In this document: positions 1-64,000 of the stretch, piece after piece
How the letters are laid out: each line of letters begins with the position of its first letter
How positions within the stretch are numbered: position 1 is the first letter of the stretch
Origin: Candidatus Spongiisociaceae bacterium
GTDB taxonomy: Bacteria; Actinomycetota; Acidimicrobiia; Spongiisociales; Spongiisociaceae
NCBI GenBank assembly: GCA_965262915.1
Contig: OZ253564.1
Span: 4,128,001 to 4,192,000 of the forward strand
Direction of reading: 5' to 3'
DNA length: 64,000 nt
Notes under the pieces: generated by a model
Databases searched by the model: none
The model's input: the letters and a program-made list of their open reading frames with translations, nothing else
What the model was told of the DNA's origin: nothing
Program-made: the position numbers and the translations under genes

Positions 1-387
1 GGCCACCGCCTCTATGTCCACGCCCCCCCGGGCGGACAGGATCCCCAGGTACCGGCGAGCCGAGCGGTCCAGGGTGAAGCTGGCGTAGTACTCGGCGGCG
101 ATCTCCGAGGCCTCCTCGATGAGCACACACCCCACCGTGTGGCCGCGGATGTCCATACCCAGGATGGAATCGGTGGCGGTTGCCACCTCTTCGGCGCTCC
201 CGGCCAGCTTGATCCCACCGACCTTGCCGCGGCCGCCCACGTGAACCTGGGCTTTCACGACGACAGGGAAACCGATCCTCTCGGCGATCCCGACCGCCTC
301 GGAGGGTCCTCGGGCCACGAACCCGGGTGGTACCGGAATCCCGAAACGGGCGAAGAATCGCTTTCCTTGGTACTCAAGAAGATCCAC
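1..387 (-). CDS. sucC: Succinyl-CoA synthetase beta subunit, N-terminal part (runs off window)
   Basis: Manual translation from GTG at 387: MDLLEYQGK...VVVKAQVHVGGRGKAGGIK...EYYASFTLDR; absent from ORF track because it is partial. Confidence 0.93.
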   Translation of the reverse strand, partial: MDLLEYQGKRFFARFGIPVPPGFVARGPSEAVGIAERIGFPVVVKAQVHVGGRGKVGGIKLAGSAEEVATATDSILGMDIRGHTVGCVLIEEASEIAAEYYASFTLDRSARRYLGILSARGGVDIEAVA

Positions 388-480
388 GGGCCGTAATCCT
401 ATCCGTCCGGAGAGGGGGCGTATCCGCGAGCGGCTCGCCGCGGCTTCCCCCGAGAGAGGGCGAGATGGTCCTAGCGACGA

Positions 481-873
481 TCAGACTCGGATAACGCTCA
501 GCTCCTCGAGCGCCGGGAAGTCCTTGTCCTGAGTCACAAGGGCAACGCCGAGCGTCATCGCGGTTGCAGCAATCCATGAGTCGTTGACCGGCATCCGGAG
601 TCCATGGTCGCGCAGGATCATACGGAGCCTGGCCCATGCCGCGGCCACCGCCACGTCGATCGGCAGAGGCTCGAGAGCCAGCGCCGCTTCCAGCGTCCCG
701 AGCCGCCGGTCTCGGGTTGCCAGGTCGGTTGCGGCGAGTACTCCGGCCCTCAACTCCCCGATGGTGATCACCGATACGGCCAACTCCTCGGGTATGAACC
801 GCGCGACGATCGGACGGCCGCTCCCCCTGGCGATGAACAGTGACGTGTCCGCGAGCCCCCGGCTCACCGCCAC
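481..873 (-). CDS. vapC: VapC-family PIN toxin
   Basis: DTS, SVITIGEL, NDSWIAATA, LVTQDKDF PIN motifs; overlaps upstream antitoxin. Confidence 0.9.
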   Translation of the reverse strand: MAVSRGLADTSLFIARGSGRPIVARFIPEELAVSVITIGELRAGVLAATDLATRDRRLGTLEAALALEPLPIDVAVAAAWARLRMILRDHGLRMPVNDSWIAATAMTLGVALVTQDKDFPALEELSVIRV

Positions 874-1118
874 GGAAGGTCGTCTGTGGTCTCGTCAGCC
901 GCCCGGATGAGATCCTCGGCGAGGCCGGGGTCGGCCTGATGGGAGAGGATCTCGCGGATGAACCGGTCGCGCGGCATCCATGTGGGTCGCCGGGAGACCG
1001 GTGTCAACTCAGCTACCGGGCGCCCTCGAATCGTGATGATGACGCTTTGGCCGGCGGCCACGCTGTCCAGGAGCGTCCTGGTGTGATTGCGCAACTCTCT
1101 GGAGGCCACCTCTCTCAT
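864..1118 (-). CDS. Phd/YefM-family antitoxin
   Basis: MREVASRELRNHT...VIITIRGRPVAEL; directly upstream of vapC. Confidence 0.88.
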   Translation of the reverse strand: MREVASRELRNHTRTLLDSVAAGQSVIITIRGRPVAELTPVSRRPTWMPRDRFIREILSHQADPGLAEDLIRAADETTDDLPWR

Positions 1119-1255
1119 GCGACGAATGTAGCACAAGCGCCGCCCCTACCCGCGACCCAACCGGCCAACATGCCGATCACGGCCTTGGAACCGGGGCGGC
1201 CGGGGGAGCCGTACGGCAACTCGTCCTCCCCCATCGCTACCGCAGCCATCAACGG

Positions 1256-1663
1256 TCACAGCAAGTTCACCGAGCGGGAACCAACGTTGGACTCAACCCA
1301 CTCCGTCACCTCGGCAAGGGGAGTACCGGGAGTGAATATCGCTGCCATACCCTGGTCCAGGAGAAGCCGGGCGTCGCGGTCCGGGACGATTCCCCCACCG
1401 AAAACCACCATGTCGTCGATTCCGCGACGGCGGAGCAGCTCCACCACCGCCGGGAACAGAGTCATGTGGGCACCCGAGAGGGCCGACAGCCCGATGGCGT
1501 CGACATCCTCCTGGATGGCCGTCTCGACGATCTGGTCGGGGGTCTGGTGCAGTCCCGAGTAGATCACCTCGTTGCCGGCGTCACGGAGCGCCCTGGCCAC
1601 CACCTTGGCGCCGCGGTCGTGCCCGTCGAGTCCGGGCTTGGCGATGAGGATACGTCTCGGCAC
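1256..1663 (-). CDS. Cobalamin-binding subunit of methylmalonyl/isobutyryl-CoA mutase
   Basis: AKPGLDGHDRGAK (DxHxxG), SALSGAH, GGGIVP. Confidence 0.93.
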   Translation of the reverse strand: MPRRILIAKPGLDGHDRGAKVVARALRDAGNEVIYSGLHQTPDQIVETAIQEDVDAIGLSALSGAHMTLFPAVVELLRRRGIDDMVVFGGGIVPDRDARLLLDQGMAAIFTPGTPLAEVTEWVESNVGSRSVNLL

Positions 1664-1666
1664 GGC

Positions 1667-2815
1667 TCAGGCACCCGGCTCGGAGCTACCCCGGGCGGCG
1701 GAGAGCATCTCCCGCTTGCGCTCGATATCCCCGATCATTTCGCGGAACGAGCCGACGAAGCTGCCGACCCCCTCCCGCTCCAGCTTGACGGTCACGTCGT
1801 CGTAGTCGACGCCCACCGACGCGAGATCCCCGAGGACCCGCGCTCCGTCGTTCATCTGGCCGATCCCGATCACCTCGGGCCGGTCGGGACCATGGTCCCG
1901 GTAGGCGGCCAGCGCCGACTCGGGCAGGGTGTTGATCGTTTCGGGCGCCACCAGCGTGTCGATGTAGAGGGTGTTGGAGTAGTCGGGGTTCTTGGTGGAC
2001 GTGGAAGCCCACAAAGGCTTCTGCACGCGGGCGCCCTCGCGGCGTAGCCGGTACCACCGGTCCGAAGAGAAAGCCCGCAGGAACTCCAGGTAGGCAACCC
2101 GGGCATTGGCCACGGCGGACCGGCCCCGCAGGGCGAGCGCCTCGGGCGTGCCGACCGCCTCGAGCCGGGCGTCCACCTCCGTGTCGAAGCGCGAGACGAA
2201 GAAGGAAGCCACCGACGTGACGGAGGCCAGGTCCCCGCCGGCACGGTCGAACCGCTCCAGCCCGTTGAGATATGCCTCGATCACGGACCGGTACCGGTCC
2301 AGAGAGAAAATCAGCGTGACGTTCACCGAGATCCCCTCGGCGATCGAGTCCTCGATGGCGGCGATGCCCTCCCGGGTGGCGGGCACCTTGATGAGGAGAT
2401 TGGGGCGGTTCACGCGCTTGACCCAGTCCCGGGCTTCGGCAACGGTGGGCTCGGGATCGTGGGCCAGCTCGGGTGATACCTCGACCGAAACGAAACCGTC
2501 CAGCCCCTGCGATCGCCGGTAGACGGGCTCCATCACATCGCAGGCCCGCCGGATGTCACTGGTTACGACCGCGGTGTAGATCTCGTCGACACTCGCGTCG
2601 CGGGCCACCAGCTCGCCGACCTGGGCGTCGTAGGAGTCGCCCGACATCATCGCCTTGGCAAAAATGGTGGGGTTGGACGTGACCCCGGTGATCGCCCGCG
2701 CCAGGTATCGGTCGAGCTCTCCCGAGTCCAGCATCTCCCTTGAGATCGAATCGAGCCAGACCGACTGGCCCAGCGCCGCTAGGTTGTGCAGTCTGGAGTT
2801 GCCGCCACCGGACAC
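1667..2815 (-). CDS. tal: Transaldolase
   Basis: GQSVWLD, GVTSNPTIF, LIKVPAT, NVTLIFS, SFFVSR, LWASTSTKNP. Confidence 0.96.
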   Translation of the reverse strand: MSGGGNSRLHNLAALGQSVWLDSISREMLDSGELDRYLARAITGVTSNPTIFAKAMMSGDSYDAQVGELVARDASVDEIYTAVVTSDIRRACDVMEPVYRRSQGLDGFVSVEVSPELAHDPEPTVAEARDWVKRVNRPNLLIKVPATREGIAAIEDSIAEGISVNVTLIFSLDRYRSVIEAYLNGLERFDRAGGDLASVTSVASFFVSRFDTEVDARLEAVGTPEALALRGRSAVANARVAYLEFLRAFSSDRWYRLRREGARVQKPLWASTSTKNPDYSNTLYIDTLVAPETINTLPESALAAYRDHGPDRPEVIGIGQMNDGARVLGDLASVGVDYDDVTVKLEREGVGSFVGSFREMIGDIERKREMLSAARGSSEPGA

Positions 2816-2989
2816 CTTCGTACCTCCCCAATAAGGCCAGCCCGAGTCGGGTAGCTCTTGCAGTTGCGCCGCCCCGGTAACCCCACGCTAATACACAACG
2901 GGACCAGTGCACGCATAGTCGGCATGCGTGGTCAACATCAGGTTTCGTACAACGCCTCGGATCAGGACAACCCGCCGACGGCGCGCCGG

Positions 2990-5218
2990 TCAGACCTTCT
3001 GGAGGGGCGCCCAGCAGAGAAGGAGCCTCTTGTGGCCCCCGGTATCGAAGGTGATCTCGGCCTCCGCCCGGTCACCCTCGCCGGCCACCGCCGAGACTGT
3101 CCCCATCCCCCACAGATCGTGCTTCACCCGATCGCCCGCCGCGATGTCCTCCTCCGACAGGAGGGAGCTCTGGTGCCCGGTCGATTCCTTGCGCGGGTCT
3201 CTCTTGCGGTCCTGCGCATTGGTGACCAACTCGAGCGGGATCTCCTTGAGAAAGCGGGAGGGCGTGTTGTAGGACGCCATACCGTAGAGCATTCGCGATT
3301 GCGACCGGCACAGGTAGAGCCGCTGCTGCGCCCTGGTCAACCCCACGTAGCAGAGCCGTCGCTCCTCTTCGATCTCATCGGGGTCGGTGACTGCCCGTGA
3401 GTGCGGGAACAGGCCTTCTTCCAAGCCGATGATGAACACCACCGGAAACTCGAGGCCCTTGGCATTGTGCAGGGTCATCAGAGTGACCGCCCCGCTGCCT
3501 TCCTCCAAGGCGTCGATGTCGCCCACCAGGCTGACCGACTCGAGGAAGCGCTCCAGCCGGCGACGCCCGTCCATGTCGTTCCAGGTTTCGCCGTCGAACG
3601 ACTCGCCTCTGGACTGCTGCTCGAACTCCTCGGCCCCCGATACCAGCTCACGCAGGTTGTCGGCCCTGCTCAGCGCCTCGATGGTGCGCTCCCCCTCCAC
3701 CCAATCCAGGTATCCCACGCCCTCGAGGACCGCCCTGACCGCGGCTGCCGGGCCGTCGGCCACCTTCCCCTCCAGTCCTTCGACCACCTCCAGGAAGCTC
3801 CGGACGGCCTTGGCCGAGCGGGTTGCCAGAGCGTGGATCTCGTCGAGCCGGTGCAGTGCATCGAACAAGGAGATGCCTTCAGCCTCGGCGAACCGGTCTA
3901 TGTGCCCGATGGTGACGTTGCCGATCCCGCGCCTGGGAAGGTTGATGATCCGCCTGACCGAGATGTCGTCCGCCGGGTTGCAGAGCATCCGCAGGTAGGC
4001 CAGCACGTCCTTTATCTCACGGCGCTCGTAGAACCTCACGGTTCCGATCACGTTGTACGGCACGCCGAAGCGGGCGAGGACCTCCTCCATCACCCGGCTC
4101 TGGGCATTGACCCGGTAGAAGACCGCCATATCCGACAGGTCGGCGCCGTCGGATTCCAGCCCCTCCATCTCCTCGGCGACGAACCCGGCCTCGTCGCGCT
4201 CGTCCTCGGCGGCGTAGTGGACGATGGGCATGCCCCTGCCGAGATCGCTCCACAACCGCTTGGGCCTGCGACGACCGTTGTTGGCGATCACTGCGTTGGC
4301 CGCCGCCAGGATGGTCTCGGTCGAGCGGTAGTTCTGTTCGAGGACCACCACCCGCGCCTCGGGGTAGTCACGCTCGAAGTCCCCGATGTTGCGGATGTCA
4401 GCGCCCCGGAAACGGTAGATCGACTGGTCGGCGTCCCCGACCACGCAGATGTTGCGGTGGCGGCGGGCCAACTGCTTGACCAGCACGTACTGGGCCCGGT
4501 TGGTGTCCTGGAACTCGTCCACATGGATGTACCGGAAGCGGTTCTGGTAGTGGGCCAGCACGTCCGGGAAGGCGGTGAAGAGCTCGGTGGTGACCATCAG
4601 GAGGTCATCGAAATCCATGGCCGAGGCGTCCAGCAGCCGCTGCTGGTAGAGGCGGTAGACGTCGGCCACTTTCTGGTGGTGGAAGCCGTAACCCTGGTCC
4701 ACGAAGGTCTCGTAGTCGATCAACTCGTTCTTGGCCTTCGAGATGGCGGACCGGATCGAGCGGGGCGGGAACTTGCGGTCGTCGAGGTTGAGGTCCTTCA
4801 CCGCCATCTTGACCGCCCGCAAGGAGTCCTGGGCGTCGTAAATCGTGAACGCCGACCGGTAGCCCAGCCGGGGCGCCTCCCGGCGCAGGATGCGGGCACA
4901 TGCCGAGTGGAAGGTGGACACCCACATGCTGCGAGCCGCTCCTCCCACCAGTTGACGGACCCGCTCCTTCATCTCCCCCGCCGCCTTGTTGGTGAAGGTG
5001 ATGGCCAGCACGTCCCACGGGGGCACGTCCAGATCGCGGATCAGGTAGGCGACCCGGTAGGTGAGCACCCGGGTCTTCCCGGAACCCGCGCCGGCCACCA
5101 CCAGCACCGGCCCCTCGGTGGCCGCCACCGCCTCCCGTTGCGTCGGGTTGAGATCGGCGAACAGGACCGAGTCGACCGGGTCTGCCTTCAACGGCTTCGA
5201 ATCCAGCAATCGAACCAT
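2990..5218 (-). CDS. pcrA: ATP-dependent DNA helicase PcrA/UvrD
   Basis: AGAGSGKT, TFTNKAA, DEFQDTN, LEQNYRS, TLHNAKGLEF, EERRLCYVGLTRA, C-terminal Tudor-like domain; start uncertain. Confidence 0.96.
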   Translation of the reverse strand: MVRLLDSKPLKADPVDSVLFADLNPTQREAVAATEGPVLVVAGAGSGKTRVLTYRVAYLIRDLDVPPWDVLAITFTNKAAGEMKERVRQLVGGAARSMWVSTFHSACARILRREAPRLGYRSAFTIYDAQDSLRAVKMAVKDLNLDDRKFPPRSIRSAISKAKNELIDYETFVDQGYGFHHQKVADVYRLYQQRLLDASAMDFDDLLMVTTELFTAFPDVLAHYQNRFRYIHVDEFQDTNRAQYVLVKQLARRHRNICVVGDADQSIYRFRGADIRNIGDFERDYPEARVVVLEQNYRSTETILAAANAVIANNGRRRPKRLWSDLGRGMPIVHYAAEDERDEAGFVAEEMEGLESDGADLSDMAVFYRVNAQSRVMEEVLARFGVPYNVIGTVRFYERREIKDVLAYLRMLCNPADDISVRRIINLPRRGIGNVTIGHIDRFAEAEGISLFDALHRLDEIHALATRSAKAVRSFLEVVEGLEGKVADGPAAAVRAVLEGVGYLDWVEGERTIEALSRADNLRELVSGAEEFEQQSRGESFDGETWNDMDGRRRLERFLESVSLVGDIDALEEGSGAVTLMTLHNAKGLEFPVVFIIGLEEGLFPHSRAVTDPDEIEEERRLCYVGLTRAQQRLYLCRSQSRMLYGMASYNTPSRFLKEIPLELVTNAQDRKRDPRKESTGHQSSLLSEEDIAAGDRVKHDLWGMGTVSAVAGEGDRAEAEITFDTGGHKRLLLCWAPLQKV

Positions 5219-5521
5219 AGGGACCATCATACCGGCGGGCCCGGACACCGAATTACACGCTTGTGACTTTTCTCGACGTCTCTCGTAGCCTTCTACCACC
5301 CATCCTCAACCCCATACCAGGACTCGACCTTGCGCTAATCGCCGAACGTGTGGGGGGTGGAACCGAACCTGGCCGGTCTCGCGGCGACTCCCGATGCCCT
5401 CCGCGGTGGCACACCTAACGACGCTACCCCTATTCGGGGCCGGTTGAGTTCGTCAGACGAACCGCGTGACCGGATCCAAGCCGGAAACTGCCCAGGCTCC
5501 CAGAAGACCTCCAATCCTGGT

Positions 5522-7063
5522 TCACTCCCACTCGATGGTCGCGGGGGGCTTGGAGGAGATGTCGTAGGCGACCCGGTTGATGCCAGGCACCTCGTTGATG
5601 ACACGGCTCGAGATCTGCTCCAGCACCGGGTAGGGGATGCGGGCGAAGTCCGCCGTCATGGCATCCTCGGAGGTGACGGCTCGCACGATGAGGGCGTAGG
5701 CATAGGTGCGGCCATCGCCCTGGACACCCACCGTCTTGACCATGGGCAGCACCGCGAAGGACTGCCATATGTCGCGGTACAGACCGGCCCGGCGGATCTC
5801 GTCGGTCACTATGGCGTCGGCCGCCCGTAGCACCTCGAGCCGGTCCCTCGTCACCTCTCCTATGATCCGGATGGCCAGCCCGGGACCGGGGAACGGCTGG
5901 CGCCACACGATCTCCTCCGGAAGACCGAGTTCCTCCCCGACTGCCCGAACCTCGTCCTTGAACAGATCGCGGAGCGGCTCGATCAGCTCGAAATCGAGGT
6001 CATCGGGAAGTCCTCCCACGTTGTGATGGGTCTTGATGGTGGCGGCCGGCCCGGCACCGGACTCGATCACGTCCGGATAAAGGGTCCCCTGCACCAGGAA
6101 CCGGGCATCGGGTATGCCCGAGGTGGCCTCCTCGAAGGTCCGTATGAACATCTCGCCGATGATGTTGCGCTTTCGCTCGGGGTCGGTGACGCCCGCCAGA
6201 GCATCCAGGAACCTGCTCGAAGCCTCGACGTGAACCAGGTCCATGTCGAAGTGGCGCCGGAACGTCTCGATCACCTGGGAGGCCTCCCCCGCCCTCAGAA
6301 GACCGTGGTCGACGAAGACACACGTCAACCGGTCACCGACCGCCCGGTATACGAGAGCGGCCGCCACCGCCGAGTCCACACCGCCCGAGAGGCCGCAGAT
6401 CACCCGAGCGTCGCCGACCCCGGCCCTAATCGCCTCGACCTGCTCGGAGATGATGGAACCGCGGTTCCAATCGGGGGGGGCCTCGCATGCCCTGCGCAAG
6501 AACCGCTCGAGGATGGTCGACCCGTGATCGGTGTGGACCACCTCGGGATGGAACTGGACCCCGTAGATCCTCCGGTCGGAGTCCTCCATGGCCGCCACCG
6601 GTGACCCGCCCGTCGCGGCGACGCACGCAAAGCCGGCCGGGGTCTCCGTGACGGCATCCGCGTGACTCATCCAGACGTCCTGGCGCCCGGGAGTGCCGTC
6701 CAGCATCAGGGAAGGGGCCGAGACCGTGAGCGCGGTCCGCCCGTACTCGGCATCACCGGTGCGCTCCACCCTCCCACCCAGCATCCGGGCGAGGAGTTGG
6801 TGTCCGTAGCAGATTCCGAGGACGGGAACGCCCATCTCGAGCAACCGGCGATCTATCCGGTAGGCGTCCTCCGTGTAGACCGACAGCGGGCCACCCGACA
6901 GGATCACCCCTAAGGGACGGTAGGTGCGGGCTTCGGCGGCGCTGACGCTATGGGGAACTATCAGCGAGAAGACCCCGGCCTGGCGCACTCGCCGGGCGAT
7001 CAGCTGCGCGTACTGGGCGCCGAGGTCCACCACTAGAACCGGACGGTGATGGCGAGGGCTCAT
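5522..7063 (-). CDS. guaA: GMP synthase (glutamine-hydrolysing)
   Basis: [37 protein letters not shown]. Confidence 0.97.
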
Positions 7064-7126
7064 CGCGTCCCCCGCACCGATCCTGGTTGCTCCACCGGCT
7101 ACCGGCACCGTATCACCGGCACCCGT

Positions 7127-8284
7127 TCAGCCCATCCCGACGCGCTGGTTCCGCTGGAGATCCTTGCCTTCGGTCCTGATCGAGGGGGCCACCATCACCT
7201 CGGCTTTCTGGAAGCTCTTGAGGTGGGCGTATCCGGTGGTCGCCAGTGCCATGCGCAACCCGCCGAACAGGTTCTGGCGGCCGTCGTTCTCATAGGCCGG
7301 GCCCACCAGGATCTCCTTGAGGGTGCCCAGCCGACCCGTCATCACCCGGGCACCGCGAGGGAGGGTGGGATGGAATGTGGCCATACCCCAATGAACCCCG
7401 AGCCCGGGAGCTTCGGCCGCCGAGGCCAGCGGGGAGCCGATCATCACGGAGTCGGCCCCACAGGCAATCGCCTTGGCGATGTCCCCCCCGGTGCGCATCC
7501 CCCCGTCGGCGATCACATGGACGTATCGACCTGTCTCGTCGAGGTACCGTATCCTCGCCGCGGCCGCGTCGGCGATCGCCGTCGCCTGCGGAACACCCAG
7601 TCCGAGCACGCCCCGGGTGGTGCAGGCGGCCCCGGGTCCCACTCCCACGAGGATCCCCGCGGCGCCCGTACGCATGAGGTGTATGGCCCCCGCGTAGGAG
7701 GCGCAACCACCCACGATCACCGGCATGTCCAGACCGGCGATGAAGGAATTCAGGTCGAGGGGATCGCTCCTCGTGGACATGTGTTCGGCCGAGACGACCG
7801 TACCCTGGATCACCAGGAGGTCGAGTCGGGAATCCAGCACCACGTCTATGTAGCTCTCGACGCTCTGGGGGGTGAGGGCGCCTGCAGTCACCACACCGGA
7901 CGCCTTCATCTCGCCGATACGCCGGTGCATGAGATCGGGCAGGATGGGCACCCGGTACAACTCCTGCATGCGCCGGGTGGCCTTCTCGGCCGGGAGTGCG
8001 GCTATCTCCTCGAACACCGGATCGGGGTCTTCGTACCTGGACCACAGCCCTTCGAGGTTCAGGACACCGAGACCTCCCAACCGACCGATGGCGACCGCGG
8101 TTGCAGGGCTCACGGCCGAGTCCATCGCCGAGCCGAGCATCGGCAGACGGAATCTGAAGGCGTCGATCTCCCAGGAGATGTCGACGTCGTCGGGGTCGCG
8201 CGTCCGTCTGCTCGGAACGATGGAGATGTCGTCGAATCCGTAGGCGCGCCGACCTGACTTCGAGAGGCCTATGTCTATGTCCAC
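7127..8284 (-). CDS. guaB3: GuaB3-family IMP dehydrogenase-related protein
   Basis: AYGFDDISIVPSRRTRDP, GVLNLEGLW, GPGAACTTR, VHVIADGG; adjacent to guaA; start may be at 8311. Confidence 0.9.
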   Translation of the reverse strand: MDIDIGLSKSGRRAYGFDDISIVPSRRTRDPDDVDISWEIDAFRFRLPMLGSAMDSAVSPATAVAIGRLGGLGVLNLEGLWSRYEDPDPVFEEIAALPAEKATRRMQELYRVPILPDLMHRRIGEMKASGVVTAGALTPQSVESYIDVVLDSRLDLLVIQGTVVSAEHMSTRSDPLDLNSFIAGLDMPVIVGGCASYAGAIHLMRTGAAGILVGVGPGAACTTRGVLGLGVPQATAIADAAAARIRYLDETGRYVHVIADGGMRTGGDIAKAIACGADSVMIGSPLASAAEAPGLGVHWGMATFHPTLPRGARVMTGRLGTLKEILVGPAYENDGRQNLFGGLRMALATTGYAHLKSFQKAEVMVAPSIRTEGKDLQRNQRVGMG

Positions 8285-8379
8285 CCTGTCCCCCGGTTGC
8301 GGTAGGTCCAAGGTACCAGAAAGCGCCCCGCATCCGGCAGATCCCGTCGGAGCCGCTCCCCGACTACGCTACCGGACCC

Positions 8380-9108
8380 GTGGACGGAACTTCGTGGCGC
8401 TGGTATGACACGCCGATCGTCATGGCGGGCGGCGCTGTGGCCGGTCTGGTGGCGAGCGTCGTGGCCGGGGTGGTGTTCGGCGGTGATCCCTACGATCCGG
8501 ATGCCCTCTTCTGGCTGGTCATACCCTGCCAGAACCTGGGACACATCGGCACCCTGGTTCTGATCGCCCGGCACAGGGGACAACCCGGCCTGGCCGATTC
8601 CCTGGGATTCGTGGTCGAGCCGCGCCAGGCCGGGTGGGTTCTGGCAGGGGCTGCCTCCATGATCCCGCTCGGGTTACTGGCGAGCGCATTGAGGGACATC
8701 CTGGGTGTGGACGCGGACGCTCCTCAGGTCATAGTGGAGGCAGCCTCCCAGGTCAGAGGCACCGTGACCGTGGCGGCGGTGGCCATCGGAGTGGTGATCA
8801 TGGGGCCGGTGGCCGAGGAGCTCCTCTACCGCGGTCTCGCCCTCCGGACCGCCCTCCAGGGCGGCAGGTCTCCTGCCGTCGCGGTTACCGTCTCGGCCAT
8901 TGTGTTCACGCTGGCCCATCTGGCCGATCCCGCCCTGTATTCGGCCGCCGGCGGGGTGACCCTGGTCGTGCTCTTCGTGTTCGGCCTGTTCCTCGGCGTC
9001 CTGCGGATACGCAAAGGCAACCTGGGCGCATGCATCTTCGCCCACAGCGGATTCAACCTCATGACGCTGGTCCTGCTGTTCTTCTACACGTCACCGGTGG
9101 CCGGGTGA
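8380..9108 (+). CDS. CPBP (CAAX/Abi) family intramembrane metalloprotease
   Basis: EELLYRG, FTLAH, AHSGFN motifs with several TM helices. Confidence 0.9.
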   Translation: MDGTSWRWYDTPIVMAGGAVAGLVASVVAGVVFGGDPYDPDALFWLVIPCQNLGHIGTLVLIARHRGQPGLADSLGFVVEPRQAGWVLAGAASMIPLGLLASALRDILGVDADAPQVIVEAASQVRGTVTVAAVAIGVVIMGPVAEELLYRGLALRTALQGGRSPAVAVTVSAIVFTLAHLADPALYSAAGGVTLVVLFVFGLFLGVLRIRKGNLGACIFAHSGFNLMTLVLLFFYTSPVAG

Positions 9109-9175
9109 CGGTCTACCACCGGGCCCGGCAGTGGACCTCGGCGCCCCGCGTCGTCCAACGATCCGGCGCACACCC

Positions 9176-10156
9176 TCAGCGGGACAGGCCGATCAGTTCT
9201 CGTACTTTCACCATGGTCTGCTCGGCCTTGACCCTGGCCTCGTGCGCCCCCCCAGTCATTATCCGCTCGACCTCTCGATCGTCCAGAGCGCGGTAAGCCC
9301 GGCGGACGGGCGCCAGGCCGGCGGTCACGGCTTCGGCCACCGTCTCCTTGAACCGTCCGTACCCGGCATGGGCGTGCTCGTCGGCCAGTTCCCGGACCGG
9401 GTCCCCGGTGAACGCCGCCAGGATGTCCAGGAGGTTGCTGATCCCCGGCTTGCGCTCGACGTCGTAGGCGATCCGGGTCTCCGAGTCGGTGACCGCTCGG
9501 CGGATCTTGCGCCGGATCGTGTCGGCGTCATCGGTGACGAGGATGCGTGCACTCGCATCCGGATCGGACTTCGACATCTTGGAGGTTGGTTCCTTGAGGG
9601 ACATCACCCGGGCGCCCACACCGGGCGTGATCTGGTCGGGCAACGGGAAGTACTCCCCGTACCGGGAGTTGAAACGCTCCACCAGATCGCGGGTGAACTC
9701 AAGATGCTGGGTCTGGTCGTTGCCGACCGGGACCGCGTGGACCCGATGGACCAGGATGTCGGCCGCCATCAGGACCGGGTAGGAGAACAACCCCAGGTTC
9801 TGGCCTCCCTTGTCCAGCTTCTCCTTGTATTGGGTCATCCTCCCGAGGTGCCCCATCGAGGTGAGCGTTCCCAGTATCCACGACAGTTCGGCGTGCTGGG
9901 GAACCTGGCTCTGGTGGTAGACCAAGGATCGCTGCGGGTCGATCCCGGCAGCCAGCAGGATCTTGGCCGTGCGAAGGCGCGCCCGGGCGAGTTCCGCCGG
10001 AACCTGGGGGAGGGTGAGGGCATGGAGATCCACCACGCAATACACGGTGTCGTAGTGGTCCTGCATGGCCACCCAGTTGCGCAGCGCGCCCATGTAGTTG
10101 CCGATATGGATGTCGCCGCTCGGCTGGATTCCCGAAAAGACTCTCTTCCTGGTCAC
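9176..10156 (-). CDS. trpS: Tryptophanyl-tRNA synthetase
   Basis: SGIQPSG, HIGN, YPVLMAADIL, VPVGNDQTQH, KMSKS. Confidence 0.97.
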   Translation of the reverse strand: MTRKRVFSGIQPSGDIHIGNYMGALRNWVAMQDHYDTVYCVVDLHALTLPQVPAELARARLRTAKILLAAGIDPQRSLVYHQSQVPQHAELSWILGTLTSMGHLGRMTQYKEKLDKGGQNLGLFSYPVLMAADILVHRVHAVPVGNDQTQHLEFTRDLVERFNSRYGEYFPLPDQITPGVGARVMSLKEPTSKMSKSDPDASARILVTDDADTIRRKIRRAVTDSETRIAYDVERKPGISNLLDILAAFTGDPVRELADEHAHAGYGRFKETVAEAVTAGLAPVRRAYRALDDREVERIMTGGAHEARVKAEQTMVKVRELIGLSR

Positions 10157-10167
10157 ATCACACCTCG

Positions 10168-10204
10168 TAGTGGCTAGTGGTCAGTGGTTAGTGATTAGTG
10201 ATTA
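10168..10204 (+). repeat. Heptamer tandem repeat (YAGTGRY)n interrupted by IS5
   Basis: TAGTGGC TAGTGGT CAGTGGT TAGTGAT TAGTGAT TA, resuming after the IS at 11035 with TAGTGGC. Confidence 0.8.
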
Positions 10205-10990
10205 GGGCGTGTTCACGTTTCTGAGCGTGTCGTGTATGAGCGCGAGGGTGATGAATGCTAGGAACATCACGTCGAGTTTGTCGTAGCGGGTGAAGACACG
10301 CCGGTAGCCTTTGAGCCGTCGGAAGAGCCGTTCGACCTCGTTCCGTCGCTTGTATATCGGACGGTTGTAGTCCCACGGGTGGCGGCGGTTGCTTCGGGGT
10401 GGGATGACCGGCGTGTAGCCCAGAGCGACGGCCAGTTGCCGTGTTTCGTCCCCTTCATAGGCGCGGTCCGCTACCAGGAACAGCTCTAGCTGCTCCCCTT
10501 CCTGCTCCTTTTTTCGTGGGCCCATCTTTTTGAGGAGCTCCCGCCCATGGGGAGCATCATGGTCCTGACCTGGGGAAAGAGCGAATAAGACGGCGCTACA
10601 AGCGCTGGCCGCGACCATGTGGATCTTGGTGTTCAACCCTCCCCGGGAGCGACCGATGGCCTGGGGACCCCGCTTTCGGAGAGCACCACAGCCGTCGGGA
10701 TGAACCTTGACCGACGTGCTGTCCAGGCCCAGAACTTCGAGGTCGATGAGCTGTTCCTGCTGTAGACGCTGGAACACCCGGTCCAAGACGCCGCTGGCCG
10801 CCCAGCGGCTCATCCGCATGTAAACGGTGTGCCAGTTCCCGAACCGTTCGGGAAGCGCCCGCCACTTGCAGCCGTGCTCCAGTACGTACAGGATGCCGTT
10901 GAGGGCTTGGAGGTTGGATACCTTGACGGTACCGCGGGGTTTCGGGAACACGTCTACTATGAGTTGGTATTGTTCTTGTGTTATTGTCAT
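10202..10990 (-). CDS. IS5-family transposase
   Basis: GCKWRALPERFGNW, LDSTSVK, SRGGLNTKIH, ADRAY, YKRRNEVERLFRRLK. Confidence 0.95.
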   Translation of the reverse strand: MTITQEQYQLIVDVFPKPRGTVKVSNLQALNGILYVLEHGCKWRALPERFGNWHTVYMRMSRWAASGVLDRVFQRLQQEQLIDLEVLGLDSTSVKVHPDGCGALRKRGPQAIGRSRGGLNTKIHMVAASACSAVLFALSPGQDHDAPHGRELLKKMGPRKKEQEGEQLELFLVADRAYEGDETRQLAVALGYTPVIPPRSNRRHPWDYNRPIYKRRNEVERLFRRLKGYRRVFTRYDKLDVMFLAFITLALIHDTLRNVNTP

Positions 10991-11034
10991 ATCGTAATGA
11001 TATCACATCAGTGTAACTTTAGGTGAACACGCCC
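10205..11034 (-). mobile_element. IS5-family insertion sequence
   Basis: Perfect 12-bp TIR GGGCGTGTTCAC (10205-10216 / 11023-11034) flanked by duplicated TA. Confidence 0.92.
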
Positions 11035-11113
11035 TAGTGGCTGATGGCCGGGGAAGTCAAACTCGCGCCACCGGTTGACAAGGAGAGTTCGGGGAACGAG
11101 ACTCGCGGCTGAC

Positions 11114-11146
11114 ATGACACACCTCACCGGGATCATTATCGACTAG
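11114..11146 (+). CDS. Putative Ile-rich attenuator leader peptide MTHLTGIIID
   Basis: ATG ACA CAC CTC ACC GGG ATC ATT ATC GAC TAG, followed by hairpins and a terminator upstream of cimA. Confidence 0.75.
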   Translation: MTHLTGIIID

Positions 11147-11179
11147 GGGCATCGGGACCCGGATGATCCCATGCCCCCG

Positions 11180-11210
11180 ACCCTGCGCTCCGGCGGAGGG
11201 TTTTTTCTTT
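11180..11210 (+). terminator. Intrinsic terminator of cimA leader
   Basis: ACCCTGCGC-TCCG-GCGGAGGGT stem (one mismatch) followed by a T-rich tract, 50 nt before the cimA start. Confidence 0.8.
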
Positions 11211-11260
11211 GCCCGTACGACTTGGCAACGGTAAAGGTGACAAGGACGGGAGAGGCGACG

Positions 11261-12832
11261 ATGGCACATCCACAGCTCGAGATATACGACACCACCCTAC
11301 GCGACGGCGCCCAGCAGGAGGGCATATCCCTGACCGTCTCCGACAAGCTCCGCATCGCAGCCCTTCTCGACGAGCTCGGGGTCGCCTATGTAGAAGGCGG
11401 CTGGCCGGGCGCCAACCCCAAGGACAGCGAGTTCTTCAAGCGAGCCCGCTCGGAACTGGACCTCAGGACAGCTTCGCTGACGGCCTTCTCCTCGACCCGA
11501 CGACCCCGCGGGGTCGTCGAAGGGGATCCCCAGATGCTCAACCTGCTGGAGGCCGAGACCGAGGTGGTGTGCATCGTCGGCAAGGCGTGGGACTACCACG
11601 TCAGGGAGGCACTGCGAACCGACCTCGACGAGGGAGTCGCAATGGTGGCCGAGTCGGTCGCCTACCTGGCCCGCCACGGTCGGCGGGTGTTCTTCGACGC
11701 CGAGCACTTCTTCGACGGCTACGCCGCCAATCCCCGCTTCTCGCTGGCCGTGCTGCGGGCGGCCTACGAGGAGGGGGCCGACCGGCTGGTGCTGTGCGAT
11801 ACCAACGGGGGGCGCCTCGGTCCGGAGATAACCGGCACGGTGCGGCGGGTTCAGGAGGCTCTTCCCGACGCGGAGCTCGGAGTGCATTTCCACAACGACG
11901 CCGGATGCGCGGTGTCGTCGTCGCTGGCTGCCGTGGACCTCGGGGTACGTCAGGTGCAGGGGTGCATCAACGGTTACGGGGAACGCACCGGCAACGCCGA
12001 CCTCTCGACCATCCTCCCCGACCTGGTGCTCAAGATGGGAGTTACGGTGCTCGACCCCGTGCGGCTGGAGAACCTGTCGCCTATCGCCCACCATATCGCC
12101 GAGATCGTCAACATCAGCCTCGATCCCCATAGCCCCTACGTGGGCACATCGGCTTTCACCCACAAGGCGGGCCTCCACACCTCCGCCCTGGCTCGACGGC
12201 CCGACGCCTACGAGCACCAGGACCCGACCGTGGTCGGCAACCGGACCCGGATGGTCGTCTCCGAGCTGTCCGGCAAGGCAACCATCCTCTCGAAGGCCCG
12301 GGACCTGGGGGTCCGGCTGACGGACCGTCAAGCCATCGAGGTACTCGACGAGATCAAACACATGGAGCACCGCGGCTACCACTTCGAAGCGGCCGACGGC
12401 TCCTTCGAGCTGATGCTGCGGCGAGCCACCGGATGGACGCACGATTACTTCGAACTGGAGTCCTTCCGTGTGTTCACCGAGCGCCGGGCCGATGCCGAGA
12501 TCCTGGCCGAAGCAACCGTGCGGCTGGTCATCCGAGGAGTGAGGACCATCACGACCGGGGAGGGAAACGGTCCGGTCAACGCTCTCGACCATGCTCTGAG
12601 GGATGCTCTGCTCGCGCACTTCCCGGAACTGGCCGCCCTGCGGCTCACCAACTACCGGGTGAGGGTGCTCGACGCAACCGAATCGACGGCCGCAACCGTT
12701 CGCGTGTTCATCGAGATGAGCGATGGCGTGACCGCCTGGGGCACCATCGGGGTTCACGCCAACGTCATCGAAGCCTCCTGGGAGGCCTTGGAAGACGGGA
12801 TCGTGCTCGGCCTGCTCCGAGCCGGGGCGTAA
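11261..12832 (+). CDS. cimA: Citramalate synthase
   Basis: YDTTLRDGAQQEG, EGGWPGANPKD, FFDAEHFFDG, LCDTNGG, HFHND, FEAADGSFEL, GNGPVNALD. Confidence 0.92.
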   Translation: MAHPQLEIYDTTLRDGAQQEGISLTVSDKLRIAALLDELGVAYVEGGWPGANPKDSEFFKRARSELDLRTASLTAFSSTRRPRGVVEGDPQMLNLLEAETEVVCIVGKAWDYHVREALRTDLDEGVAMVAESVAYLARHGRRVFFDAEHFFDGYAANPRFSLAVLRAAYEEGADRLVLCDTNGGRLGPEITGTVRRVQEALPDAELGVHFHNDAGCAVSSSLAAVDLGVRQVQGCINGYGERTGNADLSTILPDLVLKMGVTVLDPVRLENLSPIAHHIAEIVNISLDPHSPYVGTSAFTHKAGLHTSALARRPDAYEHQDPTVVGNRTRMVVSELSGKATILSKARDLGVRLTDRQAIEVLDEIKHMEHRGYHFEAADGSFELMLRRATGWTHDYFELESFRVFTERRADAEILAEATVRLVIRGVRTITTGEGNGPVNALDHALRDALLAHFPELAALRLTNYRVRVLDATESTAATVRVFIEMSDGVTAWGTIGVHANVIEASWEALEDGIVLGLLRAGA

Positions 12833-12901
12833 GCCGGTGCCGGTGGGTCGACGGCTAACGTCTCCGGTCAACATGGACCGAACCCACCGAGGACCGTCGC
12901 G

Positions 12902-13675
12902 GTGAGTGCGGGCCCCGCGGTTCCCGAGTCACTACTCGAGGAGGCCGGCGATCTGGCCCGGCGGGCCGGGCATCTCACCCTGGAGTGGTACCGGCCGTCC
13001 GTCGAGGTGGTGATCAAACGGGACGGAAGCCCGGTGACCGAGGCCGACCGGGCAGCCGAGCACCTGCTCCGGCGTGAACTCACGGAGCGCTACCCACGGG
13101 ACGCGATCATCGGCGAGGAACTCGGGCAGTCCGGTGGCGACTCGGGCCGGACCTGGTTCATCGATCCGATAGACGGGACCCAGTCGTTCATCCGGGGCGT
13201 CCCGCTGTTCGCCACCCTGCTGGCCCTGGAAGACACCCACGGGATCGCCATAGGCGTGATCGACCTCCCGGCATTGGGCGAGACGGTCACCGCCGGCCGG
13301 GGTCAGGGGTGCTTCCTCAACGGGCGCGCCATATCCGTCAGCGACCGGAACGAACTCGAGGGGTCCGTCCTGTGTACCAGCGGCTACGATCTCATCCCCG
13401 TGGATGTGGCCGAGCGCCTCTACCGCAGCCCGCTCATCCTCCGTGGTTGGGGCGATGCCTACGGCTATGCGCTGGTAGCGGCGGGCCGCATCGAAGCCAT
13501 GCTCGATCCGGTGGTGAAACCCTGGGATATCGCTCCGATGGCGGTGATCATCCCGGAAGCGGGCGGAACCTTCACCGACTGCCACGGCGAGCAGGACTTC
13601 CGGTCCGGTACAGGCTTGGCGACCAACGGATTGCTACACGACGGGATCCTGTCGATCGTCGGCGACCCCGCCTGA
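12902..13675 (+). CDS. Inositol monophosphatase family, HisN-like histidinol-phosphatase
   Basis: DGSPVTEAD, GEE, IDPIDGT, RGWGDAYGY, WDIA. Confidence 0.85.
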   Translation: MSAGPAVPESLLEEAGDLARRAGHLTLEWYRPSVEVVIKRDGSPVTEADRAAEHLLRRELTERYPRDAIIGEELGQSGGDSGRTWFIDPIDGTQSFIRGVPLFATLLALEDTHGIAIGVIDLPALGETVTAGRGQGCFLNGRAISVSDRNELEGSVLCTSGYDLIPVDVAERLYRSPLILRGWGDAYGYALVAAGRIEAMLDPVVKPWDIAPMAVIIPEAGGTFTDCHGEQDFRSGTGLATNGLLHDGILSIVGDPA

Positions 13676-13910
13676 CCGACAACCGATCGCTGGCCACCCT
13701 AGGAGGGCTTGCCCGCCACGGGCAAGGGCTGTCGGCGGGCCGGCTTGAGCTTGCCCTCAACCGGACCGGCATCTCACCGGCGGGTAGGAGCCGCTCGCCC
13801 CTGCGGTCCCCCGGACACTCGACCAGGAACCTCCCGACCGGTGGCTGCCCCAACCGGATCCTGATACCGCCCGGCCGCTCCACCAGCCACCGAACGGTAC
13901 GATCGCTTCC

Positions 13911-15215
13911 GTGGTACACGAAGCCGTGCTCCTGGGCGCCGGACAACGGGGTCGGCATGTCTACGGCGCCTACGCCTCGCGCAAACCGGACCGGCTACGT
14001 TTCGTTGCGGTCGCCGAACCGGACGACCAGCGGCGCCGGATCTTCGCAGAGGAACACGCCATCCCCACCTCCCGCCGGTTCGCCGACTGGCCCGAGATGC
14101 TGGATACCGAGCCGGCCCGCGCCTGGGTCATCGCCACACCCGACCGGCACCACGCAGCACCGGCCGTCGCCGCCCTGGGACAGGGTTTCGATGTGCTGCT
14201 CGAGAAACCGGGAGCCCATAGCCTGCGACAGTGCTCCAGGGTGCTGGAAGCCGCCCGACTCAGCTCCGGAAGCCTGACCGTCGGCCATGTGCTCCGCTAC
14301 ACCCCTTTCTTCACCACCCTGAACCGGTTGATCGGTTCGGGCCGTCTGGGCCGATTGATCACGGTCGAGCACCGGGAGGACATCGCTTACTGGCACATGG
14401 CCCACAGTTTCGTGCGCGGGAACTGGGCACGGGTCGGCGAGTCCACACCGATGATCGTCCAGAAGTGCTGCCACGACTTCGACATCCTTGCCTGGAACCT
14501 CGCTACCGCGGGCGAAGGTACACGGGTGACCGGAATGCAGTCCTTCGGCTCCATGATGCATTTCCGTCCCGAACATGCCCCGGCCGGAGCCGCTGCTAGA
14601 TGCACGGACCCCTGCCCCGTGGCGTCCACCTGCCCCTTCGATGCCAGTCGGCTCTACCTGGATCCGGTGCACACGGGTTGGCCTGTCCATGCGATCACCG
14701 ACGACCTGTCCCCGCAAGGACGAATACGCGCCCTTCGCGAAGGCCCTTACGGACGATGCGTCTACACGACCGGCTCGGATGTGGTCGATCACCAGACCGT
14801 GACGATGGAAACGTCCACGGGAGCGACCGCCGTCCTCGTGATGAACGGTCACGCCGCCCGCCAGGAACGGACGGCCCGGTACCACGGCACTCGAGGGTCG
14901 GTAGTCGCCACGTTCGGGAGCCGCCTGGCAATCGAGTTTACCGATCATCTGGGAGGCGCCACCCACCAGCTTCCAATATCTGCTGCCGGGGAAGGTCACG
15001 CCGGGGGCGATTCCGGCTTGATCGAAGCGTTTCTCGACTCGGTGGAAACAGGAGCGTCCTCGAAGACCTCGACCGAGACATGGTTCGAGAGCCACCTGCT
15101 CGCCTTTGCCGCGGAGCAGTCCCGGCTCACGAGTACAACCCTCAACATCGACCGCATGCGCTCCGACCTGGGGAACCCGAGCTTCGACTCTTCGACACCA
15201 ACCACCGGCCCCTGA
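13911..15215 (+). CDS. Gfo/Idh/MocA family oxidoreductase
   Basis: GAGQRG, ATPDRHH, LLEKP, HSFVRGNW, KCCHDFD. Confidence 0.9.
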   Translation: MVHEAVLLGAGQRGRHVYGAYASRKPDRLRFVAVAEPDDQRRRIFAEEHAIPTSRRFADWPEMLDTEPARAWVIATPDRHHAAPAVAALGQGFDVLLEKPGAHSLRQCSRVLEAARLSSGSLTVGHVLRYTPFFTTLNRLIGSGRLGRLITVEHREDIAYWHMAHSFVRGNWARVGESTPMIVQKCCHDFDILAWNLATAGEGTRVTGMQSFGSMMHFRPEHAPAGAAARCTDPCPVASTCPFDASRLYLDPVHTGWPVHAITDDLSPQGRIRALREGPYGRCVYTTGSDVVDHQTVTMETSTGATAVLVMNGHAARQERTARYHGTRGSVVATFGSRLAIEFTDHLGGATHQLPISAAGEGHAGGDSGLIEAFLDSVETGASSKTSTETWFESHLLAFAAEQSRLTSTTLNIDRMRSDLGNPSFDSSTPTTGP

Positions 15216-15443
15216 TGGGGCATCGTCGGACCTTTGTATCCACCGATCCTGCCGGCCCGTAGTCGAAGTCGGCAACGCGGTGTCTTGTGTCATCTCGCGA
15301 GTTGCGGGGTTTGCAGGTAGTCGAGTTCCCATGTGTCTACCCGCTGAACCCACGGCTTCGGGAACTCAACACGAACCACAAGCACCAAGACCGGCGAACG
15401 ACCCGCTCGTCCCCCGCTGCCCAGCCGTCGGGCCCCGGTCAAA

Positions 15444-17375
15444 CCCGACTTTGGTGGGTGTTTTGTGTTTTGCCTGGTCAGGGGGGTTTGGTGGTGGCGT
15501 GTTTCCACTACATGGGCGGTGTGGGCGGCTGGTGGTGGGGTTAGGTGATCGTGGCTTTGTCCCAGGTGTGGGTGTCTGCTCCGATGGCGGTGAGGGTACG
15601 GGCTTGTAGGGGGCTGCGCCGGGTGGTGAGTGTGATTCGGCGGCCGTTGGCTGTGAGTTGGTGGCGGCGGATGCGGTTGAGGTCGCGCAGGGCTCGGGCG
15701 GCGGTGAGGTGTTGGTCGCCGAGGTCGGGGTCGCGGACGTCGGCTTGGGCGAGGGCGTGGTTGATGAGGGTCTCGATTAGGGCGGCGTAGACGCAGACAG
15801 CGACGTGGCCGCGGACTCGTTGTTCGGTCCAGTGCCGCACCGGGCGGAGCCGTAGGTGATCTTTGAGGACCCGGAAGCGGGCTTCGACTGCTTGCAGTTG
15901 GCGGTAGTAGTCCACGACTTGGGCGGTGTCAGCTTGGGTGGGTGTGAGGCTGGTAGCTAGCACGTAGCGGCCGGCGAGGAGTTCTTCGTATTGGTGGGCG
16001 TCTTCGTTGTAGTGGTATAGGAAGCGGCCCGCTCCGATGTCTGTGTCGAAGAGCCGTGCGGCGCCGCCGGAGGCGAGGATGCGCTGGGCGGCTGCCCCTA
16101 TTTTGGCGGGGTCTTTGAGCCTGCCTGCACGGACGCGGCCCTCCAGCGCCCGGAGTTTGGCTTCGGTGTCGGCGACGATCTGCGTTGTGCGGGCGGTGTC
16201 TCGCCGGGCGCGGGCGTCGGATTCGACCACGACCGCGCGGGTGCCGTCGTCGAGCGCCACATCGGCGGCGCGGCAGCGGCGCTGGGGGATTTGGACCCAG
16301 GCGGTGTCATCGTCGATGGCTTCGAGGGCTTCGACGCCGATGACGTCACGGCGCAGCTTTGTGGCCAATATGTGGTCGAACCCGGCGTCGGTGACCGCTT
16401 CTACATTGGCTACCGAGATCAGGCCCCGGTCGGCGACCACACAGATACGGCCCACCGCGAACCGCTCCGCCAAGTCGCCCAACACGGCGGCCAGGGTGGT
16501 GGCGTCGTTGGTGTTCCCCGAAAACACCCGATGGGCAATCGGGATACCGTCGGAGGTGCACAACAGGCCGATCACTATCTGGGGCCGATCCGCGCGATGG
16601 TCCCGCGAGTACCCGAACGCCCGGGAGGGGAAACGCCCCGAGGGCCGGGCCGAACCCTCGAAATACGTGGACGCCAGGTCGTAGCACACCACCCGCAAGT
16701 CCAGGTTCGTCAAGTCGCACAACCGCGCATACAGATGCGTCTCCGTCTCGTCTCCGGCGGCGGCGGCGACCGCATCCAAAGCCCGATAGTACTGGTCAAG
16801 CGACGGAGCCGACCAGCCCTCGGGCATGACCACATCCACCGCGGCCCACTCCACCAGCCGCCGCTTCGAGCACGGCGCCACCAACCTATTGGCCACCATC
16901 GCGAACACCGCATCCTCCAACACGGCGGCGCCCCGCCGGGCACCCACCGCAGCGAACCACCCGTCAAGACCCAGCCGCTGCCACACCGCCCACACCGCCG
17001 CTACCGCCCCCACCCCAGGCGCCCCTTCAGCTGCCAACGCCCCGACATCGACACGTTCACGCCGTAGATGACGCTCCAAGGCAGCCACGATCCGTTCCAG
17101 CTGCCCGGACTCGCGCAAAGCGGTCACCTCCCCCAGGCGCAGAAGCGTGCGATGCCCAACCTTCGAACCGTCGCGGACGGACTCCACCAAAGACAAATAC
17201 TCGTACACCTTGTCGCCCCTGCGACGGCGGGTCGTCTTCACGAACATACCCCAGAACAATACCACTAACAGCACGGCCCACCAACCATATGTCGCCCCTA
17301 CAAATCCGCACCCAAACGGTGCCCTACACCACAAAACCCCAGGTCAGCGAACCAACCACTCCCGCCAAACTCGGG
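15444..17375 (-). mobile_element. IS1634-family insertion sequence
   Basis: TIR CCCGACTTTGGTGGG / CCCGAGTTTGGCGGG; 5-bp direct repeat TCAAA at 15439-15443 and 17376-17380. Confidence 0.88.
15541..17247 (-). CDS. IS1634-family transposase
   Basis: MFVKTT..YLSLVESVR, YDLASTYFEG, GYSRDHRADRPQ, VADRG, VEARFRVLK, LRPVRH. Confidence 0.93.
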   Translation of the reverse strand: MFVKTTRRRRGDKVYEYLSLVESVRDGSKVGHRTLLRLGEVTALRESGQLERIVAALERHLRRERVDVGALAAEGAPGVGAVAAVWAVWQRLGLDGWFAAVGARRGAAVLEDAVFAMVANRLVAPCSKRRLVEWAAVDVVMPEGWSAPSLDQYYRALDAVAAAAGDETETHLYARLCDLTNLDLRVVCYDLASTYFEGSARPSGRFPSRAFGYSRDHRADRPQIVIGLLCTSDGIPIAHRVFSGNTNDATTLAAVLGDLAERFAVGRICVVADRGLISVANVEAVTDAGFDHILATKLRRDVIGVEALEAIDDDTAWVQIPQRRCRAADVALDDGTRAVVVESDARARRDTARTTQIVADTEAKLRALEGRVRAGRLKDPAKIGAAAQRILASGGAARLFDTDIGAGRFLYHYNEDAHQYEELLAGRYVLATSLTPTQADTAQVVDYYRQLQAVEARFRVLKDHLRLRPVRHWTEQRVRGHVAVCVYAALIETLINHALAQADVRDPDLGDQHLTAARALRDLNRIRRHQLTANGRRITLTTRRSPLQARTLTAIGADTHTWDKATIT

Positions 17376-17553
17376 TCAAAGCAGCTACCGACAACACCCC
17401 GGATGCCGAGCCCTCAACAGTCAGGCACCGGTTTCCGCATCAACATCGCGAAGATGCCGGGGTCGCAAAGGCCCCAGCCTCGGCCCGTGGTCAACACTCT
17501 GAACGGTTGCGGGGACCCGCATTACCAACTCGCTCGATCAAGAAGACCTCATC

Positions 17554-18935
17554 CTACGAGGGGTTTGATGATGATGACGTCGTCGTGGATGAGGGTGTCG
17601 TGAACGTTTCGATGTCTGTCCACTCCGAGTAGCCAGCGGTGTTCCAAGCCTGAACCTGCACCGTGAACTCCGTGCCGAAAGTGGCAGCCATATACGTGAT
17701 CTCGAACTCGGTTTCACCTTCGTAACTGTACGTATAGTATCCTGCCGTCGAACCATCGGAGCGTGTCGACCTCAGTAACAGGTAGTAACGGTATACCTCA
17801 CCGCCCGTCTCCGCAGCATCCCACGTTATCAACCACCTGTCCCCGTCCTGTTCCAAAGCAACGTTCGCGGGTGTCTCGGGCAGCCCACCCACCGGTGGAG
17901 GCAACTCCGTCGTCTTGTCGGGTCCCTGGTACACCGCACCCGACTCGACGAGGAAGTCCCGCAGCTCGTTGGCGTCATCAACCAGATCCGGCAGGTCGCT
18001 GTCCTCACCTATCCGCCCGTCATACTCATCGTCCCTTTCGACTGCGGCCGCTTTGATCTTGGTCACCAGCTCCACCAAAGGTATGTCAAGGTTGTTCCGC
18101 TGCTCCTCGGTCCGTGCGTATTCGATGTCGGATGCGACCGCCCTGACCGCACCCTGGTCGGGCCGCTGAACGAACCACACATCCGCGGTTCCAAAGTTAC
18201 CGCCCCATGCCTCCACCGCGATCGTGAAACTCGGTTCCAGGAACAACACAACCTCGTTGCCCTCGTAAACCGCCGCGGTCCTCCCTTCCGGGTCGCGGAC
18301 AATGTTGGTGAGCCAGCCGTCCTTCCAGTTGTCCCAATCCTCAAGCTGGTCCTCACTGATAATCAACCCTTCACGGTGCAACTCGACTGTCAGTTCGGAT
18401 GGCCCCGTTCCTACTATGTACTCGTTCACCCTCACATTCACATAACAGCTGTACCAGTACCTACTGGAAGATGCTGAGATCTCGGCATGATCCGCCAGGA
18501 TCAGCGGATACAAGCCACATCGGGTAGTATCCTCCAACACAGTGGCCCGAACCACAATATGGGTAATCGTCAGCGGGTCATAGCCCATGACGGCATCGGA
18601 AACCGTCGGTGGATCATCCTCGGTCGGCAGAGCGGCAGAGAAGCGGGGGTGGACAGTACTGCAACCCGCTGGGGTGTCGTCCTAGCACACGGATCATGGG
18701 AGCTTCCCCCTAACGGAACACAAGGAGGGATCACCTTCTCAAGATACGACACCGGAACAAGGAACACCTCTTCCGGCTCCCGCGGGCCTACGACCTGATC
18801 CTCAATGGCTCCCTGTGTAGCCTCTGGTACGGAGAGGGTAGTGTCAGCCGGGTCCCTGTCTACGGTCGCCTCGCCACAGGCTGACACAACAAACACAACC
18901 ATGACCCCGCACATCCACCGGTAGATCCGTCTCAT
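17554..18935 (-). pseudogene. Lipoprotein with C-terminal fibronectin type III domain, frameshifted near 18600-18640
   Basis: 18570-18935 has signal peptide plus lipobox (VSAC); 17554-18588 ends with FN3 pattern P..PANV...ITW...Y...F.VQVQAWN.AG.S. Confidence 0.7.
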
Positions 18936-18950
18936 CCGGCTCCTCCTTGT

Positions 18951-19570
18951 TCAGCGTAACTGGTAGATGGCTTTGGTTGCTGCTATGTCATGAGCGGTCG
19001 GCTCAAAATTGTCGTACATGCTACTTGACATCACGCTCGGCCAGAGACCATACGAGCTGCTGGTGGGGGTACTGTAAGTATCGAATAGCCAGAAGGCGTG
19101 GCCCATTTCATGCATAGCAACCACGTACGCCGCCGTACATGTAGCCGTCGTGAGTTCGTTCTCGTAGTCTAAGTTCTTGGTGAGGATTATTTTCGTAGAC
19201 CGGATAGGTACGGTATTAGGCGGCCAATTACTAACACATCCAGGGACACTAAGCTGGCCACAATGCTTGGTGGATACATGATCGGTCTTCCAATAAGAGG
19301 GTGCGCGGATAGGTGCTCACGTGGGGACACAGTGACTGCGACGGTCGACGACCCTGAGGTATAACCAGCAGTTTCTCCGCGTGGGAACTGCCTAGGAGTT
19401 ACGGATAGGGGTGGTCGCGTCCGCCTATCCGCGCACCCTCTAACTAGGCGGCATTAGCTGGCCACAATGCTTGGTGGATACTCCCACAACCATAACCAGC
19501 AGTTTCTCCGCGTGGGAACTGCCTAGGATACGATCCGCGGCATTATCTCCCAACCAATCGAGGCTAACCG
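18951..19570 (-). pseudogene. Metzincin/matrixin-like metalloprotease remnant
   Basis: Manual translation: VAMHEMGHAFWLFD...SVM...PTAHDIAATKAIYQLR*; 5' part disrupted by a duplication/insertion. Confidence 0.7.
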
Positions 19571-19611
19571 GGGAGGTTCACACTGGACTCCGGGGAGGTT
19601 CACACTGGACT
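19568..19611 (+). repeat. Perfect 22-bp tandem duplication
   Basis: CCGGGGAGGTTCACACTGGACT x2. Confidence 0.9.
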
Positions 19612-20147
19612 CAGTATCCGCCCAATCCGAGCAGGTACCGGACCATCCGGGCGGTGGCGCCCCAGAGGACATCGCCATCGATGTCGAAGAAGTAGACCGC
19701 TCGGCCGTTCCATTGCTCGCTACGCCAGCGTGATTCTTCCTCGAGGAGCCTGATGGAGGGCGTGAGGATCCGATCCACCTCGTTGGGATCGGGTACCAGA
19801 TCGGGAACACCGTCCAACCGTCCCACAACCGGGACCACCATGCGTGGATAGGTGACGGTGTGGATGGCGGGCAGATAGCCGAGGACTTCCACGCCTTCCG
19901 GGTCGATCCCCACCTCTTCACGGGCCTCGCGCAGCGCAGTCTCGAGCGGGCCCTCGCCCGGTTCGGGCTTCCCTCCGGGGAAAGCGACATCCCCGCCGTG
20001 GGTCGGCATGTGAACGGGCCGCCTGATCATAACCAGCCGGATGTCGGGCCCGTCCTCGTAGAGCGGCGCGAGGACGGCAGCCCGCGGCACATCGCCACCG
20101 GGTGGCGGCTCCGGAAGGAGCCGCGGGAAGTTCCAAGGGTTATTCAT
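19611..20147 (-). CDS. Nudix hydrolase, CoA pyrophosphatase type
   Basis: AAVL, HGGDVAFPGG, ALREAREEVG, LWGATA. Confidence 0.92.
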   Translation of the reverse strand: MNNPWNFPRLLPEPPPGGDVPRAAVLAPLYEDGPDIRLVMIRRPVHMPTHGGDVAFPGGKPEPGEGPLETALREAREEVGIDPEGVEVLGYLPAIHTVTYPRMVVPVVGRLDGVPDLVPDPNEVDRILTPSIRLLEEESRWRSEQWNGRAVYFFDIDGDVLWGATARMVRYLLGLGGY

Positions 20148-20234
20148 CGATCACGCATGGTACGCCAACCTGTCGACAGTGGTCCGCGCTCACGCTCGCC
20201 CTGGACCGGTCCGACCGGATAGGCTCGCCCTGAC

Positions 20235-20831
20235 ATGAACCGATCCGCGCGGGAACCGCTGTCTCTTATCGACCGCAAGACCGACCGTTTCGTGCTGCGC
20301 CCATTCCGGAGACGGGACATCGACGCGCTCTACCGGGCCGTCCGCGCCTCCCAGGCCGAGTTGGCCCGCTTCCTTCCGTGGGCCGCCAGAACCTATACGA
20401 GAGCCAGCGCCGCCATTTTCGTAAAGGAGAGCATCCAGTCCTGGCGCGAGGCCAGAGCATACGACTTCGCCATCCGCCGCCCCGACATCCGCGGCCGCCA
20501 CATCGGCAACGTGAGCATCTGGCACGTATCCCGAACCTTCCGCAGCGGAGAGATCGGCTACTGGATCCGCACCGAGGAGACCGGCCTGGGTATAGCTACC
20601 GAGGTGACCAGGGCAGCCCTGCAGATCGGTTTCGAGGAACTGAACATGCACCGTCTGATCCTCCGCATAGCACTGGGCAACTCCCCCAGCGAGCGCATAG
20701 CGCGCAAGCTCGGCTTCGTTCGCGAAGGAGTGCTACGCGAGGAGATCAAGGTAGGAGATCGCTGGCTCGACCACTCCGTATGGGGCCTGCTCGACCATGA
20801 GTACCGCCGTAACAACGGCGCCAAGCCATGA
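20235..20831 (+). CDS. RimJ/RimL-family GNAT acetyltransferase
   Basis: GEIGYW, GLGIATE, N.PSERIARKLGF.REG.LR. Confidence 0.9.
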   Translation: MNRSAREPLSLIDRKTDRFVLRPFRRRDIDALYRAVRASQAELARFLPWAARTYTRASAAIFVKESIQSWREARAYDFAIRRPDIRGRHIGNVSIWHVSRTFRSGEIGYWIRTEETGLGIATEVTRAALQIGFEELNMHRLILRIALGNSPSERIARKLGFVREGVLREEIKVGDRWLDHSVWGLLDHEYRRNNGAKP

Positions 20832-20866
20832 GCCCGGTCGCAGAGAGTCGATTCGATCGTCTGTGT

Positions 20867-21082
20867 CTAGCTAGGCTGCTCCGCCAGGTTGTTCGTCTCG
20901 ACCGGGTAGCTGCGAACGTGAGCCAATATCTCGCTCCGGAAGAACTTGAAGGTCCTCCCGCCCGGGAGGCGGTAGGCCGGGAGCCGTCCCTCCCGGGCAT
21001 ACTTCCGCACCATCTGTACGTTCATGTCCAAAAGGTCAGCCACCTCTTGGGCGCCGAGGATTACATCGTCTTCGGGTGCCAT
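20867..21082 (-). CDS. Excisionase/BldC-like HTH DNA-binding protein
   Basis: EVADLLDMNVQMVRKYAREGRLPAYRLPGG. Confidence 0.85.
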   Translation of the reverse strand: MAPEDDVILGAQEVADLLDMNVQMVRKYAREGRLPAYRLPGGRTFKFFRSEILAHVRSYPVETNNLAEQPS

Positions 21083-21301
21083 CTCACTTCCCCTTTCCGC
21101 AGGTCCAACCCTGCCTACCGGTATCTGAACCAGTTCGGGCCGATTCCTTCACCGCCGCCGCACACGGGGACGGTGCTTCAAGGACCACCCTCGACGGATA
21201 GCCCGACCTCTACGCGAACCAAGAATAGTTTACCTTACTTCTCGGCTGTCCGAACAGATGCTCGATGGAATTCGCGCCACCTGGCGGGCAGACTGTAGCG
21301 G

Positions 21302-22738
21302 ATGCGACCTACCACCCCCAACTGGTGGGGCAAACGGGCCCATATCATCTACACCGTCACGGTGTTCGTGATCCTTGCTTCCCTCGACAACGCCGCCATA
21401 GCCCTGTACCCCGCACTGACCAAAGTCATGGCCGCCGACTTGGGACTCAGCGAAAGAAGCGTCGGCCTGGTCACCGCCCTGGTGATCCTGGTGGCCGCCG
21501 TAACCGCAGTGGGCTGGGGATTCTACGGGGACCGCAATCAGCGCAAGCCCCTCCTGTTCTGGGCGACCCTGCTGTGGTGCATAGGGCTGCTGGCAGTGAC
21601 CAGGTCGCGGTCCCTGGTCGATCTGGCGTGGTGGTCGGTCCTGGTGGGAATCGGGTTGGGAGCGATCGCCTCGGTCGGATTCTCGGTGATCTCGGACTTC
21701 GTGGCTCCTCGGCGGCGCGGCCTGGCGATGAGTTTTTGGGGACTCTCCCAAGGGACCGGCGGCTTCTTCGGCATTCTCGTAGGTGGCGTCCTGGGCGCCG
21801 ACGAATGGCGGACGCCGTTCGTGGGGCTGGCCCTGGCCGGGATCGGCGTGGCCGTTCTGTACCTCACGACCGTCGATGTTCCCCGAGCCAGGGCGGAGCC
21901 GGAGCTGGCCGCGGCGCTGGCTGCCGGGGGCACGTACGAGTTCCGGATCGAGAAGTCCGACGTGGCCCGGCTGTTGCACACCCGCACCAACCGGTGGCTG
22001 ATCCTGCAGGGCCTTACCGCGCAACTGGCTTACGGGTCCCTCATCTGGGTACCGCTCCTCTACCAGAGCAAGGTGCAGGCCGAGGGATACGACCTGGCCA
22101 CGGCGACCGCAGTCGGTGCGGTCTTCGGCGCCATCTTCCAGATCGGGGGGGTGACCTCCATCCTGTGGGGTCACCTGGGCGACCGGTTCCAGGTCCGCAC
22201 GGCCCGGGCGAGGGCGATCCTATCGATGATCGGGATACTCGGGGCCATCCCGTTCTTCGTGGGCTTCTTCTTCGTGCCGTTGACCGGGCTCGAGATACCG
22301 ACGGGCCAGGGCAGCATCGCCATCGTCGTCGCCACCCTGGCCAGCGTGGTCACCAATCCCTACGCGGCCACCGCCTTCATACTCTCCGTGGTCGCCCTGG
22401 TCTTCACCTCGGCCGACTCCCCCAACTGGTACGCCCTCATCTCCGATGTGAACCTTCCGGAACACCGCGGAACCGCTTTCGGGCTGGGCAACCTGTCCAA
22501 TGGCATCTCCCGGACGCTCGGTAATGGTCTCACCGTGGTGGCGGCCGGCCTGCTGACGGCCCGTTTCGGGGCTCCCTGGAACTACGCCATCGGGCTCACC
22601 GCATTCCAGGTGTTCTTCATTCCCACCGGGCTGTGCTACTGGATGGCGTCCAAGACCTGCCCGGGCGACATCGCAAGGATCCGGTCCCTACTCGTCGAGC
22701 GGGGCCGGGAAGCCCTCCCCCCCGACCCTTCCGCCTAG
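21302..22738 (+). CDS. MFS transporter
   Basis: About 12 TM helices, GFYGDRNQRK motif A, SDFVAPRRRG. Confidence 0.9.
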   Translation: MRPTTPNWWGKRAHIIYTVTVFVILASLDNAAIALYPALTKVMAADLGLSERSVGLVTALVILVAAVTAVGWGFYGDRNQRKPLLFWATLLWCIGLLAVTRSRSLVDLAWWSVLVGIGLGAIASVGFSVISDFVAPRRRGLAMSFWGLSQGTGGFFGILVGGVLGADEWRTPFVGLALAGIGVAVLYLTTVDVPRARAEPELAAALAAGGTYEFRIEKSDVARLLHTRTNRWLILQGLTAQLAYGSLIWVPLLYQSKVQAEGYDLATATAVGAVFGAIFQIGGVTSILWGHLGDRFQVRTARARAILSMIGILGAIPFFVGFFFVPLTGLEIPTGQGSIAIVVATLASVVTNPYAATAFILSVVALVFTSADSPNWYALISDVNLPEHRGTAFGLGNLSNGISRTLGNGLTVVAAGLLTARFGAPWNYAIGLTAFQVFFIPTGLCYWMASKTCPGDIARIRSLLVERGREALPPDPSA

Positions 22739-24501
22739 GAGACTGCTGATTTAGTCGGTCTGTTGGGTGTTGGCTTGTTCGCGTTTTGGGTTTGTTGGGA
22801 TTATTGTAGGTGGTATGCAGGGTAGTGAACGTGGTGATCGTGAGTTTCTGGACGCTATGGAACTGTGTGGGGAGTTGGTTCCGGAGGGTTCGGTGTATCA
22901 GTTTTTGGCTGAGCACCGCCGGCGTCTGTTTCCCGCTGAGATGTTTGGGGATTTGTTCGGCCCGCGGGGCCGACCGTCGATACCGGGCTCGGTGATTGGG
23001 GCGGTGATGGTCCTCCAGGCGTTGGAGGGCCTGTCGGATCGGGAAGCGGTCCAGCGGCTGCGTCGTGACATAGCTTGGAAAGCGGCGGCTGGTCTGTCGT
23101 TGACCGATGGGGGGTTCCACCCGACGGTGCTGACGTTGTGGCGAGCGAGGCTTAGGGCGAGTGACCGTCCTGAGCGTATCTTCGACGCGGTGCGGGAGGT
23201 GGTCGCCGCCTGTGGGGTGTTGGCGAACAGGGGACGCCGTGCGTTGGACTCGACCATTCTGCACGACGCGGTTGCTACCGGGGACACGGTGACGATGATC
23301 TCGTCGCAGATAAGGCGTTGCCGACGTCTGATCCCGCAGGCAGCCGACCTGGTGCTGGTGGCCCATGACTACGAATCGAAGGCGAAACCGTCCTGTGACT
23401 GGTCCGATCCCGACAGCCGATCGGAACTGATCAACGGTTTGGTCACCGACGGGCTGGCGCTGATCGAAGGGGTGGAGGACATAAAGCTGAACCCCGAACA
23501 GGCCGACGCAATAGGTCTGTTGGGAGTGGTTACGGGCCAAGATGTGGAACCGGACCCCCACCGGGAAGGCCGATGGCGGATAGCGCGGCGTGTGGCCCAA
23601 GGATCGGACCATATCGACGGTGGACCCCGAAGCCAGGCACGGTCACAAGACCCGGACCCGCAAACGGGACGGGTACAAGGCCCATGTGACTACCGAACCC
23701 GAAACCGGGCTGGTCACCGCCGCCCACCTAACCGCTGCCAACACCCCAGACGCCGACAGCATCGCGGATCTCGTTGCCGAAGCACCCCCGGGTGCCGAAA
23801 TCGTCGCCGACTCCGCGTACGCGTCCGGTGCGGCGCTTGAAACGTTCGACGATCTTGGTCACACCCCGGTGACCAAACCAATCGTACGCAAACCCCACAT
23901 CGAAGACGGCTATCACCGCGACGACTTCGATATCGACACCGGAGCCCGGACAGTGACGTGTCCCGCCGGGCACACCACCCGCATACGCCCCGGTGGTACC
24001 GCCCCGTTCGCCAAGCGGTGCAACGGCTGCCCCCTGCGGGCACGATGCACCACCTCCAAGCGTGGACGGACCATCGCAGTCGACAAACACCACGACCGTC
24101 GCGCCGCGAACAAAGCACGGTGGGCCAAAGAAGAAACGCAGGACACCTACCGGAACCACCGGCCGTCCGTCGAGCGGACCATCGCCTGGCTCACCCGCCA
24201 CAGAGCCAGACGTGTCCCACACCGAGGAATCAAACCCAACCAGCAATGGCTCACCACCCCAACAGCAGCCATCAACCTACAACGCCTCATCAACCTCGGA
24301 CTCACCCACACAACCACCGGCTGGGCACTCAACCCCACCTAAACCACCAAACCCACCGGCAACCCCAAAAACCGGGGCAACTCCACCCCGACAACCAGCA
24401 CCACCACCCCCCAACCGGCAGCCTCCCACCAACCCACACCAGCCAACAGCACATCCCAGGGTTCAAGCAGCACCCCTTCAGACGGATTGCTCGGCGCCCT
24501 C
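22739..24501 (+). mobile_element. IS1182-family insertion sequence
   Basis: CTAG duplicated at 22735-22738 (the MFS stop codon) and 24502-24505; imperfect GAG-initiated ends. Confidence 0.8.
22815..24342 (+). pseudogene. IS1182-family transposase, one frameshift near 23598
   Basis: GRPSIP, GLSDREA, LDSTIL in first frame; DRTISTVDPEARHGHK, GYKAH, ADSAY, CPAG, R.SVER in second. Confidence 0.88.
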
Positions 24502-24826
24502 CTAGGAGGGCGCCGAAAACCCCGTACAAAGAGGTTCGCCCGCTAGCCCACAACGTTCAGACCAGGTAGTTTGCCAACGAGCAAACCCCGCAAGATTCGT
24601 TTTCCAGCACCCGCCCAGTGGCCTGCCTGCACAACAACCTGCCGTGCCCTGCTCGCTACCGACGCCCCTCGCTGCCGGCGTAGCCCCGCCGCAATTTCAC
24701 AGACAGACCACTGCTCCGTCCCCGTCCGTAGGTTCTCTGCCCACTTGCCCTCCCACCGACCGTTCCGGTGCGGTACCCTTAGTTCCGGCAGGCCTCGGCC
24801 TGTCGCGTCCGATCAAGGAGTTATGT

Positions 24827-25048
24827 TTGCCGAAGGACGACGTACTACGGGTTCAGGGAAGTGTCATCGAGACCCTCCCGAACGCCATGTTCAGCGTGAC
24901 GATCGACGGAGGACTGAAGGTACTGGCCCGAGCCTCCGGGAAGATGCGCCGGGGACGCTTCATCAGGATCCTCCCGGGCGATCGGGTCGATGTGGAGCTG
25001 TCCGCCTACGACCCCACCCGAGGCCGTATCGTCTGGCGCTACAAGTAG
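24827..25048 (+). CDS. infA: Translation initiation factor IF-1
   Basis: TTG start after AAGGAG; [33 protein letters not shown]. Confidence 0.95.
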
Positions 25049-25251
25049 GAGGGTGCGGGGATAGGCGGACCGTAACCGCCCCCGCCAAAAGACCCTGCCC
25101 GGCTCCACGTCGACGAACCTCTGGTTGTCGCCGTGTACTCATCAGCCGTCGGACTCAATGTTCCGCCGGGTGAGCCACCTGTCCGCGCACCCTCCAGGAG
25201 TTCCGCCGGCGGGCCGGTGAACGATCCGGGAGGGCGCCTTCCCTGCAGTCG

Positions 25252-25995
25252 TCAGCCGATCATCATCCGGATCGCCGCCCCTACCGCTGCCACCACCAGC
25301 ACCCACCTCGCCCAGGCCGCTCCCTTGCGAACCGCCAGCCGCGCCGCCAGGTAGGCACCCGACGTGTACCCGGCCGCCAGCACGAACCCGAACCCCAGGT
25401 CGACATGACCGGCCACGAAGTAGAAGGGCAACGCCACCAGGGTGTAGGTGCCTATGAGGGCTACTTTGGCACCGTTACCCTTCAGCAAATCCAGCCCGGA
25501 TCCCAACACCAGAGCGGTCAGCAGCAGGATCCCCACTCCTATCTGGACGAAGCCCCCGTAGAAACCGATGAAGAGGAACACGATGTTCCTCCAGAAGGGC
25601 GAGAGGCGTGGAGGTAAGTCCTCCAGCCATCGGTTGGTGTTGAAGATGACCGACAGCGCAACCAGCAGCAGGACCACCGCGAATACCCGCTGCATGCCCT
25701 CGGGGGACACCCGGGTGGCGGTCCAGGCCCCCAGGCCGCTCCCGATCAGGACCGGGGGAAGCAACAGACCGACCCGGCGCCAGGGGATCGACCTCCCCTG
25801 CTGGTAGGCGCTCACGCCGGCGATATTGGCGAACAGGACCGCCACCCGGATGCTGCCGTTGGCGATGTGGGCATCGGACATCAGGATCACCAACGGAACG
25901 GTCAGCGCCGAACCCCCTCCGGCGACCGCGTTGATGAAACCCGCCCCGAATCCGGCGAAGAAGAGGAGGATGAACTCGAGTTCCGTGAGCTACAC
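25252..25995 (-). CDS. TSUP (TauE/SafE) membrane exporter; likely GTG start followed at once by TAG
   Basis: AGFINAVAGGGS, GFYGGF.Q.GVG; frame open to 25989, GTG-TAG at 25995-25990. Confidence 0.8.
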
Positions 25996-26099
25996 CTTCG
26001 ACGCGTACCCGCCACGGGAGACGGGTGTGAGAAGCCACCGCGCCATCGGCGGGAGATCATGACTCCGACCGAGACCCGCATTGCACCTGCGGCTCCCGG

Positions 26100-26579
26100 T
26101 CACAGGTAGAGTCCCCCGGCCGCCTCGTCCTCTCCGTCGGGCCCGCCGCTCCTGATCTGCTTCAACTGGGCCCGAGCAGCCATCTGCTGGGTCATGATGG
26201 CCGCGTGGATGCCGTTGAAGAGACCTTCGAGCCATCCGATCAGCTGAGCCTGGGCCACCCGGATCTCGGCCTGAGTGGGAATCTCGCTGTCCAGCGGGAC
26301 GAACACATCGGCCATCTCGGCTCGAAGATCGTCGGTGAGCACGCTCCTCAACTGGTCCATCGACGCCTCGAAAACTGCGCGTAGCCGAACCCGGCCTTCC
26401 TCGTCGAGAGTCGCCGTGCGCACCTCTTCCAGCATCGACCTGGTCATGGACGCGATCCGCAGCAGCTTGGCCGGCTCCTCGATGCGGTCGGGGACCTCCG
26501 TGTCGATAGGAGTCGACTCCACCACGACAAAGCCTCCGTCGGAAGCTTCAGGATCACGATCCATCACATCATCGATCAT
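26100..26579 (-). CDS. bpa: Bacterial proteasome activator
   Basis: PAKLLRIASM, AQAQLIGWLEGLF.GI, C-terminal GLYL (GQYL-like). Confidence 0.92.
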   Translation of the reverse strand: MIDDVMDRDPEASDGGFVVVESTPIDTEVPDRIEEPAKLLRIASMTRSMLEEVRTATLDEEGRVRLRAVFEASMDQLRSVLTDDLRAEMADVFVPLDSEIPTQAEIRVAQAQLIGWLEGLFNGIHAAIMTQQMAARAQLKQIRSGGPDGEDEAAGGLYL

Positions 26580-26713
26580 CGAGTCATCTCCATGTTCCGG
26601 ACAATGGAACCTCGGGGTATCTCCACTGTGAGAATAAGCACATTAGTGCCGCTGATCGGTCACAGGACCCCCATCCGGCGGTTGAGCGGGCCGGCCTCGT
26701 CGACCCGCGCGGA

Positions 26714-27298
26714 TCAATCGACCCACTCGTCGAGCACCAAGCCTCTCCCCCGGCCCCGTTCACCCACAGCCCGCACCACAAGGCTGCGCCACAATGCGGG
26801 CATGATCACTGCCCAGAACCTCCTCCAATTCGCCACGAGGAGAGCAACCACGTACACGCCGGGAAGCCACCAGAGGCTCGCGTTATGCAGGACCGCCCAC
26901 AGGAACATGGCCGACAAGATCCCGATGCCCACCATCACCGAGGACGGGTTGGCGAGCAGAACCGATCCGAGAAACACCAGACCGGCAATCGGAGCCATGA
27001 GCCACCAGGAGAAATACCCACCGCACCCGAGCCCTATTCCCAGGCCCACCGCCAGCCAAGCATCGGCTCGCAGGTCCCATCCCTTCAAGCGGGTGTCCCG
27101 CGGGGCCGCCCGGGCGAACCTACCGTCGAGGAAGTCGGTGCACCAGGCGAACCCCACCACGACAATCGCGGTATCCAGACTCCGGAACCCCACCAACCAC
27201 GCGAGTACCGGAGCGCTCAACAGGCGGGAGAACGTCAGGAGATCGGCCACGTTCGCCCCGTCGAGTCCGACACCTCGGTGAGGGATGTTGCCGTCCAT
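26714..27298 (-). CDS. CDP-alcohol phosphatidyltransferase family protein
   Basis: ADLLTFSR, TDFLDGRFAR...G.WD.RAD. Confidence 0.82.
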   Translation of the reverse strand: MDGNIPHRGVGLDGANVADLLTFSRLLSAPVLAWLVGFRSLDTAIVVVGFAWCTDFLDGRFARAAPRDTRLKGWDLRADAWLAVGLGIGLGCGGYFSWWLMAPIAGLVFLGSVLLANPSSVMVGIGILSAMFLWAVLHNASLWWLPGVYVVALLVANWRRFWAVIMPALWRSLVVRAVGERGRGRGLVLDEWVD

Positions 27299-27447
27299 AG
27301 TCACTCCGGTCTGCGACCTCCTTAGAGAATATCCTACGTCGGTCCGGCTGCGCGTGGTCAAGAAGATCCCTCGTCGGCAGTCGCCCGCCGGCGGCTACCA
27401 TTGATCCGGTTGGGAAACCCCGCCACCTCTCCATTGCCACGACGCCC

Positions 27448-27520
27448 GCCCGCGTAGCTCAGGGGATAGAGCAACCGCCTCCTAAGCGGTAGGTCGCAGG
27501 TTCGAATCCTGCCGCGGGCG
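27448..27520 (+). tRNA. tRNA-Arg (CCT)
   Basis: Cloverleaf GCCCGCG/CGCGGGC, anticodon arm ACCGC-CTCCTAA-GCGGT, GTTCGAATC T-loop. Confidence 0.97.
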
Positions 27521-27732
27521 CTCCGGGGTATTCGCGTGTTGGTGGGTGTTGGGTTCGCGGGTTAGGGGGCAAAGTCGGGTTTTTGGCTGGTTTTGGGGGT
27601 TTTGGGGGTCTGGTGGGGTGTGTGCGGTGCTGTGGGGTGCCGGTTATGGGTGTTGGTGGTGTTGGCGGCTGGTTTTGGACGCGTGTGGTTCGACGGGTGG
27701 TTCCCGTCGGTGTGGGATGGGTCGGGGTTGGT

Positions 27733-29463
27733 TTATGGGGGTGCCCGGGTGGGTGTGGGGCTGGTGGGGTGTGGGGGTGGTGTGGCTGATGGGGTGGTGT
27801 CGGGGGTTGTCTGGTCGGGATCGGTGGGGATGCTGTTGTGGTTGTCCCGGTTGCGGGTTCGTCGGGTTTGTTCGAGGTTGTGGATGACTGCGGCCATGAG
27901 CGCGGCGAGTGTGTGGGCGGCGAGACCGAACGCACGGCAGGATGCTTTGTCGAAGCTGCCGTCGTCTTTGATCATGGAGTTGACTCCTTCGACGGGGTTG
28001 CGTCCGGCGTAGTCGGTGGCCCAGTGGGTGGTTCCGTAGGCGTTGCGTTGGTGGTTGTCGAGTTGTTCGACGCTGAGGGTGATCATGCCGTTGCAGCAGT
28101 ACTCGGTGTCGGGGACGGCGACGGTGGGCTGGTCGGGGTTGTGGGTGCGGTTGGGCCGGTTGGGGTTGCGGGTCTTGGCTGTGGTCATAACGCGGCCGTC
28201 GCATTGGGGGCAGATGATTTTCTTGGTTCCGTTGGGGAAGGATTGGAGGACTCTCCATTGGTATTTGGACCGTTCGTCGTACCAGTCTTGGAGGGCGGCG
28301 CCGGTTAGATCGTCGGGTGGGCTCCATCGATGCGGTGGTGTCCAGATGGACAGGGGGGTGCCGCAGTGCACGAGGATGGGGGTGTCGCGTGTGCCTGCGG
28401 TGATCAGCCTGACCCGTTTTTCTTCGTCCGAGGATTGGTTCATGACGATTTCCCAGCCCTGTTCGCGCAGCGGCCGGACGAAGGTGTCTTTTTTGCGGGT
28501 GTAGCCCTGGTCGGCTTTGACGACTTTGAGTTTGGGTGCGACGCGTTTGGCTTGGATGGCCACCTCGTGTCCGATGGGTCCGGCTTCCTCGTCGGCTGGT
28601 GTGAGGGTCATAGCGACAATGTGTGGGGCGACGGAATGGTGGCGTCTGCCTTTTCGGATGGAGCGAACAAGTACAGCGAAATGACCGAAGAAGCCATTGA
28701 AGTGTCCTGCCGGACGTTTCGACGTTTCGCTGCGGAACCCTCGCCCGGCATCGACGTCGTCTGTGCGTTGTATCTTCCCGTTGGGCTTGAGCACAGTGCC
28801 CGGCGGTATCCGCCCGGCGTCGACCTCGGCTTGGGGGGTGTAGTCGGTTGTGCGGGCCCACGTTTCGTAGTCGGTGGCGTCGATGGCGATCTCGGTGGCA
28901 GCGCGAGCTGACCATTTCGCAACGGAGGGTGCGAGGAAGCGGTCGACCATCCATTGCAGGTCGATGTCGACACCGCCGGGGGTGACCGCCCCTTCCGTCA
29001 GGAATGCTTCGATGCGTCTGGCCTGACGCCAAACCAGGTTGTAGGACACAAACGAGTTGCCGGTGTCGGGATCCAGCAGGCCCCATTCGATGGCGATCAC
29101 AGCGTCGAGGCCTGCGAGGACTTCGCAAAACGCCGTCCGCGTGTATTTGCCCGTCATTTTGACGGTCAGGAGCATGACCGTGAGGATCATTTGGGTGGTA
29201 AGCACGGGTTGCGAACCCGGATGGGCACGCAACACCTGATCTATGTGTGTGCAAACCGCGGTGAGGCCCACGTACTGGAACATTCGGCGGGCTTGGGCGG
29301 GAGTCGTGATTATCGGTTCCCGGCGGCGGACTCCCTCCTCGTCGGTGTCCCCCCAGATGTTGACGCCCGCCGAGTCGGTGTCGTCGTACTGGTCCGCGCT
29401 GGAGTGGTCTTTGGGCAGTTTCCGCTCACAGTTCAGCTCGTACAAGCGGGCCGGGTCCGCCAT
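27733..29463 (-). CDS. Divergent DDE transposase (IS4-superfamily-like fold)
   Basis: IAIDATD, D.DAG.G, ADQGY, Y..R..VEGVNS.IK; Cys-rich insertion before the final E. Confidence 0.72.
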   Translation of the reverse strand: MADPARLYELNCERKLPKDHSSADQYDDTDSAGVNIWGDTDEEGVRRREPIITTPAQARRMFQYVGLTAVCTHIDQVLRAHPGSQPVLTTQMILTVMLLTVKMTGKYTRTAFCEVLAGLDAVIAIEWGLLDPDTGNSFVSYNLVWRQARRIEAFLTEGAVTPGGVDIDLQWMVDRFLAPSVAKWSARAATEIAIDATDYETWARTTDYTPQAEVDAGRIPPGTVLKPNGKIQRTDDVDAGRGFRSETSKRPAGHFNGFFGHFAVLVRSIRKGRRHHSVAPHIVAMTLTPADEEAGPIGHEVAIQAKRVAPKLKVVKADQGYTRKKDTFVRPLREQGWEIVMNQSSDEEKRVRLITAGTRDTPILVHCGTPLSIWTPPHRWSPPDDLTGAALQDWYDERSKYQWRVLQSFPNGTKKIICPQCDGRVMTTAKTRNPNRPNRTHNPDQPTVAVPDTEYCCNGMITLSVEQLDNHQRNAYGTTHWATDYAGRNPVEGVNSMIKDDGSFDKASCRAFGLAAHTLAALMAAVIHNLEQTRRTRNRDNHNSIPTDPDQTTPDTTPSATPPPHPTSPTPTRAPP

Positions 29464-29520
29464 CCCCCGCGCGGCGTAACGTTTCGCGGCGGCGGCGGGC
29501 AGCCCGGGGCTTGCTGACGA

Positions 29521-30468
29521 TCATGCGCCCAGCCCCCCGACTGCTGCGTCGACGGGGTCGAGGTCGGCAGCGGAAGCGGTGAGTAGTCCGGTGAGGGTGT
29601 CACACGAGACCGGACCTGCGATCTGACGTAGCGCAGCCAGGCTGGTGGCGGCGTGTAGATGGGCGACCAGCCAGGTGGAGCGGGCACGTCTCACCGACAG
29701 GCTGGCATTGCCACCGAACCCGACCTGGCGGCACAGCGCGTACACCGCGGTGCGATGCGACGCGGATACGAACCTTCCGTCGCCGACCAGACCCACCGCT
29801 TCGGTGACCAACCGGGTGTAATCGCGCCGGACCGGTACCACACGCGGATGCCGACCCCGAACCCGCACACCGACACGGCCACCACCCAAATCGATCACAT
29901 TGCCAGTCTCGGCTGCAGCGATCGCCGGGCTCAGCAGACCCGCTCCCAGGGTGGCTGCGACCACCCAGCGGCGACCCGCAGGCTCCGCCCGAGACGGCAG
30001 GCAGGCCGAGATCCGAAACGCGGTCTCGTCGCCCGGTGTGTACGGGGAAATAGGAACATGCTTGCGGGTCGGTTCCCCAACCGGTGGCCAACCATCCCCG
30101 AACGCAGCCCGCCCCACCCGGCGCAGCAACCACCGCTTATCACTACGCCACGTCCCCGCCCGGTCGGCGTTGACCTCGTTCGCCCAAAACTCCACGTTCT
30201 CAGGACACAACAGCCGAACATTTACGACACCTGACATCTCGTGCATCCACATCGTGAACTCAGAGGTGGCACGAAGCATCCGCCGCGCCATCGGCACATC
30301 ACCCGGTCGTGCTGCTGCCACCCAACAGCGCACCAACGGCAACGCCAGCGGCTCGAGATGGCCATCGTCGGGATACGTGTCCCAGATCGGCGGTCGCCAC
30401 ATCGACAGCCGTGCCAGCACATCGGCAGAAAGCCTTTCGGACAGCAGGGGCTTGGTGAAACAAGTCAC
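29521..30468 (-). CDS. Tyrosine-recombinase-like protein with degenerate catalytic residues
   Basis: LGAGL...V.V.G...RVVPV...RRARSTWLVAHL...L..L..IAG resembles an integrase catalytic domain; canonical Arg and Tyr not evident. Confidence 0.55.
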   Translation of the reverse strand: MTCFTKPLLSERLSADVLARLSMWRPPIWDTYPDDGHLEPLALPLVRCWVAAARPGDVPMARRMLRATSEFTMWMHEMSGVVNVRLLCPENVEFWANEVNADRAGTWRSDKRWLLRRVGRAAFGDGWPPVGEPTRKHVPISPYTPGDETAFRISACLPSRAEPAGRRWVVAATLGAGLLSPAIAAAETGNVIDLGGGRVGVRVRGRHPRVVPVRRDYTRLVTEAVGLVGDGRFVSASHRTAVYALCRQVGFGGNASLSVRRARSTWLVAHLHAATSLAALRQIAGPVSCDTLTGLLTASAADLDPVDAAVGGLGA

Positions 30469-30580
30469 GACCAGAGTCCCAACTTGTCCTGCAAACGGGC
30501 AGCGGACAGAACCCTCAGCTTGGCTAGATGCCCATCATGTGACAGTCGTCTGATACAATCCATACAAGCCTTTCGGCTCA

Positions 30581-30629
30581 ATCCGCGGTGTCCAACGGTT
30601 TGGTAGACCTGAGTGTGGACACCGCGGAT
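30581..30629. repeat. Perfect 14-bp inverted repeat
   Basis: ATCCGCGGTGTCCA-N21-TGGACACCGCGGAT. Confidence 0.9.
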
Positions 30630-30976
30630 GTTCGTTTTCTTCCCCTGCAGTCTCGCCGACTTTTCCCCTCAGGGCGAGCATTTACTATTAGACTATGCCC
30701 TAGGAGACTAGAAACCACCGCTGACCAGGGCATATATACCCACCCGCCCCGAGACAGCATGGCCGCTCCGAGCCGTCGAACCGGCCCGAAACCCGCAACG
30801 GACGCGCTCCGAGTCCCCGCCGTACGGTAGATCCGTTTCGGGATAGAGGGAGAGTTATCCATCGCAGGCACCGTGTTGTATTACTGCTAACATATGGCCT
30901 ATGGTACAGGTAGGGTGTGACACGAAGCCTTTGCCCGATTCGGCTCTTCGCAGCCTGATGGAAGGATCCGCCGCAC

Positions 30977-31306
30977 ATGGACGACGCACTCCAACAAGTC
31001 ATCCGCGACGTCTCCAAGACGCTCTGCGGAGCCCGCCTACGCCTACCTGTAGCGATCTGGATCCGAACCCAGCCCCAGGGCAGTGTTTTCTACCAGCGCC
31101 AGATCGCGAAAGGCATCGGAACCGACGCCCGCTACCTAGGCCGCGAAATGCACGTACTCCAACAACTCGGCATGATCAAACCCCAACCCCCGCCGCGTGC
31201 ACGCGACGTGCGACGTTTCTACCAGGCCGACCACACCCACCCTCTCTGGGCGCTCATCGACACCGCCCTCGCTGTCTGCACCCAACTCGCCCGAACCGGC
31301 CGTTAA
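30977..31306 (+). CDS. Small putative winged-HTH protein
   Basis: FYQRQIAKGIG...LGREMHVLQQLGMI...RRFY; GAAGGA upstream. Confidence 0.6.
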   Translation: MDDALQQVIRDVSKTLCGARLRLPVAIWIRTQPQGSVFYQRQIAKGIGTDARYLGREMHVLQQLGMIKPQPPPRARDVRRFYQADHTHPLWALIDTALAVCTQLARTGR

Positions 31307-31500
31307 CGGGAAGATGGCCTAGCGTGTTGAATGTCTCGATGGTCGGTGGGTTCTCTAGCCAAGCAGGGTGGAAGGTGAGTATGCATGCAAGGGCTACGCG
31401 GCGGCGATGTGGAGGAGCGCGTGGCGGTGGCCCATGTGGTCTCTGCTCCGAACGCAGGCGTACCTGCCAACCGAGGTTACTGACCGGAGCGAGGTTGTAG

Positions 31501-34284
31501 GTGGCTCGCCTGTCATGGAATGAGATCCGAGTTCGAGCAGCCACCTTCGCCATGGAATGGCAGGACGCTGCCTACGAGAAGGGCGAAGCCCAGAGCTTCT
31601 ACAATGACTTCTTCAACGTGTTCGACGTAAAACGCCGTTCGGTGAGCCGCTACGAGGAGCACGTGAAGAAGCTCGACAACAGGTCCGGGTATATCGACTT
31701 GTTCTGGCCGGGTGTCTTGCTTGTTGAGCACAAAAGCGCCGGGAAGGATCTCGCGGCGGCGTACGACCAGGCTGGCGAGTACTTCGATGCGATCCCGGAG
31801 CGGGAGCGACCCCGCTATATCCTGGTGTCCGACTTCCAGAATTTCGAGCTTCGCGACTTGACCGAGCGGAGAACAGCCACGTTCGGTCTGGCCGATCTGC
31901 CCGACCATGTAGACAAGTTCGGGTTCGTGGTCGGCGTCAGTCGGCGGATGTTCCGCGATCAGGATCCGGTGAACATCGCAGCTGCCGAACTAGTGGGACG
32001 GTTGCACGATGCACTTCGAGAGACGCGCTATTCGGGTCACGATCTGGAGCGTTTCCTCGTACGGGTGACGTTCTGCCTGTTCGCCGACGACACAGGTGTG
32101 TTCGAACGGAATATCTTCCTCAATCTGATCACGGAACGCACTAGCGAGGACGGGGCAAACACGGGACAATGGTTGGGACAGCTCTTCGAGGTGCTGGACA
32201 CGCCCGAGGCAGATCGGTCTTCGGTTCTGGACGAGGATCTTGACAGGTTCCCCTACGTCAACGGGGGGTTGTTCGAGGGGCAGGTTCGGGTTACTTCGTT
32301 CAACGCGAACATGCGGAATCTGCTACTGGAAGCGTGCTGGTTTAACTGGTCGAACATCTCCCCCGCGACCTTCGGGGCGCTGTTCCAGTCGGTGATAGAC
32401 CCTGACAAACGGCGGGCGGATGGAGCGCATTACACCACCGAAGCGAACATTATGAAGGTGATCGGCCCGCTCTTCATGGATGGCCTCCAAGAAGAGTTCC
32501 AACGTCTCCGGTCGCGTCGTGACAGTCGTCGGGCAGTCGAACTCAAACGGTTCCAACAGAGACTGGGGACCCTGAGCTTTTTCGACCCTGCCTGCGGGTG
32601 CGGCAACTTTTTGGTTATCGCCTACCGGGAGCTGAGGCGCCTCGAAATAGAGGTCCTCCGCGAGATCAGGGCCGCTACCGGCCAGTCCGGGCAACAGGCG
32701 TTGGATGTGCAGTTGATGTCGCATGTCGATGTGGACCAGTTCTACGGTATCGAGCTGGGAGAGTTCCCGGCGCGGATCGCCGAGACCGCCCTGTGGATGA
32801 TGGACCACATCATGAACACCCAGCTGAGCCTGGAGTTCGGACAGACATACACACGTATACCGCTAGAAACCTCACCACGCATCATCTGTGGGGACGCACT
32901 GGAAACCGACTGGGCAGCAGTCTTGCCGCCCGACCAGTGCTCCTACGTATTCGGTAATCCACCGTTTTCTGGCTCCAAGATACAGAAATCCCACCGACGC
33001 GGGCAGGTGAAGCAGCTGTTCGGCGGTGGGCGGGGAACTCTGGACTACGTAACCGCCTGGTTCGCGAAGGCCGGAGAGTACCTGCAGGGAAACCGCAGCG
33101 TCCGGATCGGGTTCGTGGCCACAAACTCGATAACCCAAGGTGAACAACCAGGCCAGCTGTGGCCGGTCCTGTTCGACAGGTACAGCCTCGAGATATCGTT
33201 CGCCCACCGTACCTTCGCGTGGGGTTCCGACGCCCGCGGCAAAGCACACGTCCATGTCGTGATTATCGGCTTGGACCACAGCGACCATGCTCCCAAACAG
33301 AAGCGCCTGTTCGACTATCCGGACATCAACGGCCAACCCGACGAAAGCTCTACCACAGCCATATCACCCTATCTCGTCGACGCAGCCCACATGGACGACC
33401 CCCATGTCACAGTGCGGAAAGAATACAACCCCATCAACGGGATGAGCCGCCTGCGCGTCGGCTCCAAGCCCATCGACGGCGGGATCTACATCCTCAACGC
33501 TAACCAACGAGCTGCGTTCCTCGACTCCGAACCCGAAGCGGAACCGTTCCTACGCCCCTACATCGGTGGACGTGAATATCTACACAACGTCGAACGGTGG
33601 ATACTCGTACTTCACGACGCCGCTCCCGACCAATTAGCCCGCCTACCCCAAGTGAAGGAACGCATCAGTCGAGTCCGGTCCTACCGGCTAGCCAGAATAA
33701 GCGCGCCTACCCGTAAGCTAGCCGACACACCAACCCGATACCATGTGAACGTCCTACCTACTGCCCCGTATCTGGTTGTACCGGAATCCAGTTCCGAACG
33801 GAGAGAGTACATACCGATCGGATGGTTAGAACCGCCCACCATTCCCAGCAACCTCGTGAAGGTTCTGACGGACGCTTCGCTAGCCGATTTCGCCCTGCTG
33901 ACATCCACGATGCACATGGAATGGATGCGCCGTATCGGCGGCCGCATCAAAAGCGACTACCGCTACTCGGTCGGAGTGGTCTACAACACCTTCCCCACCC
34001 CACCCGGCTACCACACCAAAGACACCCAGGCGAAACTCGAACCCGTCGCACAAGCCGTCGTCGACGCCCGAGCCGTGTGGCCGCACTCCACACTCGCCAA
34101 CCTGTACGACCCCGACCTGATGCCCCCGAACCTGCGCCGGGCGCACCAGAGCCTAGACCGCACAGTAGACCGCCTATACAGCCGGACCCGTTTCACAACA
34201 CAATCCCAACGGATCCAGCATCTGCTCACGCTCTACCGCAACGCCCAATGCCGAGATGTGCCTACCGGGCGGAGTCCTTCGTGA
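31501..34284 (+). CDS. MmeI-like type IIL restriction-modification enzyme
   Basis: YIDLFWPG..LVEHKS nuclease, GAHYT, FDPACGCGNFL, GNPPF, RIKSDYRYS..VYNTFP, LYDPDLMP. Confidence 0.94.
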   Translation: MARLSWNEIRVRAATFAMEWQDAAYEKGEAQSFYNDFFNVFDVKRRSVSRYEEHVKKLDNRSGYIDLFWPGVLLVEHKSAGKDLAAAYDQAGEYFDAIPERERPRYILVSDFQNFELRDLTERRTATFGLADLPDHVDKFGFVVGVSRRMFRDQDPVNIAAAELVGRLHDALRETRYSGHDLERFLVRVTFCLFADDTGVFERNIFLNLITERTSEDGANTGQWLGQLFEVLDTPEADRSSVLDEDLDRFPYVNGGLFEGQVRVTSFNANMRNLLLEACWFNWSNISPATFGALFQSVIDPDKRRADGAHYTTEANIMKVIGPLFMDGLQEEFQRLRSRRDSRRAVELKRFQQRLGTLSFFDPACGCGNFLVIAYRELRRLEIEVLREIRAATGQSGQQALDVQLMSHVDVDQFYGIELGEFPARIAETALWMMDHIMNTQLSLEFGQTYTRIPLETSPRIICGDALETDWAAVLPPDQCSYVFGNPPFSGSKIQKSHRRGQVKQLFGGGRGTLDYVTAWFAKAGEYLQGNRSVRIGFVATNSITQGEQPGQLWPVLFDRYSLEISFAHRTFAWGSDARGKAHVHVVIIGLDHSDHAPKQKRLFDYPDINGQPDESSTTAISPYLVDAAHMDDPHVTVRKEYNPINGMSRLRVGSKPIDGGIYILNANQRAAFLDSEPEAEPFLRPYIGGREYLHNVERWILVLHDAAPDQLARLPQVKERISRVRSYRLARISAPTRKLADTPTRYHVNVLPTAPYLVVPESSSERREYIPIGWLEPPTIPSNLVKVLTDASLADFALLTSTMHMEWMRRIGGRIKSDYRYSVGVVYNTFPTPPGYHTKDTQAKLEPVAQAVVDARAVWPHSTLANLYDPDLMPPNLRRAHQSLDRTVDRLYSRTRFTTQSQRIQHLLTLYRNAQCRDVPTGRSPS

Positions 34285-35450
34285 TTAGACGAAAGCGCAG
34301 AACGTTGCGGTCGGCGGAACCGAGGTTTGCGGTTGTGGATGTGGAGACGACCGGGTTCTCCAGACATGACCGCATCGTCGAGTTCGCGTGTGTCACTGTG
34401 GTTGACGGTGCCGTGGTGGAGGAGTACGAAACACTGATACAGCCGCACCGTGACCCGGGGCCGGTCCATATTCATGGAATCACTCCAGATATGCTGCAAT
34501 CGGCGCCACCGTTCGAAGCCGTTGCCGGTGACATAGCTAACCGCCTCGACGGAGCAGTGCTCGTAGCTCACAACATCAGCTTCGACGTAAGGATGCTGGC
34601 CTACGAAGCTGACCGTCTCGAAAGCGGCGGCTTCCACCCTGGAGAAGGATTATGCACCTACAAACTGACCAGACAGAAGCTGGCACTAGCCGCCGCGGAA
34701 GCCGGTCTGCCCGAACCGAACCACACCGCGCTTACCGACGCCCGCACCGTCGCCGCGCTGGTTGACTTGCATGCCCCGCGCCGGGCTGTGCGAGATCTGA
34801 CCGCCGTGTCGTGGGTACCGAACATCTCCGCCAGCCGACTTACCGTACGCCGTCCAGACTCACCACCCCGTCGCGGGTCGCTGCACCAAGCTGCTGCACT
34901 CACCCGCTGGCCAGGCACCCCCGAGGAACCCACCGCGCTGTACCTCGACGTGCTAGACCGCTGCCTAGACGACGGAATCCTCGAAGACGATGAACGCGAA
35001 TGGTTGGATGGCACCGCCAGAGTGCTCGGTATCAGCGAACACGGCAGGACGCAGCTGCACAAGCAGTACTACGAACTCCTTAAAGAACAGATACTCGCCG
35101 ACGGGATCGTCACCCAAGAAGAGCAGCGCCTCGCGGAACAGATCGCCGCTGCGCTCGCTCTCGGACCCACCGGCCTTCCCGTCACGCAGCCTCCCGAGAA
35201 CCCGGTGGACATCCGCGCAGGCATGACAGTGTGCTTCACCGGAACAGCAGTGATCAAAGGTGGCCCCGCTAACAGACTGCTGTTAGAGAAGATCGCCACA
35301 CTAGTCGGGATGCGGACGGTGAAGTCCCTTACCAAGAAATGTGACCTGCTCGTCGCGGCCGATCCGCTATCACAATCCAGGAAAGCCCAAACCGCACGAA
35401 AGCGGGACATCCCGATCATCAGCGTCGAGGACTTTATCGACGCTACTTGA
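34281..35450 (+). CDS. DEDDh 3'-5' exonuclease with TerB-like middle region and C-terminal BRCT
   Basis: VVDVETTG, VAHNISFD, HTALTDA; DGILEDDE/ADGIVTQEE; VCFTG...LTKKCDLLV.AD..SQSRKA..AR; GTGA overlap with RM gene. Confidence 0.88.
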   Translation: MIRRKRRTLRSAEPRFAVVDVETTGFSRHDRIVEFACVTVVDGAVVEEYETLIQPHRDPGPVHIHGITPDMLQSAPPFEAVAGDIANRLDGAVLVAHNISFDVRMLAYEADRLESGGFHPGEGLCTYKLTRQKLALAAAEAGLPEPNHTALTDARTVAALVDLHAPRRAVRDLTAVSWVPNISASRLTVRRPDSPPRRGSLHQAAALTRWPGTPEEPTALYLDVLDRCLDDGILEDDEREWLDGTARVLGISEHGRTQLHKQYYELLKEQILADGIVTQEEQRLAEQIAAALALGPTGLPVTQPPENPVDIRAGMTVCFTGTAVIKGGPANRLLLEKIATLVGMRTVKSLTKKCDLLVAADPLSQSRKAQTARKRDIPIISVEDFIDAT

Positions 35451-35513
35451 CAGCGAATGGCTGATGTACATTCCTCCATACGCTCCGCGAGGTAGCGAAC
35501 CAGCACCCGACCA

Positions 35514-35627
35514 ATCTTCGACATCCTCCACGGCAACCGCTGGGGCAGCCTCCCCACCATCGCCCGCCTCGAAAACGCCCTCAACACCAACCTCTGGGGA
35601 AACGAACACCGCCAGCCGCCGACGTAG
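35514..35627 (+). pseudogene. XRE-like HTH remnant
   Basis: IFDILHGNRWGSLPTIARLENALNTNLWGNEH*. Confidence 0.55.
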
Positions 35628-35732
35628 GTCCCGCGCCGTTCGGGGGTCTCGTCCAGGACCCAACTTGACCCCAACAACGCTGCGTTCGGGTCTGTCGTGG
35701 CTATTGCATGGACGGATGCAATTCGTTCACCG

Positions 35733-36728
35733 TCAGACTACATCCAAGACCTTCTGGACCTTAGGCAAAAGGCGCGTCAGTCTTTCACGGTGGCTCTCAT
35801 ACAGGACCGACGCTTCGACCCGCTGATCTCCGTGCTTCTCGGTGACTATCTGGGCTACGAGTGCCTCAGCCACGATCTCGGCCAACGCGGTCCTCGCCTC
35901 CGATGTGCCGTCCCTGGAGAGGTCTTCACCGACTAGAGGCAGGAGAGACGGCTGTTTCTGGGCGATCCACAGGGTTTGCTCCTCGTCGGACCTTCGGCCT
36001 GGTGGGTCAAAGTAGGAGCGCAGATTGCCAACATCGTGAGAGGCGAACTTGATATTCAGACCGGCGATCCCGGAGTCTCTGCTCATGATTGTCACCGTGG
36101 TTCGGGTAGTGTGTTCTCCAAGCGTTGCGTACAACGTTGATGTGGAACCGAGTTGGGAACCCGTGACGCGTATGGCCGATGTGTAGAAACCGAGCTCCCC
36201 GTCGAGGGACATGGTTGCGATTCCGCCGTCAAGTACCGTTACACCCTCGCTGTCGGATCGTACGCGTATACCCTTGACGATCATCTCTTCGGCTAGTTCG
36301 ACTGGTGCCCAGATCACCAGTGCCTTGGTTTTGTTGAGGCCTAGGGTGTATGTGTCCTTTTCGAACCGGAGTCGGTCAGGCGGCTCTATCGGTGTTGGTG
36401 GTGGAGGCTCTGGGATACCTTCTAGGACCGCAAGGCCCGACCGTTCGCCGATGGATACCTCTAAGAGTCCCTGCTCGGGTTTCAGCGCCCTGATGCGGAC
36501 AGGTGCTGTCAAGACATCGGTGCGGCCGCTTCGGTGGGGTCCGAGCCGGATGGATGCGTCGTTTACGACTTCGAAGGCATCGTCGGGCTCCCGCTCGATA
36601 TCGATGTCTTTGGTGATGATCTGGTTTGCCAGCACGTTCTCGCGGTCGCGCCGGGCAAGTTCAGGGAGATACTTGTAAAATCGCTCGCCGCGGGAGGCTT
36701 CGTCGGACACGGCATGCAAACCGATCAA
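35733..36728 (-). CDS. Hypothetical protein, probably 5'-truncated
   Basis: 331-aa ORF with protein-like composition, no recognised motif, weak start. Confidence 0.55.
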   Translation of the reverse strand: MIGLHAVSDEASRGERFYKYLPELARRDRENVLANQIITKDIDIEREPDDAFEVVNDASIRLGPHRSGRTDVLTAPVRIRALKPEQGLLEVSIGERSGLAVLEGIPEPPPPTPIEPPDRLRFEKDTYTLGLNKTKALVIWAPVELAEEMIVKGIRVRSDSEGVTVLDGGIATMSLDGELGFYTSAIRVTGSQLGSTSTLYATLGEHTTRTTVTIMSRDSGIAGLNIKFASHDVGNLRSYFDPPGRRSDEEQTLWIAQKQPSLLPLVGEDLSRDGTSEARTALAEIVAEALVAQIVTEKHGDQRVEASVLYESHRERLTRLLPKVQKVLDVV

Positions 36729-37169
36729 TCCCAGTTAGAGAAAACGATCTGACACATGGGCTGCAAGTGTCCGGTACCACGGCGATATCATCGGATACAT
36801 ACTAGCGCCAGCTCGCAGTCTGCATGAGTGGGTTCTACGGGGCGCAGTACATGCAGCAGCAGAATCCAGAATCCAAAGTGAAGCCTGGCAAGATCTTGCC
36901 TCGACGCCCGGATCCGACAACTGGCTGATGGAACTGTTTGGCGAGGGGTTTCTCACGTCTCCTACCGTCCACCACATCGCAACAACCCGAGGAAGGGCAT
37001 CATGGACGGCAAGTATCCGAGTCTCGTATGGATCGCCGTCGGCATCTGGGTGATGATCGGGGGGCAGTGCGCCGCAGCCGTTTTATCGCTGTAGGCTGCT
37101 CGCCCGTTGGGTCGATGAATCAGCCTGCCTCGTCCCGCCTCGCCTGGGCCGGGGACACTTCTGCCCGGA

Positions 37170-37310
37170 GACGATGTAGCGGTGGGGAGGTACCGTTCGG
37201 AGGTGTTCGTCGCCCCATAGCCGGTAATCCAGGTAGTGCTCTAGTCGGGCGATGGTGTCCAGGTCTCCCCAGCTAGTCCCGTTGTAGATATCTTGGGCAG
37301 CTAGGAGGCT
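37170..37310 (-). pseudogene. Second XRE-like HTH remnant
   Basis: QDIYNGTSWGDLDTIARLEHYLDYRLWGDEH, homologous to 35514-35627; upstream in-frame stop. Confidence 0.55.
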
Positions 37311-37760
37311 GAGTCAGGTCACTCCCTTCTCTGGGCTGCTCACTCCGCCTCAACGCGCTGACGGTTACCGGTCGTTCGGGGGTACGGATCTCCACGGTTC
37401 GGTCTCTGATGCCCTTCCACCGGAAGCGGCCCGATCCGTGGAAGCAGACGTTGCTGCGTTAGACGACCCCTACGAACAAAAGGCTGACTTGATTGATGGT
37501 TCCATAGGCGAAGCGTCGATGTGTCATACGACATCCGGATACTATGCTCAGGGTTGTGCGTACTGATTTGATGTGCAGCACAATCAAAGCAGTCGAGCGG
37601 TACAAGTGGGATGACTTAGCCCGGGAACCGCTCGTAGACGTGACTAGCAGGACAAACACTTGGCACATATTGTTCAGAGAGGCCTATGTCGGGCCTGCAA
37701 CCGTAAGCGCTCGTCAAGGTCGCCAAAGTAGCAGGTCACAATGGTTAATTACGTCGAGCC

Positions 37761-38012
37761 GTCGCGAAGGGAGCAAGGCTCCCGCATCGTTGAAGCGCCG
37801 TCCGCCATCGCCTCGGCCACCGCCTCGGCCTGGTCGCGAAGGGAGCAAGGCTCCCGCATCGTTGAAGCGCCCGCAGCACGGCCAGGCCAGTTCCGGCTTC
37901 GACAGTCGCGAAGGGAGCAAGGCTCCCGCATCGTTGAAGCTTTGTCTGCGAGTGGGGCTACAACGTCGGCGTGTTGGTCGCGAAGGGAGCAAGGCTCCCG
38001 CATCGTTGAAGC
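37761..38012 (+). CRISPR. Orphan CRISPR array, 4 repeats and 3 spacers
   Basis: Identical 36-bp repeat GTCGCGAAGGGAGCAAGGCTCCCGCATCGTTGAAGC at 37761, 37833, 37905, 37977; three 36-bp spacers; GGGAGC/GCTCCC hairpin; lower-GC leader upstream. Confidence 0.95.
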
Positions 38013-38119
38013 TGGCGTGCCGAGATCCGAAACGCGGTCTCGTCTCCCGGTGTGTACGGGGGATAGGAACATGCTTGCGGGTCGGTTCCCCACCGGTGGC
38101 CAACCATCCCCGAACGCAG

Positions 38120-38309
38120 CCCGACCCACCGCGGCATGGAGTTCCTTTACAGCCTCAACCGCCTCAATGTGGCCACAAGCCGCGCTCAGTGTCTCGCCGT
38201 CGTGGTCGCCAGCCCAGAACTCATCCGCGTCCGCTGCCGCACGCCTCGGCAGATGCGGCTCGCGAACGCTCTCGCGCGGCTCGTGGAAGTAGCCACTGAG
38301 CAAGCGTAG
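38120..38309 (+). pseudogene. C-terminal fragment of SF1 helicase (TM0106/Dna2-like)
   Basis: RGMEFLYSLNRLNVATSRAQCLAVVVASPEL..CRTPRQMRLANAL. Confidence 0.75.
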
Positions 38310-38837
38310 CGGGGAACTCCAAACAGCACCTGGGAGACCGGCGGCCACGCGGGAATGCACGCTACGCGACGAACGGCGCGAGGCCGACGCCAGTGGTGGA
38401 CTCCGACATTGACTCGCACCCCAGAATCAGGAACCTCTTCGATGCGGTCCCGTTCTAATCCCCTGAGCGACGACCTGCGGTCTGGTTGACCTGACAGTTT
38501 CCAGGCCCTGTCGGCCGTGTACTCAACTCTAGAGAGCGAACCTGCCCCCAACTACTCTATCAACGAATGGACATCTGCACGACGCAGGGACTACCTCGCT
38601 GCCGCACTGCTGAACATCGGCTCGTACGACGATTGGTGTGACCCCACTCACAGCGATGCCGAGTCGTTCCTGGCCCAATACCGCACGGTCCACACCCATC
38701 GCCCCCGACCCCACCATGGTCCACCGTCCGACGCAGATGAAGCCGCCGAAGAAGTCTTAAGACTCATCTGTCAATTGCGGAACTCTTATGGACCGACGCG
38801 TGGGCCTAGGACTCCCCACATCGACGTAGAAGCATTA

Positions 38838-40291
38838 CCCGGGTTCAAGGGGTCGTTGCAACACTGCCTTGTTGGAGGGAGTGTAGGAGGTTGTCGAGGG
38901 TCTCGGCGGGGGTCTTCCAGTTGAGGGTTTTGCGGGGTCGGCTGTTGAGTGCTGCGGCGACGGCGTCGAGGTCGCCTCTTGAGTGTCTGTGGAGGTCGGT
39001 GCCTTTGGGGAAGTATTGGCGTAGGAGACCGTTGGTGTTCTCGTTGGTTCCACGCTGCCATGGACTCTGCGGGTCGCAGAAGTAGATGTCGAGGTTGGCC
39101 TCTGTGCGGAGTTGAGCATGCTGGGCCATTTCGACTCCTTGGTCCCAGGTCAGCGAGCGGCGGAGCTGTTGGGGCAGGGTGATGATCGACGCAGCGATAG
39201 CGTCTCGTACGGCTTGGGCGCCGTGGCCGGCGAGAGGGGGCCCGTTGTGGACCCGTTGCTGTTTTCGGTGGCCTGGCATGGGTGGGAGGTGCAGCAGCAT
39301 CGTGAACCTGGTGGTCCGCTCCACCAGTGTTCCGATCGCGGAACTGTGGAGTCCCAGGATCAGGTCGCCTTCCCAGTGTCCTGGCACTGCCCGGTCGTCG
39401 GCCTCGGCGGGGCGTTGGGTGATCATGATCTCGGGAGCAACGAACGTCTTGCGTCGCCTCCGGGTTCGTGCCCGCGGGACCCGCAAAGCTCGCCCGGTTC
39501 GCCCACACGCCACGAGTTCGCGTTTTAGCGCGCCTCGGCCTTGCACATAGGCCGCCTGGTAGATGGCTTCGTGGGAGATTCGCATGGACTCATTGTGGGG
39601 GAAGTCGATCCGGAGCCGGTTCGAGATCTGCTCAGGGCTCCACGACGTTGCCCACCGCTGGGCAGCTCGCCTTCCGTGACGGCGACCCGCCCAGCGCACC
39701 TGGGGTCCTGGCACCAGCTCACCATCCGGGCGGGCGATCTGCCCACCCAAACGATCCTGCACATACTCACGAAGCTCGTCGTTGGCGGCCAGCTTGGAGA
39801 GCTTCGGGCGGCTGGCACGCCGCTCCGCGTGCCACTGCGCTGTCGTTGCCCGATAAACCACACCACGACTACGAGTCGACGCGTTACGGCGCAACTCCCG
39901 CGAAATCGTCGACGCGCAACGACCCACGCGACGACCGATCTCCCGCACCCCCACACCCTGCGCACAGAAGATGGCGATCTCTTCCCGTTCGGTAAACGAC
40001 AGATAACGCCCCGACACCGAACCCAGAGAGATCGGCGGCATCCCACCAGCCTGGCGGAACCATCTAGACCCAACCGCCGGGGACACCCCCGCCCCGGCAG
40101 CCGCGTCCTCACTCGAGACACCCCCAGCGATCCCCTCCCAGAACCGGACCCGATCCTCACGCCGCGCTTTCGACGGCCGACCAGGCGACCACATCCGGCC
40201 GCGCACCGCCCGAATCGCCTCCCGACGCTCCACAACACTCACCGCAAACCTCCTTCATCACCAAGTGTTGCGACCACCAATTGAATCCGCC
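38838..40291 (-). mobile_element. IS30-family insertion sequence
   Basis: 28-bp imperfect TIR ending GCAACACT; TTA direct repeat at 38835-38837 and 40292-40294. Confidence 0.88.
38845..40242 (-). CDS. IS30-family transposase
   Basis: STISRELRRN, WSPEQIS, GHWEGDLI, LTWDQG.E, PWQRGTNENTNGLLRQYFPKG. Confidence 0.96.
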   Translation of the reverse strand: MSVVERREAIRAVRGRMWSPGRPSKARREDRVRFWEGIAGGVSSEDAAAGAGVSPAVGSRWFRQAGGMPPISLGSVSGRYLSFTEREEIAIFCAQGVGVREIGRRVGRCASTISRELRRNASTRSRGVVYRATTAQWHAERRASRPKLSKLAANDELREYVQDRLGGQIARPDGELVPGPQVRWAGRRHGRRAAQRWATSWSPEQISNRLRIDFPHNESMRISHEAIYQAAYVQGRGALKRELVACGRTGRALRVPRARTRRRRKTFVAPEIMITQRPAEADDRAVPGHWEGDLILGLHSSAIGTLVERTTRFTMLLHLPPMPGHRKQQRVHNGPPLAGHGAQAVRDAIAASIITLPQQLRRSLTWDQGVEMAQHAQLRTEANLDIYFCDPQSPWQRGTNENTNGLLRQYFPKGTDLHRHSRGDLDAVAAALNSRPRKTLNWKTPAETLDNLLHSLQQGSVATTP

Positions 40292-40462
40292 TTAGCCAAC
40301 TTGCTCGAAATGCGTTAGCTTCCGCGAGACGTTCCCACCGACTGATGTGCTGGTCAAGGCCCGGGGCGTCACTATCGACGTATGCCTGATGGACCTCACC
40401 CTTGAAAGAGGCGGCTGAGCGAGAAGCGTGAGTGAAACTGTCGATTCCCAGCCTCATGAGAC

Positions 40463-40575
40463 GAGGTGACGCCCGTCGTTCCCTATCTCTGAGGTGACGT
40501 CGTCCGGGTTCTGGAGGCGACGTCCTCTACTGCCCCTGAGCGAACTCCCTGGTGGGGGGTGGTCGCGAAGACCCC
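40463..40575 (+). repeat. Dispersed island motif, copy A
   Basis: GAGGYGAC at 40463, 40491, 40514; CCTGGTGGGGGGTGGTCGCGAAGACCCC at 40548-40575. Confidence 0.75.
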
Positions 40576-40719
40576 ACGGCACGGCACGACGACCGACGGC
40601 GACGCCCGGCTTTCGCCCCCGGCCCATTGAGCACTACGGCTCGGCCTGGCTGTGGACGTTCTGCAGAGGTTCGTCTACAGACCCTACCCATAACGACATC
40701 AAAGTAGTTGAATGTCGTC

Positions 40720-41928
40720 ATGGGTAGGTATGAGAAACGCCTATGGTCTCCTCACGACGCCGAACGTTATCCACCAACGAGCGGCCGCCGCAACCGCAGA
40801 TCCGGCACATACGATGCTTACATTCCAGACCTGCTCAGCGGCTGGGAACCGTCGCTACCGCTGCGCTTGGCGGGTGCGATAGCAGAAGCCGAAACGCTGG
40901 TACGCCTGACCGACGCTGTGGGGTCCGCAGACGATCCGAGCGCGGCTGAGTGGCTACTGGTGAGAGCTGAGAGCGTGGCTTCCAGCCGCATTGAAGGAGT
41001 GTTCCCGTCGCTGCGCCGCGTGGCAAGGGCCGAAGCCCGTCAAAGCGGTCTAGCACCATCCGACAAGATGGCAATCGGGAATATCACCGTCACGGCACAA
41101 GCCCTAGTGCTGGGGAAGCAGGCGCGGCCGGTGACCGTAGATGACCTATGCGGACTTCACCGATCCCTGATGAACCACTCACTCCACCCGCAGGCAGGTG
41201 GAGTAATCCGGGAACGACAGAACTGGATAGGCCCGGAGTTCTCCACTCCCCTAGAAGCCGTACACGTGCCACCGCCGCCCGAGATGGTCCGTCCGCGGCT
41301 CGAGGATCTCGTGTCCTACATGAACAACCAGCACCACCCACCCCTCGTTCAAGCTGCCCTAGCCCATTCACAGTTCATTGCGATCCACCCGTTCGCGGAC
41401 GGTAACGGCCGCACCGGACGAGCACTCATCCATCTCGTCATGCGCAGGCGGAAACTCACCCGCAACCTGACCGTACCCATAAGCTCGGTGCTGGCACGGC
41501 AACGCTCCGCCTACATCGGCACCCTCGACGCCGGACTGCACGAAGGCTCCCCTCACGACCCCGCCCGAATGACCGCACAACAACCATGGCTACAACTCCT
41601 CGCCGACGCGACCCTGGCCGCCTGCGACTACTCGGACCGCATCCAGAACAGGCTCGCCGACATTCGCGCACAATGGCAACAGGCCGTCCCACTACGCGGC
41701 GAATACCAGCGGCGCATGGTCGAACTACTACCCACCCAGCCCGTGTTCGACATCCCGACCATCTCCCAACAACTCGGAGTCAGCCAACGCACAGCCGCCC
41801 GCGTAGTGGCACACCTCCAAGAAGGCGGAATACTCCGCCAACACAACGCCGGCAAGCGAAACCGTGTCTTCGAAGCCGCAGCAATCGTCGACCTGTTCAC
41901 TTCCCTACCAGACAACATCCAAACCTGA
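40720..41928 (+). CDS. Fic-family protein with C-terminal HTH
   Basis: ESVASSRIEG, HPFADGNGRTGR. Confidence 0.93.
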   Translation: MGRYEKRLWSPHDAERYPPTSGRRNRRSGTYDAYIPDLLSGWEPSLPLRLAGAIAEAETLVRLTDAVGSADDPSAAEWLLVRAESVASSRIEGVFPSLRRVARAEARQSGLAPSDKMAIGNITVTAQALVLGKQARPVTVDDLCGLHRSLMNHSLHPQAGGVIRERQNWIGPEFSTPLEAVHVPPPPEMVRPRLEDLVSYMNNQHHPPLVQAALAHSQFIAIHPFADGNGRTGRALIHLVMRRRKLTRNLTVPISSVLARQRSAYIGTLDAGLHEGSPHDPARMTAQQPWLQLLADATLAACDYSDRIQNRLADIRAQWQQAVPLRGEYQRRMVELLPTQPVFDIPTISQQLGVSQRTAARVVAHLQEGGILRQHNAGKRNRVFEAAAIVDLFTSLPDNIQT

Positions 41929-42103
41929 CCGCTTTCGACGAGCAGCCCGGCACGGGCGATGTTTGTCCCAGTCTGGCGTTCAGCCATACGCTCTCCATCG
42001 TGTTGGTTCGCCAGCGTTTCTGCTGGTGGTTGGCTCATCTATCTGGGGTTCGCTGTAATACATGTAGATGGCGATGCCATAGAACGTGGACAGCCTGGGC
42101 ATG

Positions 42104-42320
42104 TCAGTCGAGGTATCTGACCTGTGGGCATACTTCGTCTAAAGGTTTGCCGGTGACCAGCATGTAAAGCACGAGAGGACTCATGTCGTAGCGTTCGTCT
42201 TCCCAGGAGACGCCGCCGCCGTCGAGTGCATGAACCGACTCGAAGTATTCCCGGTCCGACCACAGGGCCGCCGCGAGGTTAGCTGACCACACCTGGACAG
42301 GCTGATAATTACCCGCAGAG
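42104..42320 (-). pseudogene. DUF2442-like fragment
   Basis: FESVHALDGGGVSWEDERYDMSPLVLY; N-terminus replaced by a transposase fragment. Confidence 0.5.
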
Positions 42321-42481
42321 CCGGAAACAACACGACGGTTGGGCCGGTTGGGGTTGCGGGTCTTGGCGGTGGCCATAACGCGGCCCAAGTGCCGTCTGTT
42401 ACTGAAGTGCTCGCATTCTGGGGCCAGTTGCTCTCGTTTGTGGCGTTTGTTGGTCCGCCATCAATGGCCACGAGCCTGTTT

Positions 42482-43240
42482 TTATCGAACCGACGCATCG
42501 CCCCTCCTTTTGTTGGGACAGGTCTCACCGTCTCTGTTGCCCCGGCGAGAGGCATACACGAGCCGGGGCACCATAATGACGGCAACAAGAGCGAACAGAA
42601 ACAGCGATACTGCCACGACCCCCTTCCACTCTGCCGTGCGAAGGGGGATGGCCTTCACGGCGATACTACCTGCCACTATCAGAGCTGCAACCCGCGCAGC
42701 GCCGACCACTAACGCGTCACTGGGTGCAGGGATATGCTGACCTTCACGCCACGCAGTGGTGAGAAGCATCCCCGCCAAAGCCACTAAGTACACGAGGGAC
42801 CGCTCGGCGGCGACGCCTAGATCCCGGGCGACAGACATAGCGCGCGACGGTACCGCAACCAGCCAGTGTACTGCTAAGCCAGCTAGGAGGAGAAGACAAG
42901 CATTCACCGCCCAGTGCGCTAGCCGTCTGCCAGATGCTGCATCATCTCGGTCTGGTGCACGATCACCCAGCCGCTCGCCACTCGGGGGCTGAATGATTGC
43001 CTTAGCCAGTACGCCAGCGCCGAGGCCACCAAAGAAGGCAAGTCCGAACCGTAGGAGTTCCGTCTGGTCGGGCAATCCGTCCCCAACGAGGCGGAGCAAT
43101 ACCATCAACGCAGCCACTACCCCAAGCTCCACCCCCGACCGCCAGCGAGGTGGTTTAGTCGTCCACCATCTCCAAACCGTTCCGACGACTCTTCTCACGG
43201 CTAGAACGAACATGCCTAGACCGGGCAACCTTAATCTCAT
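42482..43240 (-). CDS. Hypothetical multi-pass membrane protein
   Basis: About six hydrophobic segments in 252 aa. Confidence 0.6.
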   Translation of the reverse strand: MRLRLPGLGMFVLAVRRVVGTVWRWWTTKPPRWRSGVELGVVAALMVLLRLVGDGLPDQTELLRFGLAFFGGLGAGVLAKAIIQPPSGERLGDRAPDRDDAASGRRLAHWAVNACLLLLAGLAVHWLVAVPSRAMSVARDLGVAAERSLVYLVALAGMLLTTAWREGQHIPAPSDALVVGAARVAALIVAGSIAVKAIPLRTAEWKGVVAVSLFLFALVAVIMVPRLVYASRRGNRDGETCPNKRRGDASVR

Positions 43241-43711
43241 GGGTGAGATGTTAACCCGACCGTGCTACGGCGGCTCTTGTACCAATCTACGTGGCGAAGT
43301 GGTTGTCGAGATGCTTGACCCTGATTGCCACGGTACCATCGTAGCAGTATTCGCTGTCGACTACGGCTTCGATAGGTAGGCTGACCGCGTTGTTGCGGGC
43401 GGTCGCTGTGGTGAGGACCCGTCCGGCGTATTGGGGGCATATGAACCTCAGGACACCGTCGGGTTCACGTCCTGCTACGGACCAGCGCCATTGGGCCGCC
43501 CGCTACGTGTATCAGTCTCACAACTCGTTGCTTGCCAGTTTATGTGGTGGTGTGTGGAAATCGGTGGTGTCCGGACGGCGGAGAGGAACGTTCCGCAGTG
43601 TTCTATCTATCAGGGTTGTGGTGGACGGCGACCATTACAGCGTGGATGGCGGTGGTCACCTAGTTCAAGGGGACGACCCTAACCCCCCGGATACCGCCAG
43701 AATGGACTCCA

Positions 43712-43960
43712 CTATGCGAGCAACGGCAGAGGCGAAACATGGTGGTGATGATGGCGCGGTCCCGAGCCGAGGGGCACCGCTCGACAGCCCGTAGCAGCAT
43801 TCGATGTGACCACCACGTCATAGCGATGCTCGTCCGCTGCATCGAGCAAGGCACTATTCGCTAGTTCCTCCCAATCCAACTCCGCAGCTGTATCGACACT
43901 GTGAGGATCGAGATATCGTCGAAGCGGAGCAGGGGTGCAATTATCGAACAGTATTCTCAT
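43712..43960 (-). pseudogene. DUF5615/VapC45-like PIN toxin, 3'-truncated
   Basis: MRILFDNCTP...W..L.N..LLDAA...YDVVVT; homologous to 52507-52794 up to this point. Confidence 0.75.
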
Positions 43961-43987
43961 CGCATTGCCTGTTGCGCTCAAACACCC

Positions 43988-44464
43988 CTACGCGGCGGTT
44001 GCCCTGGCAGCAACTGTTTTTCGCAGATGGTCTAGAAGGACTCTTACCTGACGTATGTCCACAGCGGGGAACCACTCACAAAACTGTTCGATGGTCGCGC
44101 CACTCTCCAAATTGGCGAACAGAGCATCAACTGGGACACGCGTACCCCGGAACTCCCAAGCACCGCTGAGCCTATCGGGATGCCGCGCGACTACTTCGCA
44201 GTCCTCCCAAACGGTAGCCAACCGACCCCAAGCCTTGTTGGCTCCACGGTTCAGCAGGTCCGATAGTTCTCCTTCGGAGATACCGACCGCGCTCGCCAGA
44301 TCAGACTCCGAGTATGAGTTGATCCACCAGATGTGTAGCAAGATATCCAGCAGGCGTGACTCGACATCCAGGGCATCTGGCTCATCTCGCCACACCTCCG
44401 CCGCGCTGGCTAAGTCCGTGAGTGTGTATCCCATCTCTCTATCCGCTGTGCAGGGAACTCCCAT
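43988..44464 (-). CDS. HTH + DUF433 antitoxin
   Basis: PDRLSGAW.FRGTRVPV..LF.NLESGATIEQF.EWFP. Confidence 0.85.
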   Translation of the reverse strand: MGVPCTADREMGYTLTDLASAAEVWRDEPDALDVESRLLDILLHIWWINSYSESDLASAVGISEGELSDLLNRGANKAWGRLATVWEDCEVVARHPDRLSGAWEFRGTRVPVDALFANLESGATIEQFCEWFPAVDIRQVRVLLDHLRKTVAARATAA

Positions 44465-44633
44465 CGTACCATGAGGCCACCAAACTGCATGCCCCCCTAT
44501 GTGTTGCCAAGCCGCCCGGGGGTCCGGCTCTGGGCCTTTGGCGTTGGCAGGATGTGTAGACGGCTTGGGTTACCGAAGCCGCGAGTGAGGTGACGTCGTC
44601 CGGCTGAGTCTGTGATCATCGTCCAGTTCTGCC

Positions 44634-44900
44634 GTGACTGGCGGACCTGGCCCGAAGATCGGGAATGGATGCTCGAAGGCGAACCCCGACCCGGCCGGCG
44701 ACCCGTACGACCTGGCGAAGGTCGCGGCTGTAGTCCGCGGGTTGTGCGAACGTTGGGACCATCCGACCCCCGCCTGGATCGAAGGCGTCCGCGCTCCGAC
44801 CGAGATTCTTCTATTCCTAGACAAAGTCCCGCTTAACCCAGAGTACGAGCGGAGCATACGTGAGGTTGCTCCGCCAGCTTGCGCGAAGCATGGCGTCTAA
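44634..44900 (+). pseudogene. Fragment homologous to 51033-51536 protein
   Basis: DL.KVAAVV..LC.R...APPAC..H.V shared with 51033-51536. Confidence 0.6.
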
Positions 44901-44939
44901 TTACGAGGCGGACATGTTGGAGTACAAGAAGGACGTGTT

Positions 44940-45148
44940 CCGACGGCTCCGCCCGAAGATACGTTTCGGTGTATCCCCGTCTCTGCCATGGAACCTCTGA
45001 GGAGCAGAACCGTTGGGAACTGCTTGACGGGGGCAGGGGAATATCGTGGCCCGACCTTGACGAGGACATCGCAGTGAGAGACCTGCTCGACGGTATACCG
45101 TCGGGAGAGTCGGCAAGGTCGCTGGCTGCAGGCCCGCAAGCAGGGTAG
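44940..45148 (+). pseudogene. DUF2442 fragment
   Basis: YPRL.HGT.EE...WEL..GGRGI.WPDLDEDI.V..LL.G.PSGES. Confidence 0.7.
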
Positions 45149-45344
45149 GCCCCTGACCCTGTACGACTTGGCCGCATACGAAGAGTCAGACGACTTCCGC
45201 AACAAAGCCGCTCTTCCGTAAGCCGCGTACGCGCAGGCTGCCTCGTCGTATTGGCGTGCTGCGCCCGTTGGTCGTCGCGGAACCGCTACTGTCGTTCCTG
45301 GTCAGGGGCGGTCTCGAAGACCCCATGGGGGGTAGGCGCGGGGG

Positions 45345-45776
45345 TCAGGGACGGGCATACAGTTCGACTTTGGTGGCGTCCACCGACGCTTGGAAATACT
45401 TGTTGTCGATGAACTTGTAGGAGCCTATGTCGATCTGTTCGCGGCCTTCGGTTTCGGTGAGCCACCCGTCGAAAACGTCTCGGAGGGCGGCCCGGAGCGC
45501 ACGGTAGTTGACCGGATACGCCGACCCGGGACGGGTTGGGGGTCCGAACGGGCAGTGTTCGGAAGGTCCGTCGTAGGCCATGCCCGCTCCCGGCGCGAAC
45601 ACGACCATGAAATCCAAGTCTGATAGTCGGGGCTGATAGTCGGGGCTGACAGCCGACCCGTACAGCCACAGCCGGTCCACGTGGAACTGTTCGCACGCTG
45701 CCCGTATCTGCGGCAGCCGGTCGCGGACGAAACGGCGAAGACGCGGCGTGAACGGAACATCGACAGCGACAGCCAT
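45345..45776 (-). CDS. MNT-type nucleotidyltransferase
   Basis: LWLYGSAV...SDLDFMV.F...ID...I.NKYF..SV; no HEPN partner adjacent. Confidence 0.8.
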   Translation of the reverse strand: MAVAVDVPFTPRLRRFVRDRLPQIRAACEQFHVDRLWLYGSAVSPDYQPRLSDLDFMVVFAPGAGMAYDGPSEHCPFGPPTRPGSAYPVNYRALRAALRDVFDGWLTETEGREQIDIGSYKFIDNKYFQASVDATKVELYARP

Positions 45777-45912
45777 AACCCCGCCCATTCTACCGGACCG
45801 AACCGGACCGTCCCCGTGTTCGACACCACACCGGATACCGAGCTTCGAGAGGGGGGCTCTGCCCAGCAGTTGCTGTTGAGCCTGTGGCGGACGATAGCTA
45901 CTGCGGTCTGAT

Positions 45913-45996
45913 GAGGTGCCAGATTCCGGCTGAGGAGGTGACAGACTCGTGGGACCCCTACCATTACCCCTGGTCAGGGGTGGTCGCGAAGACCCC
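45913..45996 (+). repeat. Dispersed island motif, copy D
   Basis: GAGGTGCC..GAGGTGAC..GACCCCTACC..CCTGGTCAGGGGTGGTCGCGAAGACCCC. Confidence 0.75.
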
Positions 45997-46175
45997 ACGA
46001 CACGGCGGCCGTGACGAAATGCGCACCGCCCGTTTCGCCCGAGCAGCGCAGCAGCGTCTGGCCGGACAGTCCTTCGACCCCGACACGCTGTTCCAGCACG
46101 ACCCTGTCACGCTGCTCGATGCCTGAAATACACCGCGACGGAGCACTGGTGTTCCAACTCGTGGTGCACCGCCTG

Positions 46176-47386
46176 GGGTGGTGATCCGTTCCCGCAAGCC
46201 CCGCCCGTTGTGTGAGTCCTGTGGCGGCCCGGTGTGGTCCAAGGGTCACAGAACGGTTGTGTTGGTGGATTTACCGGCGTTCGGCGTCCGGTTCGGCTGC
46301 GGTGGCGGAAACGCCGTTGGACATGTCCGAACCCCGACTGTGAGATCAGGTCGTTCATCGAACAAGACCCCACGATTGGTCCCCAACGGGCGTTGTTGAC
46401 CTCCCGAGCGGCCCGGTGGGTGACCATCCAGGTGGGTGGGCGGGGCCGTTCGGTCGACGAGGTCGCCGCGGAGCTTGGTTGTGGGTGGCATACGGTGAAC
46501 AACGAGGTCGGCCGCTGGGGCGAAGCCCTGTTGGAAGCCGACACCGACCGGATAGGCGAGGTCCAAGCTGTGGGCATCGACAAGAAGCGTTGTTCTGGCG
46601 GAAAGGCCGGTGGCGCACCAAAGTCTGGTGCACCTCTGTCGTCGACGTGGGAGGCCACCAGCCGGTTCGACATAGTCGGTGGTAGAACGGCAGAAAGCGC
46701 CGCAGCCTGGTTCCGGGCGCAGCCCACCGAATGGTGTGAGGCTATCCGCTGGGCGGTGTCGGGTCATGTCCGGTTCGTATCGGAAGGCGTATGACAGGGT
46801 GCTGCCCCACGCCCCCGGGGTAGCGGACCCGTTCGGTGTCAGCCGCCTCGCCAACCAGCGTCTCGACGACCTACGACGAAGAGTCCAAAACGAAACCCTG
46901 GGACACAGAGGCCGCAAGGATGACCCGCTGTATCGGATACGCCGCCTCCTCACCGCCGCGCATGAGAGGATCAGCGACCGCGGTCAAACACGGCTGCGTG
47001 GCCTCCTCGATGCCGGTGACCCCCACGGGGAGGTACGCACAGCCTGGCACGCGACCGAAACGGTACGGGGCATCTACGGGATCGAAAGTCCCGCCCTTGC
47101 TCTCCGGTACACCGTCGGGCTCGCGGACGACCTCCAGGACGAATCCTGCCCACCCGAGATCAACAAGCTGGGTCGCACCATCGCCCGCTGGACCCCCCAG
47201 ATCACCAACTGGCACATCTCGAAGGTAACCAACAGACGCCACCGAAGCCCTCAACAACCTGATCAAACGGATCAAACGAGCAGCGTTCGGGTTACCCAAC
47301 TTCGCGAACTACCGAATCCGCGCCCTTCTCTACGCCGGGAAACCCAACTGGGACCTCCTCGCATCGGTCACTCCCCACTGAAATCC
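46176..47386 (+). pseudogene. ISL3-family transposase remnant with multiple frameshifts
   Basis: Close inverted homolog of 48842-50140; its right TIR is split by IS110 and resumes at 50304 (GAAGAGCC). Confidence 0.9.
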
Positions 47387-47400
47387 ACTCATAATTAGAA

Positions 47401-47580
47401 GGTTCCTGGGCTAGGGCGGGTCTGACCCAACTGAAATCTGGCCTTGTGCCTTTTCATCGATCTGTCGGCCCGTTCCCGGCCTGGGGCGTAACCCCCTGAC
47501 CCGGGGCGGATGTGACCTAATAGGAGCCTTCAACTTCTCCACCGTGAGTGGCCTGTCCAACCGCACACGGGTCCGGGGAT
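47401..47580 (+). ncRNA. Putative IS110 bridge RNA
   Basis: Two stem/internal-loop units: ACTGAAATC + TTCATCGAT match the target; ATAGGAGC + TGAGTGG match the element ends. Confidence 0.78.
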
Positions 47581-47616
47581 CGGAAATGATTCTATCCCCT
47601 AGAGGAGAAGAGCATC

Positions 47617-48855
47617 ATGGGAGAAGCAGACCAGATTATCTACGGTGGGGTTGACACCCATCGGGACGTCCACGTAGCAGCGGTGGTGGATGGCGTCGGG
47701 CGGGTACTGGGATCGGAGTCTTTCGCGGTGGAGGAATCCGGTTATCGGCGAATGGTCACCTGGTTCGAGTCGCGGGGACAGTTGGTTCGGGTTGGGGTGG
47801 AAGGAACGGGTAGTTACGGCGCCGGCCTGGCCCGTTACCTGACCGAGATGAACATCGAGGTGGTGGAGGTCAACCGCCCCAACCGCCAACTACGCCGCCA
47901 GAAGGGCGGCAAGACCGACAGCGTCGACGCCGAGGCGGCAGCTCGGGCAGCTGCCTCGGGCGAAGCAACCGCGGTTCCCAAGTCCGGTGTGGGCCCGGTC
48001 GAGTGCATACGGATGCTGTGGGTGGTGCGCCGCTCCGCGGTCAAGGCCCGCACCCAGGCCGCTAACCAGATACATGCGCTGGTCGTAACAGCTCCCGAGC
48101 CGCTAAAACACCAGCTAAAGGGCATGAATCTCAAAGCACGGGTCAAAACCTGTGCCCGGTTCCGACCCGGCACAGACCACACCACCACCGCGTATGCGAA
48201 GCGTGCCCTACAGCATTTGGCCCGCCGGTATCAGGCCCTCGACGTAGAGATCGCCCAACTCGAAGCCGAGATCCGGCGTCTCTGCGCCCAGGCCAACCCG
48301 GCCCTGCTGGCCACAGAAGGTGTCGGTCCTGACACAGCCGCCGCGTTGTTGGTCGCCGCCGGCGACAACCCCAAGCGAATGAAATCGGAACGGTCTTTCG
48401 CGGCGCTGTGCGGCGCCAGCCCCGTCCAGGCGTCATCAGGACGAACCCTTCGGCATCGTCTCAACCGGGGCGGCAACCGCCAAGCCAACAACGCGCTATG
48501 GCGGATCGCTACCACCCGGATGCGCACCGACGCCGCCACCAAAGCCTACGTGGCACGACGCAAGGCCGAGGGCAAGAAGAAAAAGGAGATCATCCGCTGC
48601 CTCAAGCGGCACATCGCCCGAGAAATCTACCGGCTCCTCACCAACCCGCACCCAACCCCGAACTGCGCCCGCCTACGCACCCGACGCCAACAACGCGGCA
48701 TCACCCTCACCCAGACCGCCCAAGCCGTCGGAACCCACCCCAATCGCATCTCAGCACTCGAACACGGCCGAGACCACAACCACCACCTCGCCACCCGATA
48801 CCAGAACTGGCTGCACACCCACCAAACCGGCTCATCGGATTTCAGTGGGGAGTGA
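47617..48855 (+). CDS. IS110-family recombinase with extra C-terminal XRE-like HTH
   Basis: GGVDTH, VGVEGTGSYG, KTDSVDA, GVGP, SSG, LNRGGNRQAN, RCLKRHIAREIY; last codons come from the inserted ISL3 (native end APSSI* at 50270-50287). Confidence 0.95.
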   Translation: MGEADQIIYGGVDTHRDVHVAAVVDGVGRVLGSESFAVEESGYRRMVTWFESRGQLVRVGVEGTGSYGAGLARYLTEMNIEVVEVNRPNRQLRRQKGGKTDSVDAEAAARAAASGEATAVPKSGVGPVECIRMLWVVRRSAVKARTQAANQIHALVVTAPEPLKHQLKGMNLKARVKTCARFRPGTDHTTTAYAKRALQHLARRYQALDVEIAQLEAEIRRLCAQANPALLATEGVGPDTAAALLVAAGDNPKRMKSERSFAALCGASPVQASSGRTLRHRLNRGGNRQANNALWRIATTRMRTDAATKAYVARRKAEGKKKKEIIRCLKRHIAREIYRLLTNPHPTPNCARLRTRRQQRGITLTQTAQAVGTHPNRISALEHGRDHNHHLATRYQNWLHTHQTGSSDFSGE

Positions 48856-50261
48856 CCGATGGGAGTAGGTCCCAGTTGGGTTTCCCCGCGTAGAGAAGGG
48901 CGCGGATTCGGTAGTTCGCGAAGTTGCGGAACCCGAACGCTGCTCGTTTGATCCGTTTGATGAGGTTGTTGAGGGCTTCGGTGGGTCCGTTGGTTACCTT
49001 CGAGATGTGCCAGTTGGTGATCTGGGGGGTCCAGCGGGCGATGGTACGACCCAGCTTGTTGATCTCGGGTGGGCAGGATTCGTGTTGGAGGTCGTCTGCG
49101 AGCTGGAGGGTGTATCGGAGAGCAAGGACCGGACTCTCGATCCCGTAGATGCCTCGTACCGTCTCTTTCGCGTGCCAGGCTGTGCGCACTTCCCCGTAGG
49201 GGTCACCAGCATCGAGGAGACCACGCAGCCGTATTTGACCCCGGTCGCTGATCCTCTCATGCGCAGCGGTTAGGAGCCGCCGTATCCGATACAGCGGGTC
49301 ATCCTTGCGGCCTCGATGCCCGAGGGTTTCGTTTTGGACTCTTCGTCGTACCTCGTCGAGACGCTGGTTGGCGAGGCGGATGACGTGGAACGGGTCCGCT
49401 ACCTGCAGCGCGTGCGGCAGCACCCTGTCATACGCCTTCCGATACGAACCGGACATGTCCAACACCGCCCAGCGGATAGCCTCACACCATTCGGTGGGTT
49501 GTGACCGGAACCAGGCTGCGGCGCTTTCTGCTGTTCTACCAGGGACTATGTCGATCAGCTGGTGGCCGCCAACGTCGACGACAGAGGTGCACCAGACTTT
49601 GGTACGCCAACGGCCCCGACGCCAGAACAACGTCTCGTCCACTCCCACAGCTTCGACGGTCCCGACCCGATCGGTGTCTGCTTCCAGCAGCGCTTCGCCC
49701 CAGCGGCCAACCTCTTTGTTCACCGTATGCCAATCACAACCAAGTTCTGCGGCGACCTCGTCGACCGAACGGCCCCGCCCACCCACCTGGATGGTCACCC
49801 ACCGGGCCGCTCGGGATGTCAACAACGCCCGTTGGGGACCAATCTTGGGGTCTTGTTCGATGAACGATCTGAGCGCACAGTCGGGGTTCGGACATGTCCA
49901 GCGCCGTTTCCGCCACCGCAGCCGCACAGGCCGGCCGAACGCCGGTAAATCCACCAACACAACCGTCCGATAGCCCTTCGACCACACCGACCCGCCACAG
50001 GACTCACACAACGGCCGGGGCTTGCGGGACCGGATCACCACCTCCAACGGTGCCTCCTCGCCCGGGTCGTTGATCCCTACCAGATCAACCTCACCTAGGC
50101 CTACCAACTTCTCGCACATGCGCGTAGGATCAGCTTCCACAGGGGTCCTCCTGCCTCGGATGTCATTACCAACACCCGATTATGGAGGACCCCTCCTCAC
50201 TTCTGGTGGATTCCAACTCCCCCTGGCAGATCCCCTACTCCCCACTCATTTCCGAAGAGCC
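48829..50261 (-). mobile_element. Intact ISL3-family insertion sequence
   Basis: TIR GGCTCATCGGATTTCAGTGGGGAGT / GGCTCTTCGGAAATGAGTGGGGAGT; 8-bp TSD ACCAAACC at 48821-48828 and 50262-50269. Confidence 0.93.
48842..50140 (-). CDS. ISL3-family transposase
   Basis: Zn finger, GVDET, LDMS..Y, ADPFHV, TNGPTEALNNLIKRIKRAAFGFRNF.NYRIR. Confidence 0.96.
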   Translation of the reverse strand: MEADPTRMCEKLVGLGEVDLVGINDPGEEAPLEVVIRSRKPRPLCESCGGSVWSKGYRTVVLVDLPAFGRPVRLRWRKRRWTCPNPDCALRSFIEQDPKIGPQRALLTSRAARWVTIQVGGRGRSVDEVAAELGCDWHTVNKEVGRWGEALLEADTDRVGTVEAVGVDETLFWRRGRWRTKVWCTSVVDVGGHQLIDIVPGRTAESAAAWFRSQPTEWCEAIRWAVLDMSGSYRKAYDRVLPHALQVADPFHVIRLANQRLDEVRRRVQNETLGHRGRKDDPLYRIRRLLTAAHERISDRGQIRLRGLLDAGDPYGEVRTAWHAKETVRGIYGIESPVLALRYTLQLADDLQHESCPPEINKLGRTIARWTPQITNWHISKVTNGPTEALNNLIKRIKRAAFGFRNFANYRIRALLYAGKPNWDLLPSVTPH

Positions 50262-50412
50262 ACCAAACCGCCCCATCATCGATTTGACAACCATAGGAGC
50301 ATCGAAGAGCCCCATAAGCCCCGTCCGTCGTGTGGGGCGTGTGGTGGGTTGGTGTGGTCCAAGGGTGAGCGGACGGTGGTGTTGGTGGATTTGCCGGGTA
50401 CGGTGAGGACGA

Positions 50413-51036
50413 TTATGTGCGTCCATCGTATTCGTCGACGAGCCTAGTCAGGCGCTCCCGGATTCCTTTACCCGAGCGCTTGTCCGCGAGGAGGGAGTGA
50501 ATATCTCGGCAAACGCTGGACACCCAGTCTCGTTCGTGCCGGTAGGCGGCATTCGCGGAGAAGGTACTGTCACACAACGCCATCAGGTCGTCATAGTAAA
50601 CGATACCGGTGAACTCCGCGAGGTCGAGTATATCCTGGATGTCTTTACCGCGACCTGACAGCAGTTTCAATGCCAATAGTGTTTCAGGGTCCGCCGCCCG
50701 AACCAGTAGTGAACTGCCTTCGTAAACCGTACCGAACGACGTGCTAGGAAGATCGGCGTCGATTATCTGGCCAGCATCATCATTGATCCAGTTGTCGGCC
50801 ATCCCATGGCGTCGAGCAACGATACGGGATGCTTCCAGAACTTGTGGTGGGATTGGTCCCGCGACGACGTCCACATCTTGGGTGAGCCTTCCCCCAATAA
50901 TACCTCCGATCGCAGCGCCCCCAATCACATACAGAACATACATGTTCCCGGGTGGAGTTTCTGAACATAGTACTTCGTCGACTTCGGCAAGCAGGCCCAT
51001 CAATTCAGAGTGGGTGCGGTATGGAAGCACACTCAC
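50413..51036 (-). CDS. Nucleotidyltransferase (DUF6036/AbiEii-like), putative toxin
   Basis: YVIGGAAI, R.TQDVDV, NWIND, LLALKL.SGR.KD.QD; GTGA overlap with upstream gene. Confidence 0.8.
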   Translation of the reverse strand: MSVLPYRTHSELMGLLAEVDEVLCSETPPGNMYVLYVIGGAAIGGIIGGRLTQDVDVVAGPIPPQVLEASRIVARRHGMADNWINDDAGQIIDADLPSTSFGTVYEGSSLLVRAADPETLLALKLLSGRGKDIQDILDLAEFTGIVYYDDLMALCDSTFSANAAYRHERDWVSSVCRDIHSLLADKRSGKGIRERLTRLVDEYDGRT

Positions 51037-51536
51037 CGGATTATGAACTCGGTGTAGTTCTCCTTCGTTACCCGGCTGCGCACGGAGGCGATGAACTGAT
51101 AGTCGAACCACACATTATGGTATTCGCAAGCGGGGGGAGCGTTCACCAAGGTATGTTCCCAGATGAATCCCCGCATAGTACAACTCCGATCCCAGGCCAA
51201 CGCTACGGCCGATTTATGGCCCCACACCCAGTCTGTAATCTGGACCCCGTCACGATCACAAAGAGCATGAACCACGGCAGCGATCCGGCAAAGATCCTCT
51301 GGGTCTGGACCCACAGGAGCGTCTTTGATCATGATCTCCCGGTCCTGCGGAAAGGAGTCCCACTGCTTGATGAGAAGGGAGAGAGGTACGTGAGGTCTGG
51401 ATTCGCCGGGTTTCATGAGGGAAGGGAGGTCTGCCGCCCTTACCCGTCGGTAAGGCGCTGCCTTCTCATAGGATGGTGGTTGATTAACGATCCTCACGGG
51501 CACGCTCGTGACCCCCGACACGCTCTTTAGGCGCAT
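51033..51536 (-). CDS. Putative antitoxin/partner of the nucleotidyltransferase
   Basis: Translationally coupled; IAAVVHALC..APPAC.YHNVWF. Confidence 0.65.
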   Translation of the reverse strand: MRLKSVSGVTSVPVRIVNQPPSYEKAAPYRRVRAADLPSLMKPGESRPHVPLSLLIKQWDSFPQDREIMIKDAPVGPDPEDLCRIAAVVHALCDRDGVQITDWVWGHKSAVALAWDRSCTMRGFIWEHTLVNAPPACEYHNVWFDYQFIASVRSRVTKENYTEFIIR

Positions 51537-51814
51537 AGCACTTACCTCACCGTCTAGTCTACTAGCGGATCTGGGTTAGTTTCGGATGACGCTCGCTGCG
51601 AGTTGCCGCCCGATTCTTCCTGGCGCCGTTAACTACCGCTAACCCATCCCGTCGCCAGGGGGCGCCCCACACCCACCCGGGTACCCCCAATAAACCAACC
51701 CCGGCCGATCTCGCGTGTCGTGTGTCGTGGGTCGCTGCGTGTCTCTCAGCGATGGCCCCGCGTGCCACCGGGCTTTCAGTGACTGAGGCCTACCACGCCA
51801 GTCGCGTCTGAGCC

Positions 51815-51900
51815 GAGGTGACGTCCTGCCTAGTTCGGAGGTGACGTCGTCCCTAGACTCATATCGAAGTGCCTGCTCGGGGGTGGTCGCGAGGATCCTC
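51815..51900 (+). repeat. Dispersed island motif, copy E
   Basis: GAGGTGACGTCCTGCCTAGTTCGGAGGTGACGTCGTCCC...GGGGGTGGTCGCGAGGATCC. Confidence 0.8.
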
Positions 51901-51993
51901 AGCTTCGCTACGGTCAAACGGGTAGGGCGCGGTACCAATGTTGAGCAGCGCCGCCGCGAAGTCGTTGCCGGAACCTATTAGACTGAAGGAGTC

Positions 51994-52488
51994 ATGGGCA
52001 ACAACACCATCACAGCAGCCCAGCCCGACCCGAACGTGGATTCTCAGAACGACCCGATGGTCCTGAGAATGATCGACTGGCGCGGCTGCTCCGCGGTTGA
52101 GTACGTTCCCGGACGCGTGGGAAGCCACCCCTCCTTCATCGGCCGTCGTATCTCGGTGCAGGGTTTGGTTGACTGGATCGAAGCGGGTCGTTCGTGGGAG
52201 GGTTTCGCTGAAACGTTCCGAATCGAACCGGACGCTGTGAAGGAGGCGTTCCGCTACTTGAACAACGACCCGCCTGTGGAAATCGTCGATTTAACCGACT
52301 GCCCCGCGGTGTGTATCGGCTATAGGGGCGTCCCGGTGTTCGAGGACTCGCGGTTCCCGGTTGAGTCGCTGTTCCACTACATCAAAGGCGGGAAGACGGC
52401 ACAGGAGTTCAGCGCAACCTACGGGTTCGGCTACGACCTCGTCGCAGCCGTCCTCCGCCACGCCGCCGTTGAGAGCCATTGGGCGTAG
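51994..52488 (+). CDS. Tandem DUF433 antitoxin
   Basis: Two units DW..C.AV...G.P.F...R..V..L.......G....F. Confidence 0.82.
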   Translation: MGNNTITAAQPDPNVDSQNDPMVLRMIDWRGCSAVEYVPGRVGSHPSFIGRRISVQGLVDWIEAGRSWEGFAETFRIEPDAVKEAFRYLNNDPPVEIVDLTDCPAVCIGYRGVPVFEDSRFPVESLFHYIKGGKTAQEFSATYGFGYDLVAAVLRHAAVESHWA

Positions 52489-52506
52489 CCGACGAGACTG
52501 GTTGCT

Positions 52507-52794
52507 GTGAGAATCCTGATCGACGAGGACCTGAACATACGCCTGAGACACCTCTTCCCGGACGACGACATATCCACGGTCGAGTACATGGGATGGAAGG
52601 GATTGGACAACGGGACTCTGTTAGACACCGCCGAGCAACACGGTTTTGTCCTCATCATCACTGGTGACACGAACATGAGCGATCAGCAGAACTTGCACAG
52701 GCGAACAATCGCGTGTGTTCTAACAGACAAAGCCTGGCCCGTTACCCCTGAACACGAACAGGAACTCGTAGCCAGGGTAGACAGGTTCCGGTGA
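52507..52794 (+). CDS. DUF5615/VapC45-like PIN toxin
   Basis: MRILIDEDL...TVEYMGWKGLDNG.LL..AE..GF...ITGD.N...QQNL. Confidence 0.85.
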   Translation: MRILIDEDLNIRLRHLFPDDDISTVEYMGWKGLDNGTLLDTAEQHGFVLIITGDTNMSDQQNLHRRTIACVLTDKAWPVTPEHEQELVARVDRFR

Positions 52795-52952
52795 CACGTC
52801 GAGTGCCCTCTAGATGGTACGGAAGCGCCGCAGCAGCAAGATCTCCGTCTGGGCTTCCCCCAAAACCGGGAAGGAATACTGCCGTCTCCACGCGGATGCT
52901 TCCGGAAGGCTGACATGACCGGGTCGCCCGCCGGTGCCGTGGACAGGTTCTG

Positions 52953-53168
52953 ATGGCGCCCACCACCGAAGAGAACGCGCGAGAGGTCCTCGCCCACCGC
53001 CGGGCCGCTCAGCAGGGACTGCGCCTGTCGAAGAGTCGCAGCCTCGCTGTCGGGCTGAGCGTGCTGTTCTGGCTGGCCGTACACGACCCCCTAGGCGCCT
53101 GGATAGCCGGGGCGGGCACGGTCGCTCTGCTGGCGCTCGCTACCGCCGGTCGCGAAGACCCCGCCTAA
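52953..53168 (+). CDS. Small two-TM hypothetical protein
   Basis: 71 aa with two hydrophobic stretches. Confidence 0.4.
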   Translation: MAPTTEENAREVLAHRRAAQQGLRLSKSRSLAVGLSVLFWLAVHDPLGAWIAGAGTVALLALATAGREDPA

Positions 53169-53684
53169 GACACGACGACGACGGCACGACGGGGGCACGA
53201 AACGACGGGCACGACGACGGGGGCGGCCACGCCACGCCACCGCGCTACGCCGCCCCCCTCCCTGACTCGCCGTCTGACCCACGGCGTCCGACCGCACGCG
53301 GCTAGTTCCGCCGATCCCCCACGACCTGCAGTCTGGTTGGCCTCACCCGTGAGACACATCGTCCATTGCCCACAGCAAAACCCCGTTGCGAACCGTCGGT
53401 GATTCCACTGGGCGCACCTTGACCAGTGGCTCCTTGCTCATCTATCCCTTCAGTACTGGCAATGGCCGGTTGCTATGTAGCTAGACGCGTTCGATTGTCT
53501 AGCCTAAGGGTTCGTAGCCGGGGTTGACTCCCGGCGCTCATTGAGGGGGATACCGAGAGGGAACTTGGTATCCCCCCGTTTACTGCTTGAAGTCCTACCC
53601 GGACTCCCCCGGCTAAGTGCCTGGTCGGAGGGTGCTGCAGTGCCCGCCCCGACGGCCTCGTCCGTGGGCAGCGCCCCCCATCTC

Positions 53685-53769
53685 GAGGTGACGTCCTGCC
53701 TAGTTCGGAGGTGACGTCGTCCCGAGACCCCTACCGAAGTGCCTGGTGGGGGGTGGTCGCGAAGACCCC
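53685..53769 (+). repeat. Dispersed island motif, copy G
   Basis: First 39 bp identical to copy E; ends CCTGGTGGGGGGTGGTCGCGAAGACCCC as in copy A. Confidence 0.8.
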
Positions 53770-54113
53770 GCTCCGGGGTGTTAGCCGTTCGAGGGTACCT
53801 GTCCGCCCGTTGGGGATCGGGTCTTGTGGGTGGGGTAGCGTAACTGCTCACAGCCGGCTCGGGTCGCCTTTCTATCAGAACCGACTCGTCAGCGGTACGG
53901 TGGCATCAGGTAGGAGGGGAGGCTGCAGGATCAAGCTGGGCAACCCGGTGAGCAGCCCATAACGCAGGGACTCTCACACAGCCGAAGGTATCCGCCGACA
54001 CATCGTCGTAAGCCCCGGCCTCAACGTCTTCCCGCTGTCTCTGCAGGCGAACCTCGTGCTCCGCTACCGAAGACCCGGGTCAGCGATGGTGGCGAACATG
54101 CCGCGTGCGCCTC

Positions 54114-54848
54114 TCAGTCGTGGTCCGTGCGGAATCGGGTCACCAGGGACGCAGGGTCGCGGAATACCACGGAGCGGGCCAGAGCCTGGTCGGCGCCCGC
54201 ACGCCGCGCCTGCTCCAATGCCTCGACATCCACGTGCGGACCGTAGGCCAAGCAGCCGATCGGGCGCTCCACCGCTGCCTCTATGACCTGGAACGCCGCC
54301 GGGTGCTCCAAGTCCACCACGACGCCATCCAGAGCCGGTGGCAGGTCCTGGCCTTTGAGCGGAACCACCGCCCAGCCGGATCTCTTCAAGCCCCCCTCAA
54401 GCTTCGACCTGTCCATGAGGTTCCGGGTGAGCAACCCCGCCGTCCTCCGGGTCATGGCGGCCGCCTTGGCCGCTCCCCAAGCCAGGTGGGCCCGCCAGAC
54501 ACCCTCACCCAGGTCGCGGGAGGAGGCCGGGGCGAGGTCGTAGAGATCGCCGGGCAGGGCGTTGCTGGCCAGGGCGTCCCTGGCTGCGGCAGGGTGGCCT
54601 GCATCGGCCAGCACCTTGGTCGGGAACCTCATGGCATCCTGGAACAACTCGAGAGGACCGCGGTCCTGGCTGGGAAACGGAAGGCTCAACATCCGTGAGA
54701 GGGCCTCCTCCAGCCATCTGCGGCCTTCCTCGATGGCATCGTCCAACCCTGGCGGCTCGCTGACCGCCCGACCCGCCAGTACGGCCCTCACGTACGGCTC
54801 GTAGGCGGCCGCGAGTACTTCCGACAGCCGGGCGTTTGTCTCGCTCAC
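54114..54848 (-). CDS. Hypothetical protein with C-terminal degenerate receiver-like domain
   Basis: VVVDL...AYGPHVD..AL..AR.AGAD..LARS; operon context. Confidence 0.7.
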   Translation of the reverse strand: MSETNARLSEVLAAAYEPYVRAVLAGRAVSEPPGLDDAIEEGRRWLEEALSRMLSLPFPSQDRGPLELFQDAMRFPTKVLADAGHPAAARDALASNALPGDLYDLAPASSRDLGEGVWRAHLAWGAAKAAAMTRRTAGLLTRNLMDRSKLEGGLKRSGWAVVPLKGQDLPPALDGVVVDLEHPAAFQVIEAAVERPIGCLAYGPHVDVEALEQARRAGADQALARSVVFRDPASLVTRFRTDHD

Positions 54849-54861
54849 CGATAACCTCCTC

Positions 54862-55827
54862 TCATCCTGAGAATACCTGCACGACCATGAGACCCAGCGG
54901 ACCTTCGAGAGCCGACACCCCCACGCGGGTGAACCTCGGGTCGAGCATCGTGGCTCGGTGCGGCGACGAAGCCAGCAATCCCTCGTGCACGGTGGCCACG
55001 GTCGGGGAGAGGGCCAGGTTCTCGCCGACGACCCTGAAGGGAATCCCCCGGGCCTCCAGACGCTCGTCGACGGTTCCGGTTACCGGTGAGACATGGGAGA
55101 AGTAGCCGTCCTCGTACATCTCCCGCCCATGCCCGCCGGCCACTTCGGCCAGCGCCGCCGACCATGCCACCGCCGCCACCCCCTCCTCGATCCTGGCCAG
55201 GTTGAGATTCTCGAACAGCACGCGGGCCTGCTCGGGACCGTCGGCCAGTTCCCATGGGGTTTCGAGCGGGATCGCCACCCGCTCCTCACCCTCGATCACC
55301 ACCTGGCCCCGGCCGGCCAGGCGGTTGATGTTCACGAAGGACTCCAGCAGGCGGTCTCCCAGCACCCGGCTGACCACCGGGGTGACCGCGTTCCCCTGCG
55401 ACAGCACCGCTCCGGCGACACGGGAATCGGAGACGAGTGCCCGGAGACGGGCCGGGAGGTTGGGCGTGGCGCCGGCCAGGAGAAGCAACAGCACCGCCAC
55501 CACGACGAACCAGGCGCCCGAGAGCACCGCTCCGGCGATGCGATCCACGGGGCGGAGAGGACCCAGAACAGCCACCGATCTCCTGGCTGCCAGCGTGCCA
55601 GCCGCGAGGACGACCAAGAAAACAACCACCGAACCCATGATCCTCGCCGCGAGCGGGTCGGTACCCGTCCACGACCCCACGAAAGCCGCTCCGGCGGGGC
55701 CGGCACGGTAGCCGACGAGGATCGCCACCACCATCACCACCAGGCCCAACGCTCCTCTGAGGAGGCCGCTGCGGTATCCGCGGAACAGGGCGGCCAGGAG
55801 CCCCACCCCGAGCAGGAGATCGAGCAT
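54862..55827 (-). CDS. CvpA membrane domain fused to CAP/SCP domain
   Basis: GY.SG..., DRIAGA; H..EM...YFSH.SP, GENLA, S.PHRATML. Confidence 0.87.
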   Translation of the reverse strand: MLDLLLGVGLLAALFRGYRSGLLRGALGLVVMVVAILVGYRAGPAGAAFVGSWTGTDPLAARIMGSVVVFLVVLAAGTLAARRSVAVLGPLRPVDRIAGAVLSGAWFVVVAVLLLLLAGATPNLPARLRALVSDSRVAGAVLSQGNAVTPVVSRVLGDRLLESFVNINRLAGRGQVVIEGEERVAIPLETPWELADGPEQARVLFENLNLARIEEGVAAVAWSAALAEVAGGHGREMYEDGYFSHVSPVTGTVDERLEARGIPFRVVGENLALSPTVATVHEGLLASSPHRATMLDPRFTRVGVSALEGPLGLMVVQVFSG

Positions 55828-55831
55828 CTGG

Positions 55832-57133
55832 TCAGTCGTCCTGGGACCGAACGGTCTCCACGGACGGTTCCCCGGCACTGCCGCCGGGCGTCCCGGTCGT
55901 GACAGCCTCCCCCGGGACCTCATCCCCACCGTCGGCCGGCGCCGCGCGGGAACCCTCCGAGCGCGTACGGCGGAGCCGCTCCTTCAACGGCTCGGGCTCG
56001 TACTCCACTATGACATCCTGGAGTGCCTGGTCCCACGACTCGCCCAGTACCCGGGTCCGCCACAGGTGGCCGGCAACGATCTTCAGAACGGCGGTGACGG
56101 GCACCGCGATGAGGATACCGAACAGGCCCCCAATCGAGCCCCCGGCCAGCAGGCCCAGGATGATGGTGACCGGATTGAGATGGACCGCCACCCGCAGGAT
56201 CAGGGGGCTGACGAAGTGGTTGTCGAACTGCTGGATGGCCAGGAACGCCACCATCACCCACACGGCCCGGATAGGGTCGCCGACGACCAGGGCCGTCGAG
56301 ACTCCCAAGGCCCCGCCCACCCATGGTCCGATGAAGGGCACGATGTTGAGCAGGCCGGCGATCATCCCGACGATCAGCCAGAAGGGCAGGTCGAGGATTC
56401 GGAGCGCCAGGCTGGAGAGCAGGCCGACGATCACCGCCACCATGAGTTGGCCCCGGATGAAACCGCCCACCGCCTTCCCGATCTGTCTCGCTACGTGGAC
56501 CATCTCGGCCCGGTCGGCCTTCGGGATGAGGCGTTCGGCGGCCTGCCGCAGGTTGTGAGCGTCCACGAGGATGTAGAAGGCCAGCACCGGCGCCAGCAGC
56601 ACGATGACCACCACCTCCAGAACTCCCCGGGCGATCTCCCCTATCCGGCCGATACCCTCCAGGATCACTTCCCGGTTGGCCGGATCGGCGAACCAGTCGC
56701 TCAGCCCTCCCGAGAGGGTATCCACGTCCTGGAAACCGGCAGGGAGGTTGAGCCAGACGGCCACGTCCGACAGGACCATGGCGGCACTGTCGATCACCTC
56801 CGGCACGTGGTCGACCAGCTCCACCGACTGGCTGCTGATCACCGGAACCATCAGGACCCCTATCAGGACCAGCACCCCCCCGAACAGCAGGTAGGAGAGG
56901 CATCCACCCGCCACCCTGGGTACCTTGTAGCGCTCGAGCCGGTCCACCAGCGGCTTGAAGAGATAGACGATGATTACCGCGAAGATGAGCGGCGGCCAGA
57001 TGATCCTCAACTGGAGCACCAGCCAGGCCAGCAGCGCCACCACCAGGCAGGCCCCGACGATGCTCCAAGCCGCTATGCCCATACCGCGCAGCCACTCGAA
57101 CCGGCGGCGCGCCTCCCGATCCTGCTGACTCAC
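55832..57133 (-). CDS. AI-2E family transporter
   Basis: GFIRGQL, VPFIGP, QQFDNH..SP, G.LIAVP. Confidence 0.92.
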   Translation of the reverse strand: MSQQDREARRRFEWLRGMGIAAWSIVGACLVVALLAWLVLQLRIIWPPLIFAVIIVYLFKPLVDRLERYKVPRVAGGCLSYLLFGGVLVLIGVLMVPVISSQSVELVDHVPEVIDSAAMVLSDVAVWLNLPAGFQDVDTLSGGLSDWFADPANREVILEGIGRIGEIARGVLEVVVIVLLAPVLAFYILVDAHNLRQAAERLIPKADRAEMVHVARQIGKAVGGFIRGQLMVAVIVGLLSSLALRILDLPFWLIVGMIAGLLNIVPFIGPWVGGALGVSTALVVGDPIRAVWVMVAFLAIQQFDNHFVSPLILRVAVHLNPVTIILGLLAGGSIGGLFGILIAVPVTAVLKIVAGHLWRTRVLGESWDQALQDVIVEYEPEPLKERLRRTRSEGSRAAPADGGDEVPGEAVTTGTPGGSAGEPSVETVRSQDD

Positions 57134-57317
57134 CTTCTACCCCGTGGCTTACTCATGCTGTCCGATTCCTACGATACGGCATCCCATCGACCTGCCAGCG
57201 GTTTTGCGGCTCTCTCGGAGGGTGGTCACGACCTCCGGTCGGTCCGACGGTCGATGACAAGAGGCTACGTCAGAGGACGACGGGCCAACCATTTAGCCCC
57301 GGATTCCGGGCACCCTC

Positions 57318-58265
57318 CTACCCTTGTTCCGCGTTCGGCTGCCATTGCTCCACCACCAGATCCGATCCGGGGTCCACCTCCACGAGATACCGGGAGGCGC
57401 CGCCCCCCACGTACCGTTTCCCGCCGGCCGTCACCTCCCAACCCGGGCCCACCCGGACCGGACCGACCACCTCCACCGACGCATCCGAAGGGACCGCCAG
57501 TACCAGTTCACCACCGACGCGAACCGGTACGTCCCCTGACGGAGCGCCCAGCCGGACCCGACCGCCGGAAGCCACCCGCAGGAAATCCACCCTTACCATG
57601 GTCAGGTCGGCATCGAGACTCGTAGCCAGGACGGTGATCTCCCACCGCGGGGAGGGGGAGACGGACACTCTCCACCCGCTCGACCCGAACCAACCCGGTT
57701 CCGGCCCCTCCCTCAGCCGGACCGTCATGTCGCGGTCGGCCAAAACCTCCGAGGCGCGGGCGGGCGCGATGTTCCCACCGGTCCGCATGGGACTCACCTC
57801 GTAGAGGGGCCCCGCGGCGCCATCCAGTACGACTTCCCCTTCCAGTTGGATGTCGAGCACCGCGGACGTGATGTCACCGCCGACCGCGGGTCCCGCCAGG
57901 TGACCTGCCGATGAGGGAAGCACATCCCAACCCCCCAGGTGCAACGCCAGACCCACGACCACCCAGCCGAGCAACAGGAGGGGTGGGGCGACGCCGGGCC
58001 CCGAACCGATTGCACGCAGGTGATGCCTCAACATCCGGCGACGTATCAGCACCGGCGTGATAGTGACCAGCCAACCCGGCCAGAGCGAGACGACATCTAC
58101 CAGAACGGATCGCATCAACCATCCGACCTCTCCGGCGACCACCAGTAGGACGACCGCAACTGCCAGGACGGCCCATGCGTACGCGGCGCGTACGCGGCCC
58201 CTCCGCGCGTGGCGACCCCTGGCGCGGAAAGAACGGGACCTCCGCTTCGCAGTCGGACCTATCAC
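57318..58265 (-). CDS. Hypothetical membrane-anchored protein
   Basis: N-terminal TM helices and beta-rich C-terminus; operon overlap. Confidence 0.65.
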   Translation of the reverse strand: MIGPTAKRRSRSFRARGRHARRGRVRAAYAWAVLAVAVVLLVVAGEVGWLMRSVLVDVVSLWPGWLVTITPVLIRRRMLRHHLRAIGSGPGVAPPLLLLGWVVVGLALHLGGWDVLPSSAGHLAGPAVGGDITSAVLDIQLEGEVVLDGAAGPLYEVSPMRTGGNIAPARASEVLADRDMTVRLREGPEPGWFGSSGWRVSVSPSPRWEITVLATSLDADLTMVRVDFLRVASGGRVRLGAPSGDVPVRVGGELVLAVPSDASVEVVGPVRVGPGWEVTAGGKRYVGGGASRYLVEVDPGSDLVVEQWQPNAEQG

Positions 58266-58852
58266 TCGCGGAAGGAAGCCCCGACAACCACGGTCAGCGG
58301 CGCCCGGGGGTTGTCACCGGGAAACGGTTCGACGTTGGCGTCGGGTATCGACTCCGCCAGAACCTCGGCCTCCCGCTCGAATCCGTCCACGAACCAGACA
58401 ACCGAGACATCCAGTAGGGAGGGGTGGTTGCCGGGTTCGACGGTGCGGTAGCCCAGGCCGGATAGCCGGTCCGTGACGCGACCCGCCAAGCCGCCGGTCC
58501 GCGTCGAGTTGAGCACCAGTACGGTGAGTTGGGCGGGTTCCCGTACCGGCGAGGTCGTGGTGGTCGTTGTCGCGGTCGAAGTGGTGGTCGGCACGGTGGA
58601 TGTAGTGGACGGGACCGTGGTGGAGGGCCGGGCCGTCGTGGTGGTCGCCGGCTCGCTAGGAGACGGATCGGCGGAGGTGGATGTGGGAGCAGTGGTCCCG
58701 CCGGAACCCAGCCCCTCCGACCGGCCCAACAGGAAACGGGTCCCCAGGGCGACAACCACAACTATCACCAGAGACACCAGGACAAGCGTGATCATCCGTC
58801 TCAGGTCACGGCGAAAGCGGCCCCGATCCGCGGAAGCGTGCCTTCCTGGCAT
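58262..58852 (-). CDS. LytR C-terminal domain protein
   Basis: TM, Thr-rich linker, VLVLNST...GLAG.....L...GY. Confidence 0.85.
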   Translation of the reverse strand: MPGRHASADRGRFRRDLRRMITLVLVSLVIVVVVALGTRFLLGRSEGLGSGGTTAPTSTSADPSPSEPATTTTARPSTTVPSTTSTVPTTTSTATTTTTTSPVREPAQLTVLVLNSTRTGGLAGRVTDRLSGLGYRTVEPGNHPSLLDVSVVWFVDGFEREAEVLAESIPDANVEPFPGDNPRAPLTVVVGASFRE

Positions 58853-59001
58853 CGACTACTCCTCTTGTTCGGAATCTGGGGTCGGAATCCCCGAAAGTAC
58901 TGCCATAGCAGGGTGGTGCAAGACACGGCCCGTCGATCGATGACGCGATGCCTGTTCAGAGCAAGACGGGCCGTCGGTCCCCATCGTTTTACAGCACTCT
59001 C

Positions 59002-59256
59002 CTAATCCCCGGCTCGGGACATCCCGGATCGGCCCTCGACGGCCCCGGCCCCACGGGCTCGTATGCGCCGGAGCCTCCGCACGGCCAGCGGATCATAAGA
59101 GAGAGCGTCCGGCTTGTCGATCATCCCCCTCAACACCCGGTAATAGACGGCAGAACTGATCCCGAACAACTCGGATATGTCGCGGTCCTTGGGTCCCGGC
59201 AGCATCCACCAAGAGCGCTCGAAATCCAGGACGCGCCGCTCCCTAGGCGTGAGCAT
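59002..59256 (-). CDS. DUF3263 protein
   Basis: LDFERSWW...GPK...I...FG.S...YY..L...ID...AL.YDPL.VRRLRR. Confidence 0.9.
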   Translation of the reverse strand: MLTPRERRVLDFERSWWMLPGPKDRDISELFGISSAVYYRVLRGMIDKPDALSYDPLAVRRLRRIRARGAGAVEGRSGMSRAGD

Positions 59257-59383
59257 GATGGGCAGAGCGTATTACGACGAAAGGCCTTAATGGTGGATTT
59301 CGCGTTCTTCGCGAGCGGCACCGGTACACCGGACGGGTCTCCCCGGAAGACCCGGACACGCCCTCGAAGGCGCCGCGGTGATC

Positions 59384-59800
59384 CTAGGAGAATGAAACGC
59401 AGGTGTCGTCCACGACCTGGAGAACGGACTCCTGGCTGAATCGATACTTGTACTCGTCGGAGATCTCATCGATACGGCCCATCGCGTCCTCCTCCGGCGG
59501 CACCAGCACCAGGAGCACCTTGGAACGTTCCGTCCGGACCAGTCCGTCCGGGTCGCGCCATTGGCCGCGTCCGTCGATGACGGTCAGGCCGTCCGGGAAG
59601 CGCGGGGTAACCGTGTCCCGGAGAAAGGCGTCCCACGCCGCATCGTCCACAACCTCGCCGGACGGACCGCTGCGGCCCATGAACAACTGGTACCTGATGA
59701 ACCGATCGGTGCCCTCCGGACAGGGGGCCACGGTGGTTTCGGAGCAGGCCGCGGCGCCTAGAACCGCCAATATCAGGCAGGCCGACAGAGCCTTCCGCAT
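59384..59800 (-). CDS. DUF3574 lipoprotein
   Basis: Lipobox AAC; VTPRFPDGLTVIDG.GQWR, F.QESVL. Confidence 0.87.
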   Translation of the reverse strand: MRKALSACLILAVLGAAACSETTVAPCPEGTDRFIRYQLFMGRSGPSGEVVDDAAWDAFLRDTVTPRFPDGLTVIDGRGQWRDPDGLVRTERSKVLLVLVPPEEDAMGRIDEISDEYKYRFSQESVLQVVDDTCVSFS

Positions 59801-59908
59801 CCGACTCCTACTCTCGGCCACGCCACTCGCCATCGTCACGCCCGATCGCCACCCGAAGGATCCTAGGTCGCAGCCACCGGGCCATGAATCGGGAGCAGCC
59901 GGACGGGG

Positions 59909-59981
59909 AGCCGGGTACCGGATTCGAACCGGTGACATCTTCTTTACAAGAGAAGTGCTCTACCAACTGAGCTAACCCGGC
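59909..59981 (-). tRNA. tRNA-Thr (TGT)
   Basis: GCCGGGT/ACCCGGC acceptor, CTTCT-CTTGTAA-AGAAG anticodon arm, GTTCGAATC. Confidence 0.96.
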
Positions 59982-60144
59982 CGGCCGCCGTATCCTAGTG
60001 GCCTGTCCGGGGATCGGCGCCCCGGCATGCGGCGGCGACTACCCGACCCGCTCAAGGTACCCCTGGGTGCCATCCGGGGGCCGGCAACCGGGTTGCGGCG
60101 CTGACTGCGGCGCTGACTGCGGAAGTCGAGTCCGGGGTTGCCGC

Positions 60145-60923
60145 TCATCGACCCGCCTCGGCGGGACGGCCGAGATAGGCCTCGATGACCGCCTCGTTGC
60201 TCGACACCTCGTCGTGGGAACCTTCGGCGATCTTGACTCCGTGATCGAGCACCACCACCCGGTCGCTCACATCCCGAACCACCCGCATGTCGTGTTCGAT
60301 GACCAGTAGGGTCAGACCCCTCTCGTCACGGAGCCTGCGGATCAGGCCGGTCAACTCGGCGGTCTCGTGAGGGTTCATCCCGGCCACGGGCTCGTCGAGC
60401 AGCAGCAGCTTCGGACGGGTGGCCATAGCCCGGGCGATCTCGAGGCGCCGTTGGTTCGCGTAGGAGAGCGACGCCGCAGGTTGGTCGAATCGGTAACCCA
60501 CCAGCCTGGACCCGAAGAACGAGAGAATCTCCCGTGCCCGGGCGCGGATCTCCGCCTCCTCGCGGCGAAGGAACGGGGTACGCAGCACCGCTCTGAAGGC
60601 ACCCGCCCTGGTCCGGCAGTGCTGGGCGACCATCACGTTCTCGAGCACTGTCATGTTCATGAACAGCCGTACGTTCTGGAACGTCTGAGCTATGCCGTCA
60701 CCGTGATCTCACTCGCTTCGAGCCCGACGACGCTCTCTTCTTCGAAGAGGATATCTCCGCCATCAGGAGGATAGATGCCGGTCACGACATTGAACAACGA
60801 GGTCTTTCCGGCGCCGTTCGGGCCGATCAAAGAGACGATCTCCCCTTCGGATACCCCAAGACTCAACCCGGCGAGTGCTCGGACCCCGCCGAACGACTTG
60901 TGGAGGTCCCGAACGTCCAGCAT
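60145..60923 (-). pseudogene. livG: Branched-chain amino acid ABC ATPase, frameshift near 60697 (possibly a sequencing indel)
   Basis: GPNGAGKT in first frame; TFQNVRLF, LSYANQRRLEIARA, LLDEP, IEHDM in second. Confidence 0.85.
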
Positions 60924-61008
60924 TGCGATCAGCCGCTCGCCTGACCGTGAACCGTCCCGGCGCCGTTCTCGCCGACAGCTCCCTGCCCGAGGAGCCAGGC
61001 ATCCTGGG

Positions 61009-62697
61009 TCACCTCTCCGCGCGCAGCTCCCGCGACCGGCGCACGCTGGGGACAAGGCCCTCGGGTCTGCGCAGCATCATGAAGACCAGCAGGGCTCCGT
61101 AGATGAGGAGTTTGAACTCGGCGAATTCCTGGAGCAGGCCGGGCACGTTGGGACCGCCCAGCACCCCGATCAACACCACCGCGCCGACCGTCACGCCCGG
61201 AATGTTGCCCATGCCACCCACGATGACAATCACCAGGACGATGATCGACACGAGGAGCTCGAACGAACTGGGGAATACCGAGCCGAGCTTGGCGGCGAAC
61301 AGGGCTCCCGCGGATCCGGCCAGGACGGCCCCGACGATGAACGCGTTCAGCTTGGCCCTCACGGTGTTTACACCCATGGCCGCGGCTGCCGTCTCGTCCT
61401 CCCGGAGGGCCATCCACGCCCGGCCGATACGCGACTCCTGGAGCGACCAGGAGACCCACGCCGCCAGCACTACGAAGAACAGCGCGAAGTAGAGAACCCC
61501 TTCGGGACCCACACCGCTCACCTCTGTGAAACCGAGGGGGATACCCGGAATGTTGAGCACCCCTTGGGCGCCTCCGAAAGTGGGAGAGAGCCAGTCCGAC
61601 AGGAACAGGATCCGGACGATCTCCCCAAAACCGAGGGTAACGATGGCCAGGTAGTCACCCCGCATCCGGATCACGGGAGTTCCCACCAGCAGCCCGGCGA
61701 CCGCCGACATGACGATCGCCACAGGCAGCGCGGCCCACCAGGACCACCCCAGAACGAATCCGGGAGAAGCGGGAGAGGTGAGAACCCCGACGGTATAGGC
61801 CCCGACTGCGAAGAAGGCCACATGGCCCAGGTCCAGCATCCCGGCCAGCCCCACCACGATGTTGAGGCCGAGACCCATCAACAGGAACAGGCCTACGTTG
61901 GCGAGCACCTCCGACAGGAGGCTCCCGAGGATCTGCGGGATGAGGATCAGTACCACCAGCACCAGCAGCGCCGCCAAGACCGAATTCCGGATGCGCCGCC
62001 CCGGGTCTGCGGCGGAGAGACGCCCCTTGATCCTGCCCATCCCGCCCCTGGTCCTCTCGGCGGTGGCGGCAACCATCACCGCCACCGCCAGGGCAGTCCA
62101 CCATTCGAGTGCCCGGCGGACGAAGATCCTCTCCGCCACATCCTCCAATCGCACCTGCCGCAGCACCTGTGAGATCACCTGCTCCAGCAGGGCTACCACC
62201 ACCGTCCACTCCACCGCCAGGATCAATCTGCGTCGAGCAGGGGCGGACATCAGGTGCATGAGGCCACCCACCAGCCCGAGTACGGTCGGCGCCAGGACGG
62301 TCACCACCAGCCCGGTGGGCACACCCCGCCCGTGGGTCAGCAGTTGCACCAGCTTCGCCGAGAAGGCCACGAACACCCCGCGGAGGTCGAACGAGTCGAC
62401 CACAAGCGTGAAGGCCGCCAGGATCGCACCACCCACGAGGCCGCAGGCAACTCCGGCCAGGACATTGCGATGATTCCCGGGTGACCGCTCGACACCGTCG
62501 AGAGCCGGTGTCTTGGTTACCTGGTACTCCGCAACCGGCACGAACCACAGGAGCATCAGGTGGCCGAGGCTCAGAACGGCGTATACGAGCAGGCGGTCCT
62601 CGAAGGCCTCGAGCATCCCCACCGCCGCGACGAACACCATGACGATTCCCGCCGCCGACCCCCATCGAAGCACCCTCCGGATGTCGCTCCCCCTCAC
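61009..62697 (-). CDS. livM: Branched-chain amino acid ABC permease
   Basis: GLNIVVGLAGMLDLG, RGDYLAIVTLGFGEI, GRAW.ALREDE. Confidence 0.92.
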   Translation of the reverse strand: MRGSDIRRVLRWGSAAGIVMVFVAAVGMLEAFEDRLLVYAVLSLGHLMLLWFVPVAEYQVTKTPALDGVERSPGNHRNVLAGVACGLVGGAILAAFTLVVDSFDLRGVFVAFSAKLVQLLTHGRGVPTGLVVTVLAPTVLGLVGGLMHLMSAPARRRLILAVEWTVVVALLEQVISQVLRQVRLEDVAERIFVRRALEWWTALAVAVMVAATAERTRGGMGRIKGRLSAADPGRRIRNSVLAALLVLVVLILIPQILGSLLSEVLANVGLFLLMGLGLNIVVGLAGMLDLGHVAFFAVGAYTVGVLTSPASPGFVLGWSWWAALPVAIVMSAVAGLLVGTPVIRMRGDYLAIVTLGFGEIVRILFLSDWLSPTFGGAQGVLNIPGIPLGFTEVSGVGPEGVLYFALFFVVLAAWVSWSLQESRIGRAWMALREDETAAAAMGVNTVRAKLNAFIVGAVLAGSAGALFAAKLGSVFPSSFELLVSIIVLVIVIVGGMGNIPGVTVGAVVLIGVLGGPNVPGLLQEFAEFKLLIYGALLVFMMLRRPEGLVPSVRRSRELRAER

Positions 62698-63750
62698 GCC
62701 CGGTCCTCGGTCGCCAAGCGCTCACCGAAGAGGCCGGTCGGCTTGAATATCAGGACCAGCACCAGCGCCGTGAACGCCACCACGTCCTTGAGTCGGGACA
62801 CAGCCGGGATGCCGAAACCGCCCAGCACCAGCTGCGGACCAACCCCCTCGAACAATCCCAGAAACACTCCACCCGCCATCGCCCCACCCAGATTCCCGAT
62901 CCCGCCCAGGACCGCGGCGGTGAAGGCCTTGATTCCGGGGAGGAAACCCGTGATGAACGACACTCCCCGGAACAGCAGGGCCCACAGGGTGGCGGCGACC
63001 CCGGCCAGGGCCCCTCCCACCGCGAAGGTGGCGACGATCATGCGGTCGACGTCGATGCCCATGAGCGCGGCGATCTCCTTGTCCTCAGCCACCGCCCTGA
63101 TCGCACGGCCGGTTCTGGTCCTCTCCACGAAGAGGTACAGGCCGGCCATCGCCACGACCGCCACCGCTATCACGCCCAGCTTGGTGCCCTCGATCGAAAC
63201 GCCCAGGAACTCGATCCGGTCCCTGAGCGAGTCGGGCGGCGGGGGATAGCTCTTGACCGCGACCCCGAAGAGACCGGCGAAGGTGTACTGGAGAAAGAAG
63301 GCGATGCCTATCGACGTGATGAGGGGGACCATGCGAGGCGCGTTCCGCAGCGGCCGGTAGGCGATCCTCTCCACCACCAGTGCCACCAGGGTCGAGGTCA
63401 GTACCGACGAGAGAAGCACCAACAGGATGGACAGCGCGAAGTTGGTGTCCCAGAGCCGTATCTCCCACAGGTAGTCGGCGACGAAGAAGCCCACCTGCCA
63501 CCCGACATGAACACCTCGCCGTGGGCGAAGTTGATGAAGCGGAGCACCCGGTAGACCATCGAGTAACCGAGCGCAATGAGACCGTACATGGCGCCTTGGG
63601 CGATTCCTGCCACCACCAGATCGCGCCACGCGTCGCCGGTGGGACGGCCCGCAGGAACCAGTCGACCCAACTCCTCCCGGCCCTTCGCGAGCCGGGTACC
63701 GCAGAGGTGGTCACGGTTCCCGACTCAGAAGAGGAAGCAACCGATCCATC
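62694..63750 (-). pseudogene. livH: Branched-chain amino acid ABC permease, frameshift near 63500; start approximate
   Basis: GAMYGLIALGYSMVY..INFAHGEVFM in one frame; ERIAYRPLR, KAFTAAVLGGIG in another. Confidence 0.85.
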
Positions 63751-63810
63751 GGCGGAACGACTGCTGTCTGCCGGTCGCCTCCTTCACTGGTCACCGGCGG
63801 CGGGTCACCG

Positions 63811-64000
63811 TCAGCCGGCAGCTGCTTGGGTGGGTGCGTAGCCGAATACCACGTTGTTCTTGCCGGCTTCGATGTTCCGCGGATCCGTGTGGTGGATCAC
63901 CGTGATCCGTTGCGAACCGCAGTCGCCGAACTCGTCACATGCGATCGGACCGACGATCCCGTCGAAGCTCGACCCGGTCAGTTCGTCCCTAAGGGCCTGG
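63811..64000 (-). CDS. Branched-chain amino acid ABC substrate-binding protein, C-terminal part
   Basis: QALRDELT..SFDGIVG.I.CDEFGDCG...*; upstream of livH. Confidence 0.75.
   Translation of the reverse strand, partial: QALRDELTGSSFDGIVGPIACDEFGDCGSQRITVIHHTDPRNIEAGKNNVVFGYAPTQAAAG

What the first reader, a model, noticed from the sequence alone, without database searches (positions are those of the whole stretch)
27521..30811. Candidate new two-gene mobile element: DDE transposase plus degenerate tyrosine-recombinase-like protein
Seen: co-oriented 315-aa integrase-like and 576-aa DDE-like genes directly after the tRNA-Arg 3' end. The G/T-to-C/A skew flips once across both genes, as in each single IS here, which suggests one unit. 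No TIR is evident. An 8-bp direct repeat GCGCTCCG (27518-27525, overlapping the tRNA end, and 30804-30811) may mark the ends, but it could be chance in GC-rich DNA. The integrase-like ORF lacks obvious catalytic Arg/Tyr (GAGLL, no C-terminal Y). Inference: it may be a DNA-binding targeting or accessory factor. I do not recognise this pairing as a named IS family.
Basis: partly seen in the sequence, partly recalled or inferred. Interest (0 to 1): 0.72.

Follow-up and report, generated by a model that had tools for sequence, protein, structure and literature searches.

The report
tRNA-homing transposon with dead recombinase partner
The two genes are the engine of a 26-kb jumping element that lands precisely at the end of tRNA genes, apparently using a Tn5-like cutting enzyme together with a tyrosine-recombinase look-alike that has lost its catalytic residues, a pairing not yet named in the databases and papers searched.

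Summary
The proposed ends are wrong. The 8-mer GCGCTCCG occurs 12 times in the window against 6.75 expected.

The real element spans 27525-53769 (26,245 bp). It has 12-bp terminal inverted repeats matching at 11 of 12 positions, and a 5-bp target duplication, GCTCC, at 27520-27524 and 53770-53774. The duplication starts at the tRNA discriminator base. Related genomes have an empty site.

The 576-aa protein has a Tn5-transposase fold with invariant D195/D318/E492 and a YREK motif. The 315-aa protein has a Xer/Cre fold, but the Arg-I, His/Trp-III and Tyr positions are not conserved.

In Acidimicrobiia genomes, 26 of 30 homologues of the 315-aa gene are followed by the transposase gene. Of those 26 pairs, 15 abut a tRNA or tmRNA gene. 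Two 98.9%-identical copies sit at tRNA-Ala and at tmRNA with different duplications (ACTTG, ACTTT), so the repeat comes from the target.

Best reading: a targeted DDE transposon whose pseudo-recombinase selects tRNA-gene ends, analogous to TnsF of Tn6022. The targeting role is inferred, not shown. Seven literature searches found no description of this family.

The parts
27448..27521 (+). tRNA-Arg(CCT), the insertion target. G27520 is the discriminator base.
   Evidence: ARAGORN. The same tRNA lies in synteny in relatives.
27520..27524 (.). Left copy of the 5-bp target-site duplication, GCTCC (discriminator base plus 4 nt).
   Evidence: Exact coordinates. The same 5-mer follows End-2 at 53770-53774.
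27525..27732 (+). End-1, the tRNA-proximal end. It holds the terminal inverted repeat GGGGTATTCGCG (27525-27536) and a direct repeat TTCGCGKGTT at 27531-27540 and 27554-27563, followed by a G/T-rich stretch up to the transposase stop codon.
   Evidence: 13 copies in the genome all start in register at this base. Sequence read.
27733..29463 (-). T576, a Tn5-fold DDE transposase. It has D195, D318, E492, the motif Y485-x2-R488-x3-E492-x6-K499, a Cys-rich insertion (CPQC...CC) and a conserved C-terminal ...RAPP. In relatives the ORF starts 20 codons earlier, at an ATGA overlap with the stop of the 315-aa gene. Here one extra base near 29482 shifts that extension out of frame.
   Evidence: table 4 shows contigs lacking one base at 29482.
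29521..30468 (-). Y315, a two-domain protein with a tyrosine-recombinase fold whose Arg-I (L179), His/Trp-III (P286) and nucleophile Tyr are not conserved. R209, R214, R261, R263, H270 and Y143 are conserved.
30977..31306 (+). H109, a small divergently transcribed ORF with a weak winged-helix hit. It is conserved next to copy C and in L013, but is not universal in the family.
31501..34284 (+). Cargo: an MmeI-like type IIL restriction-modification enzyme.
   Evidence: Five MmeI Pfam domains, E-values 1e-24 to 1.7e-82.
33822..35450 (+). Cargo: ORF with an RNase_T exonuclease domain and a BRCT domain. The true start is probably after 34284.
38845..40242 (-). Independent IS inside the element. The protein carries HTH_38 and rve domains, which look IS30-like.
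40551..40575 (+). Internal solo End-2 copy followed by the fossil 5-mer ACGGC. That 5-mer is the one found at tRNA-Glu elsewhere in this genome.
40708..41928 (+). Cargo: a Fic-domain protein.
43275..43556 (-). Decayed fragment of a T576-like gene: 42% identity to residues 380-479, with 4 in-frame stops.
45300..45324 (+). Internal solo End-2 copy, followed by ATGGG.
45972..45996 (+). Internal solo End-2 copy, followed by the fossil 5-mer ACGAC.
47617..48855 (+). Independent IS110-family transposase gene.
48842..50140 (-). Independent ISL3-family transposase gene.
51875..51899 (+). Degenerate internal End-2 copy.
53745..53769 (+). End-2, the distal end: GGTGGGGGGTGGTCGCGAAGACCCC. Its last 12 nt are the inverted repeat of End-1.
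53770..53774 (.). Right copy of the target-site duplication, GCTCC.
53775..54102 (+). Remnant of one or more older insertions. It begins GGGGTGTTAGCC and ends with a second-type End-2, GGTCAGCGATGGTGGCGAACATGCC (54078-54102). Synteny with relatives resumes at about 54143.

Best explanation
The two genes are the transposition module of a family of targeted DDE transposons that behave like tRNA-linked genomic islands.

Shown by computation:
- The element in the window is 27525-53769.
- It has 12-bp terminal inverted repeats and asymmetric ends. End-1 carries two copies of TTCGCGKGTT and always faces the tRNA.
- It is flanked by a 5-bp target duplication that begins at the discriminator base of a tRNA or tmRNA gene, so the RNA gene stays intact.

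Inferred:
- T576, a Tn5-fold DDE enzyme with a YREK motif, binds the ends, excises the element and joins it to a target cut with a 5-bp stagger.
- Y315 descends from a tyrosine recombinase. It keeps the DNA-clamping fold and its basic residues but has lost Arg-I, His/Trp-III and the Tyr nucleophile. It recognises the T-arm/acceptor DNA of tRNA genes and positions and orients the transposase. It would then play the role that TnsD and TnsF play for Tn7-like elements, but without TnsC or TniQ.
- Repeated insertion at the same point builds head-to-tail arrays. When inner End-1 copies are lost, the outermost ends can move the whole array. That would explain how the 26-kb cargo (MmeI-like R-M, Fic, toxin-antitoxin-like genes, three other IS) and the internal solo End-2 copies with foreign 5-mers accumulated.
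For: Proteins:
- T576: the top PDB fold hits are Tn5 transposase (1muh, E 3.9e-5, 530 columns). D195, D318, E492 and R488 are invariant in 28 sequences. The motif DYAGRNPVEGVNSMIK fits Y-2-R-3-E-6-K. Pfam and NCBIfam give only weak DDE_Tnp_1_6, DDE_Tnp_1 and IS1182 hits.
- Y315: the top fold hits are XerA, Cre, XerH, IntI and Tn1549 Int (E down to 1.4e-6). hhalign against this genome's own 18 tyrosine recombinases gives 88.9% probability.
- Catalytic columns in 94 family members: R at the Arg-I column in 20 of 94; H at the His-III column in 0 of 94 (P in 61); Tyr in 2 of 94 or 7 of 94 at the two candidate columns; Arg-II R263 in 92 of 94.

Linkage and target:
- 26 of 30 Y315-like genes have a T576-like gene downstream, and 15 of those 26 pairs abut a convergent tRNA or tmRNA gene.
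- In relatives the stop of one gene and the start of the next overlap as ATGA.

Ends:
- 13 End-1 copies start in register.
- In arrays, End-2 abuts End-1 with exactly 5 nt between perfect 12-bp inverted repeats.
- The same 5-mer flanks both ends in the window (GCTCC), in the element at 476 kb (ACCAA), in the 692-kb array (ACTTA), in the tRNA-Met array (ACAGC), and in L023 and L027 (ACTGA), L029 (ACTTG) and L030 (ACTTT).
- L029 and L030 are 98.9% identical over 2702 bp, yet sit at tRNA-Ala and tmRNA with different 5-mers.

Other:
- Empty site: in G004, G013 and G022 the tRNA-Arg is followed within 40-270 bp by the homologue of window 54143 onward.
- None of the 38 PF00589 matches in the genome lies in the element or in the tRNA-Met array.
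- Precedent for an inactivated tyrosine recombinase acting as a transposon target selector: TnsF of Tn6022 (PMC10293859, passages read).
- Complex prediction for T576 with Y315: weak support. Score 0.34, best of 3 controls 0.08. That mark was reached by 58 of 80 solved complexes and 2 of 110 mismatched pairs, but at 0.60 or under by only 7 of those 80 and by both mismatches. Runs agree in at least 94% of contacts and the partner's pLDDT is at least 80.
Against: - No experiment and no DNA-binding data exist. Nothing directly assigns target recognition to Y315 rather than to T576.
- The complex prediction is only a weak pass.
- Y143 is conserved in 92 of 94 sequences, and Arg-II and R261 are nearly invariant. 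A non-canonical catalytic role for Y315 is therefore not excluded.
- Some junctions do not fit a simple history. Inner junctions of the tRNA-Met array read ACGCA (twice) and ACAGA rather than ACAGC. The last End-2 of the tRNA-Glu array is followed by ACAGC, not ACGGC. The 5-mer in the empty site of G004 is GCCTC, not GCTCC. The oldest remnant ends with TGCC-GCGTG-CGCCTC, which also resembles 12 nt of the tRNA 3' end.
- In 10 of the 15 tRNA-adjacent loci searched, no convincing End-2 was found within the 10-13 kb held.
- The window's T576 has a 1-nt frame difference in its N-terminal extension, so this copy may be impaired, or the assembly may carry a homopolymer error.
- Public contigs gave no evidence of excision.
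Confidence: 0.6

Rival explanations
1. The anatomy is the same (DDE transposon, TIRs, 5-bp duplication at tRNA ends), but T576 itself reads the tRNA gene. Y315 would instead be an end-binding, transpososome-assembly, regulatory or immunity cofactor.
For: T576 has a large N-terminal helical region and a Cys-rich insertion that could bind DNA. End-1 carries repeated sites that some protein must bind. The complex prediction is only a weak pass.
Against: Tyrosine-recombinase folds clamp specific DNA. The only documented reuse of an inactivated one in a transposon is as a target selector (PMC10293859). The pair is conserved wherever tRNA targeting is seen. Orientation-specific insertion at a fixed distance from a conserved DNA feature is typical of a dedicated target-bound factor; this last point is inference from Tn7, recalled.
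Confidence: 0.22
2. Y315 is still an active, non-canonical site-specific recombinase, for example using Y143. It would integrate and excise the element at a 5-bp core in the tRNA 3' end. The DDE protein would serve another purpose.
For: The abutted ends in arrays (12-bp inverted repeats around 5 nt) look like a recombinase core site. Y143, R261, R263 and H270 are nearly invariant. Integration at tRNA 3' ends is classic integrase behaviour.
Against: R occupies the Arg-I column in only 20 of 94 sequences, and no Tyr sits at the canonical place. Near-identical elements carry different 5-mers at different targets, each duplicated on both sides. T576 keeps an intact DDE/YREK site across 28 diverse sequences, so it is under selection as an enzyme.
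Confidence: 0.08
3. The island was integrated by a conventional tyrosine or serine integrase, and the two genes are passengers. A variant is the first reader's 3.3-kb two-gene IS bounded by GCGCTCCG.
For: A 12-nt stretch resembling the tRNA-Arg 3' end (TGCCGCGTGCGC, 1 mismatch) lies at the outer right junction, about 54098-54109. The 8-mer repeat exists.
Against: No PF00589 match lies in the island, and no recombinase appeared among the ORFs scanned. The module, not any integrase, is what is consistently next to tRNA genes. The 8-mer is at chance frequency. Homology between copies and the TSD/TIR pairs define other ends.
Confidence: 0.04

Closest known systems
Tn6022-type Tn7-like transposons with TnsF (Faure et al. 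2023, PMC10293859; passages read)
   Same: A DDE transposon that homes to one conserved chromosomal site using a protein with an inactivated tyrosine-recombinase domain. It carries defence and other cargo and makes a target-site duplication.
   Different: Tn6022 uses TnsA/TnsB (a Mu/retroviral-type DDE), the AAA+ protein TnsC and TniQ, and it targets comM. Here there is a single Tn5-fold transposase. No TnsA, TnsB, TnsC or TniQ appeared among the ORFs scanned. The target is the 3' end of tRNA and tmRNA genes. Y315 keeps both recombinase domains and lacks TnsF's zinc-finger N-terminus. Y315 was not compared directly with TnsF.
Tn5/IS50 and the IS4-IS1182 group of DDE transposases
   Same: Fold, DDE triad and YREK motif, terminal inverted repeats and a short target duplication.
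   Different: All Pfam and NCBIfam scores fall below the curated cut-offs: 24 against 25.1, 18.9 against 23, and 24 against 270 bits. A second obligatory gene is present. The target is strict and the orientation fixed. The duplication is 5 bp, whereas Tn5 makes 9 bp (recalled). The elements carry tens of kb of cargo.
Integrase-driven tRNA/tmRNA genomic islands and prophages
   Same: The position directly 3' of tRNA and tmRNA genes, tandem arrays at one tRNA, defence-gene cargo, and a recombinase-fold gene next to the tRNA.
   Different: There is no active-site Tyr or Arg-I. The elements have inverted-repeat ends, not a direct-repeat att core made of tRNA sequence. Only 5 bp is duplicated, and it is target-derived.
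Casposons, and eukaryotic Dada DNA transposons that target small-RNA genes (PMC4779613, PMC6614799, PMC3706591; seen in search listings only)
   Same: Transposons with TIRs and target duplications that home to tRNA genes or their 3' ends.
   Different: The enzymes differ (a Cas1 casposase; a eukaryotic Dada transposase), and no recombinase-like partner is involved.

Membership tests
IS4/Tn5 superfamily DDE transposase | RNase-H-like catalytic fold resembling Tn5 transposase | tested here: met
   Foldseek: ranks 1-5 are Tn5 transposase chains, E 3.9e-5 to 2e-3, about 500-530 aligned columns. The model has pLDDT 84 and pTM 0.83.
IS4/Tn5 superfamily DDE transposase | Conserved DDE triad and Y-(2)-R-(3)-E-(6)-K signature | tested here: met
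   D195, D318, E492 and R488 are invariant and Y485 is at least 90% conserved in 28 sequences. The motif DYAGRNPVEGVNSMIK was read. The name and spacing of the signature are recalled.
IS4/Tn5 superfamily DDE transposase | Score above the curated threshold of a family HMM (PF01609, PF13751, NF033551 for IS1182) | tested here: not met
   24.0 against 25.1 bits, 18.9 against 23 bits, and 24 against 270 bits.
IS4/Tn5 superfamily DDE transposase | Terminal inverted repeats and a fixed-length target-site duplication | tested here: met
   12-14-bp TIRs. A 5-bp duplication was seen in the window and in seven other elements or arrays.
IS4/Tn5 superfamily DDE transposase | Cut-and-paste transposition through a DNA hairpin | not testable with these tools
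   This needs biochemistry.
Tyrosine site-specific recombinase (Phage_integrase, PF00589) | Two-domain core-binding plus catalytic fold | tested here: met
   Foldseek hits to XerA, Cre, XerH and IntI over 270-350 columns. hhalign gives 88.9% probability against this genome's own recombinases.
Tyrosine site-specific recombinase (Phage_integrase, PF00589) | Catalytic R-K-H-R-H/W-Y residues conserved | tested here: not met
   R at the Arg-I column in 20 of 94 sequences. H at the His/Trp-III column in 0 of 94 (P in 61). Tyr in 2 of 94 or 7 of 94 at the candidate columns. Only Arg-II (92 of 94) is kept.
Tyrosine site-specific recombinase (Phage_integrase, PF00589) | Pfam or NCBIfam model match | tested here: not met
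   No family at E <= 1 in Pfam or NCBIfam.
Tn7-like transposon | Presence of TnsB-type transposase, TnsC ATPase and TniQ/TnsD | tested here: not met
   None was found among the island ORFs scanned with Pfam, about 20 ORFs of 109 aa or more. Small ORFs were not scanned.
Integrase-type tRNA genomic island | A catalytically competent integrase, and att direct repeats made of the tRNA 3' segment | tested here: not met
   No PF00589 match in the element. The repeat is 5 bp and varies with the target for near-identical elements.

The most novel reading that the evidence does not exclude
A widespread actinobacterial class of compact, two-protein, site-specific DNA insertion systems. A Tn5-like transposase would be steered by a domesticated, catalytically dead tyrosine recombinase to the last bases of tRNA and tmRNA genes. 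The duplication would begin at the discriminator base, so the RNA gene is never damaged. This would be a DDE route to the 'integrase-type' tRNA island, evolved independently of Tn7/TnsF. It would also grow by fusing tandem arrays into larger transposons.
Probability: 0.5. Interest if true: 0.85.

Novelty: new variant of a known kind. Interest (0 to 1): 0.78.

Why it matters
Islands next to tRNA genes are routinely credited to tyrosine integrases. This family suggests that a DDE transposase with a recombinase-derived partner can give the same genomic signature. If so, island-finding tools keyed on integrases would miss or misread such elements.

It would be a second, independent case of an inactivated tyrosine recombinase recruited by a transposon. 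It would also be the first linked to a Tn5-type enzyme working without an ATPase adaptor. A two-protein system that inserts tens of kb at a defined, harmless and universally conserved site would interest people who study targeted transposition.

The family is not small. A profile of the 315-aa protein finds 2420 representative clusters at E <= 0.001 and 203 at E <= 1e-30. In an annotated Streptomyces plasmid both genes of the pair are labelled 'hypothetical protein'.

Tried and rejected
The 8-mer is at chance frequency and other ends were defined.
- A 12-nt tRNA-like direct repeat as an integrase att core (27510-27521 and about 54098-54109). This was my first reading. I dropped it when one search showed the proper End-2 with a matching 5-mer at 53745-53774. 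The 12-nt resemblance at the outer junction remains unexplained.
- A 9-bp (Tn5-like) or 8-bp duplication model: it does not fit the symmetric TIRs (reasoned).
- Empty-site test for the 476-kb element: the right flank is another 13-copy IS, so the test was uninformative.
- Empty-site test for the tRNA-Met array: the distal flank has no match in the 7 same-genus genomes, so the test was uninformative.
- Public sequencing runs: all four runs laid are contigs, not raw reads. Contigs break at the tRNA and at 27525, as expected for a repeat. No joint or loose end showed excision or an empty allele.
- H109 against the small regulator in the same position on Streptomyces clavuligerus pSCL3: no similarity. 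H109 is not a universal third component; by tblastn it was found in only 1 of 27 loci.
- The first homology searches with the word index gave only 46 and 24 relatives and made the family look tiny. The exhaustive profile search corrected that.
- Seven literature searches found no description of a Tn5-like transposase paired with a recombinase-like protein at tRNA genes. Subscription journals, ISfinder and supplementary files could not be searched, so prior description cannot be excluded.
- An early note gave the duplication as 27522-27526. One search corrected it to 27520-27524.

Full report
**What is at the locus**

ARAGORN places tRNA-Arg(CCT) at 27448-27521 on the + strand. On the minus strand lie a 576-aa ORF (27733-29463, here T576) and a 315-aa ORF (29521-30468, here Y315). 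It occurs 12 times in the window against 6.75 +/- 2.5 expected, so it is not a meaningful repeat.

**The proteins**

T576:
- It gives only sub-threshold hits to DDE_Tnp_1_6, DDE_Tnp_1 and the IS1182 model.
- An alignment of 28 relatives, down to 29% identity, has invariant D195, D318, E492 and R488. It also has a nearly invariant Y485, two invariant Cys pairs and a conserved C-terminal R-A/G-P-P.
- The stretch DYAGRNPVEGVNSMIK fits the Y-2-R-3-E-6-K signature of IS4-type transposases. The name of that signature is recalled.
- The AlphaFold model (pLDDT 84, pTM 0.83) matches Tn5 transposase over about 530 columns at ranks 1-5 (E from 3.9e-5).

Y315:
- It has no Pfam or NCBIfam hit.
- Its model (pLDDT 84.8) matches XerA, Cre, XerH, IntI and the Tn1549 integrase over both domains (33 hits at E <= 0.001).
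- A profile comparison with this genome's own 18 tyrosine recombinases gives 88.9% probability. It places L179 at Arg-I, R263 at Arg-II and P286 at His/Trp-III.
- I examined 94 family members: the 27 rows of A1 plus 67 of the 144 listed representatives, keeping those of 280-380 aa. Arg-I is R in 20. His-III is never H (P in 61). Tyr appears in 2 or 7 at the two candidate columns. R263 (92), R261 (91), R209 (89), R214 (87), H270 (84) and Y143 (92) are conserved.
- So the fold of a DNA-clamping recombinase is kept, but the canonical active site is not.

**The two genes are a unit**

- The genome holds three full copies of the pair in the same order, at 63-69% protein identity, plus fragments.
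- A scan of one genome per species returned 27 loci, all from Acidimicrobiia MAGs.
- After removing the L012/L016 overlap and a split match in L015, these hold 30 Y315-like genes. Of these, 26 have a T576-like gene on the same strand within 1.7 kb.
- The four without are L013 (the contig ends 164 bp later), L028, the first gene of L033, and L036.
- In relatives the stop of Y315 and the start of T576 overlap as ATGA. In the window, one extra base in a homopolymer near 29482 puts the first 20 codons of T576 out of frame. Some public contigs lack that base (table 4). This may be an assembly error or a real lesion.

**Target**

- Of the 26 pairs, 15 are followed 20-410 bp later by a convergent tRNA or tmRNA gene: Met, Val (two anticodons), Leu, Lys, Cys, Ala, Ser and tmRNA.
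- The other 11 are array-internal (L012 second pair, L016 second pair, L027 first pair), cut by a contig or locus end (L019, L033 second pair), have a truncated T576 with a tmRNA 1.3-1.5 kb further on (L022, L038), have a tRNA or tmRNA 2-7.7 kb further on (L034, L037), or have none in view (L024, L025).
- In this genome, elements or arrays sit at tRNA-Arg(CCT), tRNA-Met and tRNA-Glu(TTC), out of 51 tRNA/tmRNA genes. One also sits at an uncalled tRNA-like 3' half at 476 kb.

**Ends**

- BLAST of the DNA after the tRNA finds 12 further copies in the genome, all starting in register at window 27524/27525.
- In arrays, each such End-1 (GGGGTCTTCGCGTGTT...) is preceded by the other end (...GGTCGCGAAGACCCC) with exactly 5 nt between. 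That gives 12-bp perfect inverted repeats.
- A second end type has a 14-bp perfect repeat, GGGATGTTCGCCAC.
- End-1 carries a second copy of the inner motif 23 bp inside (27531-27540 and 27554-27563). End-2 does not. End-1 always faces the tRNA.

**Target-site duplication**

- In the window, GCTCC (27520-27524) precedes End-1, and the same 5-mer follows the End-2 at 53745-53769. Of the five full End-2 copies downstream, only that one has the matching 5-mer.
- The same 5-mer flanks both ends in the 476-kb element (ACCAA), the 692-kb array (ACTTA), the tRNA-Met array (ACAGC), and in L023 and L027 (ACTGA), L029 (ACTTG) and L030 (ACTTT).
- In one search I searched 15 tRNA-adjacent loci for an End-2. 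Five gave a convincing one (L012, L023, L027, L029, L030). Ten gave none within the 10-13 kb held.
- L029 and L030 are 98.9% identical over 2702 bp of the module and 97-98% identical at both ends. They lie at tRNA-Ala and tmRNA in different genomes, with different 5-mers. The repeat is therefore copied from the target, not carried by the element. That is the signature of transposition, not of att recombination.
- tRNA-Ala and tmRNA share the T-arm/acceptor sequence, which fits sequence-level recognition of that DNA.
- In every case with a called tRNA, the 5-mer begins at the discriminator base. I read this.

**Extent in the window**

- In same-genus G004, and in G013 and G022, the tRNA-Arg is followed within 40-270 bp by the homologue of window 54143 onward. 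Everything from 27525 to about 54102 is therefore inserted DNA.
- GC content is 57-63% inside against 64-71% outside.
- The element proper is 27525-53769. The stretch 53775-54102 is an older remnant ending in a second-type End-2.
- G002, G005 and G006 carry End-1 remnants and other insertions at the same tRNA but no module.
- No PF00589 match (38 in the genome) lies in the element or in the tRNA-Met array.
- Cargo: an MmeI-like R-M enzyme, an RNase_T-BRCT protein, Fic, two DUF433 proteins, a nucleotidyltransferase-fold protein, and IS30-like, IS110 and ISL3 elements.

**Accretion**

- Inside the element are four solo End-2 copies in the same orientation (40551, 45300, 45972, 51875), a decayed T576 fragment (43275-43556) and a faint Y315-like match at 38049-38147.
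- Two of the solo ends are followed by 5-mers starting AC (ACGGC, ACGAC). tRNA-Arg has discriminator G, so these were made at other tRNAs. ACGGC is the 5-mer at this genome's tRNA-Glu array, and ACGAC is the 5-mer at tRNA-Leu in L015.
- I infer that arrays which lose inner End-1 copies are later moved as one unit by the outermost ends.

**Breadth**

- A profile of Y315 finds 2420 representative clusters at E <= 0.001, 1652 at E <= 1e-10 and 203 at E <= 1e-30, among 1.84 billion.
- In a sample of 400 other genomes of the phylum, 7 have a match. Three of these are unpublished genomes.
- In G090 and G133, two tandem Y315-like genes precede a T576-like gene with a tmRNA gene 1.6-4 kb beyond it. 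G187 has three Y315-like domains before the T576-like gene.
- Streptomyces clavuligerus pSCL3 has a small regulator, a 322-aa Y315 homologue (hhalign 99.2%) and a 579-aa T576 homologue. The two homologues are annotated 'hypothetical protein', and no tRNA was found in the 13 kb examined.

**Mechanism**

- Shown by computation: the anatomy, the conserved DDE site, the degenerate recombinase site, the strict target and orientation, and the target-derived 5-bp duplication.
- Inferred: T576 performs the cutting and joining. Y315 binds the tRNA-gene T-arm/acceptor DNA and recruits and orients T576.
- The complex prediction gives weak support. The score is 0.34 and the best of 3 controls is 0.08. That mark was reached by 58 of 80 solved complexes and 2 of 110 mismatched pairs, but at 0.60 or under by only 7 of those 80 and by both mismatches. 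Runs agree in at least 94% of contacts and the partner's pLDDT is at least 80.
- The nearest precedent is TnsF of Tn6022, an inactivated tyrosine-recombinase-domain protein required for insertion into comM (PMC10293859, passages read). That system also needs TnsA, TnsB, TnsC and TniQ, none of which was seen here.

**What does not fit**

- Inner junction 5-mers of the tRNA-Met array are ACGCA (twice) and ACAGA.
- The last 5-mer of the tRNA-Glu array is ACAGC, not ACGGC.
- The 5-mer of the G004 empty site is GCCTC, not GCTCC.
- The outermost junction, TGCC-GCGTG-CGCCTC, resembles 12 nt of the tRNA 3' end. GCGTG is also the 5-mer next to an End-1 remnant at the tRNA-Arg of G013.
- These points suggest a history of several insertions, losses and mutations that I could not reconstruct.

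**Novelty**

Seven full-text searches found no description of this pairing or of a Tn5-type transposon homing to tRNA-gene ends in bacteria. I rate it a new variant of a known kind: a targeted DDE transposon with a dedicated selector. It has a different transposase class, a different target and a simpler composition than the Tn7-like precedent.

Noticed in passing
window 29464-29526: Relative to a 99%-identical relative (P0047), the window has one extra base in an AAA/TTT run near 29482. This puts the first 20 codons of the transposase (MIVSKPRAARRRRE...) out of frame. Some public contigs lack that base. It may be a homopolymer assembly error or a real lesion.
   Followed up: partly
window 31501-34284: A complete MmeI-like type IIL restriction-modification gene (all five MmeI Pfam domains) is carried as cargo. 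It is followed by an ORF with RNase_T exonuclease and BRCT domains.
   Followed up: partly
window 54098-54109: The stretch TGCCGCGTGCGC at the outermost right junction matches the last 12 nt of the tRNA-Arg with one mismatch. No model I tried explains it: it may be coincidence of an End-2 tip plus a GCGTG 5-mer, or a relic of an older integrase-type event.
   Followed up: partly
window 46481-47383 (G000:C1:4174481-4175383): This is one of 13 copies (91-100% identical) of another repeated element, about 0.9 kb, in this genome. It was found when the flank of the 476-kb element was used as a query. It also lies inside the island.
   Followed up: no
window 40576-40585: The solo End-2 at 40551-40575 is followed by ACGGCACGGC, a tandem copy of the 5-mer. 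This could be the footprint of an excised neighbouring element.
   Followed up: no
G000:C1:1661506-1689800: A tandem array of about 28 kb sits at tRNA-Met. It holds two full modules (copies C and B), at least five End-2/End-1 junctions and both end types. Similar arrays lie at tRNA-Glu (1596050-1604015) and at 686-692 kb.
   Followed up: partly
G000:C1:476270-479049: A 2.7-kb element has both ends and the duplication ACCAA. It lies next to a T-arm/acceptor/CCA sequence that ARAGORN does not call as a tRNA. The target can therefore be a tRNA 3' fragment. No T576 or Y315 match was reported there, so it is probably non-autonomous.
   Followed up: partly
L066 (G133:C3:442500-453500) and L067 (G187:C145:27000-38000): Distant relatives in other classes of the phylum carry two or three tandem or fused recombinase-like units before the transposase gene. 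This hints that the selector may act as a multimer.
   Followed up: partly
window 57318-58265: A second 315-aa ORF in the window has no Pfam hit. It lies in the conserved syntenic flank, and the own-genome search with the 315-aa query gave no match there. The equal length is coincidental.
   Followed up: partly

Follow-up and report, generated by a model that had tools for sequence, protein, structure and literature searches.

The window, that is the whole 64,000-nucleotide stretch of DNA that was analysed, carries an IS110 element that lies in the right inverted repeat of an ISL3 relic and is itself interrupted by a second, intact ISL3 copy. The locus is laid out as follows.

46166–47386, + strand: host ISL3 copy 1, a 5'-truncated and frameshifted relic (blastn and Pfam)
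47377–47386, + strand: target left half, ACTGAAATC, followed by the shared C (47386)
47386–47616, + strand: IS110 left end with the predicted non-coding bridge-RNA region, 231 nt, starting (C)ACTCATAAT; the ends are conserved in 26 genome copies
47617–48855, + strand: IS110 recombinase ORF, 412 aa in this copy (Pfam profiles)
48821–48828 and 50262–50269: 8 bp target-site duplication ACCAAACC flanking the nested ISL3
48829–50261, − strand: nested ISL3 copy 2, 1433 bp, intact, inside the IS110 3' end
48829–48853 and 50237–50261: terminal repeats of the nested ISL3, about 25 bp; the left repeat is 50237–50261, an exact match
48842–50140, − strand: nested ISL3 transposase ORF, 432 aa (a 445-codon open frame in the copy census)
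50270–50303, + strand: IS110 right end, which holds the native stop and is identical to the right ends of uninterrupted copies
50304–50311, + strand: right half of the target, GAAGAGCC; the insertion has displaced these outer 8 bp of the host ISL3 right repeat

The mobile element around 47617–48855 is a genuine IS110-type element of the IS110 group. Its recombinase matches PF01548 (DEDD_Tnp_IS110, the N-terminal RuvC-like domain; E = 1.2e-23) and, C-terminal to this, PF02371 (Transposase_20, the Tnp domain; E = 1.7e-19), and its C-terminus is an XRE-type helix–turn–helix (HTH_31/HTH_3 in Pfam). The catalytic D, E, D and D residues align with those of the IS621 chain 8wt6_A, as does the nucleophilic serine of the S-G motif in the Tnp domain; transfer to the published IS621 numbering assumes an offset of two residues. 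The native sequence stops at 48828, where the last five native residues are swapped for eight from the nested ISL3. In uninterrupted copies the frame continues into the IS110 right end, and the protein of this subfamily, as read from the sequences, has 409 amino acids (the ORF of the sister copy B1 is also 409 aa) within an element of about 1.48 kb. The 5' non-coding end is long and the right end is short, with the native stop approximately 20 nt from its end. [quoted passage not shown] Membership of that group was rejected: the non-coding region here is upstream and the right end lies about 20 nt past the stop.

The nested copy belongs to the ISL3 family, as seen from its DDE_Tnp_ISL3 (PF01610; 1.1e-57), Zn_ribbon_ISL3 and HTH_Tnp_ISL3 domains (Pfam). 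It is flanked by an 8-bp target duplication, which is typical of ISL3, and it parts the IS110 right end from the remainder of the element. The preliminary description of this DNA had assigned the entire interval 47377–50311 to IS110. The family assignment is correct, but half of the 2.9-kb interval is the nested ISL3, which was not mentioned. Because of this interruption the present IS110 copy may no longer move.

Host ISL3 copy 1 has lost its first 208 bp, including the left repeat, and aligns to positions 209–1425 of the intact nested copy with 90.5% identity and 10 gaps (blastn). Its DDE_Tnp_ISL3 and HTH_Tnp_ISL3 domains are split over two overlapping ORF pieces (Pfam), and a left repeat belonging to it was not found in the window when up to three mismatches were allowed. 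Of its right inverted repeat the relic retains, at its end, the inner 17 bp (47370–47386); the IS110 insertion cuts this 25-bp repeat into 17 + 8 bp.

The junctions between element and target were then defined from the following features.

47390–47395, + strand: −10-like CATAAT in the IS110 left end
50284–50289, + strand: −35-like TTGACA in the IS110 right end
50293–50302, + strand: donor left arm ATAGGAGCAT in the IS110 right end, before the shared C at 50303

Inverted repeats are absent from the IS110 ends, which read (C)ACTCATA... and ...ATAGGAGCAT(C). The sole duplication at the insertion is one C (47386 and 50303). This single C is common to element and target, because empty ISL3 right repeats hold two Cs and read ACTGAAATC-C-GA[T/A]GAGCC. 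The empty right repeats in the genome are ACTGAAATCCGA[T/A]GAGCC, a contig of run X20 passes from 47386 into GATGAGCC, and the sharing of one C is confirmed at unoccupied sites of guide types A (16 sites), E (4), F (3) and G (9). The triplet ATC, previously taken to be common to element and target, belongs to the IS110 right end (50301–50303) and is not a duplicated target triplet. The donor core is thus TC, while target cores are CC, AC or TC, and only the second letter (C) is common. In the available text of PMC11208158 the first position of the IS621-type core is less conserved and can be varied. The left junction retains the first core letter of the target and the right junction retains the T of the donor, an outcome that top-strand cleavage on the 3' side of the core, the position given in that portion of PMC11208158, would produce. 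Joining the two ends brings together the two promoter hexamers that had been proposed with a spacing of 17/18 nt; both are present, and the spacing is exactly 17 nt once one C is shared. At the sequence level the hexamers and the 17-nt spacing are retained in other subfamilies. In the integrated context (47300–47700) no sigma-70-like promoter was found.

The left end is predicted to fold into two modules, each a stem with an internal loop.

47414–47475, + strand: target-binding module, an RNAalifold consensus with compensatory pairs
47414–47426 and 47464–47475, + strand: arms of the target-module stem
47430–47439, + strand: 5' guide (LTG), its letters changing along with the flanks across nine guide types
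47440–47450, + strand: mini-hairpin, recovered by RNAalifold
47454–47462, + strand: 3' guide (RTG), likewise changing along with the flanks across nine guide types
47503–47564, + strand: donor-binding module, its basal stem conserved with compensatory changes
47503–47516 and 47555–47564, + strand: arms of the donor-module stem
47520–47530, + strand: donor 5' guide ATAGGAGCCTT, the same letters as the IS110 right end
47544–47551, + strand: donor 3' guide GTGAGTGG, the complement of the IS110 left end

From 22 distinct homologous left ends, RNAalifold recovered the target stem and the mini-hairpin. The outer target stem shows compensatory changes, for example at columns 10/75, which are GU in seven sequences, AU in seven and CG in five. 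The donor loop was not recovered by RNAalifold alone from these 22 left ends; its stem is maintained in 16 of 17 sequences, compensatory changes included, the seventeenth being one in which the regular expression picked the wrong anchor. The donor loop of all subfamilies carries ATAGGAGC, identical to the right end, and GTGAGTG[G/T], whose reverse complement is the left-end sequence. The two-stem architecture of the preliminary description is borne out by this fold and covariation analysis, and its loop motifs were all located: ACTGAAATC at 47377–47385 and 47430–47438, TTCATCGAT at 47453–47461, ATAGGAGC at 47520–47527 and 50293–50300, and TGAGTGG at 47545–47551. As a single sequence the left end folds unexceptionally (z = −1.54; 14 of 200 shuffled sequences fold as well), and it matches no Rfam family. 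Contigs of run X18, a library that is only guessed to be RNA, cover 47388–47549, and transcription is not shown by any contig of the public runs.

Beyond a constant GATC, the reverse complement of the 3' guide gives GATGA, which matches four of five positions at this copy and all five at 11 copies flanked by GATGAGCC. Guides were scored over 14 positions, nine from the 5' guide and five from the 3' guide. Cognate pairing amounts to 12–14 of 14 (mean 13.4; nine guide types at 14 distinct sites), compared with a mean of 7.2 and a maximum of 10 for non-cognate pairs (n = 110). The same loop positions vary in step with the flanks throughout the nine guide types, copies with other loop letters occupy other targets that match those letters, and relatives in other genomes obey the same rule. 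Subfamilies differ by one nucleotide in the register of the 5' guide, two registers being in use. The guide–flank pattern is far beyond chance. That each sister copy's loops fit its own flanks in this way favours, at the level of sequence comparison, the earlier proposal that the element is RNA-guided.

Of the copies with the present loops, 16 of 17 are inserted in the ISL3 right inverted repeat, all at the same position and with the same orientation, although these copies are kin and do not represent independent events. In a separate Acidimicrobiia MAG a copy with a 100% identical recombinase occupies the same ISL3 site. The preliminary description had named identical loops in unrelated targets as evidence against its reading; the only such copy, B4, lies in a non-ISL3 site that fits the guide of a sister subfamily (12 of 14) and not its own (7 of 14). 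This placement suggests that B4 may have been guided in trans by the sister subfamily's bridge RNA. Of 31 right repeats that have the exact left half, 15 are occupied, and one further occupied repeat is a one-letter variant. Occupied left repeats (0/29) and occupied right repeats of a 3-nt (ACG) variant (0/7) were not found in the genome. The transposase frame is broken in 13 of the 16 occupied ISL3 copies and intact in three, compared with two broken and 14 intact among the 16 empty, guide-matching copies (Fisher p = 0.0002, a value that overstates the difference since the copies are kin). With the repeat split in two and this excess of broken frames, it is fair to say, as was said before, that the element parasitises ISL3 ends.

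The many copies at one position could also have arisen by spread of an ISL3::IS110 composite, through ISL3 transposition or homologous recombination and conversion, rather than by repeated insertion. All 16 occupied sites belong to one repeat family, and their number could be raised by kinship; mosaic-looking left ends in the A and B subfamilies indicate that conversion between copies does take place. Nevertheless, the same position is occupied by two IS110 subfamilies that are only about 81% identical, and the flanking host ISL3 sequences form at least five types, with A and B both present in several of them. Such a composite would also have to move from hosts of which 13 of 16 have a broken transposase frame and six of 16 have no recognisable left repeat, with just 8 bp of repeat past the insert. 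The same guide–flank logic holds for other subfamilies at unrelated sites, and the same site is occupied in another genome. We therefore consider composite spread very improbable.

Recognition of the ISL3 repeat by protein–DNA contacts, perhaps through the C-terminal HTH, would make the loop strings by-products such as captured target halves. The XRE-type HTH of this clade does lie beyond the reach of the solved IS621 chain, and the DNA for the 5' guide is a copy of the left half-site; in the relative L046 insertion or recombination has taken place in this very DNA and produced tandem 51-nt repeats. On the other hand, the 3' guide does not copy the right flank but is its reverse complement, and its place within the conserved structure is fixed; the nine guide types differ mainly in their loop letters while the recombinase domains are unchanged. 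Guide polarity and lengths also equal those of the experimentally proven bridge RNAs in the available text of PMC11208160. Recognition by protein alone is thus very improbable. Coincidence in a GC-rich, repeat-dense region, to which the unexceptional single-sequence fold energy might point, is negligible given the conserved structure and the covariation of nine guide types at 14 sites, where the cognate minimum of 12/14 exceeds the non-cognate maximum of 10/14.

We consequently favour, with a probability of roughly 0.88, an IS110-group element whose two-loop bridge RNA, encoded in the left end, targets the two halves of the ISL3 right repeat. By analogy with IS621, the element would excise as a circle in which the right end joins the left end, placing the −35 and −10 hexamers 17 nt apart in a promoter from which bridge RNA and recombinase would both be expressed. 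Of the two loops, the donor loop would pair with the joined element ends and the target loop with both halves of the right repeat in one ISL3 family, and strand exchange would occur immediately after the invariant C. The predicted outcome is an orientation-specific insertion, and an ISL3 copy with a split repeat should be immobilised.

Within this genome, at least nine guide types have arisen from the same IS110 clade, and several are aimed at the ends of other IS. A broader reading, in which one clade radiated within a single Acidimicrobiia chromosome by specialising its nine or more guide types on other IS ends, is tentative, and we would not put it at even odds. In one ISL3 family the target would be the right repeat; in a second ISL3-family IS, both repeats and two sub-terminal sites would be hit; further targets would be the left end of an rve-type IS and a short dispersed repeat. 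The clade would then be a hyperparasite whose IS hosts become immobile. Since all subfamilies have the same donor ends, the bridge RNA of one subfamily might move copies of another in trans, as in B4. Guides may be retargeted one half-site at a time; the 5' guide directed at ISL3 is almost identical to the H-type one, the difference lying only in the 3' guide. One-nucleotide slippage may occur in the 5' guide as well, placing U-G or C-G opposite the invariant core C.

The locus offers a clean natural experiment in bridge-RNA programming, in which one chromosome holds many sister elements that have their donor ends in common but differ in their target loops, and each lies where its loop predicts. 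Selectivity against near-cognate sites is seen, together with one likely case of guidance in trans. An ecological role is indicated in an IS-rich uncultured actinobacterial lineage, where IS110 elements would parasitise other IS and probably silence them. For the engineering of bridge recombinases, the clade provides a recombinase with an extra HTH and a C-type core, as well as natural cases of a tolerated mismatch at the first core position and of a guide-register shift.

The natural targets of IS621 from Escherichia coli are REP sequences. In the available text of PMC11208160 and PMC11208158, IS621 resembles the present element in its DEDD/RuvC + Tnp recombinase, with D, E, D, D and S aligned, in a left-end bridge RNA with a target loop and a donor loop, and in guide polarity, where the 5' side is identical to the top strand and the 3' side is complementary over about 5–7 nt. 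Guide lengths, a junction promoter divided between the right and left ends, and an invariant second core position are likewise shared. The element described here differs in its ~409-aa recombinase with an added C-terminal XRE-type HTH, in its invariant core letter, which is C where IS621 has T (core CT), and in the first core letter of the donor, T, which is usually unlike the C or A of the target. Its 5' target guide occurs in two registers, a feature absent from the IS621 model as far as the available text describes it, and its host belongs to an uncultured Acidimicrobiia lineage.

The seekRNA elements ISEc11/ISXne4 and ISEc21 are, in the available portion of PMC11187229, also close relatives with different guides and correspondingly different targets. 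Here, the reprogrammed relatives share one chromosome, comprise at least nine guide types and are directed largely at other IS.

Judging by titles, IS1383 reportedly inserts in the inverted repeats of IS1384, and IS4321/IS5075 are said to insert in the terminal repeats of Tn21-family transposons; a title by Partridge and Hall reportedly gives IS4321/IS5075 sub-terminal repeats. Like these, the present element is a member of the IS110 family with another transposable element's terminal inverted repeat as its specific target. It differs in that the target is ISL3, and only its right repeat, in that it is of the IS110 group and carries its predicted RNA region upstream of the gene, and in that several sister guide types hit different IS ends in one genome. 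Targeting of the inverted repeats of other transposons by IS110 elements thus has precedent, and the element described here is a natural example of a known mechanism.

The interval 47000-50700, read with the ORF list and Pfam, is a nest of three layers, in which an IS110 element lies in the right inverted repeat of an ISL3 relic and itself carries a second, intact ISL3 close to its 3' end.

Features of the nested locus (window coordinates)
46166-47386, plus strand: host ISL3 relic, matching positions 209-1425 of an intact copy with 90.5% identity and 10 gaps
47377-47386: left half of the target, ACTGAAATC-C, after which IS110 interrupts the right inverted repeat of the relic
47386-47616: non-coding left end of IS110 (231 nt)
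47617-48855: IS110 recombinase ORF with DEDD_Tnp_IS110, Transposase_20 and an XRE-type HTH (Pfam)
48667-48774: XRE-type HTH (recombinase residues 351-386), also present in the sister ORFs of loci L013, L017, L026 and L051
48821-48828 and 50262-50269: 8-bp duplication ACCAAACC of the nested ISL3
48829-50261, minus strand: nested second ISL3, intact, with a 432-aa transposase
50270-50303: right end of IS110, resumed after the nested ISL3
50304-50311: displaced outer 8 bp of the host ISL3 repeat, GAAGAGCC

The transposase of the host relic is broken across two overlapping frames (Pfam on ORFs), and its left repeat was not found in the window. In the IS110 recombinase, the catalytic D, E, D and D residues and the SG serine line up with those of IS621, the reference bridge-RNA element of Escherichia coli. 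The nested ISL3, which is absent from the preliminary description, has an exact left repeat at 50237-50261; it replaces the last five residues of the recombinase with eight others and has pushed the IS110 right end 1.44 kb away. Since the 3' end of IS110 has in turn taken up an intact ISL3 by transposition, the two elements parasitise each other, and their relationship is bidirectional. Just past the displaced repeat piece there is a further ISL3 fragment (50316-50403; 83% identity with the intact copy at positions 239-327), and the locus is an accumulation of IS remnants. The ISL3 left repeat holds CCACTCAT at 50242-50249; the same eight letters stand at the IS110 left junction, as the complement of the 3' donor guide, and their occurrence in both places may be due to chance.

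The genome containing the window (5.06 Mb, a single contig, G000:C1) has nine near-identical copies of subfamily A and eight of subfamily B (∼81% identity), both with the target loops of this element, as well as further subfamilies C-I with other loop letters. The ends, (C)ACTCATA... and ...ATAGGAGCAT(C), are common to all subfamilies. When the flanks of the A and B copies were compared, 16 of 17 were found at one ISL3 site in constant orientation. Their left flank is the inner part of the ISL3 right repeat, while the right flank is GATGAGCC in 11 of the 16 and GAAGAGCC in the other five. In a second Acidimicrobiia MAG a 100% identical recombinase is inserted at the same ISL3 site. A search of genome contigs with the recombinase protein returned two loci only, the second of which (L062) has lost its target loop. 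Searching metagenome contigs with the 24-nt target-loop string gave a single contig, with an H-type element at an H-type site and not at ISL3. On the minus strand near 1369588-1369602 of the genome contig, two tandem right-end tips, CATAGGAGCATCTT, lie beside a right-end fragment and are possibly the remnant of an abortive or half-site recombination.

The match between guides and sites extends to the sister subfamilies. A scan of this genome for conserved stem motifs identified 35 target-loop modules, which are divided among nine guide types with known flanks. In each type, the left flank as far as the shared C is spelled out by the last nine letters of the 5' loop side, and reading the right flank in reverse complement gives the five letters that adjoin a constant GATC on the 3' side. 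With U-G pairs included and the better of two registers used, a choice that raises the background, cognate guides pair with their 14 sites at 12-14 of 14 positions (mean 13.4), compared with a mean of 7.2 and a maximum of 10 of 14 for 110 non-cognate pairs. Relatives from other genomes of the same family follow the same rule. The polarity and lengths of the guides are those of the bridge RNAs described in PMC11208160, where pairing extends over 8-9 nt of the bottom strand for the 5' side and over 4-7 nt of the top strand for the 3' side.

The left end is also conserved as a structure. Every motif of the preliminary description was found in its place on re-reading the window sequence. Its first stem, with the mini-hairpin and two unpaired guide stretches, was recovered by RNAalifold from an alignment of 22 different left ends, taken from this genome and from relatives, with several pairs changed on both sides. 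RNAalifold alone did not find the donor module and mis-paired the donor guides, so the proposed second stem was checked separately by folding its two arms; 16 of 17 rows show it conserved, with compensatory changes, and the count leaves out row A5 (wrong anchor). In the single-sequence minimum free energy structure, the start of the left end is paired with the donor guide, at an energy that does not stand out (z = -1.54); this fold was given no weight in the argument. An Rfam search gave no match to a bridge-RNA family, and the only hit, to radC within the ORF, is weak (E = 0.3; 21.5 bits, with a gathering score of 40) and was taken as chance.

The position of the crossover follows from comparison with empty sites. 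Empty ISL3 right repeats read ACTGAAATCCGA[T/A]GAGC (16 copies). Four public sequencing runs were examined as contigs; those of X18, X19 and X20 span parts of the stretch, with no sign in them of transcription, RNA ends or a circle junction, and one from X20 passes from 47386 directly into GATGAGCC. Empty sites are also available for types E (four), F (three) and G (nine). In all four guide types (A, E, F and G), an occupied site exceeds an empty one by the element and exactly one C, which places the crossover at this invariant C. It is preceded at the left junction by the target's own letter (C, A or T) and at the right junction by the T of the donor in every case, in agreement with IS621, for which PMC11208158 gives top-strand cuts 3' of the core and a less conserved first core position. 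A target consisting of a single-C variant of the repeat with an ATC core was rejected: a single C is present in just one of the 26 empty right repeats, and the empty E, F and G sites likewise all indicate one C shared with the element. This single-C repeat, ACTGAAATCGATGAGCC (minus strand near 306093 of the genome contig), belongs to an ISL3 copy with an open transposase frame and could be a one-base deletion or the footprint of an imprecise excision. Joining the ends was predicted to create a promoter, TTGACA-N17/18-CATAAT; both hexamers are present, and with one shared C their spacing in a circle would be 17 nt rather than 17 or 18 nt. No sigma-70-like promoter was found in the integrated context.

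Occupancy differs between the repeats of ISL3.

Occupancy of ISL3 terminal repeats by IS110
Right repeat, exact ACTGAAATC-C left half: 15 of 31 occupied
Right repeat, one-letter variant: 1 of 1 occupied
Right repeat, ACTGAAACG variant: 0 of 7 occupied
Left repeat (ACTCATTTCC): 0 of 29 occupied

The Fisher p-values of 0.03 for the ACG variant and 7e-6 for the left repeats overstate the contrast because the copies are kin. The exception among the A and B copies is B4 (L010; minus strand, ∼3663642-3665110 of the genome contig, near 3.66 Mb), which has the A/B loops and unrelated flanks. At its site, 7 of 14 positions pair with the copy's own guide and 12 of 14 with the guide of subfamily C, the latter higher than every non-cognate control. 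Bridge RNA acts in trans according to PMC11208160. As B4 resembles subfamily B up to a few nucleotides from either end, and the donor ends are common to all subfamilies, the simplest reading is that its insertion may have been guided in trans by a C-type RNA.

For ISL3, occupation goes together with decay. Three of 16 occupied copies retain an open frame that reaches the right repeat and has 420 codons or more, against 14 of 16 empty copies that match the guide (p = 0.0002). Insertion of IS110 may immobilise the ISL3 copy, with decay following; alternatively, older ISL3 copies may have had longer for both insertion and decay.

The sister guide types have other targets. F-type elements are found at both inverted repeats of a second ISL3-family IS (408-aa DDE_Tnp_ISL3 protein; L064), and the D and E sites lie a few tens of nucleotides inside this IS. 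At 541942-546194 of the genome contig (L027, L028 and L064), F-type copies in inverted orientation bracket one such IS, which also contains an empty E-type site. An IS that carries rve and HTH_38 domains (L068) has type H at its left end, type C is a neighbour of an IS110 fragment and an IS5/IS1182-like transposase (L065 and L066), and type G occupies a short dispersed repeat (L063) that has no transposase within 2.4 kb. From these targets, the IS110 clade resides largely in the ends of other mobile elements.

The H-type elements (L036, L040, L047, L053, L054, L059, L069 on the metagenome contig, and one near 642094 of the genome contig) have the site CGATCA.TGAAATT-C-CCCA.. at the left end of the rve-type IS. 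Their 5' target guide almost equals that of the ISL3-directed type and their 3' guide differs, which suggests that one half-site was kept on retargeting to ISL3. In L046 (G021:C1:1560383-1563549, minus strand), L035 and L052, the left end begins with a 51-nt stretch present in up to seven tandem copies, and the repeated unit runs through the 5' target guide inclusive. It looks as if the guide-encoding DNA, which equals the left half-site, had itself served as a recombination site in these loci.

The element has those defining features of the IS110 group that were tested, with an ambiguous result only for a strictly shared core dinucleotide. Compared with IS621, only the second core letter is common to donor and target, and two registers are used for reading the 5' target guide. 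In types C, D, E, F and I the core C is opposite the 12th loop letter (C), and in types A/B, G and H it is opposite the 13th (U, giving a U-G pair). Type G in this genome and its relative in genome G001 have homologous targets that differ by two letters, and their registers differ. The letter of the 3' donor guide (RDG) at the first core position is that of the target for C and A and not for T (D, D2 and H). Tracking of the target by the RDG thus holds only in part, and the pattern only partly fits the post-exchange 'handshake' pairing of IS621 set out in PMC11208158. A further difference is the C-terminal XRE-type HTH, located past the part that aligns with IS621. It is found in five of six recombinases scanned (this copy and four of five sisters, F1 being below threshold), and the region is common to at least 139 database relatives.

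[quoted passage not shown] Our literature search found no paper on an ISL3 repeat as an IS110 target, although the supplementary target tables of PMC11208160 and PMC11187229 could list cases. PMC11187229 describes how sister elements have been reprogrammed naturally. As both transposon-repeat targeting and natural reprogramming are on record, it is well supported that this element is a further case of known IS110 targeting and not a new mechanism. It brings a natural covariation series of unusual completeness, together with a few mechanistic oddities.
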